Of a stretch of DNA of 64,000 bases, positions 1 through 64,000 are shown one piece after another. The translations under genes and the position numbers were made by a program. Source of the stretch: Clostridia bacterium (lineage in GTDB: Bacteria; Bacillota; Clostridia; Acetivibrionales; JAFADI01); the NCBI GenBank assembly GCA_026417615.1, contig JAOACY010000033.1, forward strand, positions 464 through 64,463, given 5' to 3'. Numbering within the stretch: the stretch's first letter is position 1; every line of letters starts with the position of its first letter. The notes below the pieces were generated by a model, which was not told the DNA's origin, made no database searches, and saw nothing but the letters and a program-made list of their open reading frames with translations.

Positions 1-3000
1 TCCTGGCGTGATATCTCCTTTTGAGGAGCGAATTTGTTGCCGCCGACACCACTGGAAATACTCAGGCGCTTAGCTGCAGAGATATAAGCAGATGCATAGT
101 TGTTGCCAACATCGTCAAAGCTGTTTTGTGCTATAGCGTCAGGAGCAATACAGTATGCCTTCATGAGCATAACAAGGAATTGCTCGCGTGTAAGCCTTTG
201 CGAAGGACTGAAGTTTCCATTGCCAGTGCCTGTGGATATTCCTCTGGAAGCAATGAAACCGACAGCTTTTGAATACCACGCATCAGGCTGTACATCATTA
301 AAGGTGGCTTTGTTGTAAGCTACTGCATATACCGAGAAATGGCTTAATACAGCCTCTATACACTTTGTGTTTTTATTGTACAAGCTGCGTACAGACTCTG
401 TTTTACCTGTATTTGAAATGTGCAGCAACACTATTGAGTCAGGATCTTCTCCCGCTTTAAGGTTGTAAGGAATACTTACAAATGCTTTTCCTCCATTAAA
501 GCTGCTTACTTTATTGCCTTCATTATTAACGCTAAGTTCAAAGACGGGACGGTCTCCAACAATTTTCTTGACCTCTTGCTCAAGCGTTTCCGGCTTCAAA
601 GCGGTAACAAAAAGGTTAACCTCGCCTTTATTTCCTGCCTGGCTGATGGAAGCCACAGCCTGCTTATCAAAGGTTATGGCAGCAAACCCGGTGTCAATAG
701 TAACTCTGGTGCTGTTGGTTTTTGCAGCCTCTATAAACGCAGTAGATGGAAGAGACACGACAACCGACTTTGCACCTTTGGGGGCTGGAGCATTGATTTT
801 TATTGCAGCAGCAGAAGCAACAGCCTGCTGCACAAGTGCATTCACATCTTCCGCAGGAACCGCAGCCCTTGCAACACCATCCGCACCCAATTGGGGTGTT
901 AATTCCTTTGTGCCTGGATTGGCAACAGGAGAAATACCTGTGGTTTTGGTATTATCGCTGCCTTTCGTGTCATTGCTGTCTTGAGTTACGGGCTTTTCCA
1001 CAAGCACAATCTCTCCTCTGTCTCTGACACGTATGCGAGGCAGGAACTGCGTTGTTGATGTAAAGTTTTCGCCTATGGACCCAAGTCCCGTTACCGAAAT
1101 GGTAGCACCTGCAGTTACATGTGAAAGGCTCTTTGAAGGTGTAATGTATGCATTGATATAAACAATAACAGGTCCTGAGCCATCGTCTATTGTAATCTCG
1201 TTTACAGTTCCGTTTGGTTCTGTCACGACACGCTTTACAACACCGGTCGTTTTGATGAGTGTTCCTGTATTGGCAGCATCAGTTGCATTCTTTGTGGAAA
1301 CCACTTTAGGTGCTATTGGAGTAATGCTTTGATCCAGTACTCTGATGCTTCTTACACAAAGCTGCGTCTCACCCTGGTAGGAGCTTACAACTCCTGTTAC
1401 TCTGATTTTCTGTCCTGCTTTTACTCCGCTGGAAACCGGGAACAGGTTAATACCACCTGTAGCATCCTGCACATATATTGAATCAAAGAAACCTGTGTTG
1501 TTATTGCTAGAGCCGTCATATACCCCGACAGAAGCAATACCTTCAATTGTAAACTCTGAACCTTGCGCTGCCTTTATATCTGCAATCGGTGTTATGCTTA
1601 CATTTTCTATGCTTGCCAGCAGGTTGCGGACGATATTTTCATTGCTGTAAGCATCGGCAGGGTTGTCTGGTGCTGTGTTTTTGATTTCAAAGTTGCTCAT
1701 GAATGCTCCGCCGGAAAGTATGACTTTTGCGGTAATTCCATTACCATAAGATACTGTTTCTGACGCTGTGAGCAGCACCTTGCCCGCACCTTTGCCTGCA
1801 TCAGGGCTGTTTCCGTACCTAGGTGGCTTGGCGGTCTTATCGGCAAAACCAAAGCCGTCCTTATCGTCATCGCTTGAATAGGTCGTGCTATGCCCGCTAA
1901 TAACGGGGATAACACTGCCAGGCAGAGCTATAGCCGGAGTACCGTCGGAATTTACCGCATATACAGTACATCCTCCGTAGTGGCTGAATACCTGTCCTTC
2001 AATAATCCCCTCCAGCAGCGGGCTGACCTTGCCGTTATAATCGTCAAGATAAAGTCTGTGAGGCTGTCCTCCATTTTTGGAATCGTCTTTTGCCTCGTCG
2101 TCTGAAAGCCTCAGTGATGAGCCTATAGCTTGCAACAGCTTGTTCTGCTGTGCTGCCATATGATGCTCCTGGTCTTTTGTAACATAACTATATGATTCGT
2201 AATAATCTCCCCAACCTGTTATAACCACTGTTTTTCCCTGCCTTGCAAAGGCTGCAATGGCATCCAGTTCAGCCTGGCTGTAACTCTTGTGGGTAATTCC
2301 CGTAGCCGGGTCCAGCCTTCTTGTGGGAGCGGTAATAATAAACATCTGGTACTTGGGGTCAGCAGCAGCCGCAATGAACTCCTCTGATGTTCTGACAATA
2401 ACGGTACGAAGTCCGTATTGCATTGCAATTGTGCTGAAATTGCCCATGCTGTCCTTGTAGTTTCCTGCCACATATTCATTGAGGTGTGAGGCATCTATGG
2501 CAATGAATTTGAGCTTATTTATATCTTTAACATTCAGGTCAATCTCTCTAGTAAAGGTTTTAACCGTACCGTTAACCGTAATTTTAGCTGTCACAAGTAT
2601 GGTTGTTTTTTGAGCTTGAGCAGGTGTAAAGCTTTGTATGTCCTTTAAACCGGATGACGCTGCAATCGAGGTATTGAGCGCTTTGTCTTCAATGACCGCA
2701 CCGCCTTTTATCTCATACTTGATTGAGTTTAGTGTCACAGCCTGTGTTTCATTGTTGAATATCTCTGTGGTTATTGTCATTGGTTCTGTGGTGACAGGTG
2801 TGCTTGTGCTGGCGGTAACCTCGCTTATGCCAACCGAGTCACCTTTACCAAGCCAAACCGGAGCAGTTACCGCTATTCGTCCGTCCTGCTGAACTACTTT
2901 AATATAATAGTACCCCGCCTTTGGAGATGGCATAACATAATCAAGTGTTGCATCTTTTGTGTTGAAGGTTTGCTTATAAGCCTCAACACCACCGTTGGTT

Positions 3001-6000
3001 ATTATGGAAATAGACTTGACCTTGTTGCTGCCAGACATGTTTCTGGCGTCTACCCTGAAGGCAGCACTTGTTGGTACAGTGTTTATTATAGTTCCCAGTT
3101 TTTCTCCGTTTAAGGTGTATATAATATCAAGGTTGGCATCTTCTGTAGCATAAACACGCATTTCTTTCAAAGCCTGATATATCCCCTCTGTTGTGAAATC
3201 ATTGGTGTACACAACGGTACGGGCTGTGTTGGCATTACCCCACTTAGCCTTATGGTTGTCCTGATTGTTGGTGGGAGCCAGGTGCCAGCCTTTGTCCAGG
3301 GCCATGTCATACTGCTCGTATGACGGGAAATAGCCTCCGCTTCCTATTGCACCTTCACCGTTTCCAACTTCAATAAGAGTGATTCGTTCATCAACGATGG
3401 GGTCATAATATGCAAACCCGCTGAAATTTCCGAAAGTTGTACCCGGATGGTTAAACTGCGATATGGATTCGGGGTGAAGCTTCAATAAATTGTAGTATGC
3501 CTTAAGACCTGCATCGTTTGTCTTGTTATTAAGTTCCGTATTGTTTCTGCTTACAAAGCCCTCAGTAGCAAAGGTGTTTATATGACCGGGACCGCCTGAC
3601 CATGTCATCTCAAAGCCATAAAAGCTTACAAACTTTCCGGGTACGGCGGCAGAGGCAGCAGCATTCTTTCCAGCCTGCCACCTTGCATTGCCGCTGTTAT
3701 AAGCGCCCAAATTGTAGGTTCCGGCTTTGTCTCCCGCAGGTGCTGTGTCAAAGGAGTTACTGTGGTCTGTTACGGCGAAGAAGTCAAGCTTTGCATTGTC
3801 ACGGGCCCACGCAAAAGCTTCCTCCAGTGTTCCTGCTCCGTCCGAGTTGGTTGTATGGGAGTGAATCTGCCCGAAGTAGTTTCTCTCTCCTCCCGTAGCC
3901 TTTTGTGCTGTGTAATTAAAGGTCACTGAGTCGCTGCTTATATAATTCTGCTTTGAGGCACAGGCTGTAATTCTCACTGGGAACATTTCCTCCGACAGAG
4001 CAATCGGAGATGTATAAGTTGCTTCAGGCATTACTGTCTCATTAGGTGTTCCTGCTTTTTTTGCAAGTATATATTTAATGGTGGCATCAGCCGGTGCAGC
4101 GGTCAGCGTTATAACTGAGTTTGAGGGAATGGCCCCTGCTGTATGGGAAGAAGCTACAGGGCTGATTTTGGCCTGAGTAAATGTGAAGGTTTTGACCCGG
4201 CTGTCATACATACCGGATTTTACTGCCTTTACATTCAGCGTTGCAGGGAGCGTATTCATTATAACCTGACCATTTTCTGCAGTTGTATATGTATTACCCC
4301 CATCGGTGCTGTATTTTATTAACGCTCCGGAAGTAGCGCTGGAAAAAGTTACTGCGGATTGCAGCGGGATCCCGCCGCCCGTTACGCTGGCAGTCACTGC
4401 ACGCACCTGGTTGTCTCCCACAAGGTATGCACCGTTTAAAATGATATTGTTTATCTGGTGTGTACCTCCAGAACCTACGGTAGCGCCTCCAGCAGAATCA
4501 TTGGAGGTCATAATCCACCTTATGTATAGGGTTTCCTTATTCTCAGCTCCATTTGGCAAGCTTGCAGAGAACAAATTAGTATCTGCTGTGATACTTCCTG
4601 CATTTGGAACCGCAATGGATGAGTTCGGTACATCCGTCCACGTGGTGCTGTCCAAGCTGTATTGCACTTTAAAATTCTTTGGTCCAGTGCTGGATGAGCG
4701 CATGCGCCAGAAAAGGCTTAAATCAGACATTCCCTTTGTTGAGGTCTGTATCCTCCAGTATTTTGTGTTGGCGCCATTATCCCATCCGGTGCAGTTAGCA
4801 CCGCCAGAAGCGAAATTTAATGCAGGATTGCTTGTTCCAAACCAGCAGCTTAGGCCAGACATGGATGAGTAGTCTCCGCCCGTAGCTGAAATAGGCTGCG
4901 TGAAGCTGCCACCTGAACTCAGTTCCCATTTTGCCGCCGTACCTGTATCTCCGTCCTTTTCATAGGTCTGTGTTCCTGAACTGAATGACCAAGTGCTTAC
5001 AGTCTGGTTGCCTGCAGTGTCAGACACTCTCAATTCCACCAGGTGGCTTGTCCTTGAAAGGTCTGAAGAGGGAATGCAGGTAATGCCGCCTGCCGTAACG
5101 GTGGCAGCAGCTGTTACATCAGTTCCGTCTAGAAATAATTTTACGCTGCCTGTGTTTATGCCTGAAGGGTCGCTGTAGCTTGCGCTTATGGAAGGCCTTA
5201 GGTTGCTTTCGGTGGAGGAACCGTTTGCAGGTGTAATGTTTGCAACCACAGGACCTGTTATGTCGGCGGCAGATATTGCCACGCTGTACGGTACCTCTTT
5301 ATTTGCAGGCAAGGTAACTATGTTCGTCCCGTCGCTGGTTTCAATATAGTATTGAAGGCCAGCTGTACTCAGAGCACTTTTAGGAACAGTAGCCGTATAA
5401 GTACTGCCTGTGAGTTTTGTCATTGATATTGCTGTATAGCCGGTTTGTCCGGTGGTTCTGTAATAGACTTTCTGATAAACAGATTTCCTGTTGTCAGTAA
5501 TGGAAGCCGTTACCACAATATCAACATCAGTATTTCCCGAGGTGATTGCCGTATGGGTAATGACCGGAGGCTCGGTGTCAGGCCCCAGGTCTGTTAAAAC
5601 CACATCGGCAGCCGACCGTACCCTCAGCTGGAAAGCATTATAGCGCGATACGATAGCTGTTATATCAACGGTATCACCTTCACTAATGCCAGTAAGGGAC
5701 GGTATTTTGTAAATATTGATTGTATTGCTTAATGAATCTGATACAGGTGTATTGCCTCCTGTGTTGATTGGCCCCAGAGTCAAATTCTTGAGTTTGACCA
5801 GCTGGCTTTCAACATCAGAATTAATCTCAGGAAGTGTTATCAGTCTTGCAGGCGGCAGCGGATTGCCTTTGCTTAAAACTGCCACATCGCTAGCGTTTAC
5901 CGGTACGACTTCCAAAAGCTCATTATATTTAGCGATTTTACCTGTGACACTGACATGATCACCTACCATAAGTGACAATCCGCTTTTATATAAGTCAATT

Positions 6001-7043
6001 GCAGCTGTGCTATCCTGTATATAGTAGTTGCTGCCATCTATGTAGGTCACGATTCCTGCTACAGTTACCACGGTGTCGACCGGATAAGTCCTCGCTGTTG
6101 CAATGCTTATCGGATTTTTTACTGTAATCCTGCAGCTTGAGGTTATGTCAGAAGGATATGTAGCCGTTTGTCCCTCGGCGTTTGTTGCTTTTATGTAATA
6201 GTACAGATCTCCTGCCGGAGGGTTGGCGATAACAGCTTCAAAGCTGCTGCCTGTGGTGTTGCTCATAGGGACAAAATTAGAAAAAGTATTTCCGTCCGCG
6301 CCGCTTCCGTAATAAACAGCAGCGGTAACGGTGCTTGTGCTTGTTATTTGTGCCGGGATGAGTATATCGGAATTGGTTATTCCTGCAGTGACAGGCGTAT
6401 GGGTTATATCAGGGCCTGCTGACCCTCCGCCCATAGCCATCCCTGTGATGCTTATAGCTGCAAGTCTGCTGTTGCCTGTGCTGGCAACTGTCCCACCGTT
6501 TTGGGAGGTATTGGAAGTCATAATGAGCCTTATTTTAAGATCAGACTGGTTATCCGAAGCAGAGGGAAGGGCTACTGCATCCCATGTAGGCGCTCCAGGC
6601 AGCGCAGAAGTCAGCTGACGAGCACTGCCTGCAACACTGGTCCATATTGCTCCATCCGTGCTGTACCTTATTTCAAAATCCCTTGGACCTGTGCTTGTTG
6701 AATAAGCCTTGGCACTAAAGGCAATACCGGAGTAGCCTGTAGTGGATACGGAAAACTCCCAGTATTTGGAATTAGCGCCATTATCCCAGCCGTTCGTGTA
6801 TATTGTGCTGTTGGATGAAGTATAACTTGGAGTATTGCCCATTTTGTTTGTCAGAGAAGCTCCTGAGCTCTGTGCCCCTCCTGTAGCGAGTATTGATGCA
6901 CTTGCCGGTGCTGAAGTGAAATTCCATTCTGCAATGGAAACCGGACTGCCGGCATATCCCGGCAGGGAAACCATAAACAAGTTCATTATCATCAATACAA
7001 CAATAAATATTGATAAATTCCTTTTGATTTTAACCTCTTTCAA
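1..7043 (-). CDS. Giant secreted SLH-anchored multidomain surface protein with a central PHP-type metallophosphoesterase domain (3' end runs off the window; >2,340 codons visible)
   Basis: My own minus-strand translation reads without a stop from TTG at 7043 (RBS GAGGGGG 6 nt upstream) to position 1. It is absent from the ORF track only because it has no in-window stop. Signal peptide MKEVKIKRNLSIFIVVLMIMNLFMVSLPGYAG. PHP motif FGQIHSHTTNSDGAG...FFAVTDHSN encoded near 3790-3870. OB-fold-like modules VTVAGIVTYIDGSNYYIQDSTAAIDLY (about 6000-6080) and FFDSIYVQDATGGINLFP (about 1455-1500). SLH repeat FNDVQPDAWYSKAVGFIASRGISTGTG (about 200-310). Confidence 0.8.
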   Translation of the reverse strand, partial: MKEVKIKRNLSIFIVVLMIMNLFMVSLPGYAGSPVSIAEWNFTSAPASASILATGGAQSSGASLTNKMGNTPSYTSSNSTIYTNGWDNGANSKYWEFSVSTTGYSGIAFSAKAYSTSTGPRDFEIRYSTDGAIWTSVAGSARQLTSALPGAPTWDAVALPSASDNQSDLKIRLIMTSNTSQNGGTVASTGNSRLAAISITGMAMGGGSAGPDITHTPVTAGITNSDILIPAQITSTSTVTAAVYYGSGADGNTFSNFVPMSNTTGSSFEAVIANPPAGDLYYYIKATNAEGQTATYPSDITSSCRITVKNPISIATARTYPVDTVVTVAGIVTYIDGSNYYIQDSTAAIDLYKSGLSLMVGDHVSVTGKIAKYNELLEVVPVNASDVAVLSKGNPLPPARLITLPEINSDVESQLVKLKNLTLGPINTGGNTPVSDSLSNTINIYKIPSLTGISEGDTVDITAIVSRYNAFQLRVRSAADVVLTDLGPDTEPPVITHTAITSGNTDVDIVVTASITDNRKSVYQKVYYRTTGQTGYTAISMTKLTGSTYTATVPKSALSTAGLQYYIETSDGTNIVTLPANKEVPYSVAISAADITGPVVANITPANGSSTESNLRPSISASYSDPSGINTGSVKLFLDGTDVTAAATVTAGGITCIPSSDLSRTSHLVELRVSDTAGNQTVSTWSFSSGTQTYEKDGDTGTAAKWELSSGGSFTQPISATGGDYSSMSGLSCWFGTSNPALNFASGGANCTGWDNGANTKYWRIQTSTKGMSDLSLFWRMRSSSTGPKNFKVQYSLDSTTWTDVPNSSIAVPNAGSITADTNLFSASLPNGAENKETLYIRWIMTSNDSAGGATVGSGGTHQINNIILNGAYLVGDNQVRAVTASVTGGGIPLQSAVTFSSATSGALIKYSTDGGNTYTTAENGQVIMNTLPATLNVKAVKSGMYDSRVKTFTFTQAKISPVASSHTAGAIPSNSVITLTAAPADATIKYILAKKAGTPNETVMPEATYTSPIALSEEMFPVRITACASKQNYISSDSVTFNYTAQKATGGERNYFGQIHSHTTNSDGAGTLEEAFAWARDNAKLDFFAVTDHSNSFDTAPAGDKAGTYNLGAYNSGNARWQAGKNAAASAAVPGKFVSFYGFEMTWSGGPGHINTFATEGFVSRNNTELNNKTNDAGLKAYYNLLKLHPESISQFNHPGTTFGNFSGFAYYDPIVDERITLIEVGNGEGAIGSGGYFPSYEQYDMALDKGWHLAPTNNQDNHKAKWGNANTARTVVYTNDFTTEGIYQALKEMRVYATEDANLDIIYTLNGEKLGTIINTVPTSAAFRVDARNMSGSNKVKSISIITNGGVEAYKQTFNTKDATLDYVMPSPKAGYYYIKVVQQDGRIAVTAPVWLGKGDSVGISEVTASTSTPVTTEPMTITTEIFNNETQAVTLNSIKYEIKGGAVIEDKALNTSIAASSGLKDIQSFTPAQAQKTTILVTAKITVNGTVKTFTREIDLNVKDINKLKFIAIDASHLNEYVAGNYKDSMGNFSTIAMQYGLRTVIVRTSEEFIAAAADPKYQMFIITAPTRRLDPATGITHKSYSQAELDAIAAFARQGKTVVITGWGDYYESYSYVTKDQEHHMAAQQNKLLQAIGSSLRLSDDEAKDDSKNGGQPHRLYLDDYNGKVSPLLEGIIEGQVFSHYGGCTVYAVNSDGTPAIALPGSVIPVISGHSTTYSSDDDKDGFGFADKTAKPPRYGNSPDAGKGAGKVLLTASETVSYGNGITAKVILSGGAFMSNFEIKNTAPDNPADAYSNENIVRNLLASIENVSITPIADIKAAQGSEFTIEGIASVGVYDGSSNNNTGFFDSIYVQDATGGINLFPVSSGVKAGQKIRVTGVVSSYQGETQLCVRSIRVLDQSITPIAPKVVSTKNATDAANTGTLIKTTGVVKRVVTEPNGTVNEITIDDGSGPVIVYINAYITPSKSLSHVTAGATISVTGLGSIGENFTSTTQFLPRIRVRDRGEIVLVEKPVTQDSNDTKGSDNTKTTGISPVANPGTKELTPQLGADGVARAAVPAEDVNALVQQAVASAAAIKINAPAPKGAKSVVVSLPSTAFIEAAKTNSTRVTIDTGFAAITFDKQAVASISQAGNKGEVNLFVTALKPETLEQEVKKIVGDRPVFELSVNNEGNKVSSFNGGKAFVSIPYNLKAGEDPDSIVLLHISNTGKTESVRSLYNKNTKCIEAVLSHFSVYAVAYNKATFNDVQPDAWYSKAVGFIASRGISTGTGNGNFSPSQRLTREQFLVMLMKAYCIAPDAIAQNSFDDVGNNYASAYISAAKRLSISSGVGGNKFAPQKEISRQ

Positions 7044-7295
7044 AATAATCCCCCTCTCTGTAATCTAAAAACACAGCCTGCTGATTTTCCGCCCATATCA
7101 GATAAAAATATATATGGCAAAAGCTATGTGACGATAAGCGATTTTATATTACATTATTTAAATGCGGTTTGCTATAATGTTAAGTTTTAGTAAAAATTCT
7201 GTGTGACAGGGGACGGTTCTTTGTCACTCCTTTTCCATTACGACCTTCTGTTTGCAGAAATCATCCTGAATAATACTGCTTTGTCTTTAGACGAC

Positions 7296-7328
7296 AAAAA
7301 GCAGGATACCTTTGGTAATCCTGCTTTT
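7296..7328 (-). terminator. Rho-independent terminator downstream of ssrA (bidirectional shape)
   Basis: AAAAA-GCAGGAT-acctttggta-ATCCTGC-TTTT: a 7-bp GC-containing stem flanked by an A-run and a T-run, about 30 nt past the tmRNA 3' end. Confidence 0.6.
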
Positions 7329-7356
7329 GATGTCTCCACATTGGACGTGGATTATT

Positions 7357-7737
7357 TGGTGGAGGCGAGGGGAGTCGAACCCCTGTCCGAAACCATATCC
7401 ACAAGAACTTCTCCGGGTGCAGCCATCATTTTTCCATTCCCTCCATGCAACGCCCAATGGCAGGCTGTGCACTTCAGTAGCCTTTTAGTTCCGGTTCGGG
7501 TCAAGGCTAAGGCCAAACCAGTTCTAGAGTTTGACCTTCCTACTCAAAAGGGCTGACTTGTCGACGCCCGGGCCCCCAGGTGCAGCAACCTGGGCCGAAC
7601 GTTCACGGCATTAAGCCGCGAAAGCTAAAGTATTTTCTTCAGCGTTTAATTTTAGTTTCTCGTTTTTTAAGAGGCCCACGAGAATCCTCTACCCGCTATC
7701 CAAGTCTCAACGATCCCGTCGAAACCAATACGCCCCC
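7357..7737 (-). ncRNA. ssrA: tmRNA (transfer-messenger RNA)
   Basis: The reverse complement starts GGGGGCGTATTGGTTTCGACGGG and ends GGGGTTCGACTCCCCTCGCCTCCACCA (tRNA-Ala-like acceptor/T-arm with CCA). Internal tag frame is GCT GAA GAA AAT ACT TTA GCT TTC GCG GCT TAA. It lies immediately downstream of smpB. Confidence 0.9.
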
Positions 7738-7819
7738 ATGTAAATCAGAGGTCAGAAAACAGAAATCAGAGATCAGGTATAACCAACCAATACATTGCTG
7801 TTTTCTGATCCAAAAAAAT

Positions 7820-8284
7820 TTACCGGTAGCTTTCTTTCAATTTTCTGTCTATTTCGCGTTTTGCGTCGCGCTCAGCAATGTCGTCACGCTTGTCGTAAAG
7901 CTTCTTGCCTTTTCCTACACCAAGCTCTATTTTCACCTTGCCGCGCTTGAGATATACCTGCAGCGGTACAAGGGTAAGCCCCTTCTGCTGAACCAGACCC
8001 ACAAGCCTGTTTATTTCGTATCTGTGGAGCAGAAGCTTTCTATCCCTCAAAGGATCTTTGTTGAATATGCTTCCCTGCTCGTAAGGGCTTATATGCATCC
8101 CGTACAGAATAACCTCGCCATGTTCTATCGCAGCATAGCTGTCCTTGAGGTTTACCTTGCCCTGCCTTACGGACTTGACTTCGGTACCCGAAAGCACTAT
8201 CCCCGCTTCCAGAGTCTGCTCAATGAAGTAATCATGCCTTGCTTTTTTGTTTTGTGATACTACCTTAATTCCTTCCTTACTCAT
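7820..8284 (-). CDS. smpB: SsrA-binding protein SmpB
   Basis: Track ORF 7820..8326. The translation ...[37 protein letters not shown]... is a typical SmpB. I prefer the internal ATG at 8284 (MSKEGIK), because the 14 extra N-terminal residues are not SmpB-like. Confidence 0.9.
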
Positions 8285-8456
8285 TATATTACCGCCCGGT
8301 GTAGTAGTTGCAGCATATTCAGACAAAAATAACCCTTCCGTAGAAAGGGTGTTACTAATGATTTTTATTGCAACAAAGTAATATTATACTACTTTATGAT
8401 GAAAAGTCAAGCAGCAGAATTTGCAATTTTCAGTCAGCATATTTTGGTTTTCTATT

Positions 8457-9302
8457 TTACATATAATCTTTAATCTTTTTAAGAAGATCATAAGTTACTT
8501 CCAGATTCCCCCGGCCTTTGCCTATTTCAATATCCGGCTTATAGCTCCCATGGAAGTCGCTTCCTCCGGTAACAAGGAGCTTGTGCTTTATGGCAAGTCT
8601 TAAGAGATTTCCGGTTTCCTCCTTCGTATTGTCAACATAAATAGCTTCAATGCCTTTAAGTCCAACCTGCGCCAATTCACCGAGAAGTTTGTCCAATGCT
8701 TCAAGACTGTGGCCGAGATATATGGGATGAGCCAGTACTGGTACTCCACCAGCTTTTAGTATTTCCTTTATGCCTTCTTCCGGAGTCAGCCTCTCTTTTT
8801 TAAAATAAGCAGGCTTTCCGCATCCAAGCAGTCTGTCAAAAGCATCTTCAACACTGGACACATAGCCCTTGGCGAGCAATACCTTGGCGATATGAGGGCG
8901 TCCCACTATACCCTTGCCTGCTTCGGCTTCAACCTCCTTCATGGTTATGTCAAAGCCCATTTCATTAAGTTTATCAATTATCCTTGGATTTCGGAGCTGC
9001 CTGCTTTCTCTCAACAGGTCAAGCACTGTTTCTATACGTTTATAAGCTTGTTCCGGGAAATATCCAAGGATATGCATTTCCGGCTTGAAATCTACGCTTA
9101 TCTCCAACCCAGGTATTACTTCAATCCCAATGCGTTTTCCTTCAGCAAGAGCTTCTTCAACTCCGTCCACCGAATCATGGTCTGTAAGGGCAAGAGCCAC
9201 AAGCCCCGCCGACTTTGCATGCCTTACCAGTTCAGAAGGAGTCATGCTCCCATCTGATATTGTACTGTGTGTATGTAAATCAATCAATCCGTTCACTGTC
9301 AC
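8457..9302 (-). CDS. PHP-domain phosphoesterase (TrpH/YciV-like)
   Basis: N-terminal DLHTHSTISDGS and LALTDHDSVDG motifs, typical of PHP family metal-dependent phosphoesterases; 281 aa. Confidence 0.85.
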   Translation of the reverse strand: MTVNGLIDLHTHSTISDGSMTPSELVRHAKSAGLVALALTDHDSVDGVEEALAEGKRIGIEVIPGLEISVDFKPEMHILGYFPEQAYKRIETVLDLLRESRQLRNPRIIDKLNEMGFDITMKEVEAEAGKGIVGRPHIAKVLLAKGYVSSVEDAFDRLLGCGKPAYFKKERLTPEEGIKEILKAGGVPVLAHPIYLGHSLEALDKLLGELAQVGLKGIEAIYVDNTKEETGNLLRLAIKHKLLVTGGSDFHGSYKPDIEIGKGRGNLEVTYDLLKKIKDYM

Positions 9303-9343
9303 AGCATCCTCTTTAATTCAATATGAAATATAGATATTAATGT

Positions 9344-9829
9344 TCAAACATTAAAAAAATCTTTCTCCTGCCTGCATACATCAGGAGGAAAGCTTCCTGA
9401 ATAAATAGATTTAAGCAAATGGTCAAGCTTTCTTAATGAGGAGCAGGCCTGTGAGCTGGTAATCAGACCGGCTTCAAGAGCATCCGCCAGTTCATCTGCA
9501 TCCAGTACCTTCATGCTACCATCAGGCATCAGCTTGACGTCAACCAGTAAATCCTTAAGCGTATAAGTATCGCTTTGCTCATCATGCTCAACCTCTATTA
9601 TATCGCAGTACCAATAGAGGAAGCTCCCCTTTTCATCATAAAATCTGCTTATTTTAATACCGTCCTTCAAAAATGTATATGAAATACCTTTTGAAAAATC
9701 CGACCTGGGCTTTATAGCCTTCCAGCTTGTCACCAAAAGGCTTTCATCCCTAAAAAGCAGATTATCGCTGGATATGTCAACTGTTTCAGCAGGAATGTAT
9801 CTGATTCTGAGAATAGTTGGCTTTTTCAT
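9344..9829 (-). CDS. DUF402-family protein (putative nucleoside di/triphosphatase-like)
   Basis: 161 aa. The central FLYWYCDIIEV...LKDLLVDVKLMPDGSMKVLDADELADAL resembles the DUF402 core. Assigned from memory of the family pattern. Confidence 0.55.
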   Translation of the reverse strand: MKKPTILRIRYIPAETVDISSDNLLFRDESLLVTSWKAIKPRSDFSKGISYTFLKDGIKISRFYDEKGSFLYWYCDIIEVEHDEQSDTYTLKDLLVDVKLMPDGSMKVLDADELADALEAGLITSSQACSSLRKLDHLLKSIYSGSFPPDVCRQEKDFFNV

Positions 9830-9985
9830 AGCTCCTCCAAAGCTTTTATTTATATTTAATGCAATAGTTAATATAGATTATACAATACCTTTGATTTTTT
9901 TCAACAACATATTATTTCCCATATTATTCCATAGAATGATTATAAGTGCTATAATATCCTTGCACACTTTATCAGGGAGGATAAA

Positions 9986-10303
9986 ATGAAACAGAAGCGT
10001 TCCTGCAGTAACTGCATAAATGGTACAAGCATATCAATTAACAGCGATATTCTCTGCCGCATAAACGGGGCTGTCTCACCTGACTATGCATGCATGAGGC
10101 ACAGGTTCATGCCCGAGCCAAAGGCTGTTAAAAGCGAGGTTACCAAATGCATTGAGTGTGAATACTTCCTGGTGGAAGCATATAACCCCGATGGAGATTC
10201 TACCATAGGGCTTTGCCAGCTGCTTACCCACCGGCAGTTCGACGGGGGATTGAAAAAAGCCTGCTCAAAATTTATAAAAAAGGCAAAAACCAATATATCT
10301 TAG
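9986..10303 (+). CDS. Small Cys-rich hypothetical protein
   Basis: 105 aa ORF with GGGAGG RBS (9975-9980). Contains CSNC...C...C...CIEC...C, suggesting a zinc-ribbon-like fold. No family recognised. Confidence 0.5.
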   Translation: MKQKRSCSNCINGTSISINSDILCRINGAVSPDYACMRHRFMPEPKAVKSEVTKCIECEYFLVEAYNPDGDSTIGLCQLLTHRQFDGGLKKACSKFIKKAKTNIS

Positions 10304-10367
10304 AATGATGCTTTAGACCTTTTCTATTCATTTCACCTCTGATATAATATTGCTTAGGGGTGAGTAC

Positions 10368-11000
10368 ATGCCTTATAGTGTGCGAGAAATATTTGCAGCA
10401 AAGCTAAATGAAATACAAAGCAGGATTCCGGTCAGAATAATGAAAGAAGCTGACCCGGTGCCTTTTCAGCAGTTTCTGGATACAGCCCTTGAGTCATTCA
10501 CACCGGCCGTTGACAAGCAGGGAATAGAAAGAACCTCAGATTTGCAGCGCGCAAAATCATCCCTTCTGGCAAACAAAACCTCCATTACGAAGGATAAGTC
10601 TGCACTTATGGAGGAGATATCCTCCCTCATCAGGTCAGCCTCAGAAAAATACTCTGTGGATGAAAACCTGATAAAAGCAGTAATCAAGCAGGAGTCCAAC
10701 TACAACCCCCTCTCCCTTTCACGTGCCGGAGCCCAGGGATTGATGCAGCTTATGCCCGGCACTGCAGACGCTCTTTCAGTAAGCAACCCTTGGAATATCA
10801 AGGAGAATATTGAAGGCGGCACCAGATACCTAAAGGACCAGCTTGAGAATTTCGGAGGCAATCTGAAGCTTGCGTTGGCTGCCTATAATGCAGGCTCAAA
10901 TGCTGTACGCAAGTATAACGGCATCCCGCCCTATGCCGAAACTAGAGATTATGTCAATAAGGTTATAAAGTATTACAACCAGTATATGAATGAGAAATAA
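10368..11000 (+). CDS. Lytic transglycosylase (SLT domain) protein
   Basis: IKQESNYNP...[14 protein letters not shown]...[25 protein letters not shown] are SLT-domain hallmarks. I prefer ATG 10368 (RBS GGGGTGAG) over the track's alternative start at 10350. Confidence 0.85.
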
Positions 11001-11181
11001 GTCGTCTCACCTATTGAGTATTACATCACACTTTTGTCATATTGATGCAAGCCAGGAATTTCAAGACATGGTTTTGTTAATTTCATAGAAGTTACTGAGA
11101 AGATATTTTTTATGCGGGCTCGTTATGTTTATATTAATATTTAACAATAATTTAAAATTTATTATGTTTATGTATTAAATT

Positions 11182-11264
11182 TAATCCACAATATCCACAA
11201 CTTTATCAACAGTCCAAAATGTTGCAAAATACTGCATTTGTATTAAGTTTCCACATTATTCACA
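11182..11264. promoter_or_regulatory. Cluster of near-consensus DnaA boxes
   Basis: TAATCCACA (11182-11190), ATATCCACA (11191-11199), TTATCAACA (11203-11211) and TTATTCACA (11256-11264) are each one mismatch from TTATCCACA. GTTTCCACA (11247-11255) has two mismatches. A very AT-rich tract at 11130-11181 lies immediately upstream. Confidence 0.6.
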
Positions 11265-11455
11265 TTTCACGTTTCTTCATTAATCGACATTTTTAGTCCT
11301 AATTCTCTAGATAGTACTGCAGTCCCAGTCTTTATCAAAGGATAAAATTAATTAACATAAGTTATACAGTTCGACATTTTGCACTTGCTATATTTTGGTA
11401 ATTGCTTATTATTTTTGTTAAGTTTTGGCTAAGTTCAACTTTTTGTAAATAAACG

Positions 11456-11483
11456 CCTGTGGATAACCCTAGTTATCCACAGG
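11456..11483. promoter_or_regulatory. Perfect palindrome carrying two consensus DnaA boxes; also a candidate tsaD terminator hairpin
   Basis: CCTGTGGATAAC-ccta-GTTATCCACAGG has 12-bp perfect arms. It contains TGTGGATAA (11458-11466) and TTATCCACA (11473-11481), and abuts the tsaD stop codon (11484-11486). On the minus strand it is followed by GCGTTTATTT. Confidence 0.65.
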
Positions 11484-12536
11484 TCACTTTTCCCCAAGCC
11501 TTAATCCAGGTATTGCATTCAGCTCAAGTCCGGATACATTTCCGTTAAGGTATTCAAAGTATGCAGCACAGGCTATCATGGCAGCATTATCTGTACAAAG
11601 CACAGGTCTGGGATAGAAAACTCCATATCCCGCCGCTGCAGCTTTTTCTTTGAGTTGACTTCTAAGCAGGGAATTTGCGGCCACTCCACCAGCAAGAGTT
11701 ATATTCCTTACCTTTTTTATCTTTGCAGCTTTCAGAGTATTCTCCACAAGCACATCAACCACTGCCTTCTGAAAGCTTGCGCAAATATCTTCTGTTCTGA
11801 CCTTCTCACCTTTTTGCTCTTGATTGTTCAGGTAATTCAGCACAGCAGTCTTAAGACCACTGAAGCTGAAATCCAGACTGCCGTCAGAAAAGCGTACCCT
11901 TGGGAAATCCATGGCACAGCAGTCACCTCCTGCAGCCCATTTGTCAATAAGCGGCCCACCGGGATATCCCAGACCTATTGCCCTTGCGATTTTGTCAAAA
12001 GCTTCTCCGGCTGCGTCATCCCTTGTCTGCCCAAGAATTTCAAACCGGCTGTAGCTTTCAACATACACTATGTGGCTGTGGCCGCCTGATGCGACAAGAC
12101 AAATAAATGGTGGTTCAAGCTCTGGGTGGTCAAGGTAATTGGCAGCAATATGCCCTTCTATGTGATGCACTCCCACCAGCGGTTTGTTTTTGGCAAAAGC
12201 AAGCCCCTTGGCGGCCGACAGGCCTACTAGCAGAGCACCTACAAGCCCCGGACCGTATGTGACTCCTACAACATCAATCTCAGAAAGGCTGATTCCTGCC
12301 TCATCAAGGCTCTGTCTTATAACAGGCATAACAAGCTCAACATGTTTCCTTGAAGCAATTTCAGGCACGACTCCTCCATATTTCTGGTGAAGATCAACCT
12401 GCGAGGAAATAACGTTTGACAGCACATGTCTGCCGTTCTTGACAACTGCCGCGGAAGTCTCATCACAGCTTGTCTCAATTCCAAGTACGATCAAATCCTT
12501 CAAATTCCTACACCCGTTCTTTGTTTTAATACTCAT
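11484..12536 (-). CDS. tsaD: tRNA N6-adenosine threonylcarbamoyltransferase TsaD (Gcp/Kae1 family)
   Basis: [21 protein letters not shown] and SGGHSH motifs; 350 aa. Confidence 0.95.
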
Positions 12537-12604
12537 AATATTAGCTTAATTACCCACTTTTATCAATATTGATAGGAGATCAAAATTAAATTAAACCGGA
12601 AAAG

Positions 12605-12649
12605 AACAAAAAAATAAGCGGTTAAAAGAAATTAATCCGTTAACCGCTT
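12605..12649 (-). terminator. Rho-independent terminator of the flavodiiron gene
   Basis: Minus strand reads AAGCGGTTAAC-ggattaatttct-TTAACCGCTT followed by ATTTTTTTG. Confidence 0.65.
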
Positions 12650-12660
12650 GTGAATTTCTC

Positions 12661-13845
12661 CTATTTGTTCATTTCCTTTGCAAAGTTCTCTCCAAATTCA
12701 ATACACTTTGCCAGCTCTTCTTCCGTAGGTGTGTACTTAAACTGGATGGGTTCTGCAATCACCTTGATGCCTGCTGCCTTCAAGTGCTCATGAATGATAT
12801 TCTGAGCTTCCCCGCTCCAGCCATAGCTACCATAGGCAGCTCCAAACTTGCCCTTGAACTTGTGCCCCTTTATTTCATCTAAAAGGCCTGCTATGGAACG
12901 CAGAACTGTGTTGTTAACAGTACAGCTTCCGATTATCATTCCCTTTGCCTTGAACAACTCAGTCAATATATCGCTTTGGTCGGTGATGGAATTATTGAAA
13001 AGCTTATAAGGGACTCCCTGCTTTGCAAGGCCCTCACCTATAGCTTCAGCCATTTTCTTTGTTGCATTGTACATCGTGTCATAAATAATTACAACATAAC
13101 CCTCGTTATACTCCTGAGCCCATTCGTAGTATTTCTCCACGATCTGCATTGGGTCCTTGCGCCATATTACCCCATGGCTTGGTGCAATCATGTCAATAGG
13201 AAGGTTCAGCGCCTTAATCTGCTCGACCTTCTTCTTAATCAGCGGCGTAAAGGGGCTCAATATGTTTGCATAGTACTTTATAGCCTCCTGGTAAAGCTCG
13301 CATTCGTCAACCTCATCATTGAAGAGGGAAGAAGGTGAATAATGCTGACCGAAAGCATCATTGGAAAGCACCAGGTTTGCACCCTTTACATAGGTGAGAA
13401 GGCTGTCTGGCCAGTGAAGCATGGGCATCTCAACAAATACAAGCTCGTATTCACCTATGCTTACTGAGTCGCCTGTCTTAACTATGTTAAAATTCCAATC
13501 CTTGTGAAAATGCCTTTTAATTATTTCTGCGCCGTTTTTTGTGCAGAAAATCGGCGTATCGGGTATCCTGGACATGATATATCCAAGGCTTCCTCCGTGG
13601 TCAGGCTCTATATGGTTTATTACAATCATATCAATACTGTTAATGCCTACTTCTTTTTCAAGCCTTTCGGCAAATTCCTCTTTGTAAGGATCCCATACCG
13701 TGTCTACCAAAACTGTTTTTTTATCCTTTATGAGATAGGAATTATAGGTTGAACCTCTGTGGGTTGAAAGCTCATGTCCGTGGAAACGCCTCAAATCCCA
13801 GTCTTTAATACCTGTCCAATAAATATTCTTCTTTATTTCTATCAT
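12661..13845 (-). CDS. FprA-type flavodiiron protein (metallo-beta-lactamase-like plus flavodoxin domains)
   Basis: 394 aa. NHIEPDHGG di-iron motif in the N-terminal MBL-like fold, and a C-terminal flavodoxin-like domain (VVIIYDTMYNATKKMAEAI). Confidence 0.85.
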   Translation of the reverse strand: MIEIKKNIYWTGIKDWDLRRFHGHELSTHRGSTYNSYLIKDKKTVLVDTVWDPYKEEFAERLEKEVGINSIDMIVINHIEPDHGGSLGYIMSRIPDTPIFCTKNGAEIIKRHFHKDWNFNIVKTGDSVSIGEYELVFVEMPMLHWPDSLLTYVKGANLVLSNDAFGQHYSPSSLFNDEVDECELYQEAIKYYANILSPFTPLIKKKVEQIKALNLPIDMIAPSHGVIWRKDPMQIVEKYYEWAQEYNEGYVVIIYDTMYNATKKMAEAIGEGLAKQGVPYKLFNNSITDQSDILTELFKAKGMIIGSCTVNNTVLRSIAGLLDEIKGHKFKGKFGAAYGSYGWSGEAQNIIHEHLKAAGIKVIAEPIQFKYTPTEEELAKCIEFGENFAKEMNK

Positions 13846-14086
13846 AGTTTTCTCCTTTCGAAGCTGTAACTTTGTCTAAAATACATCAGCAAATATATAC
13901 CCAAAAGAGCTATCCTTAAAACAGAGTACATTAATTTTTATGAGTTGTAAAGCTTGCTTTGTGTGTATTGTATATAACGACAAAAAACAAGGCCCCCTCT
14001 GGAGCCCTGCCATTTGTTCCAAATATTCTTTTTATTCCAAGAAAAGCTTTTCTTGGAATAGAATTGTTCTATTTATTTGCAGTTTA

Positions 14087-14731
14087 CTACGCACACTTTT
14101 CCTTGCAAACCCTTGCAGCTTCATCAGCAGCAGACGCTGCGTCAGGAGTATAGATGTCTGCTTCAACCTGCTTGCAGAAGCTGTCTGTTACAGGTGCGCC
14201 GCCGATCATGATTGTTACCTGATCTCTTATGCCGGCTGCCTTTGCCGCTTCAACAACATGCTTGATTTCTCCCATGGTTGTTGTGAGAAGCGCTGAGCAA
14301 GCAATAATCTGAGCACCTGTTTCTTTTGCGGTGTTTATAAACTTTTCACTAGAAACATCTATGCCGACATCTATAACTTCCAGCCCCTTGCCTTCCATCA
14401 TCATCCTTACAAGATTCTTACCGATGTCATGAAGGTCACCCTTTACTGTCCCAAGCACAACCTTACCTATCGCCTTAACACCGCTGGAAGCCAAAAGGGG
14501 TTTCAGCAATTCTGCGCCTGCATTCATAGCTCTTGCAGCAATAAGCACGTCAGGAACATAAACTTCGTTGTTTTTGAATTTTTCCCCGATAACGCTCATG
14601 CCTGCAAGAAGGCCTTCGTCAAGGATAGCTTTTACATCTATTCCATCATCTATAGCCTTCTGCACCAGCTCCTTCACTACCTTTGCCTTACCCTGCTGTA
14701 AGTTTGTTGAGATTTCATTTAAAATACTCAT
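14087..14731 (-). CDS. Corrinoid (B12-binding) protein of a methyltransferase system (MtaC/MtbC-like)
   Basis: 214 aa. N-terminal helical cap plus the B12-binding motif GTVKGDLHDIGKNLV (DxHxxG). Confidence 0.9.
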   Translation of the reverse strand: MSILNEISTNLQQGKAKVVKELVQKAIDDGIDVKAILDEGLLAGMSVIGEKFKNNEVYVPDVLIAARAMNAGAELLKPLLASSGVKAIGKVVLGTVKGDLHDIGKNLVRMMMEGKGLEVIDVGIDVSSEKFINTAKETGAQIIACSALLTTTMGEIKHVVEAAKAAGIRDQVTIMIGGAPVTDSFCKQVEADIYTPDAASAADEAARVCKEKCA

Positions 14732-14800
14732 ACTAAATCCTCCCTGTAACTATTAATATATATTTTAATGCCTAAACGGCTTTTGCCCTTTATTAGAGTT

Positions 14801-16102
14801 TCAGCCCTGACTTCTGATTTTCCCTCTGGCTTCACGGTACTTGCCAGGGCTGACTCCCGTAACCTTCTTGAAAACCTTTGTAAAATAACTCTGATCCTCA
14901 TATCCGACAAGATTTGATACATCAACCAGTGCAACCGTTTCATTTAAAAGCAGTTTTTTGGCCATGTCTATCCTTATTTGGTTCAGGTAGGTATTGAAGT
15001 TGCACTTCATTTCCTCCTTGAAAACCTTGCTGAAATAAGACGGACTCAGGTATACATTGGAAGCTACTTCCTCAAGAGTAATTTTCCTGGCATAGTTCCT
15101 TTTAATATAGTCCACTGCCTTGAATATAACATCTATATGCTTGACTTCCGCCAGGTTGAACACACAGTCCGTAAACCTTCCCATTATCTTCGAGAGCCAG
15201 TAGGTAAGCTCCTCTACTGTTTTGAAATCGTGTACCTGAGACAGGTATTTATAATTCAAGCCGAAAATTTGTTCAACATCGGCTCCGCCCTCCACGGCTG
15301 CTCTGGAAAGCAGAACCACAAGCTCCAAAACCCTTGCTTTTATGATTTCAAAGTTACCGCCCGTAGAAAAAAATATATGTCCGAAAATCTCATTCAGCAC
15401 TTTCTGGGATCCGGGCTTATCTCCAATGGAAATAAGCGAAAGCAGCTCTTTTTCCTTTTCTATAGGGTAACCCAGTGTCTCACCTTCATCCCCGCCCATT
15501 GTCTTAATATAATGCAGATATTCTGAAATACCTGACTGGTGCTCCAGGTATTCCCGATCCTCCAAGTACTGAGAGGGCCTCGTGTCAGATATATGAGTCG
15601 ATACAATAAACAACAGTTCCGCAAGGCTATTTACAATATCTGGCTGAATGATGGGTATATCCTTTATGTATGCCTTCAGCTCTTCAATCCCTTCTTCACA
15701 TATACTGCTTTTCTTTAACATATCCTCAAGCAGAAACTCCTCAGGTTCTACCATTAGTACAGGTCCTCCGAGGATTGCGCCTTTCATTGTCCCGTGCATG
15801 GTTATCGGAGATGCCCAATGAACAAGTCCTATGGGACAGAAAAATATATAGCTTCCTCCAAAGCGTTCGGCCTGATAGCTTCCATACAGATGCACGTTCT
15901 GACATGTCTGATGCTGTCCCAAAATACCCTGCACCCTGCTGCAAAAATTACAAGTATTGTTATTTCCGCATGAATTATATAAAGTTTTTCCGGTGGAATC
16001 AATAAGGATACTTTCTACACCCACGGACCTGCTATATGCATCAAGGCTTTTTTTAACCCGGTCCAAGCTGATTCCATCATCCTTTGCCAGGATAGCTTCC
16101 AT
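14801..16102 (-). CDS. PocR-sensor / AraC-family transcriptional regulator
   Basis: N-terminal PocR-like Cys/His pattern (CNFCSRVQG...CQNVHLYG...FFCPIGLVHW). C-terminal AraC HTH (YFSKVFKEEMKCNFNTYLNQIR...GYEDQSYFTKVFKKVTGVSPGKYR). Confidence 0.85.
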   Translation of the reverse strand: MEAILAKDDGISLDRVKKSLDAYSRSVGVESILIDSTGKTLYNSCGNNNTCNFCSRVQGILGQHQTCQNVHLYGSYQAERFGGSYIFFCPIGLVHWASPITMHGTMKGAILGGPVLMVEPEEFLLEDMLKKSSICEEGIEELKAYIKDIPIIQPDIVNSLAELLFIVSTHISDTRPSQYLEDREYLEHQSGISEYLHYIKTMGGDEGETLGYPIEKEKELLSLISIGDKPGSQKVLNEIFGHIFFSTGGNFEIIKARVLELVVLLSRAAVEGGADVEQIFGLNYKYLSQVHDFKTVEELTYWLSKIMGRFTDCVFNLAEVKHIDVIFKAVDYIKRNYARKITLEEVASNVYLSPSYFSKVFKEEMKCNFNTYLNQIRIDMAKKLLLNETVALVDVSNLVGYEDQSYFTKVFKKVTGVSPGKYREARGKIRSQG

Positions 16103-16233
16103 CAGATCACTCTTTCTTACCGTGTAGAATAAAATCGCAAATTCATTCTACCAGATAACAATTCTTTAGTAAATGGAAGGGTTATTAGCGTATTTTAATA
16201 ATACTACTTATTCAATTGAAGGTATTGAAAACT

Positions 16234-16303
16234 TTTTTAGTTTTTTGTACTTTCCCGTCATCCTTGATAAACAGCACTTTTTAGTTCCTGTCATCGATAA
16301 AAT
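16234..16303. promoter_or_regulatory. Two direct repeats in the divergent regulator/methyltransferase promoter region (candidate AraC-type operator)
   Basis: TTTTAGTT...CCGTCATCCTTGATAAA (16235-16271) and TTTTAGTT-CCTGTCATC-GATAAAA (16278-16302), spaced about 43 bp apart. Confidence 0.35.
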
Positions 16304-16462
16304 ATTACAATACATCTAAAAACATTCCTATATCAAAAATCAAAAAGAAGTTATCATGATAATGCATGCATCAAAAATATCAACATATTACAACTAATTA
16401 TTGTTAACGCATTATAGTTTATATGTAATAAAATATTAATAAGGAAAGGAATGTGACTTATT

Positions 16463-17494
16463 GTGAAGAAGGAAATGAAAAAATGGTTACATGAACTGAC
16501 TGCTTCGGTCGAAAGGCATACCATGCCCATAATGACCTATCCAGGACTAAAGCTGGTTAACAAATCCATCATGGACGTAATAAGTGATGGTGAAGCTCAA
16601 TTTGAATGCATAGAAGCATTATCGAAAAAGTATCCTTCAATCGCTGCAGTTACAATAATGGACTTATCTGTTGAGGCGGAAGCTTTCGGCAGCCATGTAA
16701 GGTATTCCGACGAGGATGTGCCCTCCGTAATAGGCAGGATTATTGAAGGTGAAGAATCGGCAAATGCCCTTAAGGTTCCCAAGGTAGGAGACGGACGCAC
16801 TTCAGTATACCTGAAGGCAGCCGAGCTTGCTGCCGCCAATATAAAGGACCGCCTCACCTTTGGCGGAGAAATCGGTCCCTTCTCACTGGCAGGCAGATTG
16901 TTTGACATGACGGAAATAATGGTAGCTACAATGCTTGAGCCTGAAACAGTGCATATCGTGCTGGAAAAAGCCACACAGTTTCTTGTTGAATATGCCAAGG
17001 CTTTCAAGAATACCGGCGCCAACGGCATCATAATTGCAGAACCTGCAGCAGGTCTTCTGTCGCCTGAGCACTGCACTGAGTTCTCCTCTAATTATGTCAA
17101 GAGAATAGTTGACGCCGTCCAGGACGACAACTTTGTCGTAATACTACACAACTGCGGTAACACAAAGAATCTGGTTCCATCCCTCCTTTCAACTGGAGCC
17201 AGGTGCTTCCATTTCGGCAATGCAGTGGATATGGCTGATATTATGCCTCAGATCCCCTGGGGAAGGGTTGCCTTCGGCAATATAGACCCTGCAAGGGTAT
17301 TTAAAAACGGCACTGTCGAGGAAATGAAGCAAAAAACCTGGGAGCTTCTTGAAAAAACTGCCGTATATAAAAACTTCGTGCTTTCCTCAGGCTGCGATGT
17401 TCCTCCCGGAACTCCCCTGGAAAACGTGGAGGCCTTCTTTGAAACCCTGGATGAATTCAACAAGACTGTGCTTAGAGAATTTACAGTAGCTTGA
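16463..17494 (+). CDS. UroD-fold MtaA/CmuA-family methyltransferase (candidate substrate:corrinoid or methylcorrinoid methyltransferase)
   Basis: 343 aa with typical MtaA/UroD-family layout (...ILHNCGNT...SSGCDVPPGTPLENV). The start is uncertain: GTG 16463 or ATG 16475. Confidence 0.8.
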   Translation: MKKEMKKWLHELTASVERHTMPIMTYPGLKLVNKSIMDVISDGEAQFECIEALSKKYPSIAAVTIMDLSVEAEAFGSHVRYSDEDVPSVIGRIIEGEESANALKVPKVGDGRTSVYLKAAELAAANIKDRLTFGGEIGPFSLAGRLFDMTEIMVATMLEPETVHIVLEKATQFLVEYAKAFKNTGANGIIIAEPAAGLLSPEHCTEFSSNYVKRIVDAVQDDNFVVILHNCGNTKNLVPSLLSTGARCFHFGNAVDMADIMPQIPWGRVAFGNIDPARVFKNGTVEEMKQKTWELLEKTAVYKNFVLSSGCDVPPGTPLENVEAFFETLDEFNKTVLREFTVA

Positions 17495-17504
17495 TTTTAG
17501 ATAG

Positions 17505-17530
17505 GCCCGGTGAAGTACCGGGCTTTTTTA
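17505..17530 (+). terminator. Rho-independent terminator
   Basis: GCCCGGT-gaagt-ACCGGGC followed by TTTTTTA, 11 nt after the stop codon. Confidence 0.8.
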
Positions 17531-17588
17531 TTTAAATTTCCTAAAAAAATTATAATATACTCCAATTTATTATTAAATTTAAAAAGAT

Positions 17589-17812
17589 ATAATTGAATTA
17601 TGATTCTGTCTCAAAAACAGCTTTTCTTGAAACAAGATGCAAAAAGCACTCACCGAAGTTAGGTCAATTCCCGCGCAAAAATGCCACGGATGGCATTCCG
17701 AGCATTACATCACAGGATTTTCCGTTGATGCGTGCGAGGAATTGCAAGACAAGGTGATAGTGATTTCATCGAAGTTTACGAAAATGGTTTTTTGCAGTCG
17801 AATCAATTATTA
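17589..17812. repeat. Family-1 long imperfect palindromic intergenic element, full-length copy A
   Basis: The left arm AATTGAATTATGATTCTG..CAAAAACAGCTTTTC...GCACTCACC...GTCAATTCCCGCGCA matches the reverse complement of the right arm TGCGTGCGAGGAATTGC...GGTGATAGTGATTT...GAAAATGGTTTTTTGCAGTCGAATCAATT. It shares an exact 21-mer (17619-17639) with copy E, and both of its ends with copy B. Confidence 0.7.
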
Positions 17813-17833
17813 ATTTAAAGGAGCTTTGCATAC

Positions 17834-20776
17834 ATGAGTGAACTTCTGAATAACCTCAAAAATGCATCAAACGAGTATCGTCCCGTACCCTTCTGGTCAT
17901 GGAACGACAAACTGGAGCCTGATATTCTGAAGTGGCAGATCAGGGAAATGAAAAAGGCAGGTTTGGGAGGCTACTTCATGCATGCGCGGAGCGGGCTTAA
18001 AACCCGGTATCTTAGTGAAGAATGGATGGAATGTATCAAGGCATGCATAGAAGAAGGCAAAGCCCTTGGAATGGGAGCCTGGTGCTATGATGAGGAAGGA
18101 TGGCCCAGCGGCTTTGCAGGCGGCATAGTCCCATCCCTTGGAGAAAAATACCATGTCAAATGGCTCGAATTGACGAAATATGACCCGGAAAATACAGTTA
18201 CAGTAGAGAATGCTCTGGGCTTTTACAAAATTAATAATGAAAATATAGCAGTAAGCTATAAAACAAACAAGTGTTATGTAGATATTCTAAGCAGGGAAGT
18301 TGTGGCTGAATTTCTAAAATCCACTCATGAAAAGTACTACAGCCTCTTCAAGGAGGATTTCGGAAATGCAATGCCTGGTTTCTTCACCGATGAACCACAG
18401 TATTCCAGTGGAAGGATACCCTGGTCCGAGGTAATTCCCTCTTCCTTCCTAAATGCGTATGGTTATGATTTGCTTGAGTCCCTTCCTGCACTCTTTCTGG
18501 AATGTGAAGGTTATGAAAGGATCAGGTATGATTTCTGGAAGCTGGTCAACGAGCTGTACACCAATTCCTTCATGAAGCAGATTTATGACTGGTGCAATGA
18601 GCATGGCTGCAAGCTCACAGGTCATGTGATGGCTGAGGAAGGCCTGCATGGTCAGATGTATGCAACCGCCGGAGTTATGCCATCCTACCAATACATGCAC
18701 ATTCCGGGAATAGACTGGCTTGGCAGAAAAATCAGCAGCCCCCTTTCACCCAAGCAGGTAGCTTCTGTTGCACATCAACTTGGAAAAAAGCTGGTGCTTA
18801 CCGAAACTTTTGCATTATGCGGCTGGGATGTCAGCTTTGAGGAGCTTAAATGGATAGCGGAATTCCAGTATGTTAACGGCGTAAACCTCATGTGCCAGCA
18901 CCTTGAAGGGTATTCCCTGAAAGGCATAAGAAAGCGCGACTATCCACCCTCTATGTTTTATCAGCAGCCTTGGTGGAGAGAATACGCACTCTTTAATGAC
19001 TACTTCACAAGGCTTGGAGTTCTTCTGACAAGCGGCAAGTATCAGGCTGAGGTTCTTTTGCTGCACCCCGTCAGAAGTGCATGGCTTACTTACAACGGAA
19101 CAGCAAATCAGGATCTGAAATGGCTTGATGATGAGTTTTTCAAAGCTGTGGAGACCCTTTCGGGACTGCATGCAGACTATCACCTGGGGGACGAGGAGAT
19201 AATGAAAAAGCACGGCAGGGTGGAAGACGGCAGGTTAATAGTGGGCCAGTGCGCATACAAGGCTGTAGTGCTACCTTCTATGGTTACCATAGATGCATCA
19301 ACCCTTGGTCTCCTGAAGGAATTTGTATCCGCAGGCGGTAAGGTCATAAGCATAGGTAAGCTTCCGGAGTACTGTGAGGGAAGAAAAAGCGAGGAAACTG
19401 ATTGGCTCAAAAGCAACACCATTTGTACAGACACCGATACAAAAGCACTAAAACAATTTATTCAAGAAACAGGTGCCTCAAATATTGACATAATGTCAGA
19501 CGGAGTGGAAGTTAATTGCATACATTATATGCAAAGGCTTGTGGAAGATACGCAGGTGCTTTATCTTGTAAATCATGACAACGAAAAATCATATGCCACA
19601 CAGGTTACTCTAAGAGCGGATGGCTCAGTATGCTCACTGGATGTTTTGAGCTTGGAAAAGAAAGCTCTGCAATATTCACAGCAAGGAGGCTTCCTAACCT
19701 TCCCCCTTGATTTTGAGCCCATGCAGTCTCATGTCATATTGATTGAAAGCCATAGCGGCATAATGCACACAGAAGCCGCCGGCATGAAAATAAAACCTGG
19801 CACACACTGGAAAATTGAAAAAATGGATCTCAACGCTCTTACTCTGGACTACTGCAGCTACAGCATTGACGGAGGAAGCTGGAACGAGCCAGTCCCAGTA
19901 ATACAACTGATGGATAAGCTTCTTGAAATGAAAAGAAGCTGTGATATTGCAATGGGGTTTGATTTTGAAATAGATATGGACTTAAGTCTCTTGAAAGAAT
20001 TCTACCTTGTAATGGAGGATGCTGAAAATTTTGAAATTAATATAAACGGAACTGAAATAAAATATACCGATATTGGATACTGGAAGGATATATCCTTTAA
20101 GAAAATTGATATAAGGCAGCATTTAATTAACGGCTCCAACCATATTATTCTAAGAAGGAGATTCTATCAATCCCCCAAGGTTTATGAGGCGCTTTTCGGT
20201 GAAAACATCCTTGAAACGGAAACAAACAAGCTTACATACGATGTTGAACTGGAAAGCATATATCTTGTCGGAAACTTCGGAGTTAAAAGCAAATCCAGTT
20301 ATACCTCGGGAGACAGAAAGGCTTTATTTACAAAAGGGCCTTTTGTGATAACTGACAGCCCATGCATTGTAACCGGAAGCGACTTGACACAGCAAGGCTT
20401 GTGTTTCTTTTCAGGTTCCATAACCCTTGGTCAGGAGATCATTGTACCGGACACACCGGATAATATTGTTCTGGACCTAGGGCATCCAAAGGCCGCCATG
20501 TGCAAGGCATATTTGAATGGAGTGACTGTAAAGCCGCTTTTTTGGGCGCCATATAAAATAGATATAACAGGGTATGTAAAGCCGGGAACAAACAAGCTGG
20601 AGGTACAGCTTTTTTCCGGAAACAGAAACCTGTTGGGACCACATCATCACAAACGCGGCGAGCTTTACGCCGTTTGCCCAACAAGCTTCGGCTTTAAAAA
20701 AGGCTGGGGGGAAGAAGACATGGATGACCAGTGGACTGACACATACTGCTTTGTGGAATTCGGCATGGGAGAATAA
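17834..20776 (+). CDS. Large intracellular glycoside hydrolase (GH106-like / jelly-roll glycosyl hydrolase family)
   Basis: 980 aa with no signal peptide. The N-terminal YRPVPFWSWNDKLEPDILKWQIREMKKAGLGGYFMHARSGL pattern is one I associate with GH106-related hydrolases. RBS AGGAG at 17818-17822. Confidence 0.6.
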   Translation: MSELLNNLKNASNEYRPVPFWSWNDKLEPDILKWQIREMKKAGLGGYFMHARSGLKTRYLSEEWMECIKACIEEGKALGMGAWCYDEEGWPSGFAGGIVPSLGEKYHVKWLELTKYDPENTVTVENALGFYKINNENIAVSYKTNKCYVDILSREVVAEFLKSTHEKYYSLFKEDFGNAMPGFFTDEPQYSSGRIPWSEVIPSSFLNAYGYDLLESLPALFLECEGYERIRYDFWKLVNELYTNSFMKQIYDWCNEHGCKLTGHVMAEEGLHGQMYATAGVMPSYQYMHIPGIDWLGRKISSPLSPKQVASVAHQLGKKLVLTETFALCGWDVSFEELKWIAEFQYVNGVNLMCQHLEGYSLKGIRKRDYPPSMFYQQPWWREYALFNDYFTRLGVLLTSGKYQAEVLLLHPVRSAWLTYNGTANQDLKWLDDEFFKAVETLSGLHADYHLGDEEIMKKHGRVEDGRLIVGQCAYKAVVLPSMVTIDASTLGLLKEFVSAGGKVISIGKLPEYCEGRKSEETDWLKSNTICTDTDTKALKQFIQETGASNIDIMSDGVEVNCIHYMQRLVEDTQVLYLVNHDNEKSYATQVTLRADGSVCSLDVLSLEKKALQYSQQGGFLTFPLDFEPMQSHVILIESHSGIMHTEAAGMKIKPGTHWKIEKMDLNALTLDYCSYSIDGGSWNEPVPVIQLMDKLLEMKRSCDIAMGFDFEIDMDLSLLKEFYLVMEDAENFEININGTEIKYTDIGYWKDISFKKIDIRQHLINGSNHIILRRRFYQSPKVYEALFGENILETETNKLTYDVELESIYLVGNFGVKSKSSYTSGDRKALFTKGPFVITDSPCIVTGSDLTQQGLCFFSGSITLGQEIIVPDTPDNIVLDLGHPKAAMCKAYLNGVTVKPLFWAPYKIDITGYVKPGTNKLEVQLFSGNRNLLGPHHHKRGELYAVCPTSFGFKKGWGEEDMDDQWTDTYCFVEFGMGE

Positions 20777-20823
20777 GCAAATAAATCACTATGTTAATAC
20801 TACAGCGTAAATATGTCAGAATT

Positions 20824-21579
20824 CTATGATCCCTCAAGCCTGAAGAGGAATACCGCTATTCCAAGAACTATAGTAGCAAACACCCCCAGAAATCCGAGAT
20901 TGGCCCATATGGAGTTGTCGGGAGTAAGGCCCAGCATTACGGGACGCACTAAATCCACACAATAATATACCGGGTTTACCCGTGTTAAAATTTTAATCCA
21001 CACTGGAACATGATTTATGGGATACATGGCTCCGCTCAGAAAAAACATAGGCATCACCACAAAATTGTTCATTACACCGAAGCCTTCAAAGGAACGCATT
21101 CTGACGGCAATAAGTATCCCAAGGGCGGTGATGCAGAAGGAAATCAGGAACATGCAGCAAAGCGTCAGCGTCAGCTGAGCTATGCTAAGCCTTATACCTA
21201 TGAAAGGGTAAAACACCAGCACAATGAGTCCTTGAATAGTGGACATAATGCTTCCTCCCAGAGTTTTACCCACCGCTATGGAGATTCTGGATACCGGAGC
21301 CACCAGTATTTCTTTAAGAAAGCCGAACTCCCTGTCCCAGATGATGGAAGTACCTGCCATAATAGAAGCAAACAATATATTCATCACAAGAATCCCGGGA
21401 AATATATAGTGAATATAATCCACTCCGGCCACTCCTCCAAAAGACCCTCTGAGCCCAGTCCCCAGAAGAAAGAGCCATACTACGGGCCTTGCAATGGAGC
21501 CAAAGAGCCTGCTTTTCTCACGCAGCCCACGGATTACCTCTCTTGTCGCAATTACTAAGCTATCTGAAACTCCCGTCAT
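20824..21579 (-). CDS. ABC-2 type transporter permease
   Basis: 251 aa polytopic membrane protein directly downstream of a DrrA-like ATPase. Confidence 0.8.
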   Translation of the reverse strand: MTGVSDSLVIATREVIRGLREKSRLFGSIARPVVWLFLLGTGLRGSFGGVAGVDYIHYIFPGILVMNILFASIMAGTSIIWDREFGFLKEILVAPVSRISIAVGKTLGGSIMSTIQGLIVLVFYPFIGIRLSIAQLTLTLCCMFLISFCITALGILIAVRMRSFEGFGVMNNFVVMPMFFLSGAMYPINHVPVWIKILTRVNPVYYCVDLVRPVMLGLTPDNSIWANLGFLGVFATIVLGIAVFLFRLEGS

Positions 21580-21585
21580 AATTTT

Positions 21586-22572
21586 CTATGCCTCCTTCCT
21601 CATTTTCATAAAATTCTTTGTCCTGTCCCGGTGCGCATTTCCTTCCTCTTCACGTATCTTTCTGCCAGTAAGCTTTATAAATACATCCTCCAGTGTAGTC
21701 TTCTTCACGTCTATTTCCCTTATTTCATCTCCAAATTTCTCGAACAGGGTTGGAATGGATTTCCCGCTATCAGAAAGAATTATCCTTATTGTTTCATTGT
21801 CAATTATCTCACACTGAAGGCCAGGGTTAACATCTAGCTGAGATTTAATGCCTGAAGGATTGCCGGTTTTTATAGTCACTACATCTCCCCCAACCATCCG
21901 TTTTAGATTGCCTGGCGTATCCAGGGCAATTATTCTGCCCTGGTCCATTATAGCTATTCTGCTGCATATCTCAGCTTCTTCCATATAGTGGGTGGTAAGA
22001 AACATGGTCATGCCCTTTTTTGTGCGAAGTTCACCGATATACTCCCATACCTGCTTGCGAGTCTGAGGGTCAAGGCCTATGGTAGGCTCATCCAAGAAAA
22101 GAAGCCTGGGTGCATGCAGCATACCTCTGGCAATTTCCACCCTCCTTTTCATACCCCCGGAAAGAGTTCTTACCAGGCTATTGCCCCTTTCACTCATATC
22201 CACCAGCTCCAAGGCCTCTTCAATTCTTTCCTTTATCAGCCTGCCGGGTACATGGTACAGCTTTGCATGAAAATACAGATTTTCAACAACCGTCAGATTA
22301 TTATCCAGGCTTGGATCCTGAAATATGATTCCCACAGACTCCCTCACCCTGTGAGGCTGTGACAGGGTATTGTAACCATTTATATGCACGCTGCCTTCAT
22401 TTTGCTTAAGTATAGTGCATAGCAGCTTGATTGTGGTGGATTTCCCTGCACCGTTAGGGCCAAGAAATCCGAATATTTCTCCTTCCTCCACATTGAAGCC
22501 TGCTTTGTTTACAGCTATTATGCTTTCAAATTTTTTCACCAGTCCACACACTTCAATAATATTTTTACTCAT
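21586..22572 (-). CDS. ABC transporter ATP-binding protein (DrrA-like exporter ATPase)
   Basis: Walker A GPNGAGKST, signature LSGGMKRR, Walker B LLFLDEPT. Confidence 0.9.
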   Translation of the reverse strand: MSKNIIEVCGLVKKFESIIAVNKAGFNVEEGEIFGFLGPNGAGKSTTIKLLCTILKQNEGSVHINGYNTLSQPHRVRESVGIIFQDPSLDNNLTVVENLYFHAKLYHVPGRLIKERIEEALELVDMSERGNSLVRTLSGGMKRRVEIARGMLHAPRLLFLDEPTIGLDPQTRKQVWEYIGELRTKKGMTMFLTTHYMEEAEICSRIAIMDQGRIIALDTPGNLKRMVGGDVVTIKTGNPSGIKSQLDVNPGLQCEIIDNETIRIILSDSGKSIPTLFEKFGDEIREIDVKKTTLEDVFIKLTGRKIREEEGNAHRDRTKNFMKMRKEA

Positions 22573-22996
22573 CGTTCACCTGCACCTCCAGTTCCTCCAG
22601 CTTATCAAGCAGCTTATACAGCATTTCCTTTTCCTCTTCGTCCAGCACCGACAACAATTTATCAATAAATTGCCTGTGTGCAGGCACAACCGTCCTTTTT
22701 AGTGCAACCCCTTGAGGAGTCAGCCTGACAAAAATCATCCTCCTGTCATCCTCGTCCCTGTATCTTAAGACCAGAGTCTTTTTCTCCATATTATCAATCA
22801 AGGCGGTTATGTTGCTGTTCACTCTCAGAAGGCGACCGCTAAGCTCTGATAAGGTAAGCATCCCATCCTCATCCAGATTGCGCAGCACGCCGTATTCAGC
22901 CCCTGACAATCCGAATTTCTCCAGATGGCTCCTGGAAATTTTCATTAGCTTTTCTACAGTCACCACAAGTTTTCTGAAAACCTCAAAACCATCCAA
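22565..22996 (-). CDS. MarR-family transcriptional regulator
   Basis: 143 aa winged-helix pattern (LSGAEYGVLRNL...LTLSELSGRLLRVNSNITALIDNMEKK). Overlaps the ATPase start by 8 nt. Confidence 0.85.
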   Translation of the reverse strand: MDGFEVFRKLVVTVEKLMKISRSHLEKFGLSGAEYGVLRNLDEDGMLTLSELSGRLLRVNSNITALIDNMEKKTLVLRYRDEDDRRMIFVRLTPQGVALKRTVVPAHRQFIDKLLSVLDEEEKEMLYKLLDKLEELEVQVNDE

Positions 22997-23112
22997 GCTA
23001 ACACCATCTCCCTGTTTTTAATAATATTATATTATTCAACTTTGAATATTTCAATGCTGAAATTTTTATTGCTGCACCCCTTCTTCAGCATCAATTGTAT
23101 TATTTGTAAGCA

Positions 23113-23198
23113 AGATTTCATAGTAAAAACAGCTTCTTTTGAGGATTCCATCAAAGTTTTCCGAAATGGGTTTTTGTAGTGGAATGGTGTGTTAATTT
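23113..23198. repeat. Family-1 element, short copy B (ends retained, centre missing)
   Basis: AAAAACAGCTTCTTTTGA (23125-23142) matches A 17614-17631. GGATTCCATCAAAGTTTTCCGAAATGGGTTTTTGTAGTGGAATGGTGTGTTAATTT is about 75% identical to A 17760-17816. Confidence 0.6.
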
Positions 23199-23299
23199 TC
23201 TTATTATTTTATCATTTCAAAGCGTTGAGATTGCTCCCAATTTAGAATATAATTGGTTTCATAAGCCACAAAGGCTAAGTTTCAAATGGAGGTTGTCGT

Positions 23300-24100
23300 A
23301 TGATAATTATCGGTGAAAAAATAAATAGTACACTCAAAGCTGTACGTCCTGCTATAGAGAATAATGATGCCGCTTTCATTCAGGATCTAGCAAAAAGGCA
23401 GTATGATGCCGGAGCAGCGTATATTGATGTTAACGCAGGCATGTTCCATGATTGTGAAGCAGAAAAAGTAGATTGGCTGATAAATACTATACAGGACGCC
23501 ATAGATGCTCCATTTTCAATAGATTCACCTAATTCCGCAGCTCTCGAAAGCGGCCTGAAGGCAAATAAAAACGGCAAGCCAATCATTAACTCCATAACTG
23601 ATGAAAAGGACAGATATAACTCTGTCTTACCGCTTGTTATCAAATATAACACCGCAATTATTGCTCTGTGTATGGATGACAACGGCATGCCTGAAACAGT
23701 AGACGAAAGGGTAACCATTGCTGACAGGCTTATTTCCAAGCTTACAAAAGAAGGCGTTGCTCTGGCAGACATATATATCGACCCAATGGTTCGCCCTGTA
23801 GGAACGGGCTCCCACTATGGAGTTGTGGCAATCGAGACCATAAGAAAGGTTAAGGCTGAGTTCCCTCAAGCCCACATAGCCTGCGGCCTGAGCAATATCT
23901 CCTTCGGAATCCCCGCAAGAAAGCTTATGAACCAGGCTTTTCTCATCGCTGCCATAGGCGCTGGAATGGACGGAGCCATAATGGATCCTCTGGACAGAAG
24001 GCTCATGTCCTTCGTGTACACAGCCGAAGCCTTGTTTGGACTTGACAATTTCTGCATGAACTATCTCATGAAGTTCAGAGAAGGACTGCTTGAGGTATAA
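23300..24100 (+). CDS. Methyltetrahydrofolate:corrinoid methyltransferase (pterin-binding, MeTr/AcsE-like)
   Basis: 266 aa. IIGEKINST..., IDVNAG, INSIT and CGLSNISFGIP motifs of the pterin-binding TIM barrel. Confidence 0.85.
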   Translation: MIIIGEKINSTLKAVRPAIENNDAAFIQDLAKRQYDAGAAYIDVNAGMFHDCEAEKVDWLINTIQDAIDAPFSIDSPNSAALESGLKANKNGKPIINSITDEKDRYNSVLPLVIKYNTAIIALCMDDNGMPETVDERVTIADRLISKLTKEGVALADIYIDPMVRPVGTGSHYGVVAIETIRKVKAEFPQAHIACGLSNISFGIPARKLMNQAFLIAAIGAGMDGAIMDPLDRRLMSFVYTAEALFGLDNFCMNYLMKFREGLLEV

Positions 24101-24137
24101 AAACTAAAAAACAAGGAAGAAAGAAATAACTTGTGTA

Positions 24138-24168
24138 AAGAGCTGCAGCTTTGAAAACTGCAGCTCTT
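24138..24168. terminator. Bidirectional terminator between convergent genes
   Basis: AAGAGCTGCAG-ctttgaaaa-CTGCAGCTCTT: 11-bp perfect stem. Confidence 0.7.
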
Positions 24169-24198
24169 ATTGCTAATTTATGTTTTTTTGCAGGAAAA

Positions 24199-25425
24199 TT
24201 AACGCAATATAATCTTGTGATAAACCTTCTTGCCTTTTCTGATAATCAGCTGATCGTTTTCAAACTTTTCTGCTGTTAAAATAAAGTCGAAGGACACAAC
24301 CTTGTCCTCTCCTATGTATACTCCACCCTGCTCAATAAGCCTGCGCCCTTCAGCCTTTGAAGGTATCAGCTTTGCCTTCAGCATTATGTCAAGAATAGCC
24401 ATGCCTTCGGCAAATTCCTCCTTTGATATTTCTGTGGAAGGCATGTCAGCGGCGGCTCCACCCTGACCAAAAAGGGCTTCAGCCGCTATTTTTGCTTTCA
24501 TGGCTTCTTCCTCACCGTGAACAAGCTTTGTCACCTCATATGCGAGTATCTTTTTTGCTTCGTTTATTTCCTGATCCTTTAACTGCGCTAGCCTGTTTAT
24601 CTCTTGAATAGGCAGAAATGTCAGAAGCTTCAGGCACTTTACCACGTCTGCATCGTTGACATTTCTCCAATATTGGTAGAACTCATACGGAGAAGTCTTT
24701 GAGGGATCAAGCCATAATGCCCCCTTCTCCGTTTTGCCCATCTTTTTCCCCTCACTGGTTGTGAGCAGGCTGAAGGTCATCCCATAGGACGGCTTGCCCT
24801 CAACCCTTCTGATCAGCTCAATTCCGCCTATTATATTTGACCATTGGTCGTCTCCCCCCAGCTGCAGGTTGCAGCCATACATCTGGAAAAGCTTTAAAAA
24901 GTCGTAGCTCTGCATCAGCATGTAGTTGAATTCAATGAAAGTAAGCCCTTTTTCAAGTCTTGACTTGTAGCACTCTGCCGTCAGCATCCTGTTTACAGAA
25001 AAGTGAGCCCCCACTTCTCTGAGAAAGCTGACATAGTTCAGCTCTAAAAGCCAGTCTGCGTTATTGACCATTATGGCCTTTCCGTCACTGAAATCAATAA
25101 ATTTGGAAAGCTGAACCTTAAAGCGCTCTGCATTATGGTTGATGTCCTCTCTGGTCATCATTTTCCTCATGTCGGTTTTCCCTGAAGGATCCCCAACCAT
25201 GGCTGTTCCTCCGCCCAGGATTGCAATTGGCCTGTGTCCTGCCCTCTGCATATGCGCCATTGCCATCATAGGCACAAAGTGCCCTACATGAAGGCTGTCT
25301 GCCGTAGGGTCAAAGCCTACATAAAAGGTAACTTTCTCTTTTCCCAGCAGCTCCCTGACTTCCTCCTCATGGGTAACCTGGGCTATAACTCCTCTTTCCT
25401 TAAGTGCATCATAAACATTAGTCAT
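24199..25425 (-). CDS. tyrS: Tyrosine--tRNA ligase
   Basis: HIGH-type SLHVGHF, KMSKS-type KKMGKT and a C-terminal S4-like domain. I prefer ATG 25425 (GGAGG 8 nt upstream) over the GTG at 25428. Confidence 0.95.
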
Positions 25426-25476
25426 CACATTTTCCTCCAGTAACCGTTTCGGAGCACTCCTTTGTTCACTAGGCTT

Positions 25477-26712
25477 TTACAGCTTCAGACGGGTCTTGAA
25501 CCTCTCGACTGCTTCCTCCGTATTCTTCCTGCTTCCAAAGGCAGTAAGCCTGAAGTAGCCCTGACCGCTTGGTCCGAAGCCTGCCCCGGGAGTTCCGACA
25601 ATATTCGCTTCATTCAGCAGCTTGTCGAAGAAGCTCCAGGAATCCATGCCATTGGGTGCCTTAAGCCAGATATATGGGGCGTTTATTCCTCCGTAAACCT
25701 CTATGCCAATAGCCTTTAAGCCTTCTCTGATTATAGCTGCATTTGTCATATAGAAATCCACAAGCTCTTTTACCTGCTTCTGCCCCTCGGGAGAATAGAC
25801 AGCTTCAGCACCTCTTTGGACAATATAGGAAACTCCGTTGAACTTTGTTGCCTGCCTTCTGTACCACAGTCTGTTCAACCCAAAGGCTTCACCCGTTGAG
25901 GAATAAGCTTTAACCTCTTTTGGTATTATTGTATAAGCACACCTCGTACCTGTAAAACCTGCTGTCTTTGAGAAGCTTCTGAACTCAATCGCAACCTCTT
26001 TGGCGCCTTCTACTTCATATATGCTGTGAGGGACGTTGTTTTCATGAATAAAAGCTTCGTATGCCGAGTCAAAAAGGATTATGGAATTGTTCTGCCTTGC
26101 ATAATCCACCCACACCTTCAGCTGGTCCTTTGTCAAGGTCATACCTGTAGGATTGTTGGGGAAGCAAAGGTAAATCAGATCTACCCTCGACTTTGGGAGC
26201 TCGGGTACAAAACCATTTTCTGCAGTACATGGAAGGTATGTAATGCTGCTCCATCTTCCGTCCTGTCCATAGACACCTGTTCTTCCGGCCATTACATTGC
26301 TGTCAACATATACGGGATATACAGGGTCAGTAACTGCAATGGTGCAGTCAAGTCCGAAAAGCTCCTGAATATTGGCTGTATCGCTCTTTGCGCCGTCACT
26401 TACGAATACCTCGTCCCTTTCGATATTGATGCCTCTTGCTTTGTAATCAACCTCAATAATTTTATTAATCAGGAAGTCATAACCTTCATACTCCGGGTAT
26501 CCTTTAAAGGTTTCCTCCCTGCCCATATCGTCCACAGCCTTGTGCATTGCCTCAATGCACGCCTGCGGAAGGGGCTTTGTAACATCACCTATGCCAAGCC
26601 GTATGACATTGGCTTCGGGATTTGCGCTTTTATACGCTGCAACCCTCTTTCCGATTTCTGCAAATAAATAATTTCCCGGTAATTTCAAATGATTCTCGTT
26701 TACTCTTGCCAT
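25477..26712 (-). CDS. dapL: LL-diaminopimelate aminotransferase
   Basis: 411 aa. [17 protein letters not shown]-terminus and the PLP-lysine motif [13 protein letters not shown]. Confidence 0.9.
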
Positions 26713-26742
26713 TTTTTTATCTCCTTTTGAATAATGTCCCTT

Positions 26743-27576
26743 TTATATATTGATAATGCCTTCAAAAACTGTCACTGCGGGGCCGGTCATGTAAACATGA
26801 TTGTCATCTTCATTCCACTCGATAAGCAAGTCTCCCCCAAGAAGCTTAACCCAAGCCTTTCTTTCACTCAAACCGTTCAGCACTGACGCTACCAATACAG
26901 CACATGCGCCTGTTCCGCAAGCCAAGGTCTCTCCCGCGCCTCTTTCCCAAACCCTCATTTTAAGATTGCTTCTGTCAATTACCTGCACAAATTCTGCGTT
27001 TATTTTCCTCGGAAAAAGTGTATGGGTTTCCATTTTCGGGCCAACATTCTGAAGAGGAAATGCCATTACGTCATCTACATATGTAACCGCATGGGGATTT
27101 CCCATTGAAACACAGGTAACCTTGTATTCCTTATTATCAACTACCACCGGTTCGGATACAAATATGTCCTTGTCGCTGTTAACAGGCACATCCTTTGGTT
27201 TTAGTATTGGTACTCCCATATCAACCTTCACAAGAGTAACCTTGCCGTATTCAACTGTCATTTCAAGGGTTTTAATTCCTGCCAGAGTTTCTACCCTGAC
27301 ATTGGTTTTGTCAGTCATTCCATTGTCATATACATATTTGCCGACACATCTGATAGCATTCCCGCACATTTCTGCCTCAGAACCGTCGGAATTGAACATC
27401 CTCATTCTGAAATCCGCAATATCCGAAGGCATTATAAGCACCAGTCCGTCGGAGCCTATTCCGAAATGCCTGTCGCTGACAAGCTTCGCAACCTCTGAAG
27501 GATTGTCAAGCTTTTCCTCGAAGCAGTTAACATATATATAGTCGTTACCCAGCCCCTGCATTTTCGTAAACTTCAT
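26743..27576 (-). CDS. dapF: Diaminopimelate epimerase
   Basis: [19 protein letters not shown] and LACGTGACA catalytic-cysteine motifs. Confidence 0.95.
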
Positions 27577-27617
27577 TTTGCAACCTCCCGTTATGCAACT
27601 TGCATTTTACCAGTATT

Positions 27618-27645
27618 ATTATAACATACAATCCGCTTATTTCAA
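27618..27645 (-). promoter_or_regulatory. Sigma-A-type promoter of dapF-dapL-tyrS
   Basis: Minus strand reads TTGAAA-16 nt-TATAAT, with a TGT extended -10, about 40 nt upstream of the dapF ATG. Confidence 0.6.
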
Positions 27646-27685
27646 TTTTTTCTCTTCGATTTATATATAGTTTGTTTTAATATAT

Positions 27686-27882
27686 TAACCACGATAAATA
27701 TATTACATGGAAAAAGTTATTGGGCAAAGGCGATTTCACCGACCCGTAAGGAATACATCTTAAGAAAAGTGAATTCATGCTCGAACCCTAAAGAAATTTC
27801 CCTCGAATTCATCTTTTCGATGCTGTTGAAATGCCTTTGAACAATCACTTTTCTCCCAATGTAAGCTATTTATCGTAACCTA
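27686..27882. repeat. Family-2 long imperfect palindromic intergenic element, full-length copy C
   Basis: The left arm AACCACGATAAATATATTACATGG..ATTGGGCAAAGGCGATTTCACC..GAAAAGTGAATTC matches the reverse complement of the right arm GAATTCATCTTTTC..GTTGAAATGCCTTTGAACAAT..CCAATGTAAGCTATTTATCGTAACC. Confidence 0.7.
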
Positions 27883-27893
27883 TATAGATAATG

Positions 27894-27921
27894 TTGACAA
27901 GTACACGCAAAAATATAAAAT
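27894..27921 (+). promoter_or_regulatory. Candidate promoter of the gtrA-like gene
   Basis: TTGACA-16 nt-TAAAAT. Confidence 0.5.
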
Positions 27922-27982
27922 TAAAAAGGAATATCTTATATGACATTCCTTTTCATTAAATTACAATAGAGGGGAAGCTGCA

Positions 27983-28381
27983 ATGTTATCGGAACTGCTG
28001 TCAAAAAAAACAATTAATCAGTTCAAAAAGTACCTGTTCACGGGTCTATCCGCTGCCGCCCTTGAATATGGTTTATTTAACCTTTTGATTTGGAGCGGTC
28101 TTGCCACATATCTGGCAGCTCACACCGTCAGCATGCTGGCAGGCTTCTTCCTGAGCTTTTTCCTTAATAAGTACTGGTCCTTCGGGTCATTAGGAAATAC
28201 AGCAAGGCAACTGACCTTAACGGGAGCCTTGTTCATAATTAACTTGGGTATATCCAACCTCCTTATGTATCTGCTGGTGGATAAGCTGGGTTTTATTTCC
28301 CAGCTGTCCAAGCTTGGGGTAATGGCTCTTATTGTTTTGTGGAATTTTATTCTTTTTAAAAAGATTATTTACAGGTCATAA
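27983..28381 (+). CDS. GtrA-family membrane protein
   Basis: 132 aa with four predicted TM segments and the KYWSF motif typical of GtrA-like proteins. Confidence 0.75.
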   Translation: MLSELLSKKTINQFKKYLFTGLSAAALEYGLFNLLIWSGLATYLAAHTVSMLAGFFLSFFLNKYWSFGSLGNTARQLTLTGALFIINLGISNLLMYLLVDKLGFISQLSKLGVMALIVLWNFILFKKIIYRS

Positions 28382-28539
28382 ACCACACTTCTACAGCATT
28401 CTTCCCATATGGAAGCAAACAGACAAGGACCCTGTAAACCTGTTTTGAAATTAATAATTTTTTCGGTGCAATCCAATTCTTTTTTTACACGTATAAAAAC
28501 AAGACCGCAGTTCAAATAAACCATGGTCTTGTTTTTTGT

Positions 28540-28624
28540 TGGTGGGAGGAGATGGATTCGAACCATCGAAGTCAGAGACAACAGATTTACAGTCTGCCCC
28601 CTTTGGCCGCTCGGGAATCCTCCC
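28540..28624 (-). tRNA. tRNA-Tyr (GTA), long variable arm, encoded CCA
   Basis: The reverse complement GGGAGGATTCCCGAGCGG...GCAGACTGTAAATCTGT...GATGGTTCGAATCCATCTCCTCCCACCA folds as a cloverleaf. Anticodon loop is CTGTAAA. Confidence 0.9.
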
Positions 28625-28694
28625 ATATTCAATTAGCCTGCTTTGCAACTCCTTGACTTTGTAATTCAAAGCCCTGTCGCTATCGACGAAGTAT

Positions 28695-28724
28695 ATATTA
28701 ACACGGAGTTAACCATGCTGTCAA
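28695..28724 (-). promoter_or_regulatory. Candidate promoter for tRNA-Tyr
   Basis: Minus strand reads TTGACA-18 nt-TAATAT, about 70 nt upstream of the mature 5' end. Confidence 0.5.
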
Positions 28725-28769
28725 CACTTTTCTTCAAAGAAAAACATTCCAAATATATGTTAAGTGGTA

Positions 28770-28806
28770 TAAAAACGTGTAGTCCGCATTTGTGCAAACT
28801 ACACGT
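28770..28806 (-). terminator. Terminator after the tRNA Glu-Asp-Thr unit
   Basis: ACGTGTAGT-ttgcacaaatgcgg-ACTACACGT followed by TTTTT on the minus strand. Confidence 0.65.
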
Positions 28807-28809
28807 TTT

Positions 28810-28885
28810 TGGAGCTGGTGGACGGAATCGAACCCCCGACCTGCTGATTACAAGTCAGCTGCTCTACCTGCTGAGCTACACCAGC
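28810..28885 (-). tRNA. tRNA-Thr (TGT), encoded CCA
   Basis: The reverse complement is GCTGGTGTAGCTCAGCAGGTAGAGCAGCTGACTTGTAATCAGCAGGTC...CACCAGCTCCA. Anticodon loop is CTTGTAA. There is one G-G mismatch in the T stem. Confidence 0.85.
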
Positions 28886-28889
28886 ATAT

Positions 28890-28965
28890 TGGCGACCCGG
28901 AAGGGGCTCGAACCCTCGACCTCTAGCGTGACAGGCTAGCGTTCTGACCAACTGAACTACCGGGC
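28890..28965 (-). tRNA. tRNA-Asp (GTC), encoded CCA
   Basis: The reverse complement is GGCCCGGTAGTTCAGTTGGTCAGAACGCTAGCCTGTCACGCTAGAGGTCGAGGGTTCGAGCCCCTTCCGGGTCGCCA. Confidence 0.9.
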
Positions 28966-29039
28966 CAAAAACTACAGATATCAGAAATCAGATTAATATT
29001 CACCTATGAAGGTAGCTAGAATTCTGTTCTCTGCTTTTT

Positions 29040-29114
29040 TGGTGACCCATAGGGGACTCGAACCCCTGTTACCGCCGTGAAAGGGCGGTGTCTTAACCGC
29101 TTGACCAATGGGCC
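29040..29114 (-). tRNA. tRNA-Glu (TTC), encoded CCA
   Basis: The reverse complement is GGCCCATTGGTCAAGCGGTTAAGACACCGCCCTTTCACGGCGGTAACAGGGGTTCGAGTCCCCTATGGGTCACCA. Confidence 0.9.
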
Positions 29115-29155
29115 TCATATTTATGCCGCCTGCATCTCAATCGGCGACAAAGTAT

Positions 29156-29184
29156 ATTTTAATGGGGCACAACAAAAAAGTCAA
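29156..29184 (-). promoter_or_regulatory. Candidate promoter of the tRNA Glu-Asp-Thr unit
   Basis: Minus strand reads TTGACT-17 nt-TAAAAT, about 40 nt upstream of tRNA-Glu. Confidence 0.55.
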
Positions 29185-29230
29185 GTAAAAATAATAAAAT
29201 TTAGCTAGTATTTTTTGTCACCCGAGATGT

Positions 29231-29815
29231 TCAAAAAATAAACACCCCCAAAAATCCTGCAGCAGCAATAATAAAAACAGGCTGGACTTTTGTCTTCAAC
29301 AGTATCAAGAATGTGGCAGCGGCAATAAGCAGGCTCTTCAATTCAAAAAATCCCCCAAAAAGAGAAATGTATATACCATTCTGGATGCAAGCTGCGGGAA
29401 CAGTGCCAAGCATCCCGTTTTTCAACGCTATGCTGATGCCTGCATACAGTATAATGCCTGTTATTACCGGCCTGAGCCCATTCAATGCATATTGTACGAT
29501 AGGGTGGTTATAGGCTTTAAAAAAAAAGGTAGCCACTATTACAACTATTACTGCGCATGGTACGGCAATACCAAGGCAGGCTGCTATGGCTCCGGGCACT
29601 CCGGCCACTTTATATCCAAGGCCTACGGCGGCGTTTACCGCAACAGGCCCGGGAGACATTCCTGCGATGGCAATTATATTGGTCAGTTCTGATGCACTGC
29701 CCCATCCATTTTGCTCCGATGCCTTAATCATACTTGGGAACATAACATAGCCGCCGCCAAAAGCAAAAGTGCAGAGCCTGGCAAACATAAAAAACAACTG
29801 GAATAGCAAATTCAT
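29231..29815 (-). CDS. Chromate-transporter (CHR) family protein, short-chain half 2
   Basis: 194 aa polytopic protein with an FGGGYVMFP motif. Overlaps the upstream half by 4 nt. Confidence 0.85.
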   Translation of the reverse strand: MNLLFQLFFMFARLCTFAFGGGYVMFPSMIKASEQNGWGSASELTNIIAIAGMSPGPVAVNAAVGLGYKVAGVPGAIAACLGIAVPCAVIVVIVATFFFKAYNHPIVQYALNGLRPVITGIILYAGISIALKNGMLGTVPAACIQNGIYISLFGGFFELKSLLIAAATFLILLKTKVQPVFIIAAAGFLGVFIF

Positions 29816-30414
29816 TGCTTATGACCTTCCTTATTATTTATTTTTTCATGACTTGCGGCTTTAAAAAGAGACCTTCCAAAGCCAATTGCTATTCCAGCAG
29901 CCGCACCGCAAATAATAAGCGGTATTGGATCAATATGCAGCAGCAGTGAGGCCAAAAAGGCTATAATGCCTATGGCAATACTCGTTACATCCTTTATGGA
30001 GACCCTGGCAATCTTGTATGAGGCAAATAATATAAGTCCCACTATTACGGGATAAATACCGCTGAAGGCTGAACGTACCGCAGGGTATGTACTGTATTTT
30101 GAAAACACGGCAGAAAGCAGCAGTACAAGAAGCACCGACGGAGTAAGGTTGCCAAGGAGGCCTGCGATAGCACCTGGTATTCGGGCAATAGAAAATCCGA
30201 CAAAAGTGGAGCAGTTCAATGCAATGGCTCCTGGCAATGATTCTGAAACAGCGAAAATATCAACTATTTTCTCCTTGTCCACCCAATTCCTGCAATGTAC
30301 AACCTCTCTTTCAATAAGCGGAATCATTGAGTAGCCCCCCCCAAAGCTAATACTGCCCAGCTTAAAAAAAGAAAGGTATATTTGGACTAATAGTTTATAG
30401 TCGATTTTTGTCAT
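29812..30414 (-). CDS. Chromate-transporter (CHR) family protein, short-chain half 1
   Basis: FGGGYSMIPLIE motif. I prefer ATG 30414 (RBS AAGGAAGGGG 5 nt upstream) over the TTG at 30432. Confidence 0.85.
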   Translation of the reverse strand: MTKIDYKLLVQIYLSFFKLGSISFGGGYSMIPLIEREVVHCRNWVDKEKIVDIFAVSESLPGAIALNCSTFVGFSIARIPGAIAGLLGNLTPSVLLVLLLSAVFSKYSTYPAVRSAFSGIYPVIVGLILFASYKIARVSIKDVTSIAIGIIAFLASLLLHIDPIPLIICGAAAGIAIGFGRSLFKAASHEKINNKEGHKQ

Positions 30415-30515
30415 AGATACCCCTTCCTTCAAGTTTTATTTTTACCGTTCTGGTCATAAGTTTTCATAAACAAATGTATATTTAACTACATTAACACTTA
30501 AAAACCTGCTTGAAA

Positions 30516-31634
30516 TCAATTTCCTGAAATCAACCTGGCTGCCGAAGCAAGCCTGTTTGCCGAATACTCAAAAAACTCCTTGAAAGAGCTGCAGAAATAG
30601 TTCAAACCCGGAACCCCATCTATAAAAGGCTCTCTATCCCGCCTGCAGCCACCCCTGCAAAGATTAAACCATCTGCATTCCCTGCACATGGGATCAATAT
30701 GCCTCGATACCATTGAGAACCTGTTTGCGGCTTCACTAAGCTTTAGACTTTCCAAGTCCATTTCGTTTATATTGCCCATGTACCATTCATCAGTTACATA
30801 GAAATCGCAGGGATATACACCCCCGTCTGCCTCAATGGTAAAGTAAGAGCTGCATACTCCCGACATTCCGCAGGATTCCGGCGGATAGCCAAGGATCATC
30901 CCCATCAGGTTGTCAAAATACCTGATGCTGACCATATCTCCTTTTAATATGTCGTTGTACCATTCGTCAAAAAGGCCTTTTAGGGAATCAGCATACCTCC
31001 TTGGTGTAAGGGAATGGGCATAAGCTCCCGGAGCCTGACCCAAAGGGTCAAGGCAGGGGATAAACTGAAGATATCTGAAACCGTTCTTTTTAAAAAAATT
31101 GTATACCTTTTTTACATGCCTTGCCACATTGGAATTCACAACACATAGTATGTTGTAATCCACTCCATGCCTGTTGAAAAGACCGGCAGCTCTCATCACC
31201 CTGTTAAAAGAGCCCTTAAAGCCATGATCTACACGCATCTCATCATGAATTTCCTTCGGCCCGTCCAGCGACACCCCCACAAGAAACCCGTTGGAAGACA
31301 GGAAATCCGCCCACCGGTTATCAATAGCCATGCCATTTGTCTGAAGTGCATAGTTTATCTTGATTTTCCTTGCATTGTATTTACTGACCAGATGAATTAA
31401 ATTCCGGTAAAAATCAAGCCCCGCAAGGGTGGGCTCTCCTCCCTGAAAAGCGAAGGTACAGCTTCCTTGTGCACATTCCAGGCCTTTTTTTACTATGCTT
31501 TCCAGGGTTTCATCCTTCATAAGTCCGTAGGAGCTGACCAATCGGCTTTCAGCTATGGAATGATAAAAGCAGTACCTGCATCGCAGATTGCAAAGACTTG
31601 AGGCAGGCTTTATCAAAAAGCTCACGGCATTCAT
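30516..31634 (-). CDS. Radical SAM / SPASM-domain maturase (anaerobic sulfatase-maturating enzyme-like)
   Basis: CNLRCRYCFY radical SAM motif at the N-terminus. C-terminal SPASM cysteines (CGMSGVC...GGVYPCDF...CRECRWFNLCRGGCRRD). Confidence 0.85.
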   Translation of the reverse strand: MNAVSFLIKPASSLCNLRCRYCFYHSIAESRLVSSYGLMKDETLESIVKKGLECAQGSCTFAFQGGEPTLAGLDFYRNLIHLVSKYNARKIKINYALQTNGMAIDNRWADFLSSNGFLVGVSLDGPKEIHDEMRVDHGFKGSFNRVMRAAGLFNRHGVDYNILCVVNSNVARHVKKVYNFFKKNGFRYLQFIPCLDPLGQAPGAYAHSLTPRRYADSLKGLFDEWYNDILKGDMVSIRYFDNLMGMILGYPPESCGMSGVCSSYFTIEADGGVYPCDFYVTDEWYMGNINEMDLESLKLSEAANRFSMVSRHIDPMCRECRWFNLCRGGCRRDREPFIDGVPGLNYFCSSFKEFFEYSANRLASAARLISGN

Positions 31635-32848
31635 AATATCACTCTTTTTCCTAAAATATTCTCAACCACCATGGCAGCAGCACCAACTGCAATGGCATCC
31701 TCTCCAAAGTACCCGCCTTTCATGAAGACGACTCTCTTTTCTCTGTGCAGGTAGTACTTCCGGGAGGCTATGCCAGTACTTACCTCGTAGAACAGTTCCG
31801 AGTGTTTTACCAGGGGTCCGCTTAGTATAACCATGTCAGGATTTAGAAGATTGATAAAGTTGGCAAGGCCCGTTCCAAATATAACGGCCGCATCTGCAAT
31901 AATCTCTTTTGCAAGCTCGTCCTGTCCATCTGCCGCTGCACATATATCGGTGTATCTTATTTCATCAATTGTTTTGGAGATATTGGAATGCCTTCCCTTT
32001 TTCAACGCTGCTTTAAAGCTGTTGACTATTGCAGGTATGGAGGAATAGGCTTCAACGCACCCAAAGTTTCCGCAGCTGCAGTTCCTCCCGTCAACATCTA
32101 CAACCATATGTCCAAAAGCATCCTCAGCATCATTTATTGTCCTCACCAGGCTACCGCAGGAAACTGCTCCTGTTCTTATGCCTATACCGCAAATGAAACA
32201 AGAGATGTTTTTTAGATTTTTGCCGGTGCCAAAGAGATATTCTGCAAGGACAGCCGTATTGGCTCCATTATCTATAATAACGTCAAGTCCCAGGCTTTCC
32301 TCCAGCAGTTGCCTTATGGGAACGTCCACCCATCCTGCTGAAGAAAAGTTGGCAGCATTAAGTATTGTTCCCTTTTTTCTGTCAAGAGGGCCTACAGTTC
32401 CCAAACCTGCGCCGATTATTCTATCCCTTTCCATTCCCGGGTATGAAAAAGCTTTGTCCAAAATACCCCGAATCCTGTACACAACTTCAGAAGGTGATGA
32501 TAAAGCTTCCATTTCAAATCTCTCACGGAAAACTATCTTCGCCTTAATATCTGATATAATAACTTCCACATGCAACCTTGATATATCTATGCCTACCGTA
32601 AGAAAATCAGCAGTATTTACATCATAGAGCACCGGCTTTCTGCCGCCTGAGGATTCCCCTATGCCGGTTTGCGCAATAAGCCTTGCATCCTGCATTGGCT
32701 GCATGACGCGGTTCAATGTGGTAAGCTTCATGCCAGTAATATTCAACACTTCAGCTTTTGTAAGAGGACCGTTTTTTTGCAAAATATCGAATACTCTTAC
32801 AGCTTCCTCATCCATGGAATGCATCAGTTCTGAAAATTTCCCCGACAT
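31631..32848 (-). CDS. ROK-family transcriptional regulator
   Basis: N-terminal winged HTH (GPLTKAEVLNITGMKLTTLNRVM) plus the ROK Zn motif CSCGNFGCVEAY. 4-nt overlap with the downstream radical SAM gene. Confidence 0.85.
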   Translation of the reverse strand: MSGKFSELMHSMDEEAVRVFDILQKNGPLTKAEVLNITGMKLTTLNRVMQPMQDARLIAQTGIGESSGGRKPVLYDVNTADFLTVGIDISRLHVEVIISDIKAKIVFRERFEMEALSSPSEVVYRIRGILDKAFSYPGMERDRIIGAGLGTVGPLDRKKGTILNAANFSSAGWVDVPIRQLLEESLGLDVIIDNGANTAVLAEYLFGTGKNLKNISCFICGIGIRTGAVSCGSLVRTINDAEDAFGHMVVDVDGRNCSCGNFGCVEAYSSIPAIVNSFKAALKKGRHSNISKTIDEIRYTDICAAADGQDELAKEIIADAAVIFGTGLANFINLLNPDMVILSGPLVKHSELFYEVSTGIASRKYYLHREKRVVFMKGGYFGEDAIAVGAAAMVVENILGKRVIL

Positions 32849-32977
32849 TGGTGTTCCTCATTCTCTTTATTATATTGTTAAGTATAATACCTTTTTGCCA
32901 TTTTGGCAATAAGTTATTAAAAATAAAGGGAAATCTTCCCCTTTTTCCGTACTTATATGCTTAAAACCAAAGTCGAA

Positions 32978-33859
32978 TCAAAGTTTATTTACATCCAACG
33001 CAGCATTTGATTTGCTCAAACCTTCAATAAAACTGTCCCTTTTGTTAAGAAGCACATTGACAAAAAGACTTTCCAAAAGGCATAACTCCGCAACCCTTTT
33101 TGACATCACTTCCCCTTTGACATGCTCTGTAAAGGCAGCAGTTAGAAGGACGATATCGGAATTTTTGGCAAGGGGCGATATAGGGTAGTTTGTGATACTT
33201 ATTACCGTAGCACCTGTCACCCTTGAGTATTTAACCACATCAACAACGCTCTTTGTTCTGCCCGAATGAGATATTGCTATAACAACATCGCCCTTATTTA
33301 AATGCGATACTGTTATCAGCTGAATATCAGGATCGGCAGATGCATATACACAGGCACCCGCCCTGATAAACTTCTGAAAGCCTGAAAAGGCTACGTTGGC
33401 TGCATCTCCGACCCCGCACAGCACTATCTTGCCAGAATTTGAAATAGCTTCTACAGCTTTTTTATACTCGTTTTTATCAATAACATTCAATGTATCCTCC
33501 AAAGCCTGGATTGAGGTTTTAAAAACCTTATTTATTACAGAGTCATAGGAGTCTTCCTCAGTAATCCCCTCATACAGCGCCGTAGTTTTACCTTCTCTGC
33601 CCTTTCCAAGGCTTGTTTTAAGTTCCGGATAACCGCTGTAACCCAGCTTCCTGGCAAGCCGCACAAAGGTTGCCTCGCTGCAGCCTGCTGCTTCCGCGGC
33701 CTCCACGATTGTAGCCTGGGAAAAAAATTCCGGTCTGTCCAAAAGAAGATCTGCAGCCTTTTTCTCTGCAGTCTTCAATGAATCGTATATGGCCTTAAGC
33801 TTCACCAGTATGCTGTGTGGTATCAATTCTGCATTTTGTTCGCTTATCCTTATCGGCAT
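32978..33859 (-). CDS. RpiR/MurR-family transcriptional regulator (HTH plus SIS)
   Basis: HTH_6-like N-terminus (TIVEAAEAAGCSEATFVRLARKLGYSGYPELK) and a C-terminal SIS domain (LCGVGDAANVA). Confidence 0.85.
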   Translation of the reverse strand: MPIRISEQNAELIPHSILVKLKAIYDSLKTAEKKAADLLLDRPEFFSQATIVEAAEAAGCSEATFVRLARKLGYSGYPELKTSLGKGREGKTTALYEGITEEDSYDSVINKVFKTSIQALEDTLNVIDKNEYKKAVEAISNSGKIVLCGVGDAANVAFSGFQKFIRAGACVYASADPDIQLITVSHLNKGDVVIAISHSGRTKSVVDVVKYSRVTGATVISITNYPISPLAKNSDIVLLTAAFTEHVKGEVMSKRVAELCLLESLFVNVLLNKRDSFIEGLSKSNAALDVNKL

Positions 33860-33884
33860 TGATATAACACCTCTTTAGGCATCC

Positions 33885-35390
33885 TTACAATCTTTTGTTG
33901 ATATTTTTAAGTGTATCATATATTTCCCTGTACACACCATACTTTTCGTTATATAATACATTTGCCTCTTTATCAGGATAATAAGTGTCCTTGAGAGAAA
34001 CTGTTTTTTTGACTGCTTCGTCAAGGCTGCTGTATCCCCCTGCAGCCGTTCCTGCAAGCAACGCAGCTCCAAGGCATGCGGCCTCCCGTACCTTCAAGGT
34101 GGAGACTGTACAACCTGTAACATCAGCCTTTATCTGGAGCCACATCGGAGACTTCGCACCGCCTCCGACGGATCTTAGATTAGTTATGTTTATACCTGCG
34201 TTTCTCATCGTTTCAATGTTGATCCTTAGTTCATAAGTCAAACTATCTAAAATTCCTTTAACAATGTCATGCCTTGTTGTAGCCATTGTCAAGCCAAGAA
34301 ATGCACCCTTTGAGTCAAGATCGCACCACGGGGTTCCGCTTCCGTTAAAATGTGGGAGTACAAGTACCGATGAAGGTCCCTTGGGAGCCTTCGTCTCCAT
34401 AAGCTGGTAAGCCCCCATTCCTTTTGCTTCTGCTTCAGCTACTTCTGCATGGCCAAGGTTATCCCTGTACCATTTGAATAGTATGCCGCCAATATGGTTT
34501 AATGCGAAAGTAAAGTACATACCGTTTTTTGCATGGCAGTAGCATGGGTAATACCCCCCATACATCTGATCATTGAGCATAGGTTTGTTGAAGGCTGCAG
34601 AAAGCACTTCCGCCGTACCATGAGAGTCAATTGCGATATTCTCTTCCACCACCCCCGCCCCAAGCGCTGCACAAGGCTGGTCATGCCCGCCTGCTACCAG
34701 CAGCATCCTTTTGGATACACCAAGTTCATCAGCAATAGCAGGGTTTATCTCCCCCACAATTTCACCCGAAGGAACAGCCTTTGAAAACTGTTCAATGCTT
34801 ACTCCTGTTTTTCCCAGAATATGTCTTGACCATTCTTTTTTTTCAAGCTCAAAAGCCATGGTTCTTGAGGCCATTGTGTAATCTATAACAGGCTCCGAAC
34901 CAAGCCTGGAAAGTATAAAATCAGCATAGGTCATGAACTTGTAGGTTCTTGAAAAAATTTCAGGAGTGTTCTCCATAAACCACAGTATCTTTGTAAGAGA
35001 ATTCATGGGGTGGGGCCTCATACCCGTAGTATCAAATAATTGCCTGTCTCCGAAAATCCTTGCGCACTCCTGAGCCTGCTTTGCAGATCGGTAGTCCATT
35101 CCCAGGAGAGTATTGTGCAGAGGCTTTTTATCCCTGTCCACAGGGATTATTGCATCCCCTTGGACAGACAGGCTCAGAGCTTTTATGTCCTTTATTCCGC
35201 TTTCAGCGACTGCCTGCCTGATAACAAGCCTTGTAAGCTGCCATACCTTCTCCGGGTCCTGCTCAGCCCATCCCGGCTTCTCACATATTACATCATACTC
35301 TTGAAAGCCGTAGCCTTTAATATTACCTTCCAAATCAAACACAACAGCCTTGGTACCGGTAGTGCCCACATCAAGTCCTATCAAGTGCAT
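33885..35390 (-). CDS. FGGY-family carbohydrate kinase (cluster 1)
   Basis: GLDVGTTGTKAVVF N-terminal ATPase motif and GGGAKSPMWLQIKADV C-terminal motif. I prefer ATG 35390 over the GTG at 35399. Confidence 0.9.
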   Translation of the reverse strand: MHLIGLDVGTTGTKAVVFDLEGNIKGYGFQEYDVICEKPGWAEQDPEKVWQLTRLVIRQAVAESGIKDIKALSLSVQGDAIIPVDRDKKPLHNTLLGMDYRSAKQAQECARIFGDRQLFDTTGMRPHPMNSLTKILWFMENTPEIFSRTYKFMTYADFILSRLGSEPVIDYTMASRTMAFELEKKEWSRHILGKTGVSIEQFSKAVPSGEIVGEINPAIADELGVSKRMLLVAGGHDQPCAALGAGVVEENIAIDSHGTAEVLSAAFNKPMLNDQMYGGYYPCYCHAKNGMYFTFALNHIGGILFKWYRDNLGHAEVAEAEAKGMGAYQLMETKAPKGPSSVLVLPHFNGSGTPWCDLDSKGAFLGLTMATTRHDIVKGILDSLTYELRINIETMRNAGINITNLRSVGGGAKSPMWLQIKADVTGCTVSTLKVREAACLGAALLAGTAAGGYSSLDEAVKKTVSLKDTYYPDKEANVLYNEKYGVYREIYDTLKNINKRL

Positions 35391-35400
35391 ACCTTCCACC

Positions 35401-36510
35401 TCACTTTAAAAGAATATCCGGAAGAGAAATCTTTTTATCCTTGTAGTTGTACTCTTTTACGGGCCAATTTCCCGATACCGAGACAACCTCCTGGCTGCTG
35501 CCGTTTCCTATGGTTAACTCTTCAACCTTGACGCCTGTTATTGTAATGAACCAGTCATATGCCTGATTGGGAAGAACCACGTTTTCAGGATTCAAACAAA
35601 GAGACGCATCACCAACCACATATCCTGTTACGCCTCCCTGGTAATGGTATCTCCATTCTTCCTCAAATCCCAGTTCCTTGTATAGCCTTTTCTGTTCATC
35701 CAGTATATCGCTGAACCTGGTGCCGGTTGTACACATTGATATGACTGCCGCCTCTATGGTGCTTACAGCGTCGTACTTCGTGCTAATTTCAGCAGGTACT
35801 CTGTCCCCAAAATACACAAGTCTCGTCACATTGGCATGCAGTCCCCACTTTTTAACCGCGGGATGCAATAATACATACTTATCAATTTTCTTATCAGAAG
35901 GGTTCGGATGCCTGTATTTGGAAATTCGCTCATCGCTTCCTATAAGAAGTACATCCTGGTATATATTATACCGCCCATATTCATAAAGGAACATAGCTGC
36001 TACTTCATATTCCGTCATTCCTGGCCTGACTTCGGCAGCAACCTTTGCAATAATTTCTTCGGTCTTGGCTCCAAGCCATCTGAGCTTCTCAATTTCCTTT
36101 TGCGTCAAAGGATATTGGAGCTTAAAGAACTCCCTGGGTAAAAATTCTGTTCCCTTTATGGGCATATCCGATATTATCCTTCCGCCCATAACAAGTTCCA
36201 CGGCTTTTTCCTCCCTGGACTGTTCATACCAGCGCAGCGGCACATATTCAAAGTCCAGGCCTGCAAGTTCATCCTCCATTATGCGGCTGCCGTCCATAAC
36301 CTGCGCTACCAGATATTTTTTATCCTTTGTAACCACTATGACCCCAAATCCATATTCCGTAGATATAATTACCCTGTTGTCTCCTCCGTCAGTTATCCAA
36401 GCGAAATTGTCCTGACGCCCGATTATCATTGCGTCATAGTTGTTTGCCTCAAGGTATTTCCTCACCTTGTCAATTTTAAAATTAACTTCATTTACATCAG
36501 GCCTGTTCAT
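35401..36510 (-). CDS. Creatinase/prolidase-fold (M24-like) protein, possibly non-peptidase
   Basis: 369 aa. Creatinase_N-like N-terminus (KVRKYLEANNYDAMIIGRQDNFAWITDG) and a pita-bread-like C-terminal half. I do not see the canonical HxGHGxG...HE metal motif. Confidence 0.55.
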   Translation of the reverse strand: MNRPDVNEVNFKIDKVRKYLEANNYDAMIIGRQDNFAWITDGGDNRVIISTEYGFGVIVVTKDKKYLVAQVMDGSRIMEDELAGLDFEYVPLRWYEQSREEKAVELVMGGRIISDMPIKGTEFLPREFFKLQYPLTQKEIEKLRWLGAKTEEIIAKVAAEVRPGMTEYEVAAMFLYEYGRYNIYQDVLLIGSDERISKYRHPNPSDKKIDKYVLLHPAVKKWGLHANVTRLVYFGDRVPAEISTKYDAVSTIEAAVISMCTTGTRFSDILDEQKRLYKELGFEEEWRYHYQGGVTGYVVGDASLCLNPENVVLPNQAYDWFITITGVKVEELTIGNGSSQEVVSVSGNWPVKEYNYKDKKISLPDILLK

Positions 36511-36524
36511 AAAACACCTCCATT

Positions 36525-37808
36525 TTACTTACACATCTGATCCTGGATTTTTCTTAATTGAAGGAGAACAGATTCACTCAGCTCAACCATGTCATAGGTA
36601 ATAATATCGCCGATATTTACATCGCGTTTTAAAACTGCGCCTTTTGCCAGACCTGCGGGCAGGAAGCCTTCTTTAGCGGCGACATCAGCATGGTCAATGC
36701 TTACACGGTAACAAAAACCGCCGATGCCATCAAGCTTTTCCCCTGCCTTCAGCTGTCTCTTGGCAATAGCTATACATTCAGATGTCAGTTTCTTCAAAGG
36801 ATGCCCTGAGGATTCCTTGTAAAGAACCGCCTGTGCTGCTGTAAGCGGCACTTCCATGGAGCAAAGGTGGAAAGGTCTGAAAAGCGTATAGTATGGTCCT
36901 TCCCCCATGTCACGCTGTATGAAGGAGGAACGGAGCCTTTTGTTTTCTGTAGTTATTGTGAGGAACACACCTGGATGCACACCTATTGCAAAATCTACCA
37001 CACCTACTTTATCAAGTACTCCGCCGTCCTTTTTGGGGCAGAAAACCTTATTAAGAGTGTCAACGGTTGACTTGGCGCCATGCATACCCTGGACATCCGG
37101 AACAAGTCCGGTGGCGTTTGACACTGCAGCCATTTCAATTGCAGTCTTTGAGCCGTCCACAAACTCGCAAAGCATGTATGCACTCATATTGCGGGCCTTT
37201 GCCTTATCTGCAAGGGTATCCGGAGTTGCCGTAATATCCAGAGGGTTATTTTTCCCCTTTCCTGCTGCAACCACTGTAAAGCCGAGAGCATTTGCAAAAC
37301 GGTACAGCTCCATGATAGCCGCGGGTTCGTCTCCTGCAGCAAGAGTGTAGATTACACCGGCATTTTCAGCCATTTGCCTTAAGATGGGTCCAACTGTAAT
37401 ATCGCACTCAACATTCATCATAACTATATGCTTCTTGTTGTTGATACATTCCAGAGTAATTGTTGCGCCCATAACCGGCGAACCTGTGCAGTCAATAACA
37501 GCCTCCGCCTGAGGAAGATGCACCGCTATTTTCCAATCGTTTGTAATAACCAGTTTGCCTGCATTAACCGCTTTTTCAGCTTCTTCCAAATCATTTGTGA
37601 TAACGTATTCTCTTTTGCATTCCGCCATTTCAAGAGACTTAACAGCAATTTCTGTGTTAAGGTCAACAATGACAGGAATCTCCATTCCCTTCATCAAGTC
37701 CACCTGGGCAATGATATCCGTACCCATCTGTCCGCAGCCTATCAAGCTTACCAATACAGGCTTTCCTGCTTTTGCACGTTCTAAAAGTCTTGCGTCAATT
37801 TCATACAT
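36525..37808 (-). CDS. NAD(P)-binding oxidoreductase with C-terminal SAF domain (COG4091-like, homoserine-dehydrogenase-like fold), cluster 1
   Basis: 427 aa. Rossmann motif LIGCGQMGTD, the conserved AAGDEPA...GKGKNNP...[10 protein letters not shown] core, and a C-terminal SAF-like AKRQLKAGEKLDGIGG. Paralog of 54976..56271. Confidence 0.7.
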   Translation of the reverse strand: MYEIDARLLERAKAGKPVLVSLIGCGQMGTDIIAQVDLMKGMEIPVIVDLNTEIAVKSLEMAECKREYVITNDLEEAEKAVNAGKLVITNDWKIAVHLPQAEAVIDCTGSPVMGATITLECINNKKHIVMMNVECDITVGPILRQMAENAGVIYTLAAGDEPAAIMELYRFANALGFTVVAAGKGKNNPLDITATPDTLADKAKARNMSAYMLCEFVDGSKTAIEMAAVSNATGLVPDVQGMHGAKSTVDTLNKVFCPKKDGGVLDKVGVVDFAIGVHPGVFLTITTENKRLRSSFIQRDMGEGPYYTLFRPFHLCSMEVPLTAAQAVLYKESSGHPLKKLTSECIAIAKRQLKAGEKLDGIGGFCYRVSIDHADVAAKEGFLPAGLAKGAVLKRDVNIGDIITYDMVELSESVLLQLRKIQDQMCK

Positions 37809-37921
37809 TTCGACTCACCTCATAAATTTAATGTTAGGAGACACTCCTCTTGGCGGTAATTTACCCAAAAATTGCCGGTGCTGCTTTTATGTTGAGGAAT
37901 GTCCCCTTTTGAAAACTTGGT

Positions 37922-38968
37922 TTAAGCCCAGGGAAGTACTGCTACTCTTAGGGCTTTGCCTTGCTCGGCATATGCTATGCCTTCAGGAATTTCATCGAGT
38001 TTTACTGTTTTTGTCACATATTTCTTAGCTGATATTCTGCCTTCTGCAATAAGTTTTACTGCCTTTAACAGTCCCGTTGAAGGATAGGAGAACGCACCGA
38101 CAACTGTAATTTCATTATAGTGAATTGTGTTGCTGTTGAGTGTTGTCATGGGGTTGTTTTTATTTACTCCTCCGAACAATACAACCCTGCCCCTCTTTCT
38201 TACCATTTCCACACCCTGCTGCTGAATAGCTGTTACAGGGGCTGCGCAAATGGCTATGTCAGCTCCCAAACCTTCTGTTATCTTCATCACCTCTTCAACC
38301 GGATTTTGAGTTGCTGAGTTTATTATATGGTCAGGGTTGAACTGGGGCACTGAATCAAGTCTTGTAAGTCCTACCATGATTATTTTAGACGCACCTCTTG
38401 CTTTAGCAACCTCAATATGCATACAGCCAATTGGTCCGTCTCCGATTATAACTACAGTATCTCCAAGGCTTACATTGTTGTATTCCTGACATGCTATTAC
38501 GGATGATGCAGGCTCAGCCATGGCTGCTTCCTGGAAGCTCAAGTGTTCCGGTACATGTTCTACGAAACCACGCCGCATTACAACGGGAGGCAGATATATG
38601 TATTGAGCAAATCCTCCAGCCCAGTTTGTGCCGAGCATTTTATGGTTCATACAGAGGTTTACCAGACCCCTCTTGCAGTAATAGCATTCCCCGCAGCTTA
38701 CATCAGGAGCAATTGCAACCTTGTCTCCGGGTTTGAATCGGGTTATGCCCTTGCCGACCTCTTCTACCACTCCTGCAATTTCATGTCCCATAATCTGCTT
38801 TTCAACACCATATCTTAAACCTGAGTGGAAATTTCTCATGTCTCCGCCGCAGATACAGCAAGCTTCAACCTTGACCAGCATACCGCCCTCTTCCACTTCT
38901 GGAATGGGCAGCTCACGCACCACCATTTTTTCAATTCCTTCAAAAACCGCAGCTTTCATTGTTCTCAT
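37922..38968 (-). CDS. Zinc-dependent alcohol/polyol dehydrogenase (MDR family), cluster 1
   Basis: GHEIAGVVEEVG catalytic Zn motif, CGECYYCKRGLVNLC structural Zn motif and GDGPIG Rossmann motif. Confidence 0.9.
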   Translation of the reverse strand: MRTMKAAVFEGIEKMVVRELPIPEVEEGGMLVKVEACCICGGDMRNFHSGLRYGVEKQIMGHEIAGVVEEVGKGITRFKPGDKVAIAPDVSCGECYYCKRGLVNLCMNHKMLGTNWAGGFAQYIYLPPVVMRRGFVEHVPEHLSFQEAAMAEPASSVIACQEYNNVSLGDTVVIIGDGPIGCMHIEVAKARGASKIIMVGLTRLDSVPQFNPDHIINSATQNPVEEVMKITEGLGADIAICAAPVTAIQQQGVEMVRKRGRVVLFGGVNKNNPMTTLNSNTIHYNEITVVGAFSYPSTGLLKAVKLIAEGRISAKKYVTKTVKLDEIPEGIAYAEQGKALRVAVLPWA

Positions 38969-38978
38969 TGAATAAACC

Positions 38979-39587
38979 TCACTTTTCTCCGCTAAGTAAT
39001 CTGTCTCCTACCGCTCCGCCAGGATGAATCACTCCGAATTGTTCTCTTGTGTAGTTGGTATAATGCATAAGCGCTATACATATGGCGTCAAATACTGCTA
39101 TAACAGCCATAGTGCTTGCAGTTGCCAGCATATTGAAGGGGCAAGGCTCTTTTTCCACCTTGATTTTTAGTAGAAGATCTGATTCCCTTGCCAGAATGGA
39201 ATCAGGATTTTCGGTGACTCCAATAAGCTTTGCATCTTTTGTTTTACAAGCAGGTATCATACTAAGTATTTCCCTTGTATTCCCGCCTTTTGAAATCAAT
39301 ATGAATACATCATCCTTCTGCAGCATTCCCAGAGCTCCATGGACTGCGTCGGAAGGGCTCAGAAAGGCTGCAGGCCTTTCAATGCAGCATAGCGAATGTG
39401 CAATTTTTTTTGCAGCCGCTCCGGAGGTTCCGCACCCGGCAATTACAATCCTTCCCTTGCAATCCCCTATTAGTTTGATTGCATCCAAAACCGCTTCTTT
39501 TGATACTGAATTAATAAGATTTGCTATTGATTGGGATTCAATTGTTAATGTGTTTGTCACACTGTTCCATAACTTGTTATTATTCAT
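38979..39587 (-). CDS. Single-SIS-domain sugar-phosphate isomerase-like protein (KpsF/GutQ N-domain-like), cluster 1
   Basis: 202 aa. GRIVIAGCGTSGAAAKKIAHSL and ISKGGNT motifs. Confidence 0.8.
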   Translation of the reverse strand: MNNNKLWNSVTNTLTIESQSIANLINSVSKEAVLDAIKLIGDCKGRIVIAGCGTSGAAAKKIAHSLCCIERPAAFLSPSDAVHGALGMLQKDDVFILISKGGNTREILSMIPACKTKDAKLIGVTENPDSILARESDLLLKIKVEKEPCPFNMLATASTMAVIAVFDAICIALMHYTNYTREQFGVIHPGGAVGDRLLSGEK

Positions 39588-39609
39588 TTTGACCCCTCAT
39601 TTTATTAAA

Positions 39610-40200
39610 TCACAACTCCACCTTCGCCGGTTTTTTTCTGTTTATGCCGTCCCAATCATAGCGGGGAGTATCCTGATTTGCAAATTTAAAGCCATTTTTC
39701 TTATATTCTTCATAATTAAAATTATCAATTTCATCATGAGCAAACTTGTGATATTCATAGAATGTATCCCACCACTCATAGCCCGAACCAAGCTCGTTAT
39801 TTAAGAAGGCCTCAGCAATTTCAATTCCCATCTGAGGGGCGACATAATACCCGCCCATACACATAACATTTACACCGTTGCCTGTTATAGCGCGCAGTGC
39901 CGCAGGCACGCTTTCCACGACCGCAGCCTGAACACGGGGAACCTTGTTGGCTGCGAGATGAACACCCATACCGGTGCCGCAGAACAAAATGGCTCTGTCA
40001 AACTCTCCCTCGCTGACCATTGACGCTGCGCGTATTGCCATGCGGTGGAAAATTTCAACACCTTCGCCAATAGTGTCTTTCACTCCAATATCAGTTACTT
40101 CCCAGCCTTTTTTCTTCAGGTGCTCAACTACAGCCTCCTTCAGATGAAAACCCGCCACGTCCGCAGCAACAAGAATCTGCTTATTCTTGTACGATTTCAT
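39610..40200 (-). CDS. RpiB/LacA/LacB-family sugar-phosphate isomerase with a C-terminal extension
   Basis: I prefer ATG 40200 (RBS GGAAAGGGG). The N-terminal 47 aa of track ORF 39610..40341 are AT-rich read-through. FCGTGMGVHLAANKVPRVQAAV is the RpiB motif. There is about 45 aa of extra C-terminal sequence. Confidence 0.8.
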   Translation of the reverse strand: MKSYKNKQILVAADVAGFHLKEAVVEHLKKKGWEVTDIGVKDTIGEGVEIFHRMAIRAASMVSEGEFDRAILFCGTGMGVHLAANKVPRVQAAVVESVPAALRAITGNGVNVMCMGGYYVAPQMGIEIAEAFLNNELGSGYEWWDTFYEYHKFAHDEIDNFNYEEYKKNGFKFANQDTPRYDWDGINRKKPAKVEL

Positions 40201-40276
40201 AATTTTAACCCCTTTCCAGATAAATTTTACTAACTTGGTAGATTTGACGTTGATTAAGTATATATCCATTATATAC

Positions 40277-40312
40277 TTTTCATTTTTAATAATCAATATG
40301 TAAAAATGAAAA
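40277..40312. promoter_or_regulatory. 12-bp perfect inverted repeat upstream of the cluster-1 operon (candidate operator)
   Basis: TTTTCATTTTTA-12 nt-TAAAAATGAAAA, 77-112 nt upstream of the rpiB-like start. The AT-rich context weakens its significance. Confidence 0.3.
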
Positions 40313-40472
40313 TTAATTATTAATATAAATAAGTTGTCCAATTAATTATATTGCTAATATTCTGTTATGTTAGCGTTTTGTAATGTAGTTTTATTGTGTT
40401 TTATTCTTTATTTAGTGTAATGTTTTTAATTTATTAATTATATTTTGAAAATATTTTTATTAAAGGAACGTT

Positions 40473-40530
40473 AAAAAGAGACGATTTTTAAATCGCTTCT
40501 CCAAGAACTATTTAAAAATCGTCTCTTTTT
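40473..40530. terminator. Bidirectional terminator after the ABC transporter operon
   Basis: AAAAAGAGACGATTTTTAAA-18 nt-TTTAAAAATCGTCTCTTTTT: 20-bp perfect inverted repeat, 12 nt past the permease stop. Confidence 0.7.
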
Positions 40531-40541
40531 GAGACTTATGC

Positions 40542-41534
40542 CTAATTTTCAACTCTTATATGTCTTTTTTCAATCTTTGAAATCTCCCTGCTCCTTATGC
40601 TGTCCAGGAATACTGCCACAAATATTACCGCCGCCTGGATAAGGGGCTGGATGTACATATCCACCTGGGTGTATACCAATCCCGCCTGAACCATCTGTAT
40701 AAGGATGGTGCCGATGACAGCTCCGGGGAATATTGTGCCGATGCCTCCAAAAAGGCTTGTTCCGCCGAGAACAGCAGCAGCTATGGCATCGAATTCATCA
40801 CCGTCGCCAAAACCCGCGTTTACAATTCCCATCTGTGAAACTGAAACTATCCCGGCAATTGCAGCAAGCAATCCGCTGATAATATAAACAAAAGCAATGC
40901 TCCTGTCTGTATTCAAGCCAGCCTTCTTAGCAGCCTCAGGGTCGTTACCGATAGCATATATCTGACGCCCCATGGGGAAGAATTTCAAGAAAAGGTGAGC
41001 TATAAGGGCTATTACTGCATATATGATAATTGGCACTGGCAGTCCCACAACTCTTACTGCTCCCCAGTTTGAAATACTCTCTGGAAGCGTGACGCCCTGT
41101 GACTTTGTTATAAGAAGTCCCAAACCTCTTCCCGCAACCAATGTACTTAAGGTTACAAGGAATGGGAGGATTCTAAGCTTAACAATAAAGAAGGCATTTA
41201 TTCCGCCGTATAGTGTGCCTACCAGCACTGCACACAGCAACGCCAGCCATATGGGCGCATTCAAATCTCGTATAAGGAGACCTGCAATCGATGCCGAAAG
41301 GAACATATTTGAACCTACCGAAAGGTCAATTCCTGCGGTCAGAAGCACAAAGGTCATGCCCACGGTTACAATTCCAATATAGGAAGCACTTGTTGCAATG
41401 TTTTCAAAATTTTCATACTGAAAAAACTTTGGGGATAGAATACCAAAAATAATAAATATACAAACAAACAGTATGAATGGTGTGTTTTTCAGTATAGCCA
41501 GTTTAAACTTGATTGCTGTTTTTGACATATACAT
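40542..41534 (-). CDS. Sugar ABC transporter permease (CUT2/RbsC-like), second permease
   Basis: 330 aa polytopic protein with BPD_transp_2-like pattern (GIDLSVGS...). Confidence 0.85.
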   Translation of the reverse strand: MYMSKTAIKFKLAILKNTPFILFVCIFIIFGILSPKFFQYENFENIATSASYIGIVTVGMTFVLLTAGIDLSVGSNMFLSASIAGLLIRDLNAPIWLALLCAVLVGTLYGGINAFFIVKLRILPFLVTLSTLVAGRGLGLLITKSQGVTLPESISNWGAVRVVGLPVPIIIYAVIALIAHLFLKFFPMGRQIYAIGNDPEAAKKAGLNTDRSIAFVYIISGLLAAIAGIVSVSQMGIVNAGFGDGDEFDAIAAAVLGGTSLFGGIGTIFPGAVIGTILIQMVQAGLVYTQVDMYIQPLIQAAVIFVAVFLDSIRSREISKIEKRHIRVEN

Positions 41535-41581
41535 TTACTCCTTTTCGCTTGATTAGTTATAGCCTGAAACTTTATCAGGTT

Positions 41582-43096
41582 TCAACACCTGACATTCTGC
41601 CTGAATGCAGAACCTACTATTCTTTCCTTATCAAATTCGCTGGCCGAAAACTCTCCGACAATCTCGCCCTTGCTCATTACAAGGATTCTGTCACACACAC
41701 CTATAAGCTCTTCTATCTCCGAGGATATGATTAAAACTCCCGAGCCCTCTGACGCAAACTGGTTCAGTATGGTATATACTTCATACTTGGCACCTACATC
41801 AATACCACGTGTAGGCTCATCAACCATGAATATTTTAGGTTTGGCCATTACCCATTTCCCTATAACCACCTTCTGCTGATTTCCTCCGCTCAGGCTCTTT
41901 GGGGCTGTTTTCTCCACCGGCCCTGATTTAACTTTAAGCATCTTCACAACATCTTTAATTGACTCTGTAACTTTTTTTGAATCAACTATCTTTAAGATTG
42001 TTTTTGCATATTCCCTAAGAGAAACCAGCTGAATATTGTCTAAAATCGTTGAATGCATCAAAAGGCCCTCTTCACGTCTGTTTTCAGTAACAAATGCAAT
42101 TCTGTTCCTGATACTGTTCTGTGGTGAGGATTTTGTTATCTTTTTGCCATCTACAGCAATCTCACCGCTTTCATACGGGTCCAGTCCGAATATTATCCTT
42201 GCCATTTCAGTTCTTCCCGAACCCATAAGGCCAAACACCCCAAGAATTTCACCCTTGTGAAGCTTAAAGCTGACATCATGGATCGTTCCGGACTGGGACA
42301 GGTTACTTACCTCCAGCACAACTTCGTTTGAAGGCTTCGAAGTGCGTTCAGGATACATTTGCTCCAGATCTCTTCCAACCATTGAGGACACCATCCTTTG
42401 AATTGAGAAATCCTGCTTAGCTCCCTTATCTGTTACCTCTCCGTCTTTCAGCACAACAATATCATCCACCAGATTAAGAACATCATCCAGAATATGAGAT
42501 ATATAAATCATTGAAATTCCCTGATCCCTCAGCTTATTTATAAGCTCGAAGAGCTTCTTAGTCTCACGGGCTGTCAGAGAAGTGGTAGGTTCGTCAAATA
42601 TTATAATATCAGGCTTGCTGCTCAATGCCTTCGCGATTTCCACCAGCTGACGTTCTCCCGGCGAGAGCTTCTCCACCAGGATATCCGGGGACAGCTTTAG
42701 ATCTATGGAATCCAGAAGCTCTCTTGTTTTTGTTCTTATAGCACCTTTTGATATAACAGGAAGACGCCCTATGGTCGGAAAACTGCTTATATAAATATTT
42801 TCTTCAATGCTCAGGTTTGTAAAAAGGTTAAGCTCCTGATGAATAAAGGTAATCCCCGCATCAGTGGCTTCGCCTGGGCCGTCAGGCTGATATTCCTCAC
42901 CCTTTAGCACCATGCTTCCTTCATCAGCCTTGATAACACCACCTATTATATTCATCATGGTTGATTTTCCTGCGCCGTTTTCGCCTATCAAACCCAGCAT
43001 TTTACCCTTTCTGAGCTCAAGGTTAATATTCTTGAGGGCAGGAACACCAAAAAAGTATTTGCTTATGTTTTTTAACTGCAAAATATATTCGCTCAT
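41582..43096 (-). CDS. Sugar ABC transporter ATP-binding protein (two fused ATPase domains, RbsA/MglA-like)
   Basis: Walker A GENGAGKST and GLMGSGRTE, signatures LSPGERQ and LSGGNQQKV. ATG 43096 with AGGTG RBS, 1 nt after the upstream stop. Confidence 0.9.
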   Translation of the reverse strand: MSEYILQLKNISKYFFGVPALKNINLELRKGKMLGLIGENGAGKSTMMNIIGGVIKADEGSMVLKGEEYQPDGPGEATDAGITFIHQELNLFTNLSIEENIYISSFPTIGRLPVISKGAIRTKTRELLDSIDLKLSPDILVEKLSPGERQLVEIAKALSSKPDIIIFDEPTTSLTARETKKLFELINKLRDQGISMIYISHILDDVLNLVDDIVVLKDGEVTDKGAKQDFSIQRMVSSMVGRDLEQMYPERTSKPSNEVVLEVSNLSQSGTIHDVSFKLHKGEILGVFGLMGSGRTEMARIIFGLDPYESGEIAVDGKKITKSSPQNSIRNRIAFVTENRREEGLLMHSTILDNIQLVSLREYAKTILKIVDSKKVTESIKDVVKMLKVKSGPVEKTAPKSLSGGNQQKVVIGKWVMAKPKIFMVDEPTRGIDVGAKYEVYTILNQFASEGSGVLIISSEIEELIGVCDRILVMSKGEIVGEFSASEFDKERIVGSAFRQNVRC

Positions 43097-43097
43097 A

Positions 43098-44228
43098 TTA
43101 TGCACCTGCCTTCTCCACTTTGGTATCGTTGGCCTGTATCTTCGTCCTTATTACATCAAACAAAGCTGCCAAAAGTATGATTAAACCTTTTACAATGTTT
43201 ATAGTGAAAGTATCCAGGTTGAAAAGATTCAACACATTTGTCAAAAGAACAAAGAAAAGCACGCCGAAGAAGGTCCACAGAACCTTTCCTTTTCCTCCGA
43301 ACATACTGGTTCCTCCTATTATTGTGGCACCAACTATATCCATAAGAAGTGTCTGCCCAAGTGTAGGCCTTCCCATTTCCAGCCTTCCGGAATAAATTAC
43401 GGAAGCAAATGCTGCGCAGAAACCGCTGAATGCATATACAAACATTATAACGCCGTCTCTGGGAACACCTGATACGACAGAGGCTTTTACATTTGACCCT
43501 ACAGCATAAATCCATTTTCCGAGGACTGTCTTGCTAAGGAGCAGCTGACTCAGTACACACAAAACAATAGTTATTATCATTGCAACAGGAATGAATCCAA
43601 TCTTCCCTTTTCCTATTTCAGTAAAGGCTTTTGGAATACCGATTATGTTGTTTGATTTTGTAAGGAATATTGCCAGGTTGTAAACAAACAGCTGTGTTAC
43701 AAGCGTAACCATGAAAGGGGGCATTTTAAGCTTGGCGATAAAATAGCCGTTTATCAGTCCGATGAGTGAACCTACCAGCAGCATCATAAGTATTCCAACG
43801 GGAACAGCCCACATACTGTTTGCCATAATGCCGCCGTTTTCAGATATTACCGTTCCCCACAAGGGTGAATCCGACAACACATTGGGGTCAATCCTGTTGG
43901 ACATGAATAGCGCTCCGATAACACTTGTCATTCCTATTACAGATATCTGGGATAAATCTATTCCCGCAATAAGAAGCACAAGGGTTTGGCCCACGCAAAC
44001 GGCCAGCAGCGGCCAAATGAAGTCAAAAATATTGTTAAGGTTACGTGAGGATGCTATGTTCGGTATTACAGGAAGCATGACAATAAACCAAAGAATGCTC
44101 AGATAAAGCACAAAGTATTCGGAAACCATTATGCGCTTTATACCCTGTCTCAAATCCGGTATGCGGAACATTCTTTTTTCGGGATTTTCTTGAAGCTTTG
44201 TGTCCATAGGATTTTTACGTGCGCTCAC
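43098..44228 (-). CDS. Sugar ABC transporter permease (CUT2/RbsC-like), first permease
   Basis: 376 aa polytopic protein with a GIDLSQIS motif. GTG start with GGAGGAG RBS. Confidence 0.85.
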   Translation of the reverse strand: MSARKNPMDTKLQENPEKRMFRIPDLRQGIKRIMVSEYFVLYLSILWFIVMLPVIPNIASSRNLNNIFDFIWPLLAVCVGQTLVLLIAGIDLSQISVIGMTSVIGALFMSNRIDPNVLSDSPLWGTVISENGGIMANSMWAVPVGILMMLLVGSLIGLINGYFIAKLKMPPFMVTLVTQLFVYNLAIFLTKSNNIIGIPKAFTEIGKGKIGFIPVAMIITIVLCVLSQLLLSKTVLGKWIYAVGSNVKASVVSGVPRDGVIMFVYAFSGFCAAFASVIYSGRLEMGRPTLGQTLLMDIVGATIIGGTSMFGGKGKVLWTFFGVLFFVLLTNVLNLFNLDTFTINIVKGLIILLAALFDVIRTKIQANDTKVEKAGA

Positions 44229-44440
44229 GTTATCTCTCCTCCATATCTATTTAACTAGACCTAAGTCTTATTTTTCGTCGTTATAAGTGAAATGACGTTT
44301 CCCAAATAACTTTTTCCATTTAATCTACTCAACTTATCATCTTGATATAGTTGCAAAATACCAGGAATAGCGTATTTAAAGTTTAGAACTTATCTCAATA
44401 AGCATGGCCTCGAAGCAGAGGTGTGTCCCCAAACATTGTT

Positions 44441-44468
44441 GAAGGGGAAGTTTGTAAGCCTCCCCCTC
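44441..44468 (-). other. Stable stem-loop without a U-tract inside the 267-nt spacer between the binding-protein and permease genes
   Basis: Minus strand reads GAGGGGGAGG-cttacaaa-CTTCCCCTTC: 10 bp including two G-U pairs. Confidence 0.35.
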
Positions 44469-44495
44469 CATTTAAACATGCCCAATCAAACTGCC

Positions 44496-45560
44496 TTATT
44501 TAATTTCGCCTTTGTCCTTACGGAGCTTGTTGCCCCACATGTCAAGCCTTCTGTCTTTCATGTTGGCTTGTGTCAATGCAAACCCAGGGTCATCAATCCA
44601 TTGATTAGGAGTCTTGTCGCCTTTTGAAATAGCATCCAGCATTGCATCTAAAAGAGCCTGTGCTTCATAATAAAGGTCCTGAACACCGGTTGCATCTACA
44701 TAACCTTCATCCATCAAACGACCTGCAGTTGAGTCTCCGTCAAGACCTGCCAGCATTACGTGTCCTGGTTCGCCAATCTTCTTCCATTTTCCCATAGGCT
44801 CAAGAACTGATTTGATCTGTGGGTAGAGGAAGTCGGAGGATGTAAATATGAAGTCTACATTAGGATTTGCCTGCATAGCACTCTTCAGGTTTGCAAGTGC
44901 AGTGGGAGCATCCCACTTTGTAGGAACTTCTATTGGCTTTTCGAAAAGGTCAGGATTCTTTTCTATTACATTGTAGAAGCCTTTCTTACGTCCAACTGCG
45001 TTGGGGTCTCCAAGGTCTCCCACCATTATAAGAGGTTTCATTTTCTTATTGAGCTTTTTAGCTTCTTCAGCCATATATCCTACTGCCTGTTCAGCTATTT
45101 TCTCATTGTTGGCAACAACTACGAGAGATTTTGCATCCTTGTTTGAGGGAGGTCTGTTGAACACGCCGATGGGAACACCAGCTTCATTGCATACCTTGGA
45201 AATTGCAACTGCACTTTCGCCGTCCTGAGGTATTATTATAATACCGTCAACCTTTTGTGCTATAACGTCCTTGGCCTGCTCAAGCTGCTTGTTTGCATCT
45301 TCATTTGCATTACGCTCGATAACCTTGATGCCTTTTGCTTTGAGAGTTTCAGTGATAGCTTTGTGTCCCGCTACCCAGAACTCAGTTTCAAGATCCTGGA
45401 ACAAAAATGCGATTGTGATTTCCTTCTTTGCGTCAGTCTTTGCAGCAGTGGTTTCACTCTTGCTTTCAGCAGCCTTGTCGGGTGCCTTTGTCGATCCGCA
45501 GCCTGCGAAAATGGTTACAACCATAATCAGGGCTACTGCGAGTGCTAAATACCTTTTCAT
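44496..45560 (-). CDS. Sugar ABC transporter substrate-binding lipoprotein (RbsB-like, type I PBP)
   Basis: Lipobox IFAGCGS and a Peripla_BP-like body; 354 aa. Confidence 0.85.
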   Translation of the reverse strand: MKRYLALAVALIMVVTIFAGCGSTKAPDKAAESKSETTAAKTDAKKEITIAFLFQDLETEFWVAGHKAITETLKAKGIKVIERNANEDANKQLEQAKDVIAQKVDGIIIIPQDGESAVAISKVCNEAGVPIGVFNRPPSNKDAKSLVVVANNEKIAEQAVGYMAEEAKKLNKKMKPLIMVGDLGDPNAVGRKKGFYNVIEKNPDLFEKPIEVPTKWDAPTALANLKSAMQANPNVDFIFTSSDFLYPQIKSVLEPMGKWKKIGEPGHVMLAGLDGDSTAGRLMDEGYVDATGVQDLYYEAQALLDAMLDAISKGDKTPNQWIDDPGFALTQANMKDRRLDMWGNKLRKDKGEIK

Positions 45561-45591
45561 TCTTTGGTTCCCCCTTGTAATGAATTTTAAA

Positions 45592-45625
45592 AAGCGTTGC
45601 TTTTGATATGATTATAGCAACGCTT
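45592..45625 (-). terminator. Hairpin/terminator between the sensor binding-protein genes and the ABC operon
   Basis: Minus strand reads AAGCGTTGC-16 nt-GCAACGCTT followed by TTTTAAAATT. Confidence 0.5.
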
Positions 45626-45726
45626 CTCTTTTACTTTAATGAGGGTAAACTTAGAATAACAGGTCAGTTTTTTTTAGGTTTTTTCATTTTTTGATATTAT
45701 GTTTTGAAATTTAATGCTGATTATAC

Positions 45727-47010
45727 TCATTGTATATCGTCAAGCTCCTGGAGAATCTGCCTTGCAGTTTTGCTTCCTATCAGGAGCTCCTTTGCAGATT
45801 TGTTCAGTCTGTTCTGTACATTACGTGGAAGGATGACAGTTAAAGGTGTTATATACTCGCTCATTCTCAGCTGCTCCCAGGATTGATTATACTTCAGCTT
45901 TTTATAATCAACCTCTAAAATATTTGAGCTTGATTTGGTCTCGTCAACATAAACCTGAGCCACTTCAGGCTGACTAAGGTAATCCAGCAGCAGATCGGCC
46001 TCATCCTTTTTGTGTGACCCGGAGAAAATTCCCATAAGAAATCCGGCGTTAGTCCCCGGCACCATTTTTGCCAGACCCTCATCATTATACGGTATGGGAA
46101 ACATGCCAAGCTCTATGGCTTTTTCAATTCCCGGCTCAATCATATCCATGGACCAGTCACCGGCCAGGCACATGGCAGCCCTTCCCTTTATAAACTCATT
46201 AAAGGCCTGATGATAACTCAAGTTTATTGAATCTTTCAATATGTATCCCTTCTTAATAAAGCTTTCCACATCTTCAAAAGATTGTACAATGGATGGGTGC
46301 ATCCAGGTTATCTCACCCGAATTAAGCTTCCTGAACCAATTACGGTCATATCCGGCAGAATTCCAAATCCTTATATAATAGATATAGCTGCTGACCCATT
46401 CGTCCCTGCAGCCCAAAACCATGGGGTTGACACCGTTTGCCTTAAGTATTCTGCAGGCTTCAAGAAATTCATTGTAGTTATTGGGTATCTCAATTCCATA
46501 CCTGTTAAAAAAAATCTTATTGTACCATATCCCCAAAACCCAGCTTTTATAAGGAACTGCAAAAACCTTTTTATCCTGCCTCAGCTCGGCTATGTCCTCT
46601 AAGGCCCTTAGCCTGTAATTGTTGATATAGTCCTTATCTGTCAGGTTTACAAGGTATCCGTTCTTCACAAAGCTCTCATAATCATTTTCCATTACCGCCA
46701 TTATATCCACGTTTTCGCCAGAGGACATCCTGGCTCTCTGCACCTCAGGATAATGCTGCCTCCCGTACTGCTCGAACTCCACCTTGATATTGGGATATTT
46801 CTGGCTGAAGGATGTGAATATTTCCCTGGGAAAATTGCTCCAGTGAATAAAATTAATTGTTACAGAGTCTTTTTTATTGGTTTCATTTTGCTCGCTGTTC
46901 AAAGCATTTATTGCCGCGCTGCCTAAAGCCGCAAGCTTAATTACACCAAGAGTAACAATCGAAGCTGCAACGATAATCAAAATGATCTTTGTCAAGGACT
47001 TCTTAATCAT
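45727..47010 (-). CDS. Membrane-anchored family-1 extracellular solute-binding protein (probable sensor accessory)
   Basis: A single N-terminal TM segment (IILIIVAASIVTLGVIKLAAL) followed by an SBP_bac_1-like domain. I prefer ATG 47010 (RBS GAGAGG) over the TTG at 47040. Confidence 0.75.
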   Translation of the reverse strand: MIKKSLTKIILIIVAASIVTLGVIKLAALGSAAINALNSEQNETNKKDSVTINFIHWSNFPREIFTSFSQKYPNIKVEFEQYGRQHYPEVQRARMSSGENVDIMAVMENDYESFVKNGYLVNLTDKDYINNYRLRALEDIAELRQDKKVFAVPYKSWVLGIWYNKIFFNRYGIEIPNNYNEFLEACRILKANGVNPMVLGCRDEWVSSYIYYIRIWNSAGYDRNWFRKLNSGEITWMHPSIVQSFEDVESFIKKGYILKDSINLSYHQAFNEFIKGRAAMCLAGDWSMDMIEPGIEKAIELGMFPIPYNDEGLAKMVPGTNAGFLMGIFSGSHKKDEADLLLDYLSQPEVAQVYVDETKSSSNILEVDYKKLKYNQSWEQLRMSEYITPLTVILPRNVQNRLNKSAKELLIGSKTARQILQELDDIQ

Positions 47011-47032
47011 TGTTTTCCTCTCTATGCTTTCA

Positions 47033-48103
47033 TTAATCAAGGAAAGAATCTACATTTGACTGATCAACCTCTATGAGGCCTGTATCTATTATAAATGGTA
47101 TAGGTGTAATCCCATTCTTCTTATCATCCTTTGAAAGGGATATTGTTGCATGATTGAAATCATACAGCAGCCGTGCTCCATAATATGTGAAAAGCTCCCT
47201 CTTCTGACCTATGAGTTTCTGTATTACGCCTTCTTTGCATAGTCTCAGGTGTACAGGCTCTATATCAATACATGTAACCTTCACTATTCCTTCTTTCTTG
47301 GCTTGTTTGACAGCAAGGCCTATGCCCGGGCCGCTGTTTACATCAAAGCCTGCAATTCCCGCTACATCGGGGTGCTTCTTCAGTATTTCTTCTGTTAACC
47401 TTTGTGATTCTTCTACACTGGCCATATCATCATATTCCCCAAGATAAACTATATCCGGGTAATTCTTCAAAACACTCTTGAACCCGTCAAAGCCCTGCTG
47501 CATGTTATCAGCCCCTCCTATTCCCATGGCGGCAACCTTACCCTTGCCTCCTATCAGCTTTACCATAGCTTCAGCCTGACGGACACCAATATTGAACCAG
47601 TTTGAACCTACATGCGCCATCCTTTTGCTTTCAACAAGATCCGCATCAACGGTAATTGTGGGGATGCCTGCATCCACAGCCTCATTCACTGCTTTTATAA
47701 GTCCCCGTTCCATACCAAGAACCATAAGGCCTGCCGGTCTTCTCTTAATTACTCTCCTGATTGCTTCAGCCTGGGCATTTATATCGTATTCATCCGGCCC
47801 CTCTATAGTCACCCTGACACCCATATCCCTTCCAAACTGCTTCAAAGCCTTGTGGTCATGATTCACAAACATTGACTGGTTGGCAATACATGAAACCCAC
47901 ACATATTCTTCCTCCTGAATAATGGACTTTGTGGGCATGGGCTGGTCAGCGCTCTCTTTATTGCTGCTTTTATTTTTTAAAATGACAGCAAAAATAATAC
48001 TAGAAATGACAATGCACAAGCATATTATGGCAACTATTTCGAAATGAATGCTCTTCTTTAAGCTCACCGCTGTTACCCCCCCCACATTTTTCAATGTCAT
48101 CAA
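47033..48103 (-). CDS. Membrane-anchored type I periplasmic-binding-fold sugar-binding protein (probable sensor accessory)
   Basis: An N-terminal TM segment (IVAIICLCIVISSIIFAVIL) followed by an RbsB/LacI-type PBP domain. Divergent from the kinase gene. Confidence 0.75.
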   Translation of the reverse strand: MMTLKNVGGVTAVSLKKSIHFEIVAIICLCIVISSIIFAVILKNKSSNKESADQPMPTKSIIQEEEYVWVSCIANQSMFVNHDHKALKQFGRDMGVRVTIEGPDEYDINAQAEAIRRVIKRRPAGLMVLGMERGLIKAVNEAVDAGIPTITVDADLVESKRMAHVGSNWFNIGVRQAEAMVKLIGGKGKVAAMGIGGADNMQQGFDGFKSVLKNYPDIVYLGEYDDMASVEESQRLTEEILKKHPDVAGIAGFDVNSGPGIGLAVKQAKKEGIVKVTCIDIEPVHLRLCKEGVIQKLIGQKRELFTYYGARLLYDFNHATISLSKDDKKNGITPIPFIIDTGLIEVDQSNVDSFLD

Positions 48104-48265
48104 AGAACAACAAAAATTATATCATATATTGCCTATGCTATAAACTAGTGGATAAATATTACTGTAAAACCAAAAATATAGTTTTTTGTTTGAAAGGATT
48201 TATAAAATTATTGTAGAATTATAATAGGTCAAGATACTATTCCGCACTTGGGGAAGAGGAGAAAA

Positions 48266-50086
48266 ATGAAGCTGTTCTCAACTATATTCAAGCTCTTTGG
48301 GAATATGAGCCTGCAGAAGAAACTTATAATCACTTATTTTGTTCTGATTTTCTTCCCCCTTTCAACCGTGGGACTCATAGCCTATAATATATCTGCGGCA
48401 TCAGTAAAATCTGAGGTTGCGAGGTATATTTCCGAAGTTCTGCAGCAGGTGAATGACAACATCGACAATACAGTTTATGAACTTGATCGAATGGCCTCTA
48501 TACTTATTTCCGACGAAGAGGTTCACAGGATACTAGCCAAGGATAAAAACAGGCCTTATGCAGAAATAATCAGGGATGAAGAAACTATGAACAACAAAAT
48601 CAACAGTCTGATAAACTTCAGGACAAATATAGAGGGCTTCTTCGTATTCAGCTACAACGGCGAGGTATATTCCTATAACGGTGCAAACAACAGCATACGT
48701 CTTGATTATACCTTCACAAGCACCCGCTGGTATGAAGTTATGAGATCCCTTAATATCAAAAAGCTTCTTCTTCCAACACATATTCAGGATCAGGTTCTTT
48801 CTTCGGGCCAAAAGAAGGTTGTCTTTTCCCTTATCCGGGAAATAAGCCCTATTGACACACGTAAGTCTCTTGGAAATATTTTGATTGACGTTAATACCGA
48901 TGCCATAAAAAAGATATGGGACAAGCTCAACACACAAAAATACCAGGAATTTGTCATTGTTGACAATAATAAAACCATTATATATCATACCAGGGAGGAG
49001 CACATTTCAAATCAATTCAGAAGCAATTATATAAGCAGAATACTTAAAAGCAGGAATGGAAGCTTTATTACGGAAGTAAACAACAGTCCGGCCCTTATCA
49101 CATATAATACGTCCCGGCTTACAAATTGGACCGTAATTAGCATCATACCTGTCAATATATTATATAAAAACATAAGAAATCTGGCATACATCATAGTTTT
49201 ATTTGTAACCTTGTGTATACTTCTGTCTTTTTTTATAGCTGTTGTCCTGAGCAGAAACATCACCAAACCTATTTCTACTCTTCGACAGCTTATGAAAAGA
49301 GCCGAGTCCGGTCAGTTTGACATAAATATTCCCGTTAAGAGCAAGGATGAAATAGGCGCTTTAAGCCTTAGCTTCAATAACATGATAACCAGGATAAACA
49401 GCCTTATTCAGACTGTTTACGAAACCAGGATCTTAAAAAAGGAGGCAGAGCTTAATGCTTTGCAAGCCCAGATAAATCCTCATTTTCTTTATAATACACT
49501 GCAAATTGTTGATATTATTGCAGAACAGGAAGGGATTGATGTTATTTCTACAGTCTGCAGGTCTCTGTCCAGAATGTTCAGGTACAGTATAAACAGAGGC
49601 AAGGAAATAGTTCCCCTGTCCAGTGAAATAGAACATGTGAAAGACTATATAAATATACAGAAGATCCGTTTTCAGGATAGGTTTGATGTTGTTTATGACA
49701 TTGAACCCTCCTTGTTGAAGAATAAAATTATCAAGCTGGTGCTTCAGCCTTTGGTAGAAAACGCTCTTTTGCACGGTGTTGAGAGCAAGAAGGAGAAATG
49801 TCTTATAACCATATCGGCCAAAAAATCACATGATCAAATAAAGCTGTATGTTGAGGACACGGGTATGGGAATGGATGAAAAGCAGCTGCACATTCTCATG
49901 GAATCAATAGATGATGAAATTGTCCATGCAGAGCTCGATGATACGGATAGAAGAAGTATTGGGCTTAAGAATGTAAATGCCAGAATTCGTTTGTATTTTG
50001 GTGAAAAATATGGTATTACTATTGACAGCAAGCTGAATGTTGGCACAAGGGTTACTGTGACAATTCCTGAAGATGTTCATTTATAG
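48266..50086 (+). CDS. Sensor histidine kinase (YesM/LytS-type: 2 TM, extracellular domain, HAMP, His_kinase, HATPase)
   Basis: LNALQAQINPHFLYNTL (His_kinase PF06580-type), LVENALLHG and DTGMGM ATPase motifs. I prefer ATG 48266 over the TTG at 48248. Confidence 0.9.
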   Translation: MKLFSTIFKLFGNMSLQKKLIITYFVLIFFPLSTVGLIAYNISAASVKSEVARYISEVLQQVNDNIDNTVYELDRMASILISDEEVHRILAKDKNRPYAEIIRDEETMNNKINSLINFRTNIEGFFVFSYNGEVYSYNGANNSIRLDYTFTSTRWYEVMRSLNIKKLLLPTHIQDQVLSSGQKKVVFSLIREISPIDTRKSLGNILIDVNTDAIKKIWDKLNTQKYQEFVIVDNNKTIIYHTREEHISNQFRSNYISRILKSRNGSFITEVNNSPALITYNTSRLTNWTVISIIPVNILYKNIRNLAYIIVLFVTLCILLSFFIAVVLSRNITKPISTLRQLMKRAESGQFDINIPVKSKDEIGALSLSFNNMITRINSLIQTVYETRILKKEAELNALQAQINPHFLYNTLQIVDIIAEQEGIDVISTVCRSLSRMFRYSINRGKEIVPLSSEIEHVKDYINIQKIRFQDRFDVVYDIEPSLLKNKIIKLVLQPLVENALLHGVESKKEKCLITISAKKSHDQIKLYVEDTGMGMDEKQLHILMESIDDEIVHAELDDTDRRSIGLKNVNARIRLYFGEKYGITIDSKLNVGTRVTVTIPEDVHL

Positions 50087-50098
50087 GGGGAATATGGT

Positions 50099-51727
50099 AT
50101 GGAACTGAAAATACTGGTCGTAGATGATGAAGAAATAATCAGAAAAGGTATTAAGACAAAAATCGAGCGGCTGCTTCCCCATGTCAAGGTGGTAGGTACG
50201 GCCCAAGATGCATCCGAAGGCCTTGAGATGGTTAAAGAATACCGTCCAAATATAGTCGTCACCGACATTCGCATGCCTGAAACAGATGGTCTTCAGTTTA
50301 TAGAAATGGCAAGGAAAATTAATTCGCGACTGAAGTTTGTAATCGTTAGCGGATATCAGGATTTTGAATATGCAAGAAAGGCTCTCTGCCTCGGAGCCAA
50401 TGAATATTTGCTTAAGCCTGTGGAAAATGAACAGCTGAAAGCCATATTAACCCAGCTTGAAAGCACTCTCGAAACAGAAAGCAGTAGGGATACGGAGCTT
50501 GCCGCTCTTAAGTCACAAGCCAGAAACGGCACAGACTATTTGAAAAACAAGTATCTTAATGATTTGACAGCTCATGTCAACGATTTTGATGTGAAGCATA
50601 TAACAAATAACCTTGAGATACTTGGCATAGTCTTCGATAAAAGGCTTTATACAGTTCTAAACTTAATAATACTCCCTATGGATAATTCTTTCTTCTCCAG
50701 TACAAGGGAAGATATTTCCCTGGCGAAATTTGCTGTAAGAAATATTCTGGAAGAATTATTATCCCCCGCAGGCTTAGTTGTGACCTTTGAACATCTTAAA
50801 GAAGACAATCAGGTAGCCGTAATAATAAACCACGACAAAGCCCTGACGGCAGCGGAGGGGTTTGACCTTCACGCCGCCTGCGGCAGTATAGTTTACTCCA
50901 TTAATAAATATTTAAAGCTTTCGGTTTCCTTAGGTATCGGGAAAAGCTATGATTCAATCAGGAATGTGCCTGACTCTTATATTGAATCCTTTACTGCTGC
51001 AATTCAGAAAATCACTATGGGTGAAAACAAGGTTATAAGCTTTGACCAGTTGCCGGACAGCAGCCGTATAGACTTTTTCCTTCATGAAGAGAGCAAGCTG
51101 CTTCTTATAAACTACATCAAGGAAGGGAACCACAAAAAAGCCCAGGAAATTGTGGGTAAAATTTTCAATGACATAAAAAAACAAAACCTCACATACAGCA
51201 ATATTAAGCTTCTTTATATTGATCTGATGCTGCTCTTCAGCCGAACTGTCAAAGAATCTGGAGGAAGCTGGGATAAAATATTCAGGGAAGATATTTTTTC
51301 AGAAAAATGGCTGGTCCAGTACTCAACCCTTGATTCATTGTACATGTGGCTGAAAGAATGCATACTTGGCATTTGCAGTTACCTGGAAAACCTCACAAAA
51401 AGCCATGGCAAAAAGGTTATTGATGAAATCAGGGAGTTTATAAACAATTATTACTACACAGATATCAGCCTTAATGACATGGCAAACAAATACTACCTCA
51501 ACCCCAACTATTTGAGCCAGCTGTTCAAAACTGAAACAGGAGAGAACTTTATAGATTATTTAACCAAGGTAAGAATGGACAAGGCCAAAGACCTGCTGAT
51601 TAATACAGATTTGAAAGCCCTCAAGGTTGCCGAGATGGTAGGATACCCCAATCCCAGATATTTCAGCGAAGTGTTCCAGAAGTACTTTGGTTCGACTCCA
51701 ACTGAGTTCAGGAAATGTAAAGAGTAA
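50099..51727 (+). CDS. Response regulator with AraC-type output (YesN-like)
   Basis: Receiver domain (ILVVDDEEI...VVTDIRMPETDG) plus a C-terminal AraC HTH (YLSQLFKTETGENFIDYLTKVRM...GYPNPRYFSEVFQKYFGSTP). Confidence 0.9.
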   Translation: MELKILVVDDEEIIRKGIKTKIERLLPHVKVVGTAQDASEGLEMVKEYRPNIVVTDIRMPETDGLQFIEMARKINSRLKFVIVSGYQDFEYARKALCLGANEYLLKPVENEQLKAILTQLESTLETESSRDTELAALKSQARNGTDYLKNKYLNDLTAHVNDFDVKHITNNLEILGIVFDKRLYTVLNLIILPMDNSFFSSTREDISLAKFAVRNILEELLSPAGLVVTFEHLKEDNQVAVIINHDKALTAAEGFDLHAACGSIVYSINKYLKLSVSLGIGKSYDSIRNVPDSYIESFTAAIQKITMGENKVISFDQLPDSSRIDFFLHEESKLLLINYIKEGNHKKAQEIVGKIFNDIKKQNLTYSNIKLLYIDLMLLFSRTVKESGGSWDKIFREDIFSEKWLVQYSTLDSLYMWLKECILGICSYLENLTKSHGKKVIDEIREFINNYYYTDISLNDMANKYYLNPNYLSQLFKTETGENFIDYLTKVRMDKAKDLLINTDLKALKVAEMVGYPNPRYFSEVFQKYFGSTPTEFRKCKE

Positions 51728-51769
51728 AGGTCAGAATTATGTCTTATTGCGGACATCTGACTGCTTTGG

Positions 51770-51799
51770 TTGCGGTCATAAGGCCCGCTGTGATATAAT
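51770..51799 (+). promoter_or_regulatory. Candidate promoter of the MFS gene
   Basis: TTGCGG-18 nt-TATAAT with a TGA extended -10. Confidence 0.5.
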
Positions 51800-51831
51800 A
51801 CATTTAATCAGTTAAAAACATTGGAGAAAAC

Positions 51832-53244
51832 ATGAGCAGTCAGCAGCGTATTTCAGGCAGTGAACTTAGAAGAAGTTTAAATATAAACATACTGGCAATA
51901 ACTTTCGGAATGGTGTTCTTTACTGTATTCGGCGCTCCGGTGGGATCACCGCTTTTTACTGGTTTTATGCGCTCCCTGGGGGCCGGAGACCTGGTTTATG
52001 GAATTGTAATGGCGCTTCCTGTACTTGGAGCCCTCGCGCAAATATTAGGGTCCTACTTCCTTGAGAGTACCGGAAAAAGAAAACTTCTCTTTCTGGCCGC
52101 CGGCTTTGTTCACCGTTTTTTATGGATTCCAGTTGCCTTAATTCCGTTGCTGGTACCGGCTGTTCATCAATCAGTAAGAATATGGTCTATTACTCTGCTC
52201 ATTACCATCTCAGCTATTGCAAACTCAGTTGCCACGACTGCTTTCTGGTCCTGGATGGGAGCACTGGTTCCCATGGAAATCAAAGGCAGATTCTTTAGCA
52301 ACAGAACCATGATTAGCACAATTGCCGCGGCCGTCACAGCTCCAATTGTAAGTTATGTGGTTGACCGTGTTCACGGTTTCAACGGCTTTGCCGTAATCTT
52401 TACTGTTGCAGCTCTTTTTGGCGCAGCCGATATTTTTTGTTTTATATTCATTAAGAATCCTGTGATGGAATTGCCCAAGGAAAAAACACCCTTGCTGAAA
52501 TTGTTCTTTGAACCCTTCACAAATCGGAATTATATGCGTTATATAACATTTGTCACAGTTTGGTGCTTTGGTGTCAATTTTGCCGCACCATTTTTCAACG
52601 TTTATATGATTGAGCATCTGAAAATGAGTTATTTGACCTTGGCTCTTTTTGCCCAGGTTGGTGGAAATATTACAACCATACTTTTTATCCGGCGTTGGGG
52701 GCGGCTGGCTGATTTGTATGGCAACAAACCGGTTATCAAGCTTTGCTGTTCCGTTATATGTATCCTTCCTATTTTGTGGCTTTTCGCAACAACTGAAAAT
52801 ATCTGGATTGTTTTGCTTATTAATATACTCGCAGGCTTATGCTGGCCCGGCTACGAAATGGCCGCATTGAACCAGTCGGTCTGGCTGGCTCCGGAGAAGA
52901 ACCGCTCCATCTACGTTGCAGTCTACTCACTTGTCACATCGGTGTTTGGAGTAGCTTTTGCATATATTTGCGGGGGAGCATTCATGCAGTATTCAAGATC
53001 ATTTTTTCATAACCTTTCTCTTCCTTTTTTCCTGGGTCAGACGCTAAGCAGCTATCATGTGCTTTTTTTAATTTCCAGCTTCGTGAGGCTCCTGGCTTTG
53101 ACTGTCTTTCTCCCCAGAGTCAGAGAGGAGCACGCCTCCTCAGCTTTACAGGTAATGAATAATATATGTGGTTTTTTTACAAAAAAATTTAACGCAAAAA
53201 ATGGAGCAACAAAAAAAGGCGGTTCAAGAATGACACCTTTTTAG
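51832..53244 (+). CDS. MFS transporter
   Basis: 470 aa with about 12 hydrophobic segments. Confidence 0.8.
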   Translation: MSSQQRISGSELRRSLNINILAITFGMVFFTVFGAPVGSPLFTGFMRSLGAGDLVYGIVMALPVLGALAQILGSYFLESTGKRKLLFLAAGFVHRFLWIPVALIPLLVPAVHQSVRIWSITLLITISAIANSVATTAFWSWMGALVPMEIKGRFFSNRTMISTIAAAVTAPIVSYVVDRVHGFNGFAVIFTVAALFGAADIFCFIFIKNPVMELPKEKTPLLKLFFEPFTNRNYMRYITFVTVWCFGVNFAAPFFNVYMIEHLKMSYLTLALFAQVGGNITTILFIRRWGRLADLYGNKPVIKLCCSVICILPILWLFATTENIWIVLLINILAGLCWPGYEMAALNQSVWLAPEKNRSIYVAVYSLVTSVFGVAFAYICGGAFMQYSRSFFHNLSLPFFLGQTLSSYHVLFLISSFVRLLALTVFLPRVREEHASSALQVMNNICGFFTKKFNAKNGATKKGGSRMTPF

Positions 53245-53266
53245 AATCATTCCTGAACCGTTTTTG
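53221..53266. terminator. Bidirectional terminator between the MFS gene and cluster 2
   Basis: GGTTCAAGAATGA-13 nt-TCATTCCTGAACC (one mismatch), flanked by AAAAAAAGGC upstream and GTTTTTG downstream. Confidence 0.6.
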
Positions 53267-53275
53267 TACGTCAGC

Positions 53276-53887
53276 TTATTTGTGCAGTTCCTGCTTAAGC
53301 TTGGCGCCTACCGCTCCGTGATTGTGATTGTAGTAGAAAGCCCTGTCTGTAAACTGGGGACAGCGTGTGAGTTCATCACAAATTGCATCAAACACTGAAA
53401 TGATAGCTATAATGCTGGCCGTAGGGAGCATATGGCGATGATCTGATTCCTTTTCCACAACAATGCTCATGCAGATATCTGCAGCTGTCGCCAGCTTTGA
53501 ATCTCTCTTTTCCGTGATGGCTATCAGGCTGACACCCTTTTCCTTGATTGATTCCAGCAGATTGACCAGTTCCTCTGTGTTTCCGCCTTTCGAAAGCGCT
53601 ATTATCAGGTCTCCGGGCTGAACCGCGCCAAAGGCTCCGTGGGCTGCGTCTCCTGCTGAAACAAAGAATGAAGGAATGTTTGCAACGCACAGCATATGTG
53701 CTATCTTGCGGGCTGCAACACCGGATGTTCCCATTCCCATTGTTGCCACCTTGCCTTTGCAGTTTAAAATAGCTTCAAATACTGCAGCGTATTCATCGGG
53801 GTTAACAATCTGCGCTAGAGACTTTAAGGCTTTTGCATTTATATCCCACATTTGGCATGCATTCTCAAATATTTGTTTTTTATCCAT
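53276..53887 (-). CDS. Single-SIS-domain sugar-phosphate isomerase-like protein, cluster 2 (paralog of 38979..39587)
   Basis: GKVATMGMGTSGVAARKIAHML and LSKGGNT motifs. Same length as the cluster-1 SIS protein and collinear with it. Confidence 0.8.
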   Translation of the reverse strand: MDKKQIFENACQMWDINAKALKSLAQIVNPDEYAAVFEAILNCKGKVATMGMGTSGVAARKIAHMLCVANIPSFFVSAGDAAHGAFGAVQPGDLIIALSKGGNTEELVNLLESIKEKGVSLIAITEKRDSKLATAADICMSIVVEKESDHRHMLPTASIIAIISVFDAICDELTRCPQFTDRAFYYNHNHGAVGAKLKQELHK

Positions 53888-53909
53888 GACGTTCTCCTCT
53901 TCTCATTTA

Positions 53910-54962
53910 TTACGGTTTATATACTACTTTCAAAGCTTTGCCAGATACCGCCAGGTCTACGCCCTCAGCAAAGCTTTCAAGCGGAAGTACGTGTGTGACC
54001 AGCTTTTCCCCCGGAATTCTTCCGGAAGCCATCATTGAAAGTGCCATTAAATGATGACGAGGTGCAAAGGTTGTTGTACCGATAAGGTGCAGTCCCCTGT
54101 AATGTATAAGGTTTGTGTCAATGCCCGGCTTGCTGTTGTCATGAGGCAGACCTCCAAACAAAAGAATCCTGCCGCCTTTCTTTGCCATCTCTACTGCCTG
54201 TACCTGTGTCTGTCCCGCGGGGTTGGCTGTTATTACAACATCTGCACCCTTGCCGTTTGTAAGCCTTCTGACTTCTTCCACCAGATTGACTTTTGAGGCA
54301 TCTATTGTATGGTCAGGTCCGAAAGGCTCGCAAAGCTTGAGGCGGTCTTCCGATACATCTGCCACAATAATTTTTTCAGCGCCTCTTGCCCTTGCTATGC
54401 TTATGTGAATGCAGCCTATTGGACCGCTTCCTATTATAACCACAGTGTCGCCAAGCCCCACCTGCCCCTTTTCCTGGGCGTTTACACAGGAGGATGCGGG
54501 TTCTGCGACTGCAGCTATAATTGGATCCAGACCCTCGGGAACCTTTTGAATGGTTCCCAGTGCAAGTGCTTCCTCCGGCAGCGCCATATATTCGGCAAAC
54601 CCACCTTTCCAGTGCTGGGCAAGCTCTCTTGAATTGTCGCAAAGCTCATATCTTCCCGCAACACAAAATTCACAGGTTCCGCAGTAAACTACCGGAGCAA
54701 TGGCAAGTATGTCACCCAGCTTCCATTGTCCTCTGTATCCTGTTCCCACCTCCATAACCTCTCCGCTCACTTCATGTCCGGTAGTCCAGGGGAGAGAGAT
54801 ATTCTTATGCCCGCTTTTTAGCGTCCTCAAATCAGAGCCGCACAAGCCACAGGCTATAACCCTGACAAGCAGTCCTCTTTCAGGGCAGGCGGGCTTATCA
54901 ACCTCCTTAACCGAGTATTGCATCGGTGCATCAAGCACCATCGCCTTCATCTTGTTACTCAT
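53910..54962 (-). CDS. Zinc-dependent alcohol/polyol dehydrogenase, cluster 2 (paralog of 37922..38968)
   Basis: [27 protein letters not shown] and GSGPIG motifs. I prefer ATG 54962 (GGAGG 5 nt upstream). The track start at 55049 would overlap the upstream gene. Confidence 0.9.
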
Positions 54963-54975
54963 ATTAGCCTCCATT

Positions 54976-56271
54976 TTATCTTTCATTCTCAAACATGGAA
55001 TCCTGCATTTTTCTAAGCTTGTATACAAAAGTGGAGTTGTCGGGAGCAAAGTTATCCTCTGTCAGCATTTCTCCTTTTTTGATATCGCGGATAACTTTTC
55101 CGTTTGGCGCTATACCCATGGGTATACCCTTCTTTGCGCGGGCTTCTTCGTAAGTGTATATTCTGTTAAATATATCCGCACTGCCTATTCCGCCTATCTG
55201 TTCTCCGGCCTTCAGGTCTCTCTTAGCCATTGAAACAACTTCAGAATGCATTGCTTTTGCAGTTACCGTGGGTTCTCCGTATATAACAGCTTCTGCAAGA
55301 GCGATAGGAGTCTCGATATTACAGAGGTGGTAAGGCCTGAAGAACAGGAAGTAAGGACCGTCGCCCATGGACACGAACCTCATGTCGCTTATTATCCTTG
55401 GTTCATCAGTTGCTACTATGGCAAAGACTCCAGGCGCTATTTTCCCGGTTGAATAGTCCACGCAGCCTTTTTTGCTCAGTATTCCTCCATCGGACTTTGG
55501 AATAAATACCTTTGTAAGGTCATCAAGTTCAACCTTAGGACCGTTCATACCTGGAACATCAGGCAATAATCCCGTTGCATTAGAAACTGCAGCCATCTCT
55601 ACCATTGTTTTAGTGCCATCTATAAAGGAAGCCAGCATCTTGGGGTTCATTCCCTTGCTTTCAGCTTCCGCCCTGCACATGTCAGGAGTTATATCGTAGT
55701 TGATTGGGTTATTCTTTCCTTTTCCAAGGCACACTACTTCAAAGCCCATGGTCCTTGAGAAATCATACAGCATTTTGCACACGGCAGGCTCGTCTCCGGC
55801 AGCTACAGTGTAAACGCAGCCTGTTTTTCTTGCCAGGCGGTCAAGCATAACACCAACAGTAACGTCCGTTTCAACATTAAGCATGACAATGTTTTTACCG
55901 TTTGTTATTCCAGTCCATGCAACCTTAGCACCTATTTCAGTAATACCCGTAGCTTCAATTACTCCGTCCAGGTTATCCAGCTGTGCCAGCAGCAACGCAT
56001 CTTCAGTGACAAGATACTTTCCTGCCTTTAATACATCCTCCGCCTCGGAGCGTTTGTTGGTAACACGGATGCATTCTTCAGGTATGCCAAGGCTTTTCAG
56101 AACAGCTTTCGGACGCTCTATATCTATATCTGAAATTGCAAAGGTTTCAAGCCCCTGCATCCTGCGTGTAACATGCACAAGTCCGGAACCCATCTGTCCG
56201 CATCCAACAAGGCCTGCACGTATAGGTTTTCCGTCTGCTTCCCTCTTTTGTAAGTGTTTTAATAGTTCCAT
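54976..56271 (-). CDS. NAD(P)-binding oxidoreductase with C-terminal SAF domain (COG4091-like), cluster 2
   Basis: [34 protein letters not shown] and [16 protein letters not shown] motifs. Collinear with 36525..37808 along its whole length. Confidence 0.7.
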
Positions 56272-56296
56272 TTTTATTACTCCCCTTCAGTGATAT

Positions 56297-57841
56297 TTAT
56301 TGGTATTTATTTCTTAATTCAGCTAAAGCTCTGAAATCTGACTTGACATTTTCGTAAAGGCTCTTGTAAACCTTGAAGTAATCCATATAAAGCTCATGAG
56401 TTGATTTATCCGGCTCCATACGTTCTACGTATTCAACTTTCTTCTTAGCAATAGAAAAATCTTTGAAAATCCCTGTAGCTACACCAGCAAGAATTGCATC
56501 CCCGTAAGGAGCTCCAACTCTGCTCTTTACCAGCACCGTCGGAATATTGAAGGCATCGGTTATGATTCTCCTCCAAATTCTGCTTCTGGCCCCGCCTTCA
56601 TTAAGCACTATGGGATAGTTGATTTTTCTTCCTGTATCCTTTATAAGACGGAAGGAATCATACAGCGCATATGCCACAGACTCCATCATTGCCCTTACAA
56701 GGTGAGGCTTTGTGTGTGAAAGAGACAGTCCGAAAATCACTCCCCGGGCATAAACATCCCATATTGGAGTTCTCTCACCCATAAGATATGGAAGAACAAC
56801 TAATCCGTCACTCCCCGGCCTTATCTTCTCTGCTTCCATGTCCAGAAGCTGGTAGGAGCTCATATTCACAAGCTTCTCCATTTCAATTTCCACAGGAGAG
56901 AAGTTATCTCTCATATACCTTAGCAGCTGTCCTCCTGTGGTAGTGGTAGGTATGGTTATATACGTGCTCCTTGAGTCTGTAGTGTATGCGCATGCTATCA
57001 TACTTTCAAGGAATGTGGGATCTTTGTGGATTATTCCGAAGTTGCCGCAGGTACCCAGGTTCATCTGAATATCTCCCTCTTCGACAGCTCCAGCTCCCAC
57101 CCATCCTGCATTACAGTCAACCTGCCCTGCAGCAACAGGTATTCCGCAAGCAAGACCGGTTTGTCTTGCCGCTTCTTCAGTAACCTCGCCTATAATTTCC
57201 TCACAGGCATAGGCATCAGGTATAAGGCCCATATCAATGCCTATTTCTTCCATAAGCTTTTCATCGAACTTCCTGGTAAGCAGGTTGTAGGCAACGGCAT
57301 AGAAAGCACCTGCAGAATAGTTCATGGTCGCTTTTCCTGTCAGCTTCAGCCTTATATAGCCGTCAATCGTTAATGCCTTGTAAATCCTCTTGTAGTCCTC
57401 AGGCCTGTTGTCCCTCTCCCACATAAGATTGACAATTGCAGGATGATCGTCCAGCCTGTTTCCTGAGATTTTAAATATTCTTTCCTCACCTATGTTGTCC
57501 TTAAGCCATTGAACTTGCTTTGTAGCCCTTCGGTCCATAAGGTTGTATGCAAAATTAATGGGGTTGTGGTTTTTGTCCACCATAACCATTGACGGCAGCG
57601 CAGAGGATGTGCCTATGCCCTTTATGTCCTTCGGATTAATACCGGACTTCAGCAAGCATTCCCTTATGAGCTCACAGGCAATAGACCAGTACAGGTTCGG
57701 GTCATGCTCCGACCATCCCGGCTTTTCTGTATATATGGGATACTCCCTGAAGGAATAGCTGAGCACATCGGCCTCATCATTCATGATGCAGGCTTTAGCT
57801 CCGCCCGTACCATAATCGATTCCCAACAAATAACTCGCCAT
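56297..57841 (-). CDS. FGGY-family carbohydrate kinase (cluster 2)
   Basis: [13 protein letters not shown] and [18 protein letters not shown] motifs; 514 aa. Confidence 0.9.
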
Positions 57842-57852
57842 GTAAAAACCTC

Positions 57853-59259
57853 CTAAGCGTTATGTCTGTAAACTTCCCATCCAAGATACTTACCCAGAGC
57901 TTCTTCAAGCACTGCTGCCACCTTTGATCTATTCATGGCAACGTGATGCTCAAAACCATTCTTACATATGAATTTCATCAGGTCTTGCAAGCCAGGCACC
58001 TTACATACTGCAACTCCGCCCATTGTGTTTATCGGGTCACTGGTAAACTCGCCCTCGCCCACATAAACCTTGATTTTCCCGTTTGTATCATCTGTTGTGA
58101 TTTTTGCATAAGTCATGGGTCCTTCAGCTATATTGGCCTTGCAGGCTCCAAAGCATTTTTCCGCGCCAAGGGTGTTACCCAATATATCAAGATTTGATAT
58201 TTCAAATTCTTTTCCAATAAAGCTCTTTGGGTAGTTTGAGCAGTGAATGTTTACACACTTGTCTCTGTCTTCAAGATAGTTGTTGTTCCAGTCAAGATAT
58301 CCTGAAGGCTGACCTGAAGCAAGGTATAATGCATACATACTCAAAGCTCCTGTTATATCCATTTCGCAGGCACTTGGCATTCCCTTTTCTCCCATCATGC
58401 TCATAGACAGGCAGGTTGCGCATCCATAGTTCTCTTCTATGGAGCTCCAGCACTGAATTGCGCTTGCATGACATTCGTTGTCCTTAAGCCACTTTTCTAC
58501 TGTTAGGCTAAGCTTTGCCTGCTTTATAATGTTTTCTTCCGGTATATATTCAGGTATTTTCCCATAAGCCTTTATTTCAGCCACCCTGTCCATTACCTCT
58601 TTTGTGTTTTCCATGCTTTTTGCTGCAAAAATAATTTCGGAGAGGTCAACTACACAGGTTGTGATTCCTGATGCCTGAAGAAGCTTTTCGGAAAAACGCA
58701 CTGTCTGGAAAGGTCCGGGCCTTGCTCCAATTGCGCCTACCCTGGCTGTCTTCATGCCTTTTACTACTCTGCATACACTTGAAAAGAATTCAATATCCCT
58801 TGTAAACTCCTCACTGTCTATCCTGCAGGTGTGAAGTGTCGTATCCGTAAATTTTATATTGTACTGGTAGAGGTTATTGCATACAGACAGCTTTCCGCAG
58901 AAGGAATCCCTTCTATTGGAGATGTCCATTTTATCGAGGTCATCGTCGCATGCCTGAACCAATACCGGTACATCCAGCTTTGCCATGCTTATTGCGTTTA
59001 CAACGCCAACCTCATCTCCGAAATTAGGAAGAATTACAATAATTCCGTCTATTTTTTCCCTGTTGTCACTGAACAGCTTGGCACACTTCTTAGCATCCTC
59101 ATAGGTCTCTACCGCTCCATAGATTGTATCGCTTTCAGACAGGATAACGGCATCATGACCCATTTTTTCAAGCTTGGCAAGTATTTCCTTTCTGCCCTGC
59201 TGCGCGAGTATTGCAGGAAAAAAACCTCTCGTTGAAACAATTACTCCAAAAGTACTCAT
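57853..59259 (-). CDS. L-fucose/L-arabinose isomerase-family protein
   Basis: 468 aa. N-terminal [12 protein letters not shown] and overall COG2407-like layout. Confidence 0.7.
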
Positions 59260-59281
59260 TTAATTAAACCTCCTTTATTTG

Positions 59282-59297
59282 TTAAACCGGTTTTATA
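59282..59297. promoter_or_regulatory. AAACCGGTTT palindrome, site 1 (candidate LacI-family operator, intra-operon)
   Basis: TTAAACCGGTTTTATA overlaps the stop codon of the TIM-barrel gene, about 25-35 nt upstream of the isomerase start. Confidence 0.5.
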
Positions 59298-60192
59298 TTG
59301 TTACTTTATATCCGTTTGGAAACTCTTCACTTAACTGATACTCAGCTATTCTTTCAAGGAATTTGAGGTAGTCTATACCGTCCTTGCAAGCCGTCTCTGA
59401 GTCAGGTATCATCGGAGCGCTTTCAATTGTACAGTATCCATTATATCCTGTTTTCTTCATCGCACGGATTACAGACTTGAAATCTACGGTGCCGTATCCC
59501 GGCGTAAGTGAATTTGAATCACGGAAATGCATATGCCAAAGCAGCGGCTGGGCATCAATTATTGCTTCATAGGGATTTAATTCTTCAAAGTTAGCATGGA
59601 ACCAGTCTATCTGTATTCCAAGATTGTCTCTTTGTGTAAGCTCTATCACCCTTTTGTGATTCATCACTGTATTTACATATTTACCCATCTCCAGGTGATT
59701 GGTGGCTTCAAAAACAATTTTTACACCCTTTGCTTTTGCATAGTCGCACATTTCCCTTAGGGCGTCCACAGCGATGGCAGTACATTCGGAGACATTGTCC
59801 CTGTTTATTGGCCCGTGGATAGCTACCGCTGCTGTAACAAATGGTGCTCCAAGCTCCGCGGCAAAGTCAATTGAGGTTTTTGTTTCCGAAACAGCCAGGT
59901 CAGCTGTTTTCTTCTCTGTCAGTGTTTTGTAAACAGGAGAGTAGGGGTCCCACGCTTCGCCCCAGCATTCGTTGATGCAGGAAACCTGCAGACCGTAATA
60001 ATCCTTTAATCTTTTGTGAGTCTTAGCATAGCCGTCGATTTTTACACCAAGACCGTACCGCCCCTTGGGAGGAGTGATTTCTATGGCATCATAGCCATAT
60101 TTCTTGAGACGTTCATAGGTCTTTTCAGGCTGGAGGTATGCTTCCTCCTGTCCGAATGTAAGCTGGAAATAACTAAATTTGAGCTTTTCCAT
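59293..60192 (-). CDS. Xylose-isomerase-like TIM-barrel sugar (phosphate) isomerase/epimerase
   Basis: YGYDAIEI, FEATNHLE and HMHFRDSN motifs. I prefer ATG 60192 (RBS AGGGGGA) over the track start at 60255. Confidence 0.8.
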   Translation of the reverse strand: MEKLKFSYFQLTFGQEEAYLQPEKTYERLKKYGYDAIEITPPKGRYGLGVKIDGYAKTHKRLKDYYGLQVSCINECWGEAWDPYSPVYKTLTEKKTADLAVSETKTSIDFAAELGAPFVTAAVAIHGPINRDNVSECTAIAVDALREMCDYAKAKGVKIVFEATNHLEMGKYVNTVMNHKRVIELTQRDNLGIQIDWFHANFEELNPYEAIIDAQPLLWHMHFRDSNSLTPGYGTVDFKSVIRAMKKTGYNGYCTIESAPMIPDSETACKDGIDYLKFLERIAEYQLSEEFPNGYKVTI

Positions 60193-60235
60193 TAAAAAAT
60201 TCCCCCTTTTTAAATAGACTTGATATGATAAATAG

Positions 60236-60288
60236 ATTGAAATGCCTTTGAACAATTGCTTTTACACCAATGTAAGTTATTTATCGTA
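60236..60288. repeat. Family-2 element, short copy D
   Basis: TTGAAATGCCTTTGAACAATTGCTTTTACACCAATGTAAGTTATTTATCGTAA compared with C 27826-27878, TTGAAATGCCTTTGAACAATCACTTTTCTCCCAATGTAAGCTATTTATCGTAA: about 6 mismatches in 53 nt. Confidence 0.7.
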
Positions 60289-60308
60289 ATATGTTATATA
60301 TTTAAAAT

Positions 60309-60326
60309 TATAAAACCGGTTTTATA
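60309..60326. promoter_or_regulatory. AAACCGGTTT palindrome, site 2 (candidate LacI-family operator of the cluster-2 operon)
   Basis: TATAAAACCGGTTTTATA is a perfect 18-bp palindrome. It lies between the LacI-family gene stop (60341) and the operon start (60192). Confidence 0.6.
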
Positions 60327-60340
60327 TAAGACAAAAAAAA

Positions 60341-61405
60341 TTATCCGGTGAAGATAATACTGCTATCCCTTACAATCAGTCTGGGTTCAAATATAATTTT
60401 TTTAGACTGACCCTTTTCATCACCATTCAATCTTTTATATATCAATTCCGCCGCGGTTCTGCCTATCTCTGACTGGGCAATGGATACTGTGGTAAGCTTT
60501 GGCTTTACTCTTGATGCAGTATCTATGTTGTCCATACCTACAAGGGCTACATCCTCAGGCACCTTGATTCCGCTATCCTCAAAAGCCCTCAGAGCCCCCA
60601 GAGCCAGCATGTCATTTGCTGCACAAACAGCCGTGGGCCTTTCCTTCATGGAAATGAAGTATTTGCTTGCCTCGTAACCCGTAGTCTCAGAATAGTTTTT
60701 CCAGAATACCAGATCCTCTCTGACTTTAAGGCCGCTTTCTATGAAAGCACTGCAGTACCCCTCATAACGTTCCGTGAAAACCTCCAGTTCCTTGACGCCG
60801 CCTATATAACCTATACTCGTGTGCCCCTGCATAATAAGGTGCTTAACTGCAAGATACATACCTTTCCTTGTGTCTACACCCACATAATCAAACCGGTCTT
60901 CCTCCCTGCCGCCAATGGTGGAAACACACATACTGCTCAGCACCAGGGGACAATTAATTCGTTCAATTTCCTTCAGATGCTCCTTTGAAAAGCTCAGATT
61001 TATTAGAATAAGTCCGTCCGCATAGTGCTCGTGCAGCATCTTAAGAACCTTTATTTCGTCACTTTTCTTACCCTCTGTATAGTATAAAATCATTGAGTAG
61101 CCATTGTACTTGACAACATCCTGCACAGCCTTGACCATGTCAACGTAGAAAGGGTTGTCGGTGTCGGGAATGGCCATCATAACAAGACCGGTCTTTTTAG
61201 TTTTCAAGGTTCTGGCTGCCCTGTTCGGAATATACTTCAGATCCTTCATCGCCTTTTCGATCTTCTGCCTTGTTTCATCCTTTATGTAGCCTATGTTGTT
61301 CAAGGTCCTTGAGACAGTGCCGGGTGATACTCCTGCTGCTTTAGCAATATCATATATAGTTGGATTAGGTGTTCTAATTTTGTTTGTCATGGTCATTCCT
61401 ATCAT
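60341..61405 (-). CDS. LacI-family transcriptional regulator
   Basis: HTH TIYDIAKAAGVSPGTVSRTLNN plus a PBP-type effector domain. The start is uncertain: 61405, or 61390 with a weak AGGA. Confidence 0.9.
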   Translation of the reverse strand: MIGMTMTNKIRTPNPTIYDIAKAAGVSPGTVSRTLNNIGYIKDETRQKIEKAMKDLKYIPNRAARTLKTKKTGLVMMAIPDTDNPFYVDMVKAVQDVVKYNGYSMILYYTEGKKSDEIKVLKMLHEHYADGLILINLSFSKEHLKEIERINCPLVLSSMCVSTIGGREEDRFDYVGVDTRKGMYLAVKHLIMQGHTSIGYIGGVKELEVFTERYEGYCSAFIESGLKVREDLVFWKNYSETTGYEASKYFISMKERPTAVCAANDMLALGALRAFEDSGIKVPEDVALVGMDNIDTASRVKPKLTTVSIAQSEIGRTAAELIYKRLNGDEKGQSKKIIFEPRLIVRDSSIIFTG

Positions 61406-61460
61406 TTGGGTTTGTTATGTAAAATATACCACAGGAGCTTTTGTGAAACAAGCTGCAATA

Positions 61461-61478
61461 TGTAAAACCGGTTTCATG
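61461..61478. promoter_or_regulatory. AAACCGGTTT palindrome, site 3 (candidate autoregulatory operator)
   Basis: TGTAAAACCGGTTTCATG, about 55-75 nt upstream of the LacI-family gene start. Confidence 0.5.
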
Positions 61479-61540
61479 TTTATATTATAATTCATGTAGA
61501 ATAATATTACAAGCAGTTTTTTTCTTTTCTTTAGAAATAA

Positions 61541-61650
61541 AATTGATTGTTCTGCAAAATAGCTTTTCTTGAAACAAGATGAATAAATCATTTATTCAAA
61601 TAATGGCTTTTTCTGTAAAATCAGCATCGAAACGGTTCTGCATTAGCTGC
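61541..61650. repeat. Family-1 element, copy E (partial/rearranged)
   Basis: AATTGATTGTTCTGCAAAATAGCTTTTCTTGAAACAAGATG is collinear with A 17591-17639, including the exact 21-mer AGCTTTTCTTGAAACAAGATG (61561-61581). The distal CATCGAAACGGTTCTGCA resembles A's right arm. Confidence 0.6.
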
Positions 61651-61720
61651 TTAAAACCTGGATAAAATCCTGACATATTGAGAATACTACATGTAAATAT
61701 TAAGTTTTTGGAGAATTTCT

Positions 61721-62053
61721 ATGGATAGAGCCTTCAAAGCTCCTTTGTGGTTTATAAAAAGCAGAAACACAATCTACTATGTGCTTGGAGTAATAGAAGT
61801 ATTGCTTACGCTCCGGTTCATTTTCATGCTCCTTGGAGCAAATGCAAGAAGCGGTTTCGTTGCATTTTTATACTCCGTTACAAACATTTTCGCAGCGCCT
61901 TTTTCCGGCATTTTCAATCCCTTTGTAACCGGCGGCCTTGTTTCACGCTCTGTTTTTGACCCAGCCACCTTAGTAGCCATGCTTGTTTACGCTCTGGCGG
62001 GCTGGGGGCTCGTAAGGCTGCTGTGGGTCAAAGCCGCCAGAGACGGGGGCTGA
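61721..62053 (+). CDS. YggT-family small membrane protein
   Basis: 110 aa with two to three TM segments (VLGVIEVLLTLRFIFMLLGAN...), resembling the YggT/Ycf19 pattern. Confidence 0.55.
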   Translation: MDRAFKAPLWFIKSRNTIYYVLGVIEVLLTLRFIFMLLGANARSGFVAFLYSVTNIFAAPFSGIFNPFVTGGLVSRSVFDPATLVAMLVYALAGWGLVRLLWVKAARDGG

Positions 62054-62244
62054 AGGTATTAGTCCTTTGGGCAGATTTCTATTCCTTCGCTTTTGTTCCA
62101 ATCCATGGTTTTCCACTTTTCATATTTGTCATATCCGCAACATCAGCCTCTTTATATCCCGGTAGCAAATAAATTATAAATACTGGCATTTTTATATAAA
62201 AAATGTTATTATTTAAATAATTTGTTCCTGGAGGTGTTTGTAAA

Positions 62245-64000
62245 GTGGAAATGAAGCAAAGCTTCAGAAAGCTTCTTGACGCTCAAAAAGGGCTGGTGAA
62301 GGAGCTTGACAGCCTAGTGGGAGAGTTTGAGGCCAGTGATTTTGTCAATCAGAACATTTCCTTGCAGAAAGAGCTTGAAAACTTCAAGAAGCTGAACGAG
62401 GAATTAAAAAAGAATTATTACCAGGCAAGGAAGGAAAATGACAGCCTGAGGGCAGCTCTAAAGGAACAGATTCTTGACGAGAAGCTCAATATATTGAGAA
62501 TTTCAAAGAAAAAAATGGAAGCCTATTTTCAGGATATGTCTGAAAAGTACAATAATGGTCTTATCGCTCTCGAACACAGCGCTGCGGAGAGGCTGGCCAA
62601 TATGAAGCTGATTGCCTCAAGGGAGCTGGGCAATGAAAAGGAAGCCTTCATAAAAGAAGCAGAAAGACTCTTCCTGGAGCTTCAAAGCAAGATAAAAGCC
62701 AAAATACAGAATCAGGCTGCAGAAAAGCAGAAAGCGCTTGATGAGATTTCAGAAAGTTACAGCCGCCTTGAATCCAAGGACATCAGCGAAGAGGAAATTC
62801 AAAAAAGGGTCAGGCAGAACAATTTAGAAGTAAAAATCGGTCTGAACCTTATAAACAAGGCAGGCATACTGCTTATTCTTATTGGCATAGCAACGGGCCT
62901 GGGGTATTCCTATAAATTCTTGTCGCCAGCCTTGAAAGGTATATTTGCATTTGTAATCGGAGGGTTGTTCCTTGCGGCCGGAGAATTATTCAGCCGGAAG
63001 GAGAAAAGCGCCGTTGCTCTGGGCTTTACGGGCGGAGGCATAGGCATACTGTACCTGGCTATATTCAACTGTTACTTTGTGCTTCACATAATTGAAATGC
63101 CAATAGCATTGCTCCTTTCAGTTCTTGTTACTGCTGCGGCATTTACGTTTTCCCTTGTTTATGATTCGAAAACCATATGCTCCCTTGCTCTGGCAGGAGG
63201 CTTCCTTCCATTTTTCAGCTACTCCTTCTCGCATGAAATGGCTGCGGATGCCATTTATATTGCAATGGTCTATCTTTTCATACTGAACCTTTTGACCATG
63301 TCGATTTCACTATTCAAGAAATGGGATATAGCAAACTATATAAGCTTCATATTAAACGTACCTACCCTTATTTACCTTATCTCCTTGGTTCCTCACGAGG
63401 GTGCGTCCATACTTTACAGCATCCTCACCTTCTCCATGTACCTTGTTGTCATCCTGGCCTATCCCTTCAGGCACAAAACAGGCCTTAAGGCAGTGGACTC
63501 AATCTTCCTCGGCCTTAATACCGCTATAAGCTGCACAATCATTTTTTCATTGTTTGAGGCTTCAAAAGCAACTGTCCTTGGTGATTTAAGGCTCAAAGAC
63601 TTCAAGGGCCTGCTGGCAGTGATGTTCTGCCTCATATACTTTGGACTCGGACAATTTGTGGAAAAGAAAATGTCCTCGGAAAAATTCGCAAGGGTATTAT
63701 TCTACCTTACATCCTTTACCTTTGCAGTCCTCATGATACCCTTCCAGTTTGGCGTGAAATGGCTTGCCATGGGATGGCTGGTTGAAGGTGTGTTGATGAT
63801 AGCATACGGCTTCAGCAACAAGCTTAAGGGCCTTGAAACAGGCGGATGGATAGTTTATGCCCTATGCTCTCTTGTATTCTTTGCGGCAGAGTTCCTGCCC
63901 TTCGTCCTTTTGGGAGAAAGGACCAACCCGAACCTTTTCTACTTCAAGTATTCAGCAATAATTGCGGGCTCCTTGTGCATACTGTTTGTTTACCTTTATG
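62245..64000 (+). CDS. Large polytopic membrane protein with an N-terminal coiled-coil (DUF2339-like); 3' end runs off the window
   Basis: My own translation: GTG 62245 (GGAGG 10 nt upstream) or ATG 62251, open to 64000. About 190 aa of heptad-like charged sequence (KELENFKKLNEELKKNYYQARKENDSLRAALKEQ) is followed by many TM helices. Missing from the track because it has no in-window stop. Confidence 0.6.
   Translation, partial: MEMKQSFRKLLDAQKGLVKELDSLVGEFEASDFVNQNISLQKELENFKKLNEELKKNYYQARKENDSLRAALKEQILDEKLNILRISKKKMEAYFQDMSEKYNNGLIALEHSAAERLANMKLIASRELGNEKEAFIKEAERLFLELQSKIKAKIQNQAAEKQKALDEISESYSRLESKDISEEEIQKRVRQNNLEVKIGLNLINKAGILLILIGIATGLGYSYKFLSPALKGIFAFVIGGLFLAAGELFSRKEKSAVALGFTGGGIGILYLAIFNCYFVLHIIEMPIALLLSVLVTAAAFTFSLVYDSKTICSLALAGGFLPFFSYSFSHEMAADAIYIAMVYLFILNLLTMSISLFKKWDIANYISFILNVPTLIYLISLVPHEGASILYSILTFSMYLVVILAYPFRHKTGLKAVDSIFLGLNTAISCTIIFSLFEASKATVLGDLRLKDFKGLLAVMFCLIYFGLGQFVEKKMSSEKFARVLFYLTSFTFAVLMIPFQFGVKWLAMGWLVEGVLMIAYGFSNKLKGLETGGWIVYALCSLVFFAAEFLPFVLLGERTNPNLFYFKYSAIIAGSLCILFVYLY

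Follow-up and report, generated by a model that had tools for sequence, protein, structure and literature searches.

A tsaD-linked DnaA-box cluster in a Clostridia genome, probably orthologous in position and architecture to the Bacillus subtilis gcp–ydiF cluster

INTRODUCTION

Bacillus subtilis carries six DnaA-box clusters outside oriC, and one of them lies between gcp (tsaD) and ydiF (PMC3245932; PMC2533591), as the initial annotation of the locus described here had correctly stated. This cluster, DBC[gcp-ydiF], is bound by DnaA in vivo and in vitro and has been called 'highly conserved' among Bacillaceae (PMC3245932; PMC2533591). It contains 8 boxes, 4 of them perfect, with four successive boxes within 49 bp (PMC2533591), and binds ATP-DnaA with a Kd of 0.15 μM and a 16-fold ATP-over-ADP preference at 55 nM (PMC3245932; PMC2533591; PMC4447404). 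It is among the strongest DnaA-binding sites of B. subtilis, yet there is no clear deletion phenotype: deleting it alone left the ori/ter ratio unchanged, and its re-insertion failed to rescue the six-cluster deletion (1.35 vs 1.37) (PMC3245932). Because neither manipulation had an effect, a simple titration role is unsupported in B. subtilis.

The Escherichia coli datA locus, a chromosomal DnaA-box cluster outside oriC, binds DnaA, acts by IHF-dependent stimulation of DnaA-ATP hydrolysis, lowers initiation potential and is duplicated early by the replication fork. Clusters of boxes also occur at the DnaA-regulated B. subtilis promoters of sda, ywlC, yydA and dnaA, where they are stably bound by DnaA and precede the regulated gene. 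In Firmicutes, control is thought to fall on the oligomerization of DnaA rather than on its nucleotide state (PMC5295017). The basal unwinding system of their oriC comprises three boxes, DnaA-trios and a DUE in the dnaA–dnaN spacer (Richardson 2016/2019, as cited in PMC7561715).

RESULTS

A dense DnaA-box cluster follows the tsaD stop codon

The locus lies in a 64,000-nucleotide stretch (the window) of a 64.7-kb contig from a 2.46-Mb Clostridia MAG assembly, and the closest named TsaD relatives of the host are Ruminiclostridium hungatei and Pseudobacteroides cellulosolvens. Behind tsaD, 480 bp separate it from a convergent gene. The features of the region are:

10350–11000, + strand: convergent gene for an SLT-domain lytic transglycosylase (Pfam SLT, E=2e-28), outside the element
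11130–11181, unstranded: AT-rich tract (94% A+T) on the far side of the triple from tsaD
11182–11211, + strand: core triple TAATCCACA-ATATCCACA-ACT-TTATCAACA, by sequence match
11182, 11191, 11203 and 11256, all + strand: one-mismatch DnaA boxes, by sequence match
11212–11246, unstranded: 35-bp spacer between doublet and triple, only semi-conserved in sequence
11247–11264, + strand: contiguous weak-box doublet, GTTTCCACA (2 mismatches) plus TTATTCACA (1 mismatch)
11283–11289, − strand: TGTCGAT, a weaker copy of the next motif, by sequence
11370–11376, − strand: TGTCGAA, a candidate site that matches the canonical Spo0A '0A box' exactly and lies 165 nt ahead of the triple
11456–11483, − strand: palindrome CCTGTGGATAAC-CCTA-GTTATCCACAGG, two perfect DnaA boxes head to head
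11458–11466, − strand: perfect DnaA box, by sequence match
11473–11481, + strand: perfect DnaA box, by sequence match
11484–12536, − strand: tsaD (gcp) coding sequence (Pfam TsaD PF00814, E=5e-100), stop codon at 11484–11486

The two perfect and four one-mismatch boxes listed in the initial annotation are all present where it had placed them, within 11182–11481, and three of them fall within 30 bp. Counting the two-mismatch box GTTTCCACA at 11247–11255, immediately next to the box at 11256, six to seven boxes occupy the tsaD 3' intergenic region. Judging by GC skew, the tsaD-sense strand is probably the leading one, and on it all boxes but one read TGTGGATAA. The base-contact motif in domain IV of the host DnaA (PRQIAMYL, LPKIG, GGRDHTTVIHA) is near-identical to that of chain 8btg, a 446-aa DnaA that we take to be the B. 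subtilis protein. As the term is used by Ishikawa 2007 and Okumura 2012, a DBC has at least 4 boxes matching TTATNCACA with no more than one mismatch, tightly clustered and intergenic, lies apart from dnaA/dnaN and is stably occupied by DnaA in vivo or in vitro (ChIP/ChAP-chip, IDAP-seq). The tsaD 3' cluster has six such boxes in 11182–11481, and the domain IV motif is a proxy for its putative DnaA occupancy.

A genome-wide count of boxes with 0–1 mismatch, proposed in the initial annotation as a check for local enrichment, places this cluster first in the assembly, with 6 boxes in 300 bp compared with 4 in the runners-up, one of which is the dnaA promoter region. At 841 boxes in the 2.46-Mb genome, ∼0.10 would be expected per 300 bp, and the Poisson estimate for six or more boxes is ∼1e-9 per 300-bp window. 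The worry that similar densities might occur in many intergenic regions did not materialize, as no other intergenic region of this genome is comparable. Perfect boxes are not enriched genome-wide (30 observed vs ∼27 expected from composition), and the 64-kb window contains 22 boxes with at most one mismatch vs 18 in shuffles.

The spacer had been annotated as free of ORFs, and indeed none of 40 aa or more is found within 11001–11483; a small protein gene is rejected because the ORFs present are 32 aa at most. A structured non-coding RNA is likewise rejected. An Rfam scan of 10500–12000 at a permissive threshold returned only two chance-level matches, and RNAalifold gave a consensus energy of 0 on both strands for 18 aligned relatives.

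The box layout travels with tsaD

Read in the direction of tsaD, the stop-abutting perfect box is followed after ∼215 bp by the weak doublet, which reads TGTGAATAATGTGGAAAC on the tsaD-sense strand, and the triple starts 53 bp past the start of the doublet, a distance of about five helical turns. On the same strand the triple has the form box-3 nt-box-box, a pattern unique in the host genome. We compared the regions downstream of tsaD in 30 relatives from the host's order, chosen by TsaD alone, and in an even sample of the class. A contig scan for the triple pattern added at least 120 loci; these are a sample selected for the triple by construction, and unbiased frequencies come from the tsaD-selected sets only.

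Boxes lie within 600 bp downstream of tsaD in 28 of the 30 order relatives, and 26/30 have the triple. In the even class sample, at least three boxes within 500 bp are found downstream of tsaD in 16/54 genomes and upstream in 0/53 (mean boxes 1.5 vs 0.28), and 72 of 81 boxes share the tsaD orientation. Half of this sample (27/54) is without any box downstream of tsaD, which indicates that the element is dispensable in many lineages. The triple pattern occurs in 85/301 class genomes, compared with 1/301 for a reversed control, and 21 of 30 fetched triple loci lie 125–400 bp downstream of tsaD in the same orientation. Among the matches listed, tsaD-linked triples were found in Ruminiclostridium, Pseudobacteroides, Caloramator, Clostridiaceae, Oscillospiraceae, Christensenellales, Acidaminobacter, Syntrophomonadaceae, Dethiobacter, four Alicyclobacillus, Bacillaceae and Alkalihalobacterium. 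The cassette keeps its spacing, orientation and sub-consensus bases behind tsaD in Bacilli, Clostridia, Dethiobacteria and Syntrophomonadia. The comparison of tsaD-downstream regions suggested in the initial annotation found the boxes conserved rather than missing from relatives, and bears out its idea of a conserved position, since order and class relatives as well as Bacilli carry them.

The doublet is present 51–53 bp upstream of the triple in 34/76 tsaD-linked loci, which retain the same departures from the consensus. This spacing is kept from class to class; the stretches that separate the conserved motifs can mostly not be aligned among relatives. Every tsaD-linked cluster found sits 3' of the tsaD stop codon, making tsaD the invariant partner. 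The gene beyond the cluster is SLT in 24/74 loci; other neighbours are radical-SAM/PDZ/DUF512, MurC-like, ABC-F (ydiF-like) and BioY genes, among others, and at least 11 unrelated families are represented in all. Of the loci, 43 have a convergent and 31 a co-directional neighbour. A ydiF-like ABC-F gene is the convergent neighbour in Caloramator, a Clostridiaceae MAG, Alicyclobacillus and Acidaminobacter. The layout therefore travels with tsaD while the downstream gene changes, which argues for a selected function tied to the tsaD 3' end or to this chromosomal point and not for generic titration.

The host cluster resembles DBC[gcp-ydiF] in lying in the intergenic region immediately downstream of gcp/tsaD and in being a tight multi-box array outside oriC and between gene 3' ends, and it is for the last reason not an obvious promoter site. 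The figures published for DBC[gcp-ydiF] are compatible with the triple-plus-extra layout of the Bacillaceae and Alkalihalobacterium loci; base-by-base identity of the layout in B. subtilis 168 is inferred from these other Bacilli. Unlike the B. subtilis site, for which DnaA binding has been shown, the cluster in the Clostridia MAG is known from sequence. It also differs in having an SLT transglycosylase gene rather than ydiF as neighbour, a first box pair fused to the tsaD stop as a predicted terminator hairpin, and an order-specific TGTCGAA. The host cluster is, like datA, a chromosomal cluster outside oriC, but has no sequence or positional homology to it, and in contrast to the sda, ywlC, yydA and dnaA clusters it follows a stop codon and has a variable neighbour.

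The first box pair is a predicted tsaD terminator

The perfect palindrome with 12-bp arms seen in the initial annotation directly adjoins the tsaD stop codon, and the cluster begins 0 nt past the stop. As RNA, the palindrome would form a 12-bp stem with 6 G-C pairs, followed by the tail CGUUUAUUUA. Its predicted fold (MFE −20.4 kcal/mol, z = −4.67) and its detection by a terminator scan support the earlier suggestion that it could end tsaD transcription, and we consider it a predicted intrinsic (Rho-independent) terminator. This embedding of a box pair in a predicted terminator is a new aspect of the locus.

A stop-proximal box is present in 33/76 tsaD-linked loci and its inverted partner in 10/76; in 11/30 order relatives the first box is 0–3 nt from the tsaD stop. 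The box and the palindrome are largely confined to the host's order, and elsewhere an ordinary hairpin precedes the array. Relatives keep the stop-proximal box even where the inverted partner is gone. Two other box-containing inverted repeats were noticed in this genome, in a convergent-gene spacer on C55.

The cluster is a non-origin site

The initial annotation had also pointed to an extremely AT-rich stretch beside the boxes. The tract is real, and 52-nt windows as AT-rich as 11130–11181 make up a fraction of only 2.4e-5 of the genome, but its extreme form is not kept in relatives (75% vs 70% A+T at the same position in the order set, a slight enrichment only). It is also on the wrong side for origin-type unwinding, 5' of the TTATCCACA-oriented boxes and thus opposite to the oriC2 arrangement. 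As annotated, neither dnaA nor dnaN is nearby: both are on contig C43, with their own 4-box promoter cluster, and neither is on the 64.7-kb contig. GC skew is negative throughout the window with no sign change, and the proposed check of skew and dnaA location accordingly places the cluster away from oriC. DnaA-trios are defined as at least 3 repeats of 3'-[G/A]A[T/A]-5' beside a DnaA box and preceded by a GC cluster (PMC7561715). No such run with a GC cluster flanks any box in 11130–11483, whereas the genome's own dnaA–dnaN spacer does carry trios, in the arrangement box-GCAC-TTATTACTATTATTACTA.

These observations establish a non-origin site. The likeness to the oriC basal unwinding system, three close same-orientation boxes with an AT-rich tract nearby, is offset by the missing trio/GC-cluster junction, the opposite AT tract and the absence of dnaA/dnaN and of a skew switch; in comparison with that system, the host cluster would bind DnaA without unwinding.

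A 0A-box-like motif at a near-fixed offset

TGTCGAA is rare in the host genome (0.085 per kb). Downstream of tsaD, it is found on the box strand in 11/30 order relatives; the corresponding figures are 1 for the reverse orientation, 0 for the upstream region and 0.67 for shuffles. Six genomes have it at an offset of −160 to −165 to the triple and a seventh has it at −177, with several families represented. In the class sample we found 2 forward and 3 reverse copies vs 1.4 expected, that is, no enrichment. The order-specific, 0A-box-like motif at this fixed offset is a second new aspect of the locus. A promoter composed of a conserved TTTTGTACAT and TGTCGAA was considered and dropped, as the hexamer spacings are inconsistent among relatives.

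The host genome encodes Spo0A. A test of co-occurrence between cluster and Spo0A is without power because Spo0A_C is found in 54/61 sampled class genomes; two genomes (G059 and G070) have box clusters behind tsaD and no Spo0A_C was found in them. Other Clostridia carry the same triple-box cassette directly beside spo0A. In the oriC of B. subtilis, the boxes for Spo0A and those for DnaA overlap (Boonstra 2013, as cited in PMC7561715).

DISCUSSION

The explanation that best accounts for these results, and that we regard as very probable, is a non-origin DnaA-box cluster that is the positional and architectural orthologue of DBC[gcp-ydiF]. The host cluster most likely acts as a cooperative docking platform for ATP-DnaA. 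Three strong, tightly packed boxes would anchor DnaA, and cooperative filling would extend to the weak conserved boxes on the same helix face, at a distance of five helical turns. These weak boxes should favor ATP-DnaA, a preference that has been measured at the B. subtilis site. The outcome would be a stable DnaA oligomer that is unable to open DNA, because there are no DnaA-trios and no correctly placed unwinding element. Such a complex would dock or sequester ATP-DnaA at a site that the passing fork duplicates. In the host lineage, the predicted tsaD transcription terminator would also be formed by the first box together with its inverted copy. The fixed layout offers a concrete target for mutation, consisting of the three-box anchor, the weak doublet 51–53 bp away, the stop-codon box and, in the host's order, TGTCGAA.

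Other explanations were weighed against this one. That the boxes are a chance cluster, or that a mere terminator hairpin happens to spell them, might be argued from the lack of genome-wide enrichment of perfect boxes and from the inverted repeats between convergent genes on C55; however, six boxes in 300 bp where 0.1 are expected, a layout conserved across classes despite largely unalignable spacers, and a box retained by relatives that lack the inverted partner leave this idea with a negligible probability, and the conservation data effectively refute it. A cryptic or secondary origin, in which DnaA on the triple melts the adjacent 94% A+T tract, is extremely improbable. Its appeal is that the strongest box cluster of the genome adjoins one of the most AT-rich 52-bp tracts, but flanking genes converge on the site, dnaA and dnaN are not nearby, and the extreme tract is not conserved. 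We reject an origin on the GC skew without a sign change, the missing DnaA-trios and an orientation of boxes and AT tract that does not agree with the genome's own dnaA–dnaN spacer.

The array could instead have a primarily transcriptional role at the 3' end of tsaD: as terminator, roadblock or insulator it would set 3'-end formation or block read-through, and expression of the t6A enzyme would thereby be coupled to DnaA status. A first box 0–3 nt from the stop in 11/30 order relatives, its inclusion in a hairpin terminator in 10 loci, and an element that travels with tsaD and not with the downstream gene all fit this proposal, as do the convergent SLT gene, which lacks its own terminator ahead of the array, and an SLT stop codon only 8–30 bp from the triple in several relatives. 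DnaA moreover represses ywlC (tsaC), the other t6A gene, in B. subtilis (PMC2533591). We nevertheless judge a primarily transcriptional role unlikely, given that the stop-proximal box and palindrome are largely limited to the host's order and that the genes flanking gcp-ydiF were expressed too weakly for any response to DnaA level to be distinguished (Ishikawa et al., PMC2533591). Neighbour orientation is mixed (43 convergent vs 31 co-directional), so the array is not a dedicated convergent-gene insulator, and the host tsaC has no boxes, on which ground DnaA control of both t6A genes is rejected. A composite DnaA/Spo0A site in the host's order, where Spo0A∼P on TGTCGAA would alter DnaA occupancy at the onset of sporulation as at B. 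subtilis oriC, would account for the strand bias, rarity and near-fixed offset of the motif in a host that encodes Spo0A, and would agree with the box overlap at oriC (Boonstra 2013, as cited in PMC7561715) and the cassette beside spo0A in other Clostridia. We hold it to be very unlikely: the motif stands alone as one 7-mer and lacks the second box of the usual tandem arrangement, it occurs in about a third of order relatives, whose sequences are not independent, it is unenriched in the class sample, and clusters are present in the two genomes where Spo0A_C was not found.

Beyond docking, the cassette might be an ancient ATP-DnaA-sensing nucleoprotein switch across much of Bacillota, in which the phased weak boxes and the anchor form a closed oligomer that does more than soak up DnaA, for example by timing DnaA availability after fork passage or controlling the tsaD 3' end, with lineage-specific inputs (Spo0A here) that couple it to sporulation. 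This extension is speculative and distinctly unlikely as a whole. A fixed distance from oriC was rejected, as only a weak trend is seen across nine genomes. In a set of seven closed or nearly closed genomes, five cluster-bearing ones have the cluster at 8–23% of the chromosome from oriC and one at ∼48%. Over all nine genomes the distance of the cluster from oriC is 8, 9, 12, 19, 23 and ∼48%, and tsaD loci without a cluster lie at 25, 27 and 42%.

Organization of the tsaD spacer

The 483-bp spacer at 11001–11483 separates an SLT-domain transglycosylase gene from tsaD and contains no ORF of more than 32 aa. A scan allowing up to one mismatch finds six TTATCCACA sites within 11182–11481, two of them perfect, and a seventh box with two mismatches (11247–11255) is directly joined to the box at 11256. 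The two perfect boxes form the palindrome CCTGTGGATAAC-CCTA-GTTATCCACAGG, whose first base adjoins the tsaD stop codon. Beyond the boxes is a tract of 94% A+T; the frequency of equally AT-rich 52-nt windows in the genome is 2.4e-5. Box scan and sequence thus bear out the initial annotation, which had placed six boxes (two perfect), the palindrome and the AT tract at these positions in a spacer with no ORF.

Layout of the tsaD spacer and flanking genes (offsets on the tsaD-sense strand; zero is the start of the triple, window position 11211)
10350–11000, + strand: SLT-domain transglycosylase gene
11130–11181: AT tract, offset +30 onward
11182–11211: triple (box-3 nt-box-box), offsets 0, +12, +21
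11212–11246: 35-bp spacer, offsets −35 to −1
11247–11264: contiguous doublet TGTGAATAA + TGTGGAAAC, offsets −53 and −44
About 11312–11328: small dyad, weak in this genome, offset about −105
11370–11376: TGTCGAA, offset −165
11456–11483: perfect box at the stop codon and its inverted copy, offset −270
11484–12536, − strand: tsaD

The palindrome RNA has a predicted fold of −20.4 kcal/mol (z=−4.67), followed by CGUUUAUUUA, and a terminator scan assigns the hairpin to tsaD, in keeping with the earlier suggestion that it could serve as the tsaD terminator. The spacer yielded no fitting Rfam family and no consensus RNA structure. The dyad, TAGGAC-N4-6-GTCCTA, occurs ∼105 nt before the triple in ∼10 relatives from the same order, with some compensatory changes, and is degenerate at 11312–11328; it could act as a protein operator or form a small hairpin. 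Many order relatives also carry TTAA-N-TTTTGTACAT directly after the third box (tsaD-sense +31 to +45), with TTAAATTTAATACAT as its counterpart in the window (about 11166–11181). The motif is not a DnaA box and might represent a weak −10 element that the boxes overlap.

Box density in the genome

The assembly is a 2.46-Mb MAG of 127 contigs (84% completeness, 42% G+C). It has 811 one-mismatch boxes and 30 perfect boxes, the latter approximating the expectation from composition, so boxes are not enriched genome-wide. Over its full length the window is unremarkable too, with 22 sites versus 18 in shuffles. The tsaD spacer is the densest cluster of the assembly: it holds six boxes within 300 bp, where ∼0.1 are expected at the genome-wide rate, and the runners-up have four. 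The local enrichment implied by the initial annotation is therefore real.

Four-box clusters on other contigs
C43: upstream of dnaA
C102: upstream of hpf
C55: intergenic spacer

On C102 (25323–25561), the four boxes, two perfect and three in tandem (TGTGGATAATGTGTATAAATCTGTGAATAA), precede hpf, the ribosome hibernation factor gene, and then pcrA; they could mark a DnaA-regulated promoter. On C55 (1283–1419), nadC and a convergent lipase-like gene are separated by a spacer filled with two inverted box pairs, GATATCCACA-TGGA-TGTGGATATC and CCTGTGGATAA-N-TTGTCCACAGG, which look like terminator hairpins made of DnaA boxes, similar to the tsaD palindrome.

Conservation of the layout

We examined 30 genomes of the order, from 26 families, picked by TsaD match alone. 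In 28 of them, tsaD is followed by boxes within 600 bp, as expected for the conserved position proposed earlier; because the genomes are kin, neither this nor any of the following counts is independent, and all overstate the statistical support. The 30-bp pattern TGTGGATAA-NNN-TGTGGATAN-TGTGGATTA, unique within the window's own genome, is found in 26 of the 30 with up to three mismatches. For an evenly drawn class sample (54 genomes with enough sequence, 500 bp on either side of tsaD), we observed three or more boxes downstream in 16/54 genomes and upstream in 0/53, with means of 1.5 and 0.28 boxes, respectively. Most boxes (72/81) share the orientation of tsaD, and 31 are perfect. No box follows tsaD in 27 of the 54, indicating that many lineages do without the element.

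A pattern search found the triple in 85/301 class genomes versus 1 for the reversed control, and in 21 of 30 fetched class loci it follows tsaD at 125–400 bp and is oriented like tsaD. Searched against species-representative genomes, a degenerate triple pattern returned at least 120 loci, with about 40 of the matches listed directly downstream of tsaD. Among those listed, the closest named TsaD relative is Ruminiclostridium hungatei (76% identity), and tsaD-linked triples occur in it as well as in Pseudobacteroides cellulosolvens, Acetivibrionales, Clostridiaceae, Caloramator, Oscillospiraceae, Christensenellales, Syntrophomonadaceae, Dethiobacter, Acidaminobacter, four Alicyclobacillus, a Bacillaceae MAG and Alkalihalobacterium elongatum. 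These names suggest that the window derives from a Clostridia member of the Acetivibrionales type. In a literature search on DnaA boxes with tsaD or Clostridia, no title or abstract described a tsaD-linked site in Clostridia.

Of 76 non-redundant tsaD-linked loci, 34 (with examples in Alicyclobacillus, Caloramator, Dethiobacteria and Pseudobacteroides) have an adjacent doublet 51–53 bp upstream of the triple. Distances between motifs are preserved even though most of the intervening sequence cannot be aligned. The doublet keeps its non-consensus bases (A in place of G5 in its first box and of T7 in its second), which would point to selection for weak, cooperatively filled sites. A stop-proximal box is present in 33/76 loci; in 10 of these, boxes of both orientations lie within 45 nt of the stop, mostly within this order, and most such pairs fold into a hairpin. 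Because loci lacking the inverted partner still keep the stop-proximal box, the box itself is the conserved item and terminator use secondary.

Alternative roles of the cluster

In the window's genome, contig C43 carries dnaA and dnaN, arranged as usual in the order rnpA-(rpmH)-dnaA-dnaN, in agreement with the earlier remark that neither is near tsaD. GC skew is negative or near zero over almost the whole window, with no sustained sign change at 11 kb; from this and the usual Firmicutes rule, we infer that the minus strand, which carries tsaD, is the leading strand. The dnaA–dnaN spacer on C43 (about 33666–33896) contains boxes TTGTACACA and CTATCAACA, GCAC, six trio-like repeats (TTA TTA CTA TTA TTA CTA) and then AT-rich DNA. 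The repeats fit the DnaA-trio definition (PMC7561715), making this spacer a candidate origin core. No GCAC/DnaA-trio run accompanies any box in the sequence behind tsaD. With the boxes read as TTATCCACA, the AT tract is on their 5′ side, the reverse of the oriC2 arrangement. The location of dnaA and dnaN, the missing skew switch, the absence of trios and the misplaced AT tract lead us to reject an origin at tsaD.

The neighbor also varies. Genes of at least 11 unrelated families occupy the downstream position, among them SLT (24 loci), radical-SAM/PDZ/DUF512, a MurC-like ligase, BioY and a small Cys-rich protein. They face tsaD convergently in 43 loci and are co-directional with it in 31. The constant partner of the boxes is the tsaD 3′ end. 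This constancy argues against a dedicated promoter for the downstream gene, given the varying neighbor, and against a dedicated convergent-gene insulator, given the split in orientation. In closed or nearly closed genomes, the cluster lies 8, 9, 12, 19 and 23% of the chromosome from dnaA, and about 48% in one; in three genomes without boxes, tsaD is at 25, 27 and 42%, numbers too small for inference.

Comparison with Bacillus subtilis and a possible mechanism

In this genome, DnaA aligns with PDB chain 8btg (E=6e-172), a 446-aa DnaA that we take to be from B. subtilis. The base-contact segments are almost identical, and the same box specificity is therefore expected. The initial annotation named gcp–ydiF (gcp being tsaD) as a B. 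subtilis cluster, and this is indeed one of the six outside oriC (Okumura et al., PMC3245932). Stable DnaA binding was mapped there, and eight boxes, four perfect, were counted, at a position between two gene 3′ ends called uncharacteristic of transcriptional regulation (Ishikawa et al., PMC2533591). It is among the strongest in vitro DnaA sites, with a Kd of 0.15 uM with ATP and 0.33 uM with ADP and a 16-fold ATP preference at 55 nM (Smith and Grossman, PMC4447404). Its single deletion leaves the ori/ter ratio unchanged (0.99), and its re-insertion does not rescue the six-fold cluster deletion (PMC3245932). The B. subtilis neighbor, ydiF, is matched by a convergent ydiF-type ABC-F ATPase gene in Caloramator, a Clostridiaceae MAG, Alicyclobacillus and Acidaminobacter.

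The layout is conserved and linked to tsaD. Within it, the triple would anchor DnaA, and ATP-DnaA would spread cooperatively to the doublet, five turns away. With neither trios nor a properly positioned AT-rich unwinding element at the site, such a complex would be unable to open DNA and so would serve as a docking or sequestration site.

Spo0A-type motif and boxes near other genes

TGTCGAA is the canonical Spo0A box. Downstream of tsaD, 11/30 order relatives carry it on the box strand; the reverse orientation gives 1, the upstream side 0 and shuffles 0.67. Six genomes have it at −160 to −165 and a seventh at −177, and these come from several families. The class sample shows no such enrichment, and two genomes in which a Spo0A_C search found none also have the box cluster behind tsaD, so the motif would be at most an order-specific addition. 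The window's genome has its main spo0A on C127 (159 bits) and a weaker second Spo0A_C-domain gene at C83:17435–17707 (104 bits).

Five loci from other Clostridia (L048, L055, L056, L057 and L058, at about 1450–1570 each) have a box-3 nt-box-box variant (TGGGGATAA...) with 5–8 boxes, shortly after spo0A or an ArsR-like gene following it. It precedes the gene of a small protein (MAYKKCPRC...) that combines a double zinc ribbon with an acidic tail; veg follows. In these Clostridia the small gene may be under DnaA control and linked to sporulation, recalling Bacillus sda. In a further locus (L063, 1491–1518), three perfect boxes in the triple layout lie ∼35 bp beyond the stop codon of a replicative helicase gene (DnaB/DnaC type). 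Helicase-linked boxes also occur in L064 and in matches from one family of the class-genome pattern search (f34, TGTGCATATCTC...). Present in at least 15 sampled class genomes, they are a second DnaA-box site behind an essential gene.

Follow-up and report, generated by a model that had tools for sequence, protein, structure and literature searches.

A PocR-linked corrinoid methyl-transfer gene set in a clostridial genome, probably part of a dispersed methanol-type system

The window analyzed here, a stretch of 64,000 nucleotides from a Clostridia bacterium (contig JAOACY010000033.1), contains four genes for corrinoid-linked methyl transfer. A PocR-AraC regulator and a corrinoid protein are encoded in one operon, a UroD-fold enzyme is encoded divergently from it, and a pterin-type methyltransferase gene lies 5.8 kb away, beyond a hydrolase gene and an exporter operon. 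An earlier interpretation of the same DNA, made without database searches (the sequence-only reading), had listed these genes, and all of them proved to be real and correctly placed. It had also grouped the four as one corrinoid methyl-transfer set, and this grouping holds. Many relatives carry the first three genes side by side. In 9 genomes, which span several families, the pterin-type gene is no more than 10 kb away from the genes for the regulator and the carrier, and at two loci (L032 and L033) all four genes are packed into about 5.5 kb.

The corrinoid (B12) carrier protein is MtaC-like, and its gene (14087..14731, minus strand) follows that of the regulator in their operon. The protein comprises 214 residues with B12-binding_2 and B12-binding domains, and its motif reads GDLHDIG (DxHxxG). 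Its top PDB match was 1y80, a Moorella cobalamin-binding protein (E 2.5e-54). On the 3' side of the gene, a terminator-like hairpin (13986..14011, minus strand) has 11 pairs, 6 of them G-C, followed by a T-run. MetH aside, this is the only small canonical corrinoid protein in the genome. The regulator gene (14801..16102, minus strand) encodes an MtaR-like protein with a PocR domain at residues 11-174 and an AraC helix-turn-helix at residues 347-424; its divergence from the UroD-like gene was confirmed. Corrinoid protein orthologues of 75-85% identity adjoin an orthologue of this regulator in at least 12 related loci. Co-occurrence was assessed over 149 genomes of the order, 64 of which contain a PocR-AraC orthologue.

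The divergent gene (16463..17494, plus strand) encodes a UroD-fold zinc methyltransferase of the MtaA/MtbA-like kind. The protein matched URO-D with 187 bits and the MtaA/CmuA models with 148-154 bits, although it scores below the curated cut-offs of the MtaA, MtbA and MtaA/CmuA models. HemE reached only 77 bits. The protein is not a uroporphyrinogen decarboxylase. In the AlphaFold model (pLDDT 93.5), the top Foldseek match was Methanosarcina mazei MtaA (4ay7, TM-score 0.85), which was also the top sequence match, with an identity of only 23%. The zinc site is formed by His229, Cys231 and Cys311, aligning with the HxC...C of MtaA. These three residues were unchanged across 38 aligned homologues, and their motifs were present in 120 out of 120 homologues. 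According to a published correlation, zinc sites of O-demethylases contain carboxylates, while the thiol type is the His-Cys-Cys of MtaA and MtbA (PMC10418091). The label of O-demethylase-like MT I previously given to this protein cannot be kept, since its site is of the thiol type, without carboxylate, and no structure matched it better than MtaA. In relatives without any stand-alone folate methyltransferase, it lies beside MtaB or a pyrrolysine-type MtmB. The enzyme is predicted to be an MT2 that would take methyl groups off the methyl-corrinoid protein and transfer them to a thiol.

The fourth gene (23300..24100, plus strand) is preceded by a promoter-like site of its own (23225-23253). It encodes a pterin-binding methyl-corrinoid:tetrahydrofolate methyltransferase of the bacterial MtaA or MT II type (NF005719, 343 bits for a cut-off of 259). 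The top PDB match was 4o0q, presumably the MT II of the Desulfitobacterium hafniense O-demethylase, and MeTr was also among the top matches. The protein is 45-48% identical to the product of the gene in mtaA position in acetogen-type mtaB-mtaC-mtaA clusters. Almost all genomes of the order carry the gene, some of them without the rest of the set, and the enzyme may have an independent role.

The sequence-only reading had noted that neither a corrinoid reductive activase nor an MttB- or MtaB-type substrate methyltransferase was present. This is true of the window, but not of the genome. An intact RACE-type activase, for which a genome search had been proposed, is encoded on contig C69 (24361-26175) next to CobT, and it clusters with the set in relatives. 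MtaB is encoded on contig C67 (28641-30032), followed by a CobW-like GTPase gene, and a DUF1638 protein is encoded on contig C100. Corrinoid supply is represented by CbiC and CobT, and FTHFS is also present. The assembly is 84% complete, and absences have to be read against this value: within it, no pectin methylesterase, acetyl-CoA synthase (ACS) or MTHFR was found. A gap in the assembly probably explains the missing MTHFR, which 141 of the 149 genomes of the order encode. Without ACS the organism would not be an acetogen, subject to the same limit of completeness.

The corrinoid protein, PocR-AraC and UroD-like genes form a module that is conserved across this order of Clostridia. In relatives, the regulator, carrier, UroD-like enzyme, MtaB, CobW-like protein, CobT, RACE and DUF1638 protein are encoded in a single cluster of about 10 kb. 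Its gene order at two loci (L025 and L026) is UroD | CoP PocR | CobW MtaB | DUF1638 CobT RACE, where CoP is the corrinoid protein, and two further loci (L027 and L029) carry variants of it. Among the 28 genomes with MtaB, 24 have a UroD orthologue and 27 a PocR orthologue, and in 10 genomes the UroD-like homologue adjoins MtaB (within 12 kb). Conversely, 28 of the 52 genomes with a UroD orthologue have no MtaB; methanol therefore cannot be the sole methyl source of the UroD-like enzyme.

Altogether, the window probably encodes one half of a dispersed corrinoid methyltransferase system of the methanol type, namely the regulator, the methyl carrier and the acceptor side, with its parts in predicted separate transcription units. 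In such a system, the RACE activase would hold the corrinoid protein at Co(I) and MtaB would load it with the methyl group of methanol. By analogy with acetogen MtaA, the pterin-type enzyme would pass the methyl group to tetrahydrofolate. The UroD-like enzyme, acting like methanogen MtaA or MtbA, would move it from that carrier onto a thiol, with homocysteine and sulfide as candidate acceptors.

The closest known counterpart is the MtaABC/MtaR system of the acetogens Eubacterium limosum, Acetobacterium woodii and Moorella thermoacetica. The shared parts are a PocR-AraC gene followed by a corrinoid protein gene, the CobW-like protein, MtaB and a pterin-type MtaA of about 266 residues, described as a 29.7-kDa protein (PMC13602510, PMC13391211). 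Acetogen-type clusters contain genes for PocR-AraC, a corrinoid protein, the CobW-like protein, MtaB, a corrinoid protein and the pterin-type enzyme, and MtaB of this genome is 50-52% identical to that of four such clusters (L065, L066, L071 and L075). Apart from the missing ACS and the low identity of the regulator, two differences were observed. The genes are spread here over at least 4 contigs instead of one operon, and an extra UroD-type enzyme, absent from all 17 MtaB loci sampled outside the order, is encoded divergently from the regulator.

The MtaB-MtaC-MtaA and MtmB-MtmC-MtbA systems of Methanosarcina follow the same general scheme of an MT1, a corrinoid protein and an MT2 that is a UroD-fold zinc enzyme with His-Cys-Cys ligands. 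A methanogen-like pairing was also seen in a relative, where a 51% identical homologue of the UroD-like enzyme (L083) lies beside a TAG-containing MtmB of the pyrrolysine type, a Pyl-type corrinoid protein, RACE and PylSBCD; no folate methyltransferase was found in that genome. In contrast to the methanogen systems, the host here is a bacterium and the identity to MtaA is low, as given above. A bacterial host of this kind is not expected to contain coenzyme M. The three-component O-demethylases (Acetobacterium dehalogenans Odm/Vdm, Desulfitobacterium hafniense and Moorella Mtv) have in common with the present set a corrinoid protein, a pterin-type MT II and a RACE-type activase. However, carboxylates or non-ligands replace one or both cysteines in their UroD-type MT I (PMC10418091), whereas the window's enzyme retains both, and MtaB is available as MT I. 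Bacterial MtaA-like His-Cys-Cys proteins are also encoded with a corrinoid protein and RACE in type 1 mlp clusters, for which methyl-sulfur or methyl-selenium substrates were proposed (Kountz and Balskus, PMC10418091). Those clusters have at least two Mlps (Mlp2 and Mlp3) and are without PocR-AraC, MtaB or a folate methyltransferase (PMC10418091). The window, by comparison, encodes a single Mlp. No homologue of its UroD-like enzyme was found at E <= 1e-40 in 8 genomes of genus g7, which we take to be the genus of H. thermocellum, a published carrier of a type 1 mlp cluster.

A GH106-like hydrolase gene (17834..20776, plus strand) and an operon for a MarR regulator, a DrrAB-like ABC-2 permease and its ATPase (20824..22996, minus strand, assigned by domain matches) lie between the UroD-like and pterin-type genes. 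The hydrolase, of 980 residues, has a partial GH106 match (86 bits) and no predicted signal peptide, consistent with an intracellular enzyme. The set is thus physically interrupted, as the sequence-only reading had stated, and that reading went on to propose O-demethylase-like removal of methyl ethers from sugars freed by the hydrolase. Besides the position of the hydrolase between the parts, the module at one locus (L024) adjoins genes for a second UroD paralogue, AraC, SASA, GH67, GH2, GH43 and GH127. The functional link is nevertheless very improbable. The hydrolase occurs in 20 of the 149 genomes; in the other 19 it is never near UroD, PocR or MeTr orthologues, and it is absent from 25 related loci. 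Moreover, a terminator-like hairpin directly 3' of the UroD-like gene (17503..17525, plus strand; 10 pairs, 6 of them G-C, then TTTTATTT) separates it from the hydrolase gene, the zinc site is not of the O-type, and MtaB provides a substrate enzyme. We found no published account of corrinoid-dependent sugar O-demethylation. The MarR/ABC-2 genes are not conserved beside the set in any related locus, and both they and the hydrolase were judged to be unrelated chance neighbors, outside the system.

Demethylation of methylthiols in the manner of MtsAB is unlikely, though less so than the sugar route. The UroD-like enzyme would then serve as MT I, moving the methyl groups of methylthio compounds such as methanethiol or dimethylsulfide to the corrinoid protein, the pterin-type enzyme would pass them to tetrahydrofolate, and MtaB would be a parallel input. 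Methanogen MtsA operates both ways, which was counted in favor of this scheme. So were the UroD-orthologue genomes without MtaB, and in particular two genomes (G117 and G122) that have the UroD-like enzyme, corrinoid protein, PocR and the pterin-type enzyme without MtaB. His-Cys-Cys is also compatible with methyl transfer both to and from sulfur or selenium (PMC10418091). However, genes of sulfur metabolism are not among the conserved neighbors of the module, and two genomes (G002 and G071) have MtaB or MtmB, the corrinoid protein and the UroD-like enzyme without a stand-alone folate methyltransferase, so that the UroD-like enzyme is the only acceptor-side candidate there. One of them, G002, is a closed genome in which no stand-alone pterin methyltransferase was found, although the full cluster is present. 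It is also improbable that the system is a trio of PocR, corrinoid protein and UroD-like enzyme, with the pterin-type protein a housekeeping folate enzyme that happens to share the neighborhood. Its orthologues do occur in most genomes, including two (G127 and G128) without UroD, PocR or MtaB orthologues, where the gene belongs to a conserved block of glycosyltransferase, RNase J and MeTr genes, and at L032 an unrelated 422-residue gene, TmcAL-like from a look at its sequence only, lies between the pterin-type and UroD-like genes. Against this, a stand-alone methyl-THF:corrinoid methyltransferase requires a corrinoid partner, for which the window's protein is the only canonical candidate besides MetH; the recurrent proximity to the regulator-carrier pair and the homology to mtaA of acetogen clusters point the same way.

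As for the control of the methanol-type system, the architecture of the regulator and its place directly upstream of the corrinoid protein gene are as in E. limosum MtaR, which belongs to the mta cluster of that organism (PMC13602510). The MtaR-position genes of the four acetogen-type clusters show the same arrangement, with only 29-31% identity to the regulator. By analogy with E. limosum MtaR, PocR-AraC would switch the module on with methanol or a related small molecule. Within the divergent promoter region, a conserved element (16221..16253, plus strand), GGTATTGAAAAC-N-TTTTTTGTACTTT, is a candidate regulator site or promoter. It is recognizable between the PocR and UroD genes in the window and in six related loci (L032, L033, L024, L006, L008 and L010).

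Gene content was checked with an ORF map and two profile libraries, which recovered every gene listed in the sequence-only reading. On the minus strand lie the genes for a corrinoid protein of 214 aa (14087-14731), with B12-binding_2 and B12-binding domains and the DxHxxG motif in the form GDLHDIG, and for a PocR-AraC regulator (14801-16102). The plus strand carries the gene for a URO-D family protein (16463-17494), hereafter the UroD-like protein, a gene for a GH106-like protein of 980 aa without signal peptide (17834-20776) and, beyond a MarR and DrrAB-like ABC-2 operon on the minus strand (20824-22996), a pterin-binding methyltransferase gene of 266 codons (23300-24100). The regulator, the UroD-like protein and the pterin-type enzyme were each identified by profile search with two libraries, and the proposal that these genes form a set for corrinoid-dependent methyl transfer, with a PocR protein as its sensor, holds. 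Consensus scans placed a terminator-like hairpin directly 3' of the UroD-like gene (17503-17525), a second one 3' of the corrinoid protein gene, and promoter-like sites upstream of the MarR gene and of the pterin-type gene. On these signals the region divides into five or more apparent transcription units, and the GH106-like hydrolase would not share an operon with the UroD-like gene. The set is flanked by housekeeping genes (TsaD, flavodiiron protein, TyrRS, aminotransferase, DapF). The window also contains a tmRNA gene (7357-7737, minus strand), a group of four tRNA genes (28543-29114, minus strand) and a very long ORF of more than 2347 aa running off the window start (3-7043, minus strand).

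The host assembly comprises 2.46 Mb in 127 contigs and is 84% complete. Whole-genome searches of it contradicted the view that substrate methyltransferase and activase are missing. MtaB (PF12176, methanol:corrinoid methyltransferase) is encoded on contig C67 (28641-30032, 574 bits), and its gene is followed by one for a CobW-family GTPase. Contig C69 encodes an intact 604-aa RACE-type activase (24361-26175), with a 2Fe-2S domain and RACo domains, directly downstream of cobT, the pair spanning C69:23286-26175. A DUF1638 protein is encoded on contig C100, and CbiC and FTHFS were also found, so that the genome search for an activase and B12 genes, suggested by the same reading, returned RACE, cobT and CbiC. 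MttB, acetyl-CoA synthase, MTHFR and pectin methylesterase were not found by these searches of the 84%-complete assembly. As 141 of the 149 genomes of the order Acetivibrionales have MTHFR, its gap here is probably due to assembly incompleteness; for the same reason, the idea that the pterin-type enzyme stands in for a missing MTHFR was rejected. In place of the one contiguous, methanol-induced operon of the Mta system, the parts occupy four contigs (C94, C67, C69 and C100). Each lies several kb inside its contig, indicating that the dispersal is real and not an assembly artefact.

Besides MetH, the genome encodes one other small B12-binding protein, on contig C14, in which ELHEVG replaces DxHxxG. 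Its gene and the adjacent one span C14:3042-4892. The neighbor is read, from its sequence, as a PAS/SpoIIE-type phosphatase; the B12-binding protein therefore looks regulatory, and the pair probably serves in B12-dependent sensing rather than as a methyl carrier. Thus, the corrinoid protein of the window is the only plausible MtaB partner in the genome.

The UroD-like protein is not HemE: it scored 77 bits on TIGR01464, against a cut-off of 303, and has a zinc site, unlike HemE. It scored best on MtaA/CmuA-type models (148-154 bits), but below their cut-offs, and it also fell short of the curated thresholds for the methanogen enzymes (TIGR01463, 148 versus 235 bits; NF040654, 109 versus 400; NF041608, 118 versus 600). 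These low scores set it apart as a subfamily separate from methanogen MtaA/MtbA/MtsA. Its relation to characterised MT I, MtaA and CmuA enzymes was judged from HMM scores, the zinc-site rule and structure comparison. M. mazei MtaA (4ay7) was its only significant non-decarboxylase PDB match, and its predicted model (TIM-barrel fold, pLDDT 93.5) superposed on 4ay7 with a Foldseek TM-score of 0.85. The residues that correspond to the zinc ligands of MtaA (HxC...C) in the alignment are H229, C231 and C311; all three are invariant in 38 aligned homologues, the motifs holding them being present in 120 of 120 homologues. In the UroD superfamily, S-methyltransferases carry His-Cys-Cys, whereas in O-demethylases one or both Cys are replaced by carboxylates or non-ligands (Kountz and Balskus, PMC10418091). 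Since the His-Cys-Cys site is kept, this rule predicts that the enzyme acts on sulfur or selenium and not on oxygen. The sequence-only reading had therefore placed it in the wrong class as an O-demethylase; both Cys are kept, and MtaA is the best structural match.

Two closed genomes of the order bear on the direction of transfer. The first, G002, encodes MtaB, a corrinoid protein, RACE and the UroD-like enzyme, and no stand-alone folate methyltransferase was found in it. In the second, G071, no folate methyltransferase was found either. A complete bacterial pyrrolysine cassette is present there in one operon (locus L083, G071:C1:3831000-3850900, about 186-12103). This operon encodes a PucR regulator, a UroD-like protein 51% identical to that of the window, a pyrrolysine-system-type corrinoid protein, MtmB, RACE, a second, truncated UroD-like protein, PylS (C-terminal part), PylB, PylC and PylD, and a TAG codon lies in frame within its MtmB gene (ggg ttg tag ggg). 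By analogy, the UroD-like enzyme in both genomes appears to occupy the place of the methanogen MT2 (MtaA/MtbA). From these gene contexts we infer that it would take the methyl group off the methyl-corrinoid protein and pass it to a thiol. The reverse role, in which the UroD-like enzyme is a methylthiol MT I loading the corrinoid protein, is a live rival, and the zinc-site rule, which points to sulfur or selenium, fits either direction. What speaks for transfer to a thiol is that the two closed genomes have another methyltransferase, MtaB or MtmB, on the substrate side and no stand-alone folate methyltransferase on the acceptor side. In 28 genomes of the order a UroD orthologue occurs and MtaB does not, so the methyl group must also come from elsewhere, for example from methyl-THF via the pterin-type enzyme or from methylthiols. 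Transfer from the corrinoid protein to a thiol is the direction adopted below.

Metagenomic Clostridia commonly encode close homologues of the UroD-like protein, at 65-80% identity. Among 25 related loci, the corrinoid protein is present in 14 and the PocR-AraC regulator in 12; their genes are adjacent wherever a locus has both, and the UroD-like gene, where it adjoins the pair, is usually divergent from the regulator. The corrinoid protein, the PocR-AraC regulator and the UroD-like protein thus form a conserved unit. The gene block between the UroD-like and corrinoid protein genes in two of these relatives, L007 and L009 (UDG, GNAT, MFS, GDPD, DUF711), was considered and none of it was informative. 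In locus L025 of the closed genome G002 and in locus L026, a single cluster unites all the pieces that are scattered in the host genome and comprises, in this order, the UroD-like gene, the corrinoid protein and PocR genes, the CobW and MtaB genes, and the DUF1638, CobT and RACE genes; L027 and L029 are variants of this arrangement. Two further genes adjoin the UroD-like gene of the L025 cluster (L025:5781-7531), a small one resembling NIR_SIR-type sulfite/nitrite reductases and one of the DUF4865 family; a homologue was found for neither in the window's genome, and neither recurs among the related loci compared. Across the order, orthologues of the UroD-like protein, MtaB and PocR-AraC occur in 52, 28 and 64 of the 149 genomes, counts that describe a pattern and carry no statistical weight of their own because the genomes are kin to one another. 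The MtaB-bearing genomes have the UroD orthologue in 24 of 28 cases and the PocR orthologue in 27, and in 10 genomes of the order UroD and MtaB genes lie at most 12 kb apart.

Pterin-type orthologues are found in most genomes of the order, some of them without the module. The gene lies within 10 kb of the PocR-corrinoid protein pair in nine genomes from several families, and a frequent block consists of MeTr, a 420-aa gene read as TmcAL-like, in some cases UroD, then PocR, the corrinoid protein and RNase J. The window's enzyme is 45-48% identical to genes in the mtaA position of acetogen-type clusters, and its best solved relatives are MeTr and 4o0q, the MT II of D. hafniense. In the host genome, RNase J and TmcAL-like genes stand back to back and convergent, with no module between them (C69:13334-16271). 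In relatives, the space between these two genes holds UroD-PocR-corrinoid protein (L032, L033) or the PocR-corrinoid protein pair (L037, L040). The C69 site looks like an empty ancestral site; if it is one, the module moved as a unit. In several relatives a divergent MTHFR paralogue (about 140 bits) was also seen 3-6 kb from the pterin-type orthologue (G093:C1:4150350-4151225; G112:C27:134916-135785; G025:C60:7864-8736; G027:C209:6420-7292), which hints at a link to methyl-THF oxidation or reduction.

The closest known system is the bacterial MtaABC/MtaR system. In E. limosum, MtaR of the mta cluster is a PocR-AraC activator needed for methanol induction (PMC13602510), and MtaA of acetogens has a mass of 29.7 kDa (PMC13391211). 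The host genome has MtaB, off the window's contig, and a small DxHxxG corrinoid protein, matched best in the PDB by 1y80, a cobalamin-binding protein from Moorella; the 266-aa pterin-type enzyme would be the MtaA counterpart, expected at about 30 kDa. The regulator gene (14801-16102) followed by that of the corrinoid protein (14087-14731) has the same architecture as MtaR plus corrinoid protein at the head of the mta cluster, but the identity of the regulator is only 29-31%. Of 399 genomes sampled from the class, 20, the host included, have MtaB. Outside the order, loci L065, L066, L071 and L075 share one order of genes: PocR-AraC, corrinoid protein, CobW-like, two small genes, MtaB, corrinoid protein and a 266-aa pterin-type enzyme. 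The regulator, carrier, folate methyltransferase, MtaB and CobW-like gene thus all have counterparts in the acetogen system. Outside the order, 17 MtaB loci were examined and all were without a UroD-like gene nearby; this gene is the feature specific to the order.

The other known systems match in part. Methanogen soluble CoM methyltransferases (MtaA/MtbA/MtsA) share the UroD fold and the His-x-Cys...Cys ligands. Three-component O-demethylases share a pterin-type MT II, through the 4o0q match, and RACE, which here lies outside the window, but their MT I has a carboxylate or non-ligand for Cys (PMC10418091), whereas the window's enzyme keeps both Cys. A type 1 mlp cluster needs at least Mlp2 and Mlp3, a corrinoid protein and RACE together; the window locus has one MtaA-like gene, the genome's further two UroD paralogues are encoded at other sites and have no Cys ligands, and RACE is off-contig.

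The gene content, key residues, fold, conserved linkage and dispersal in the host genome are established. The set is best explained as the methanol Mta system in dispersed form, with an additional methanogen-like MT2. In the proposed scheme, RACE would activate the corrinoid protein and MtaB would load it from methanol; the pterin-type enzyme would unload the methyl group to tetrahydrofolate and the UroD-like enzyme to a thiol, the PocR-AraC protein presumably activating the module. A broader proposal, which we regard as doubtful, is that non-methanogenic and apparently non-acetogenic saccharolytic Clostridia pass methyl groups from MtaB or Pyl-type MtmB, via a corrinoid protein, to an MtaA/MtbA-like zinc enzyme and on to a bacterial thiol instead of CoM or THF, the carrier being shared with the folate branch in the host. 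If this relay were true, homocysteine or sulfide, for instance, could be methylated directly, driven by methanol or methylamine. The usual consumers of methanol from plant cell walls are thought to be methanogens, acetogens and some sulfate reducers. Our results suggest that a complete, regulated methanol methyltransferase system is also present in a group of Clostridia that ferment plant polymers, where it is set apart by its extra methanogen-like acceptor enzyme. MtaA-like proteins have been assigned no role outside methanogens (Kountz and Balskus, PMC10418091). Two pairings make such a role testable: MtaB in closed genome G002, where no folate methyltransferase was found, and Pyl-type MtmB in closed genome G071.

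In the 360-bp PocR-UroD spacer, no riboswitch or T-box was detected, no Rfam family scoring above threshold anywhere in the region. Seven loci share a conserved spacer element, GGTATTGAAAAC-N-TTTTTTGTACTTT, which lies at 16221-16253 in the window and is a candidate control site in the divergent promoter. It is adjoined by direct repeats, GTCATC(N)GATAAA, at 16257-16271 and 16290-16301; these occur in the window only and were rejected as a conserved spacer feature.

The sequence-only reading had suggested, as a speculation, that the set may demethylate methyl-etherified sugars released by the hydrolase. This attractive idea is unsupported and is corrected here. Of the order's 149 genomes no more than 20 have the GH106-like gene, which lies near no part of the set in any related genome, and a terminator-like hairpin separates it from the UroD-like gene. 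Linkage was rejected on tblastn of all window proteins against the 25 related loci and on the order-wide search, in which the GH106-like, ABC-2 and MarR genes had no conserved adjacency. A literature search for corrinoid-dependent sugar demethylation, or for MtaB in cellulolytic clostridia, gave nothing relevant. Divergent UroD-superfamily paralogues with non-Cys metal sites (HSD, DCD, HSD, HSC..H) were observed in the window's own genome (C68:4529-5545, C79:7630-8763) and in related loci (L024:11086-12183, L022:6155-7396). AraC regulators adjoin those on C68, C79 and L024, and further neighbors are GH4 and PfkB on C79, SASA and GH67 in L024, and GFO_IDH_MocA and AP_endonuc_2 in L022. If any corrinoid-dependent sugar O-demethylase exists in these bacteria, the window's gene is a weaker candidate for it than these paralogues.
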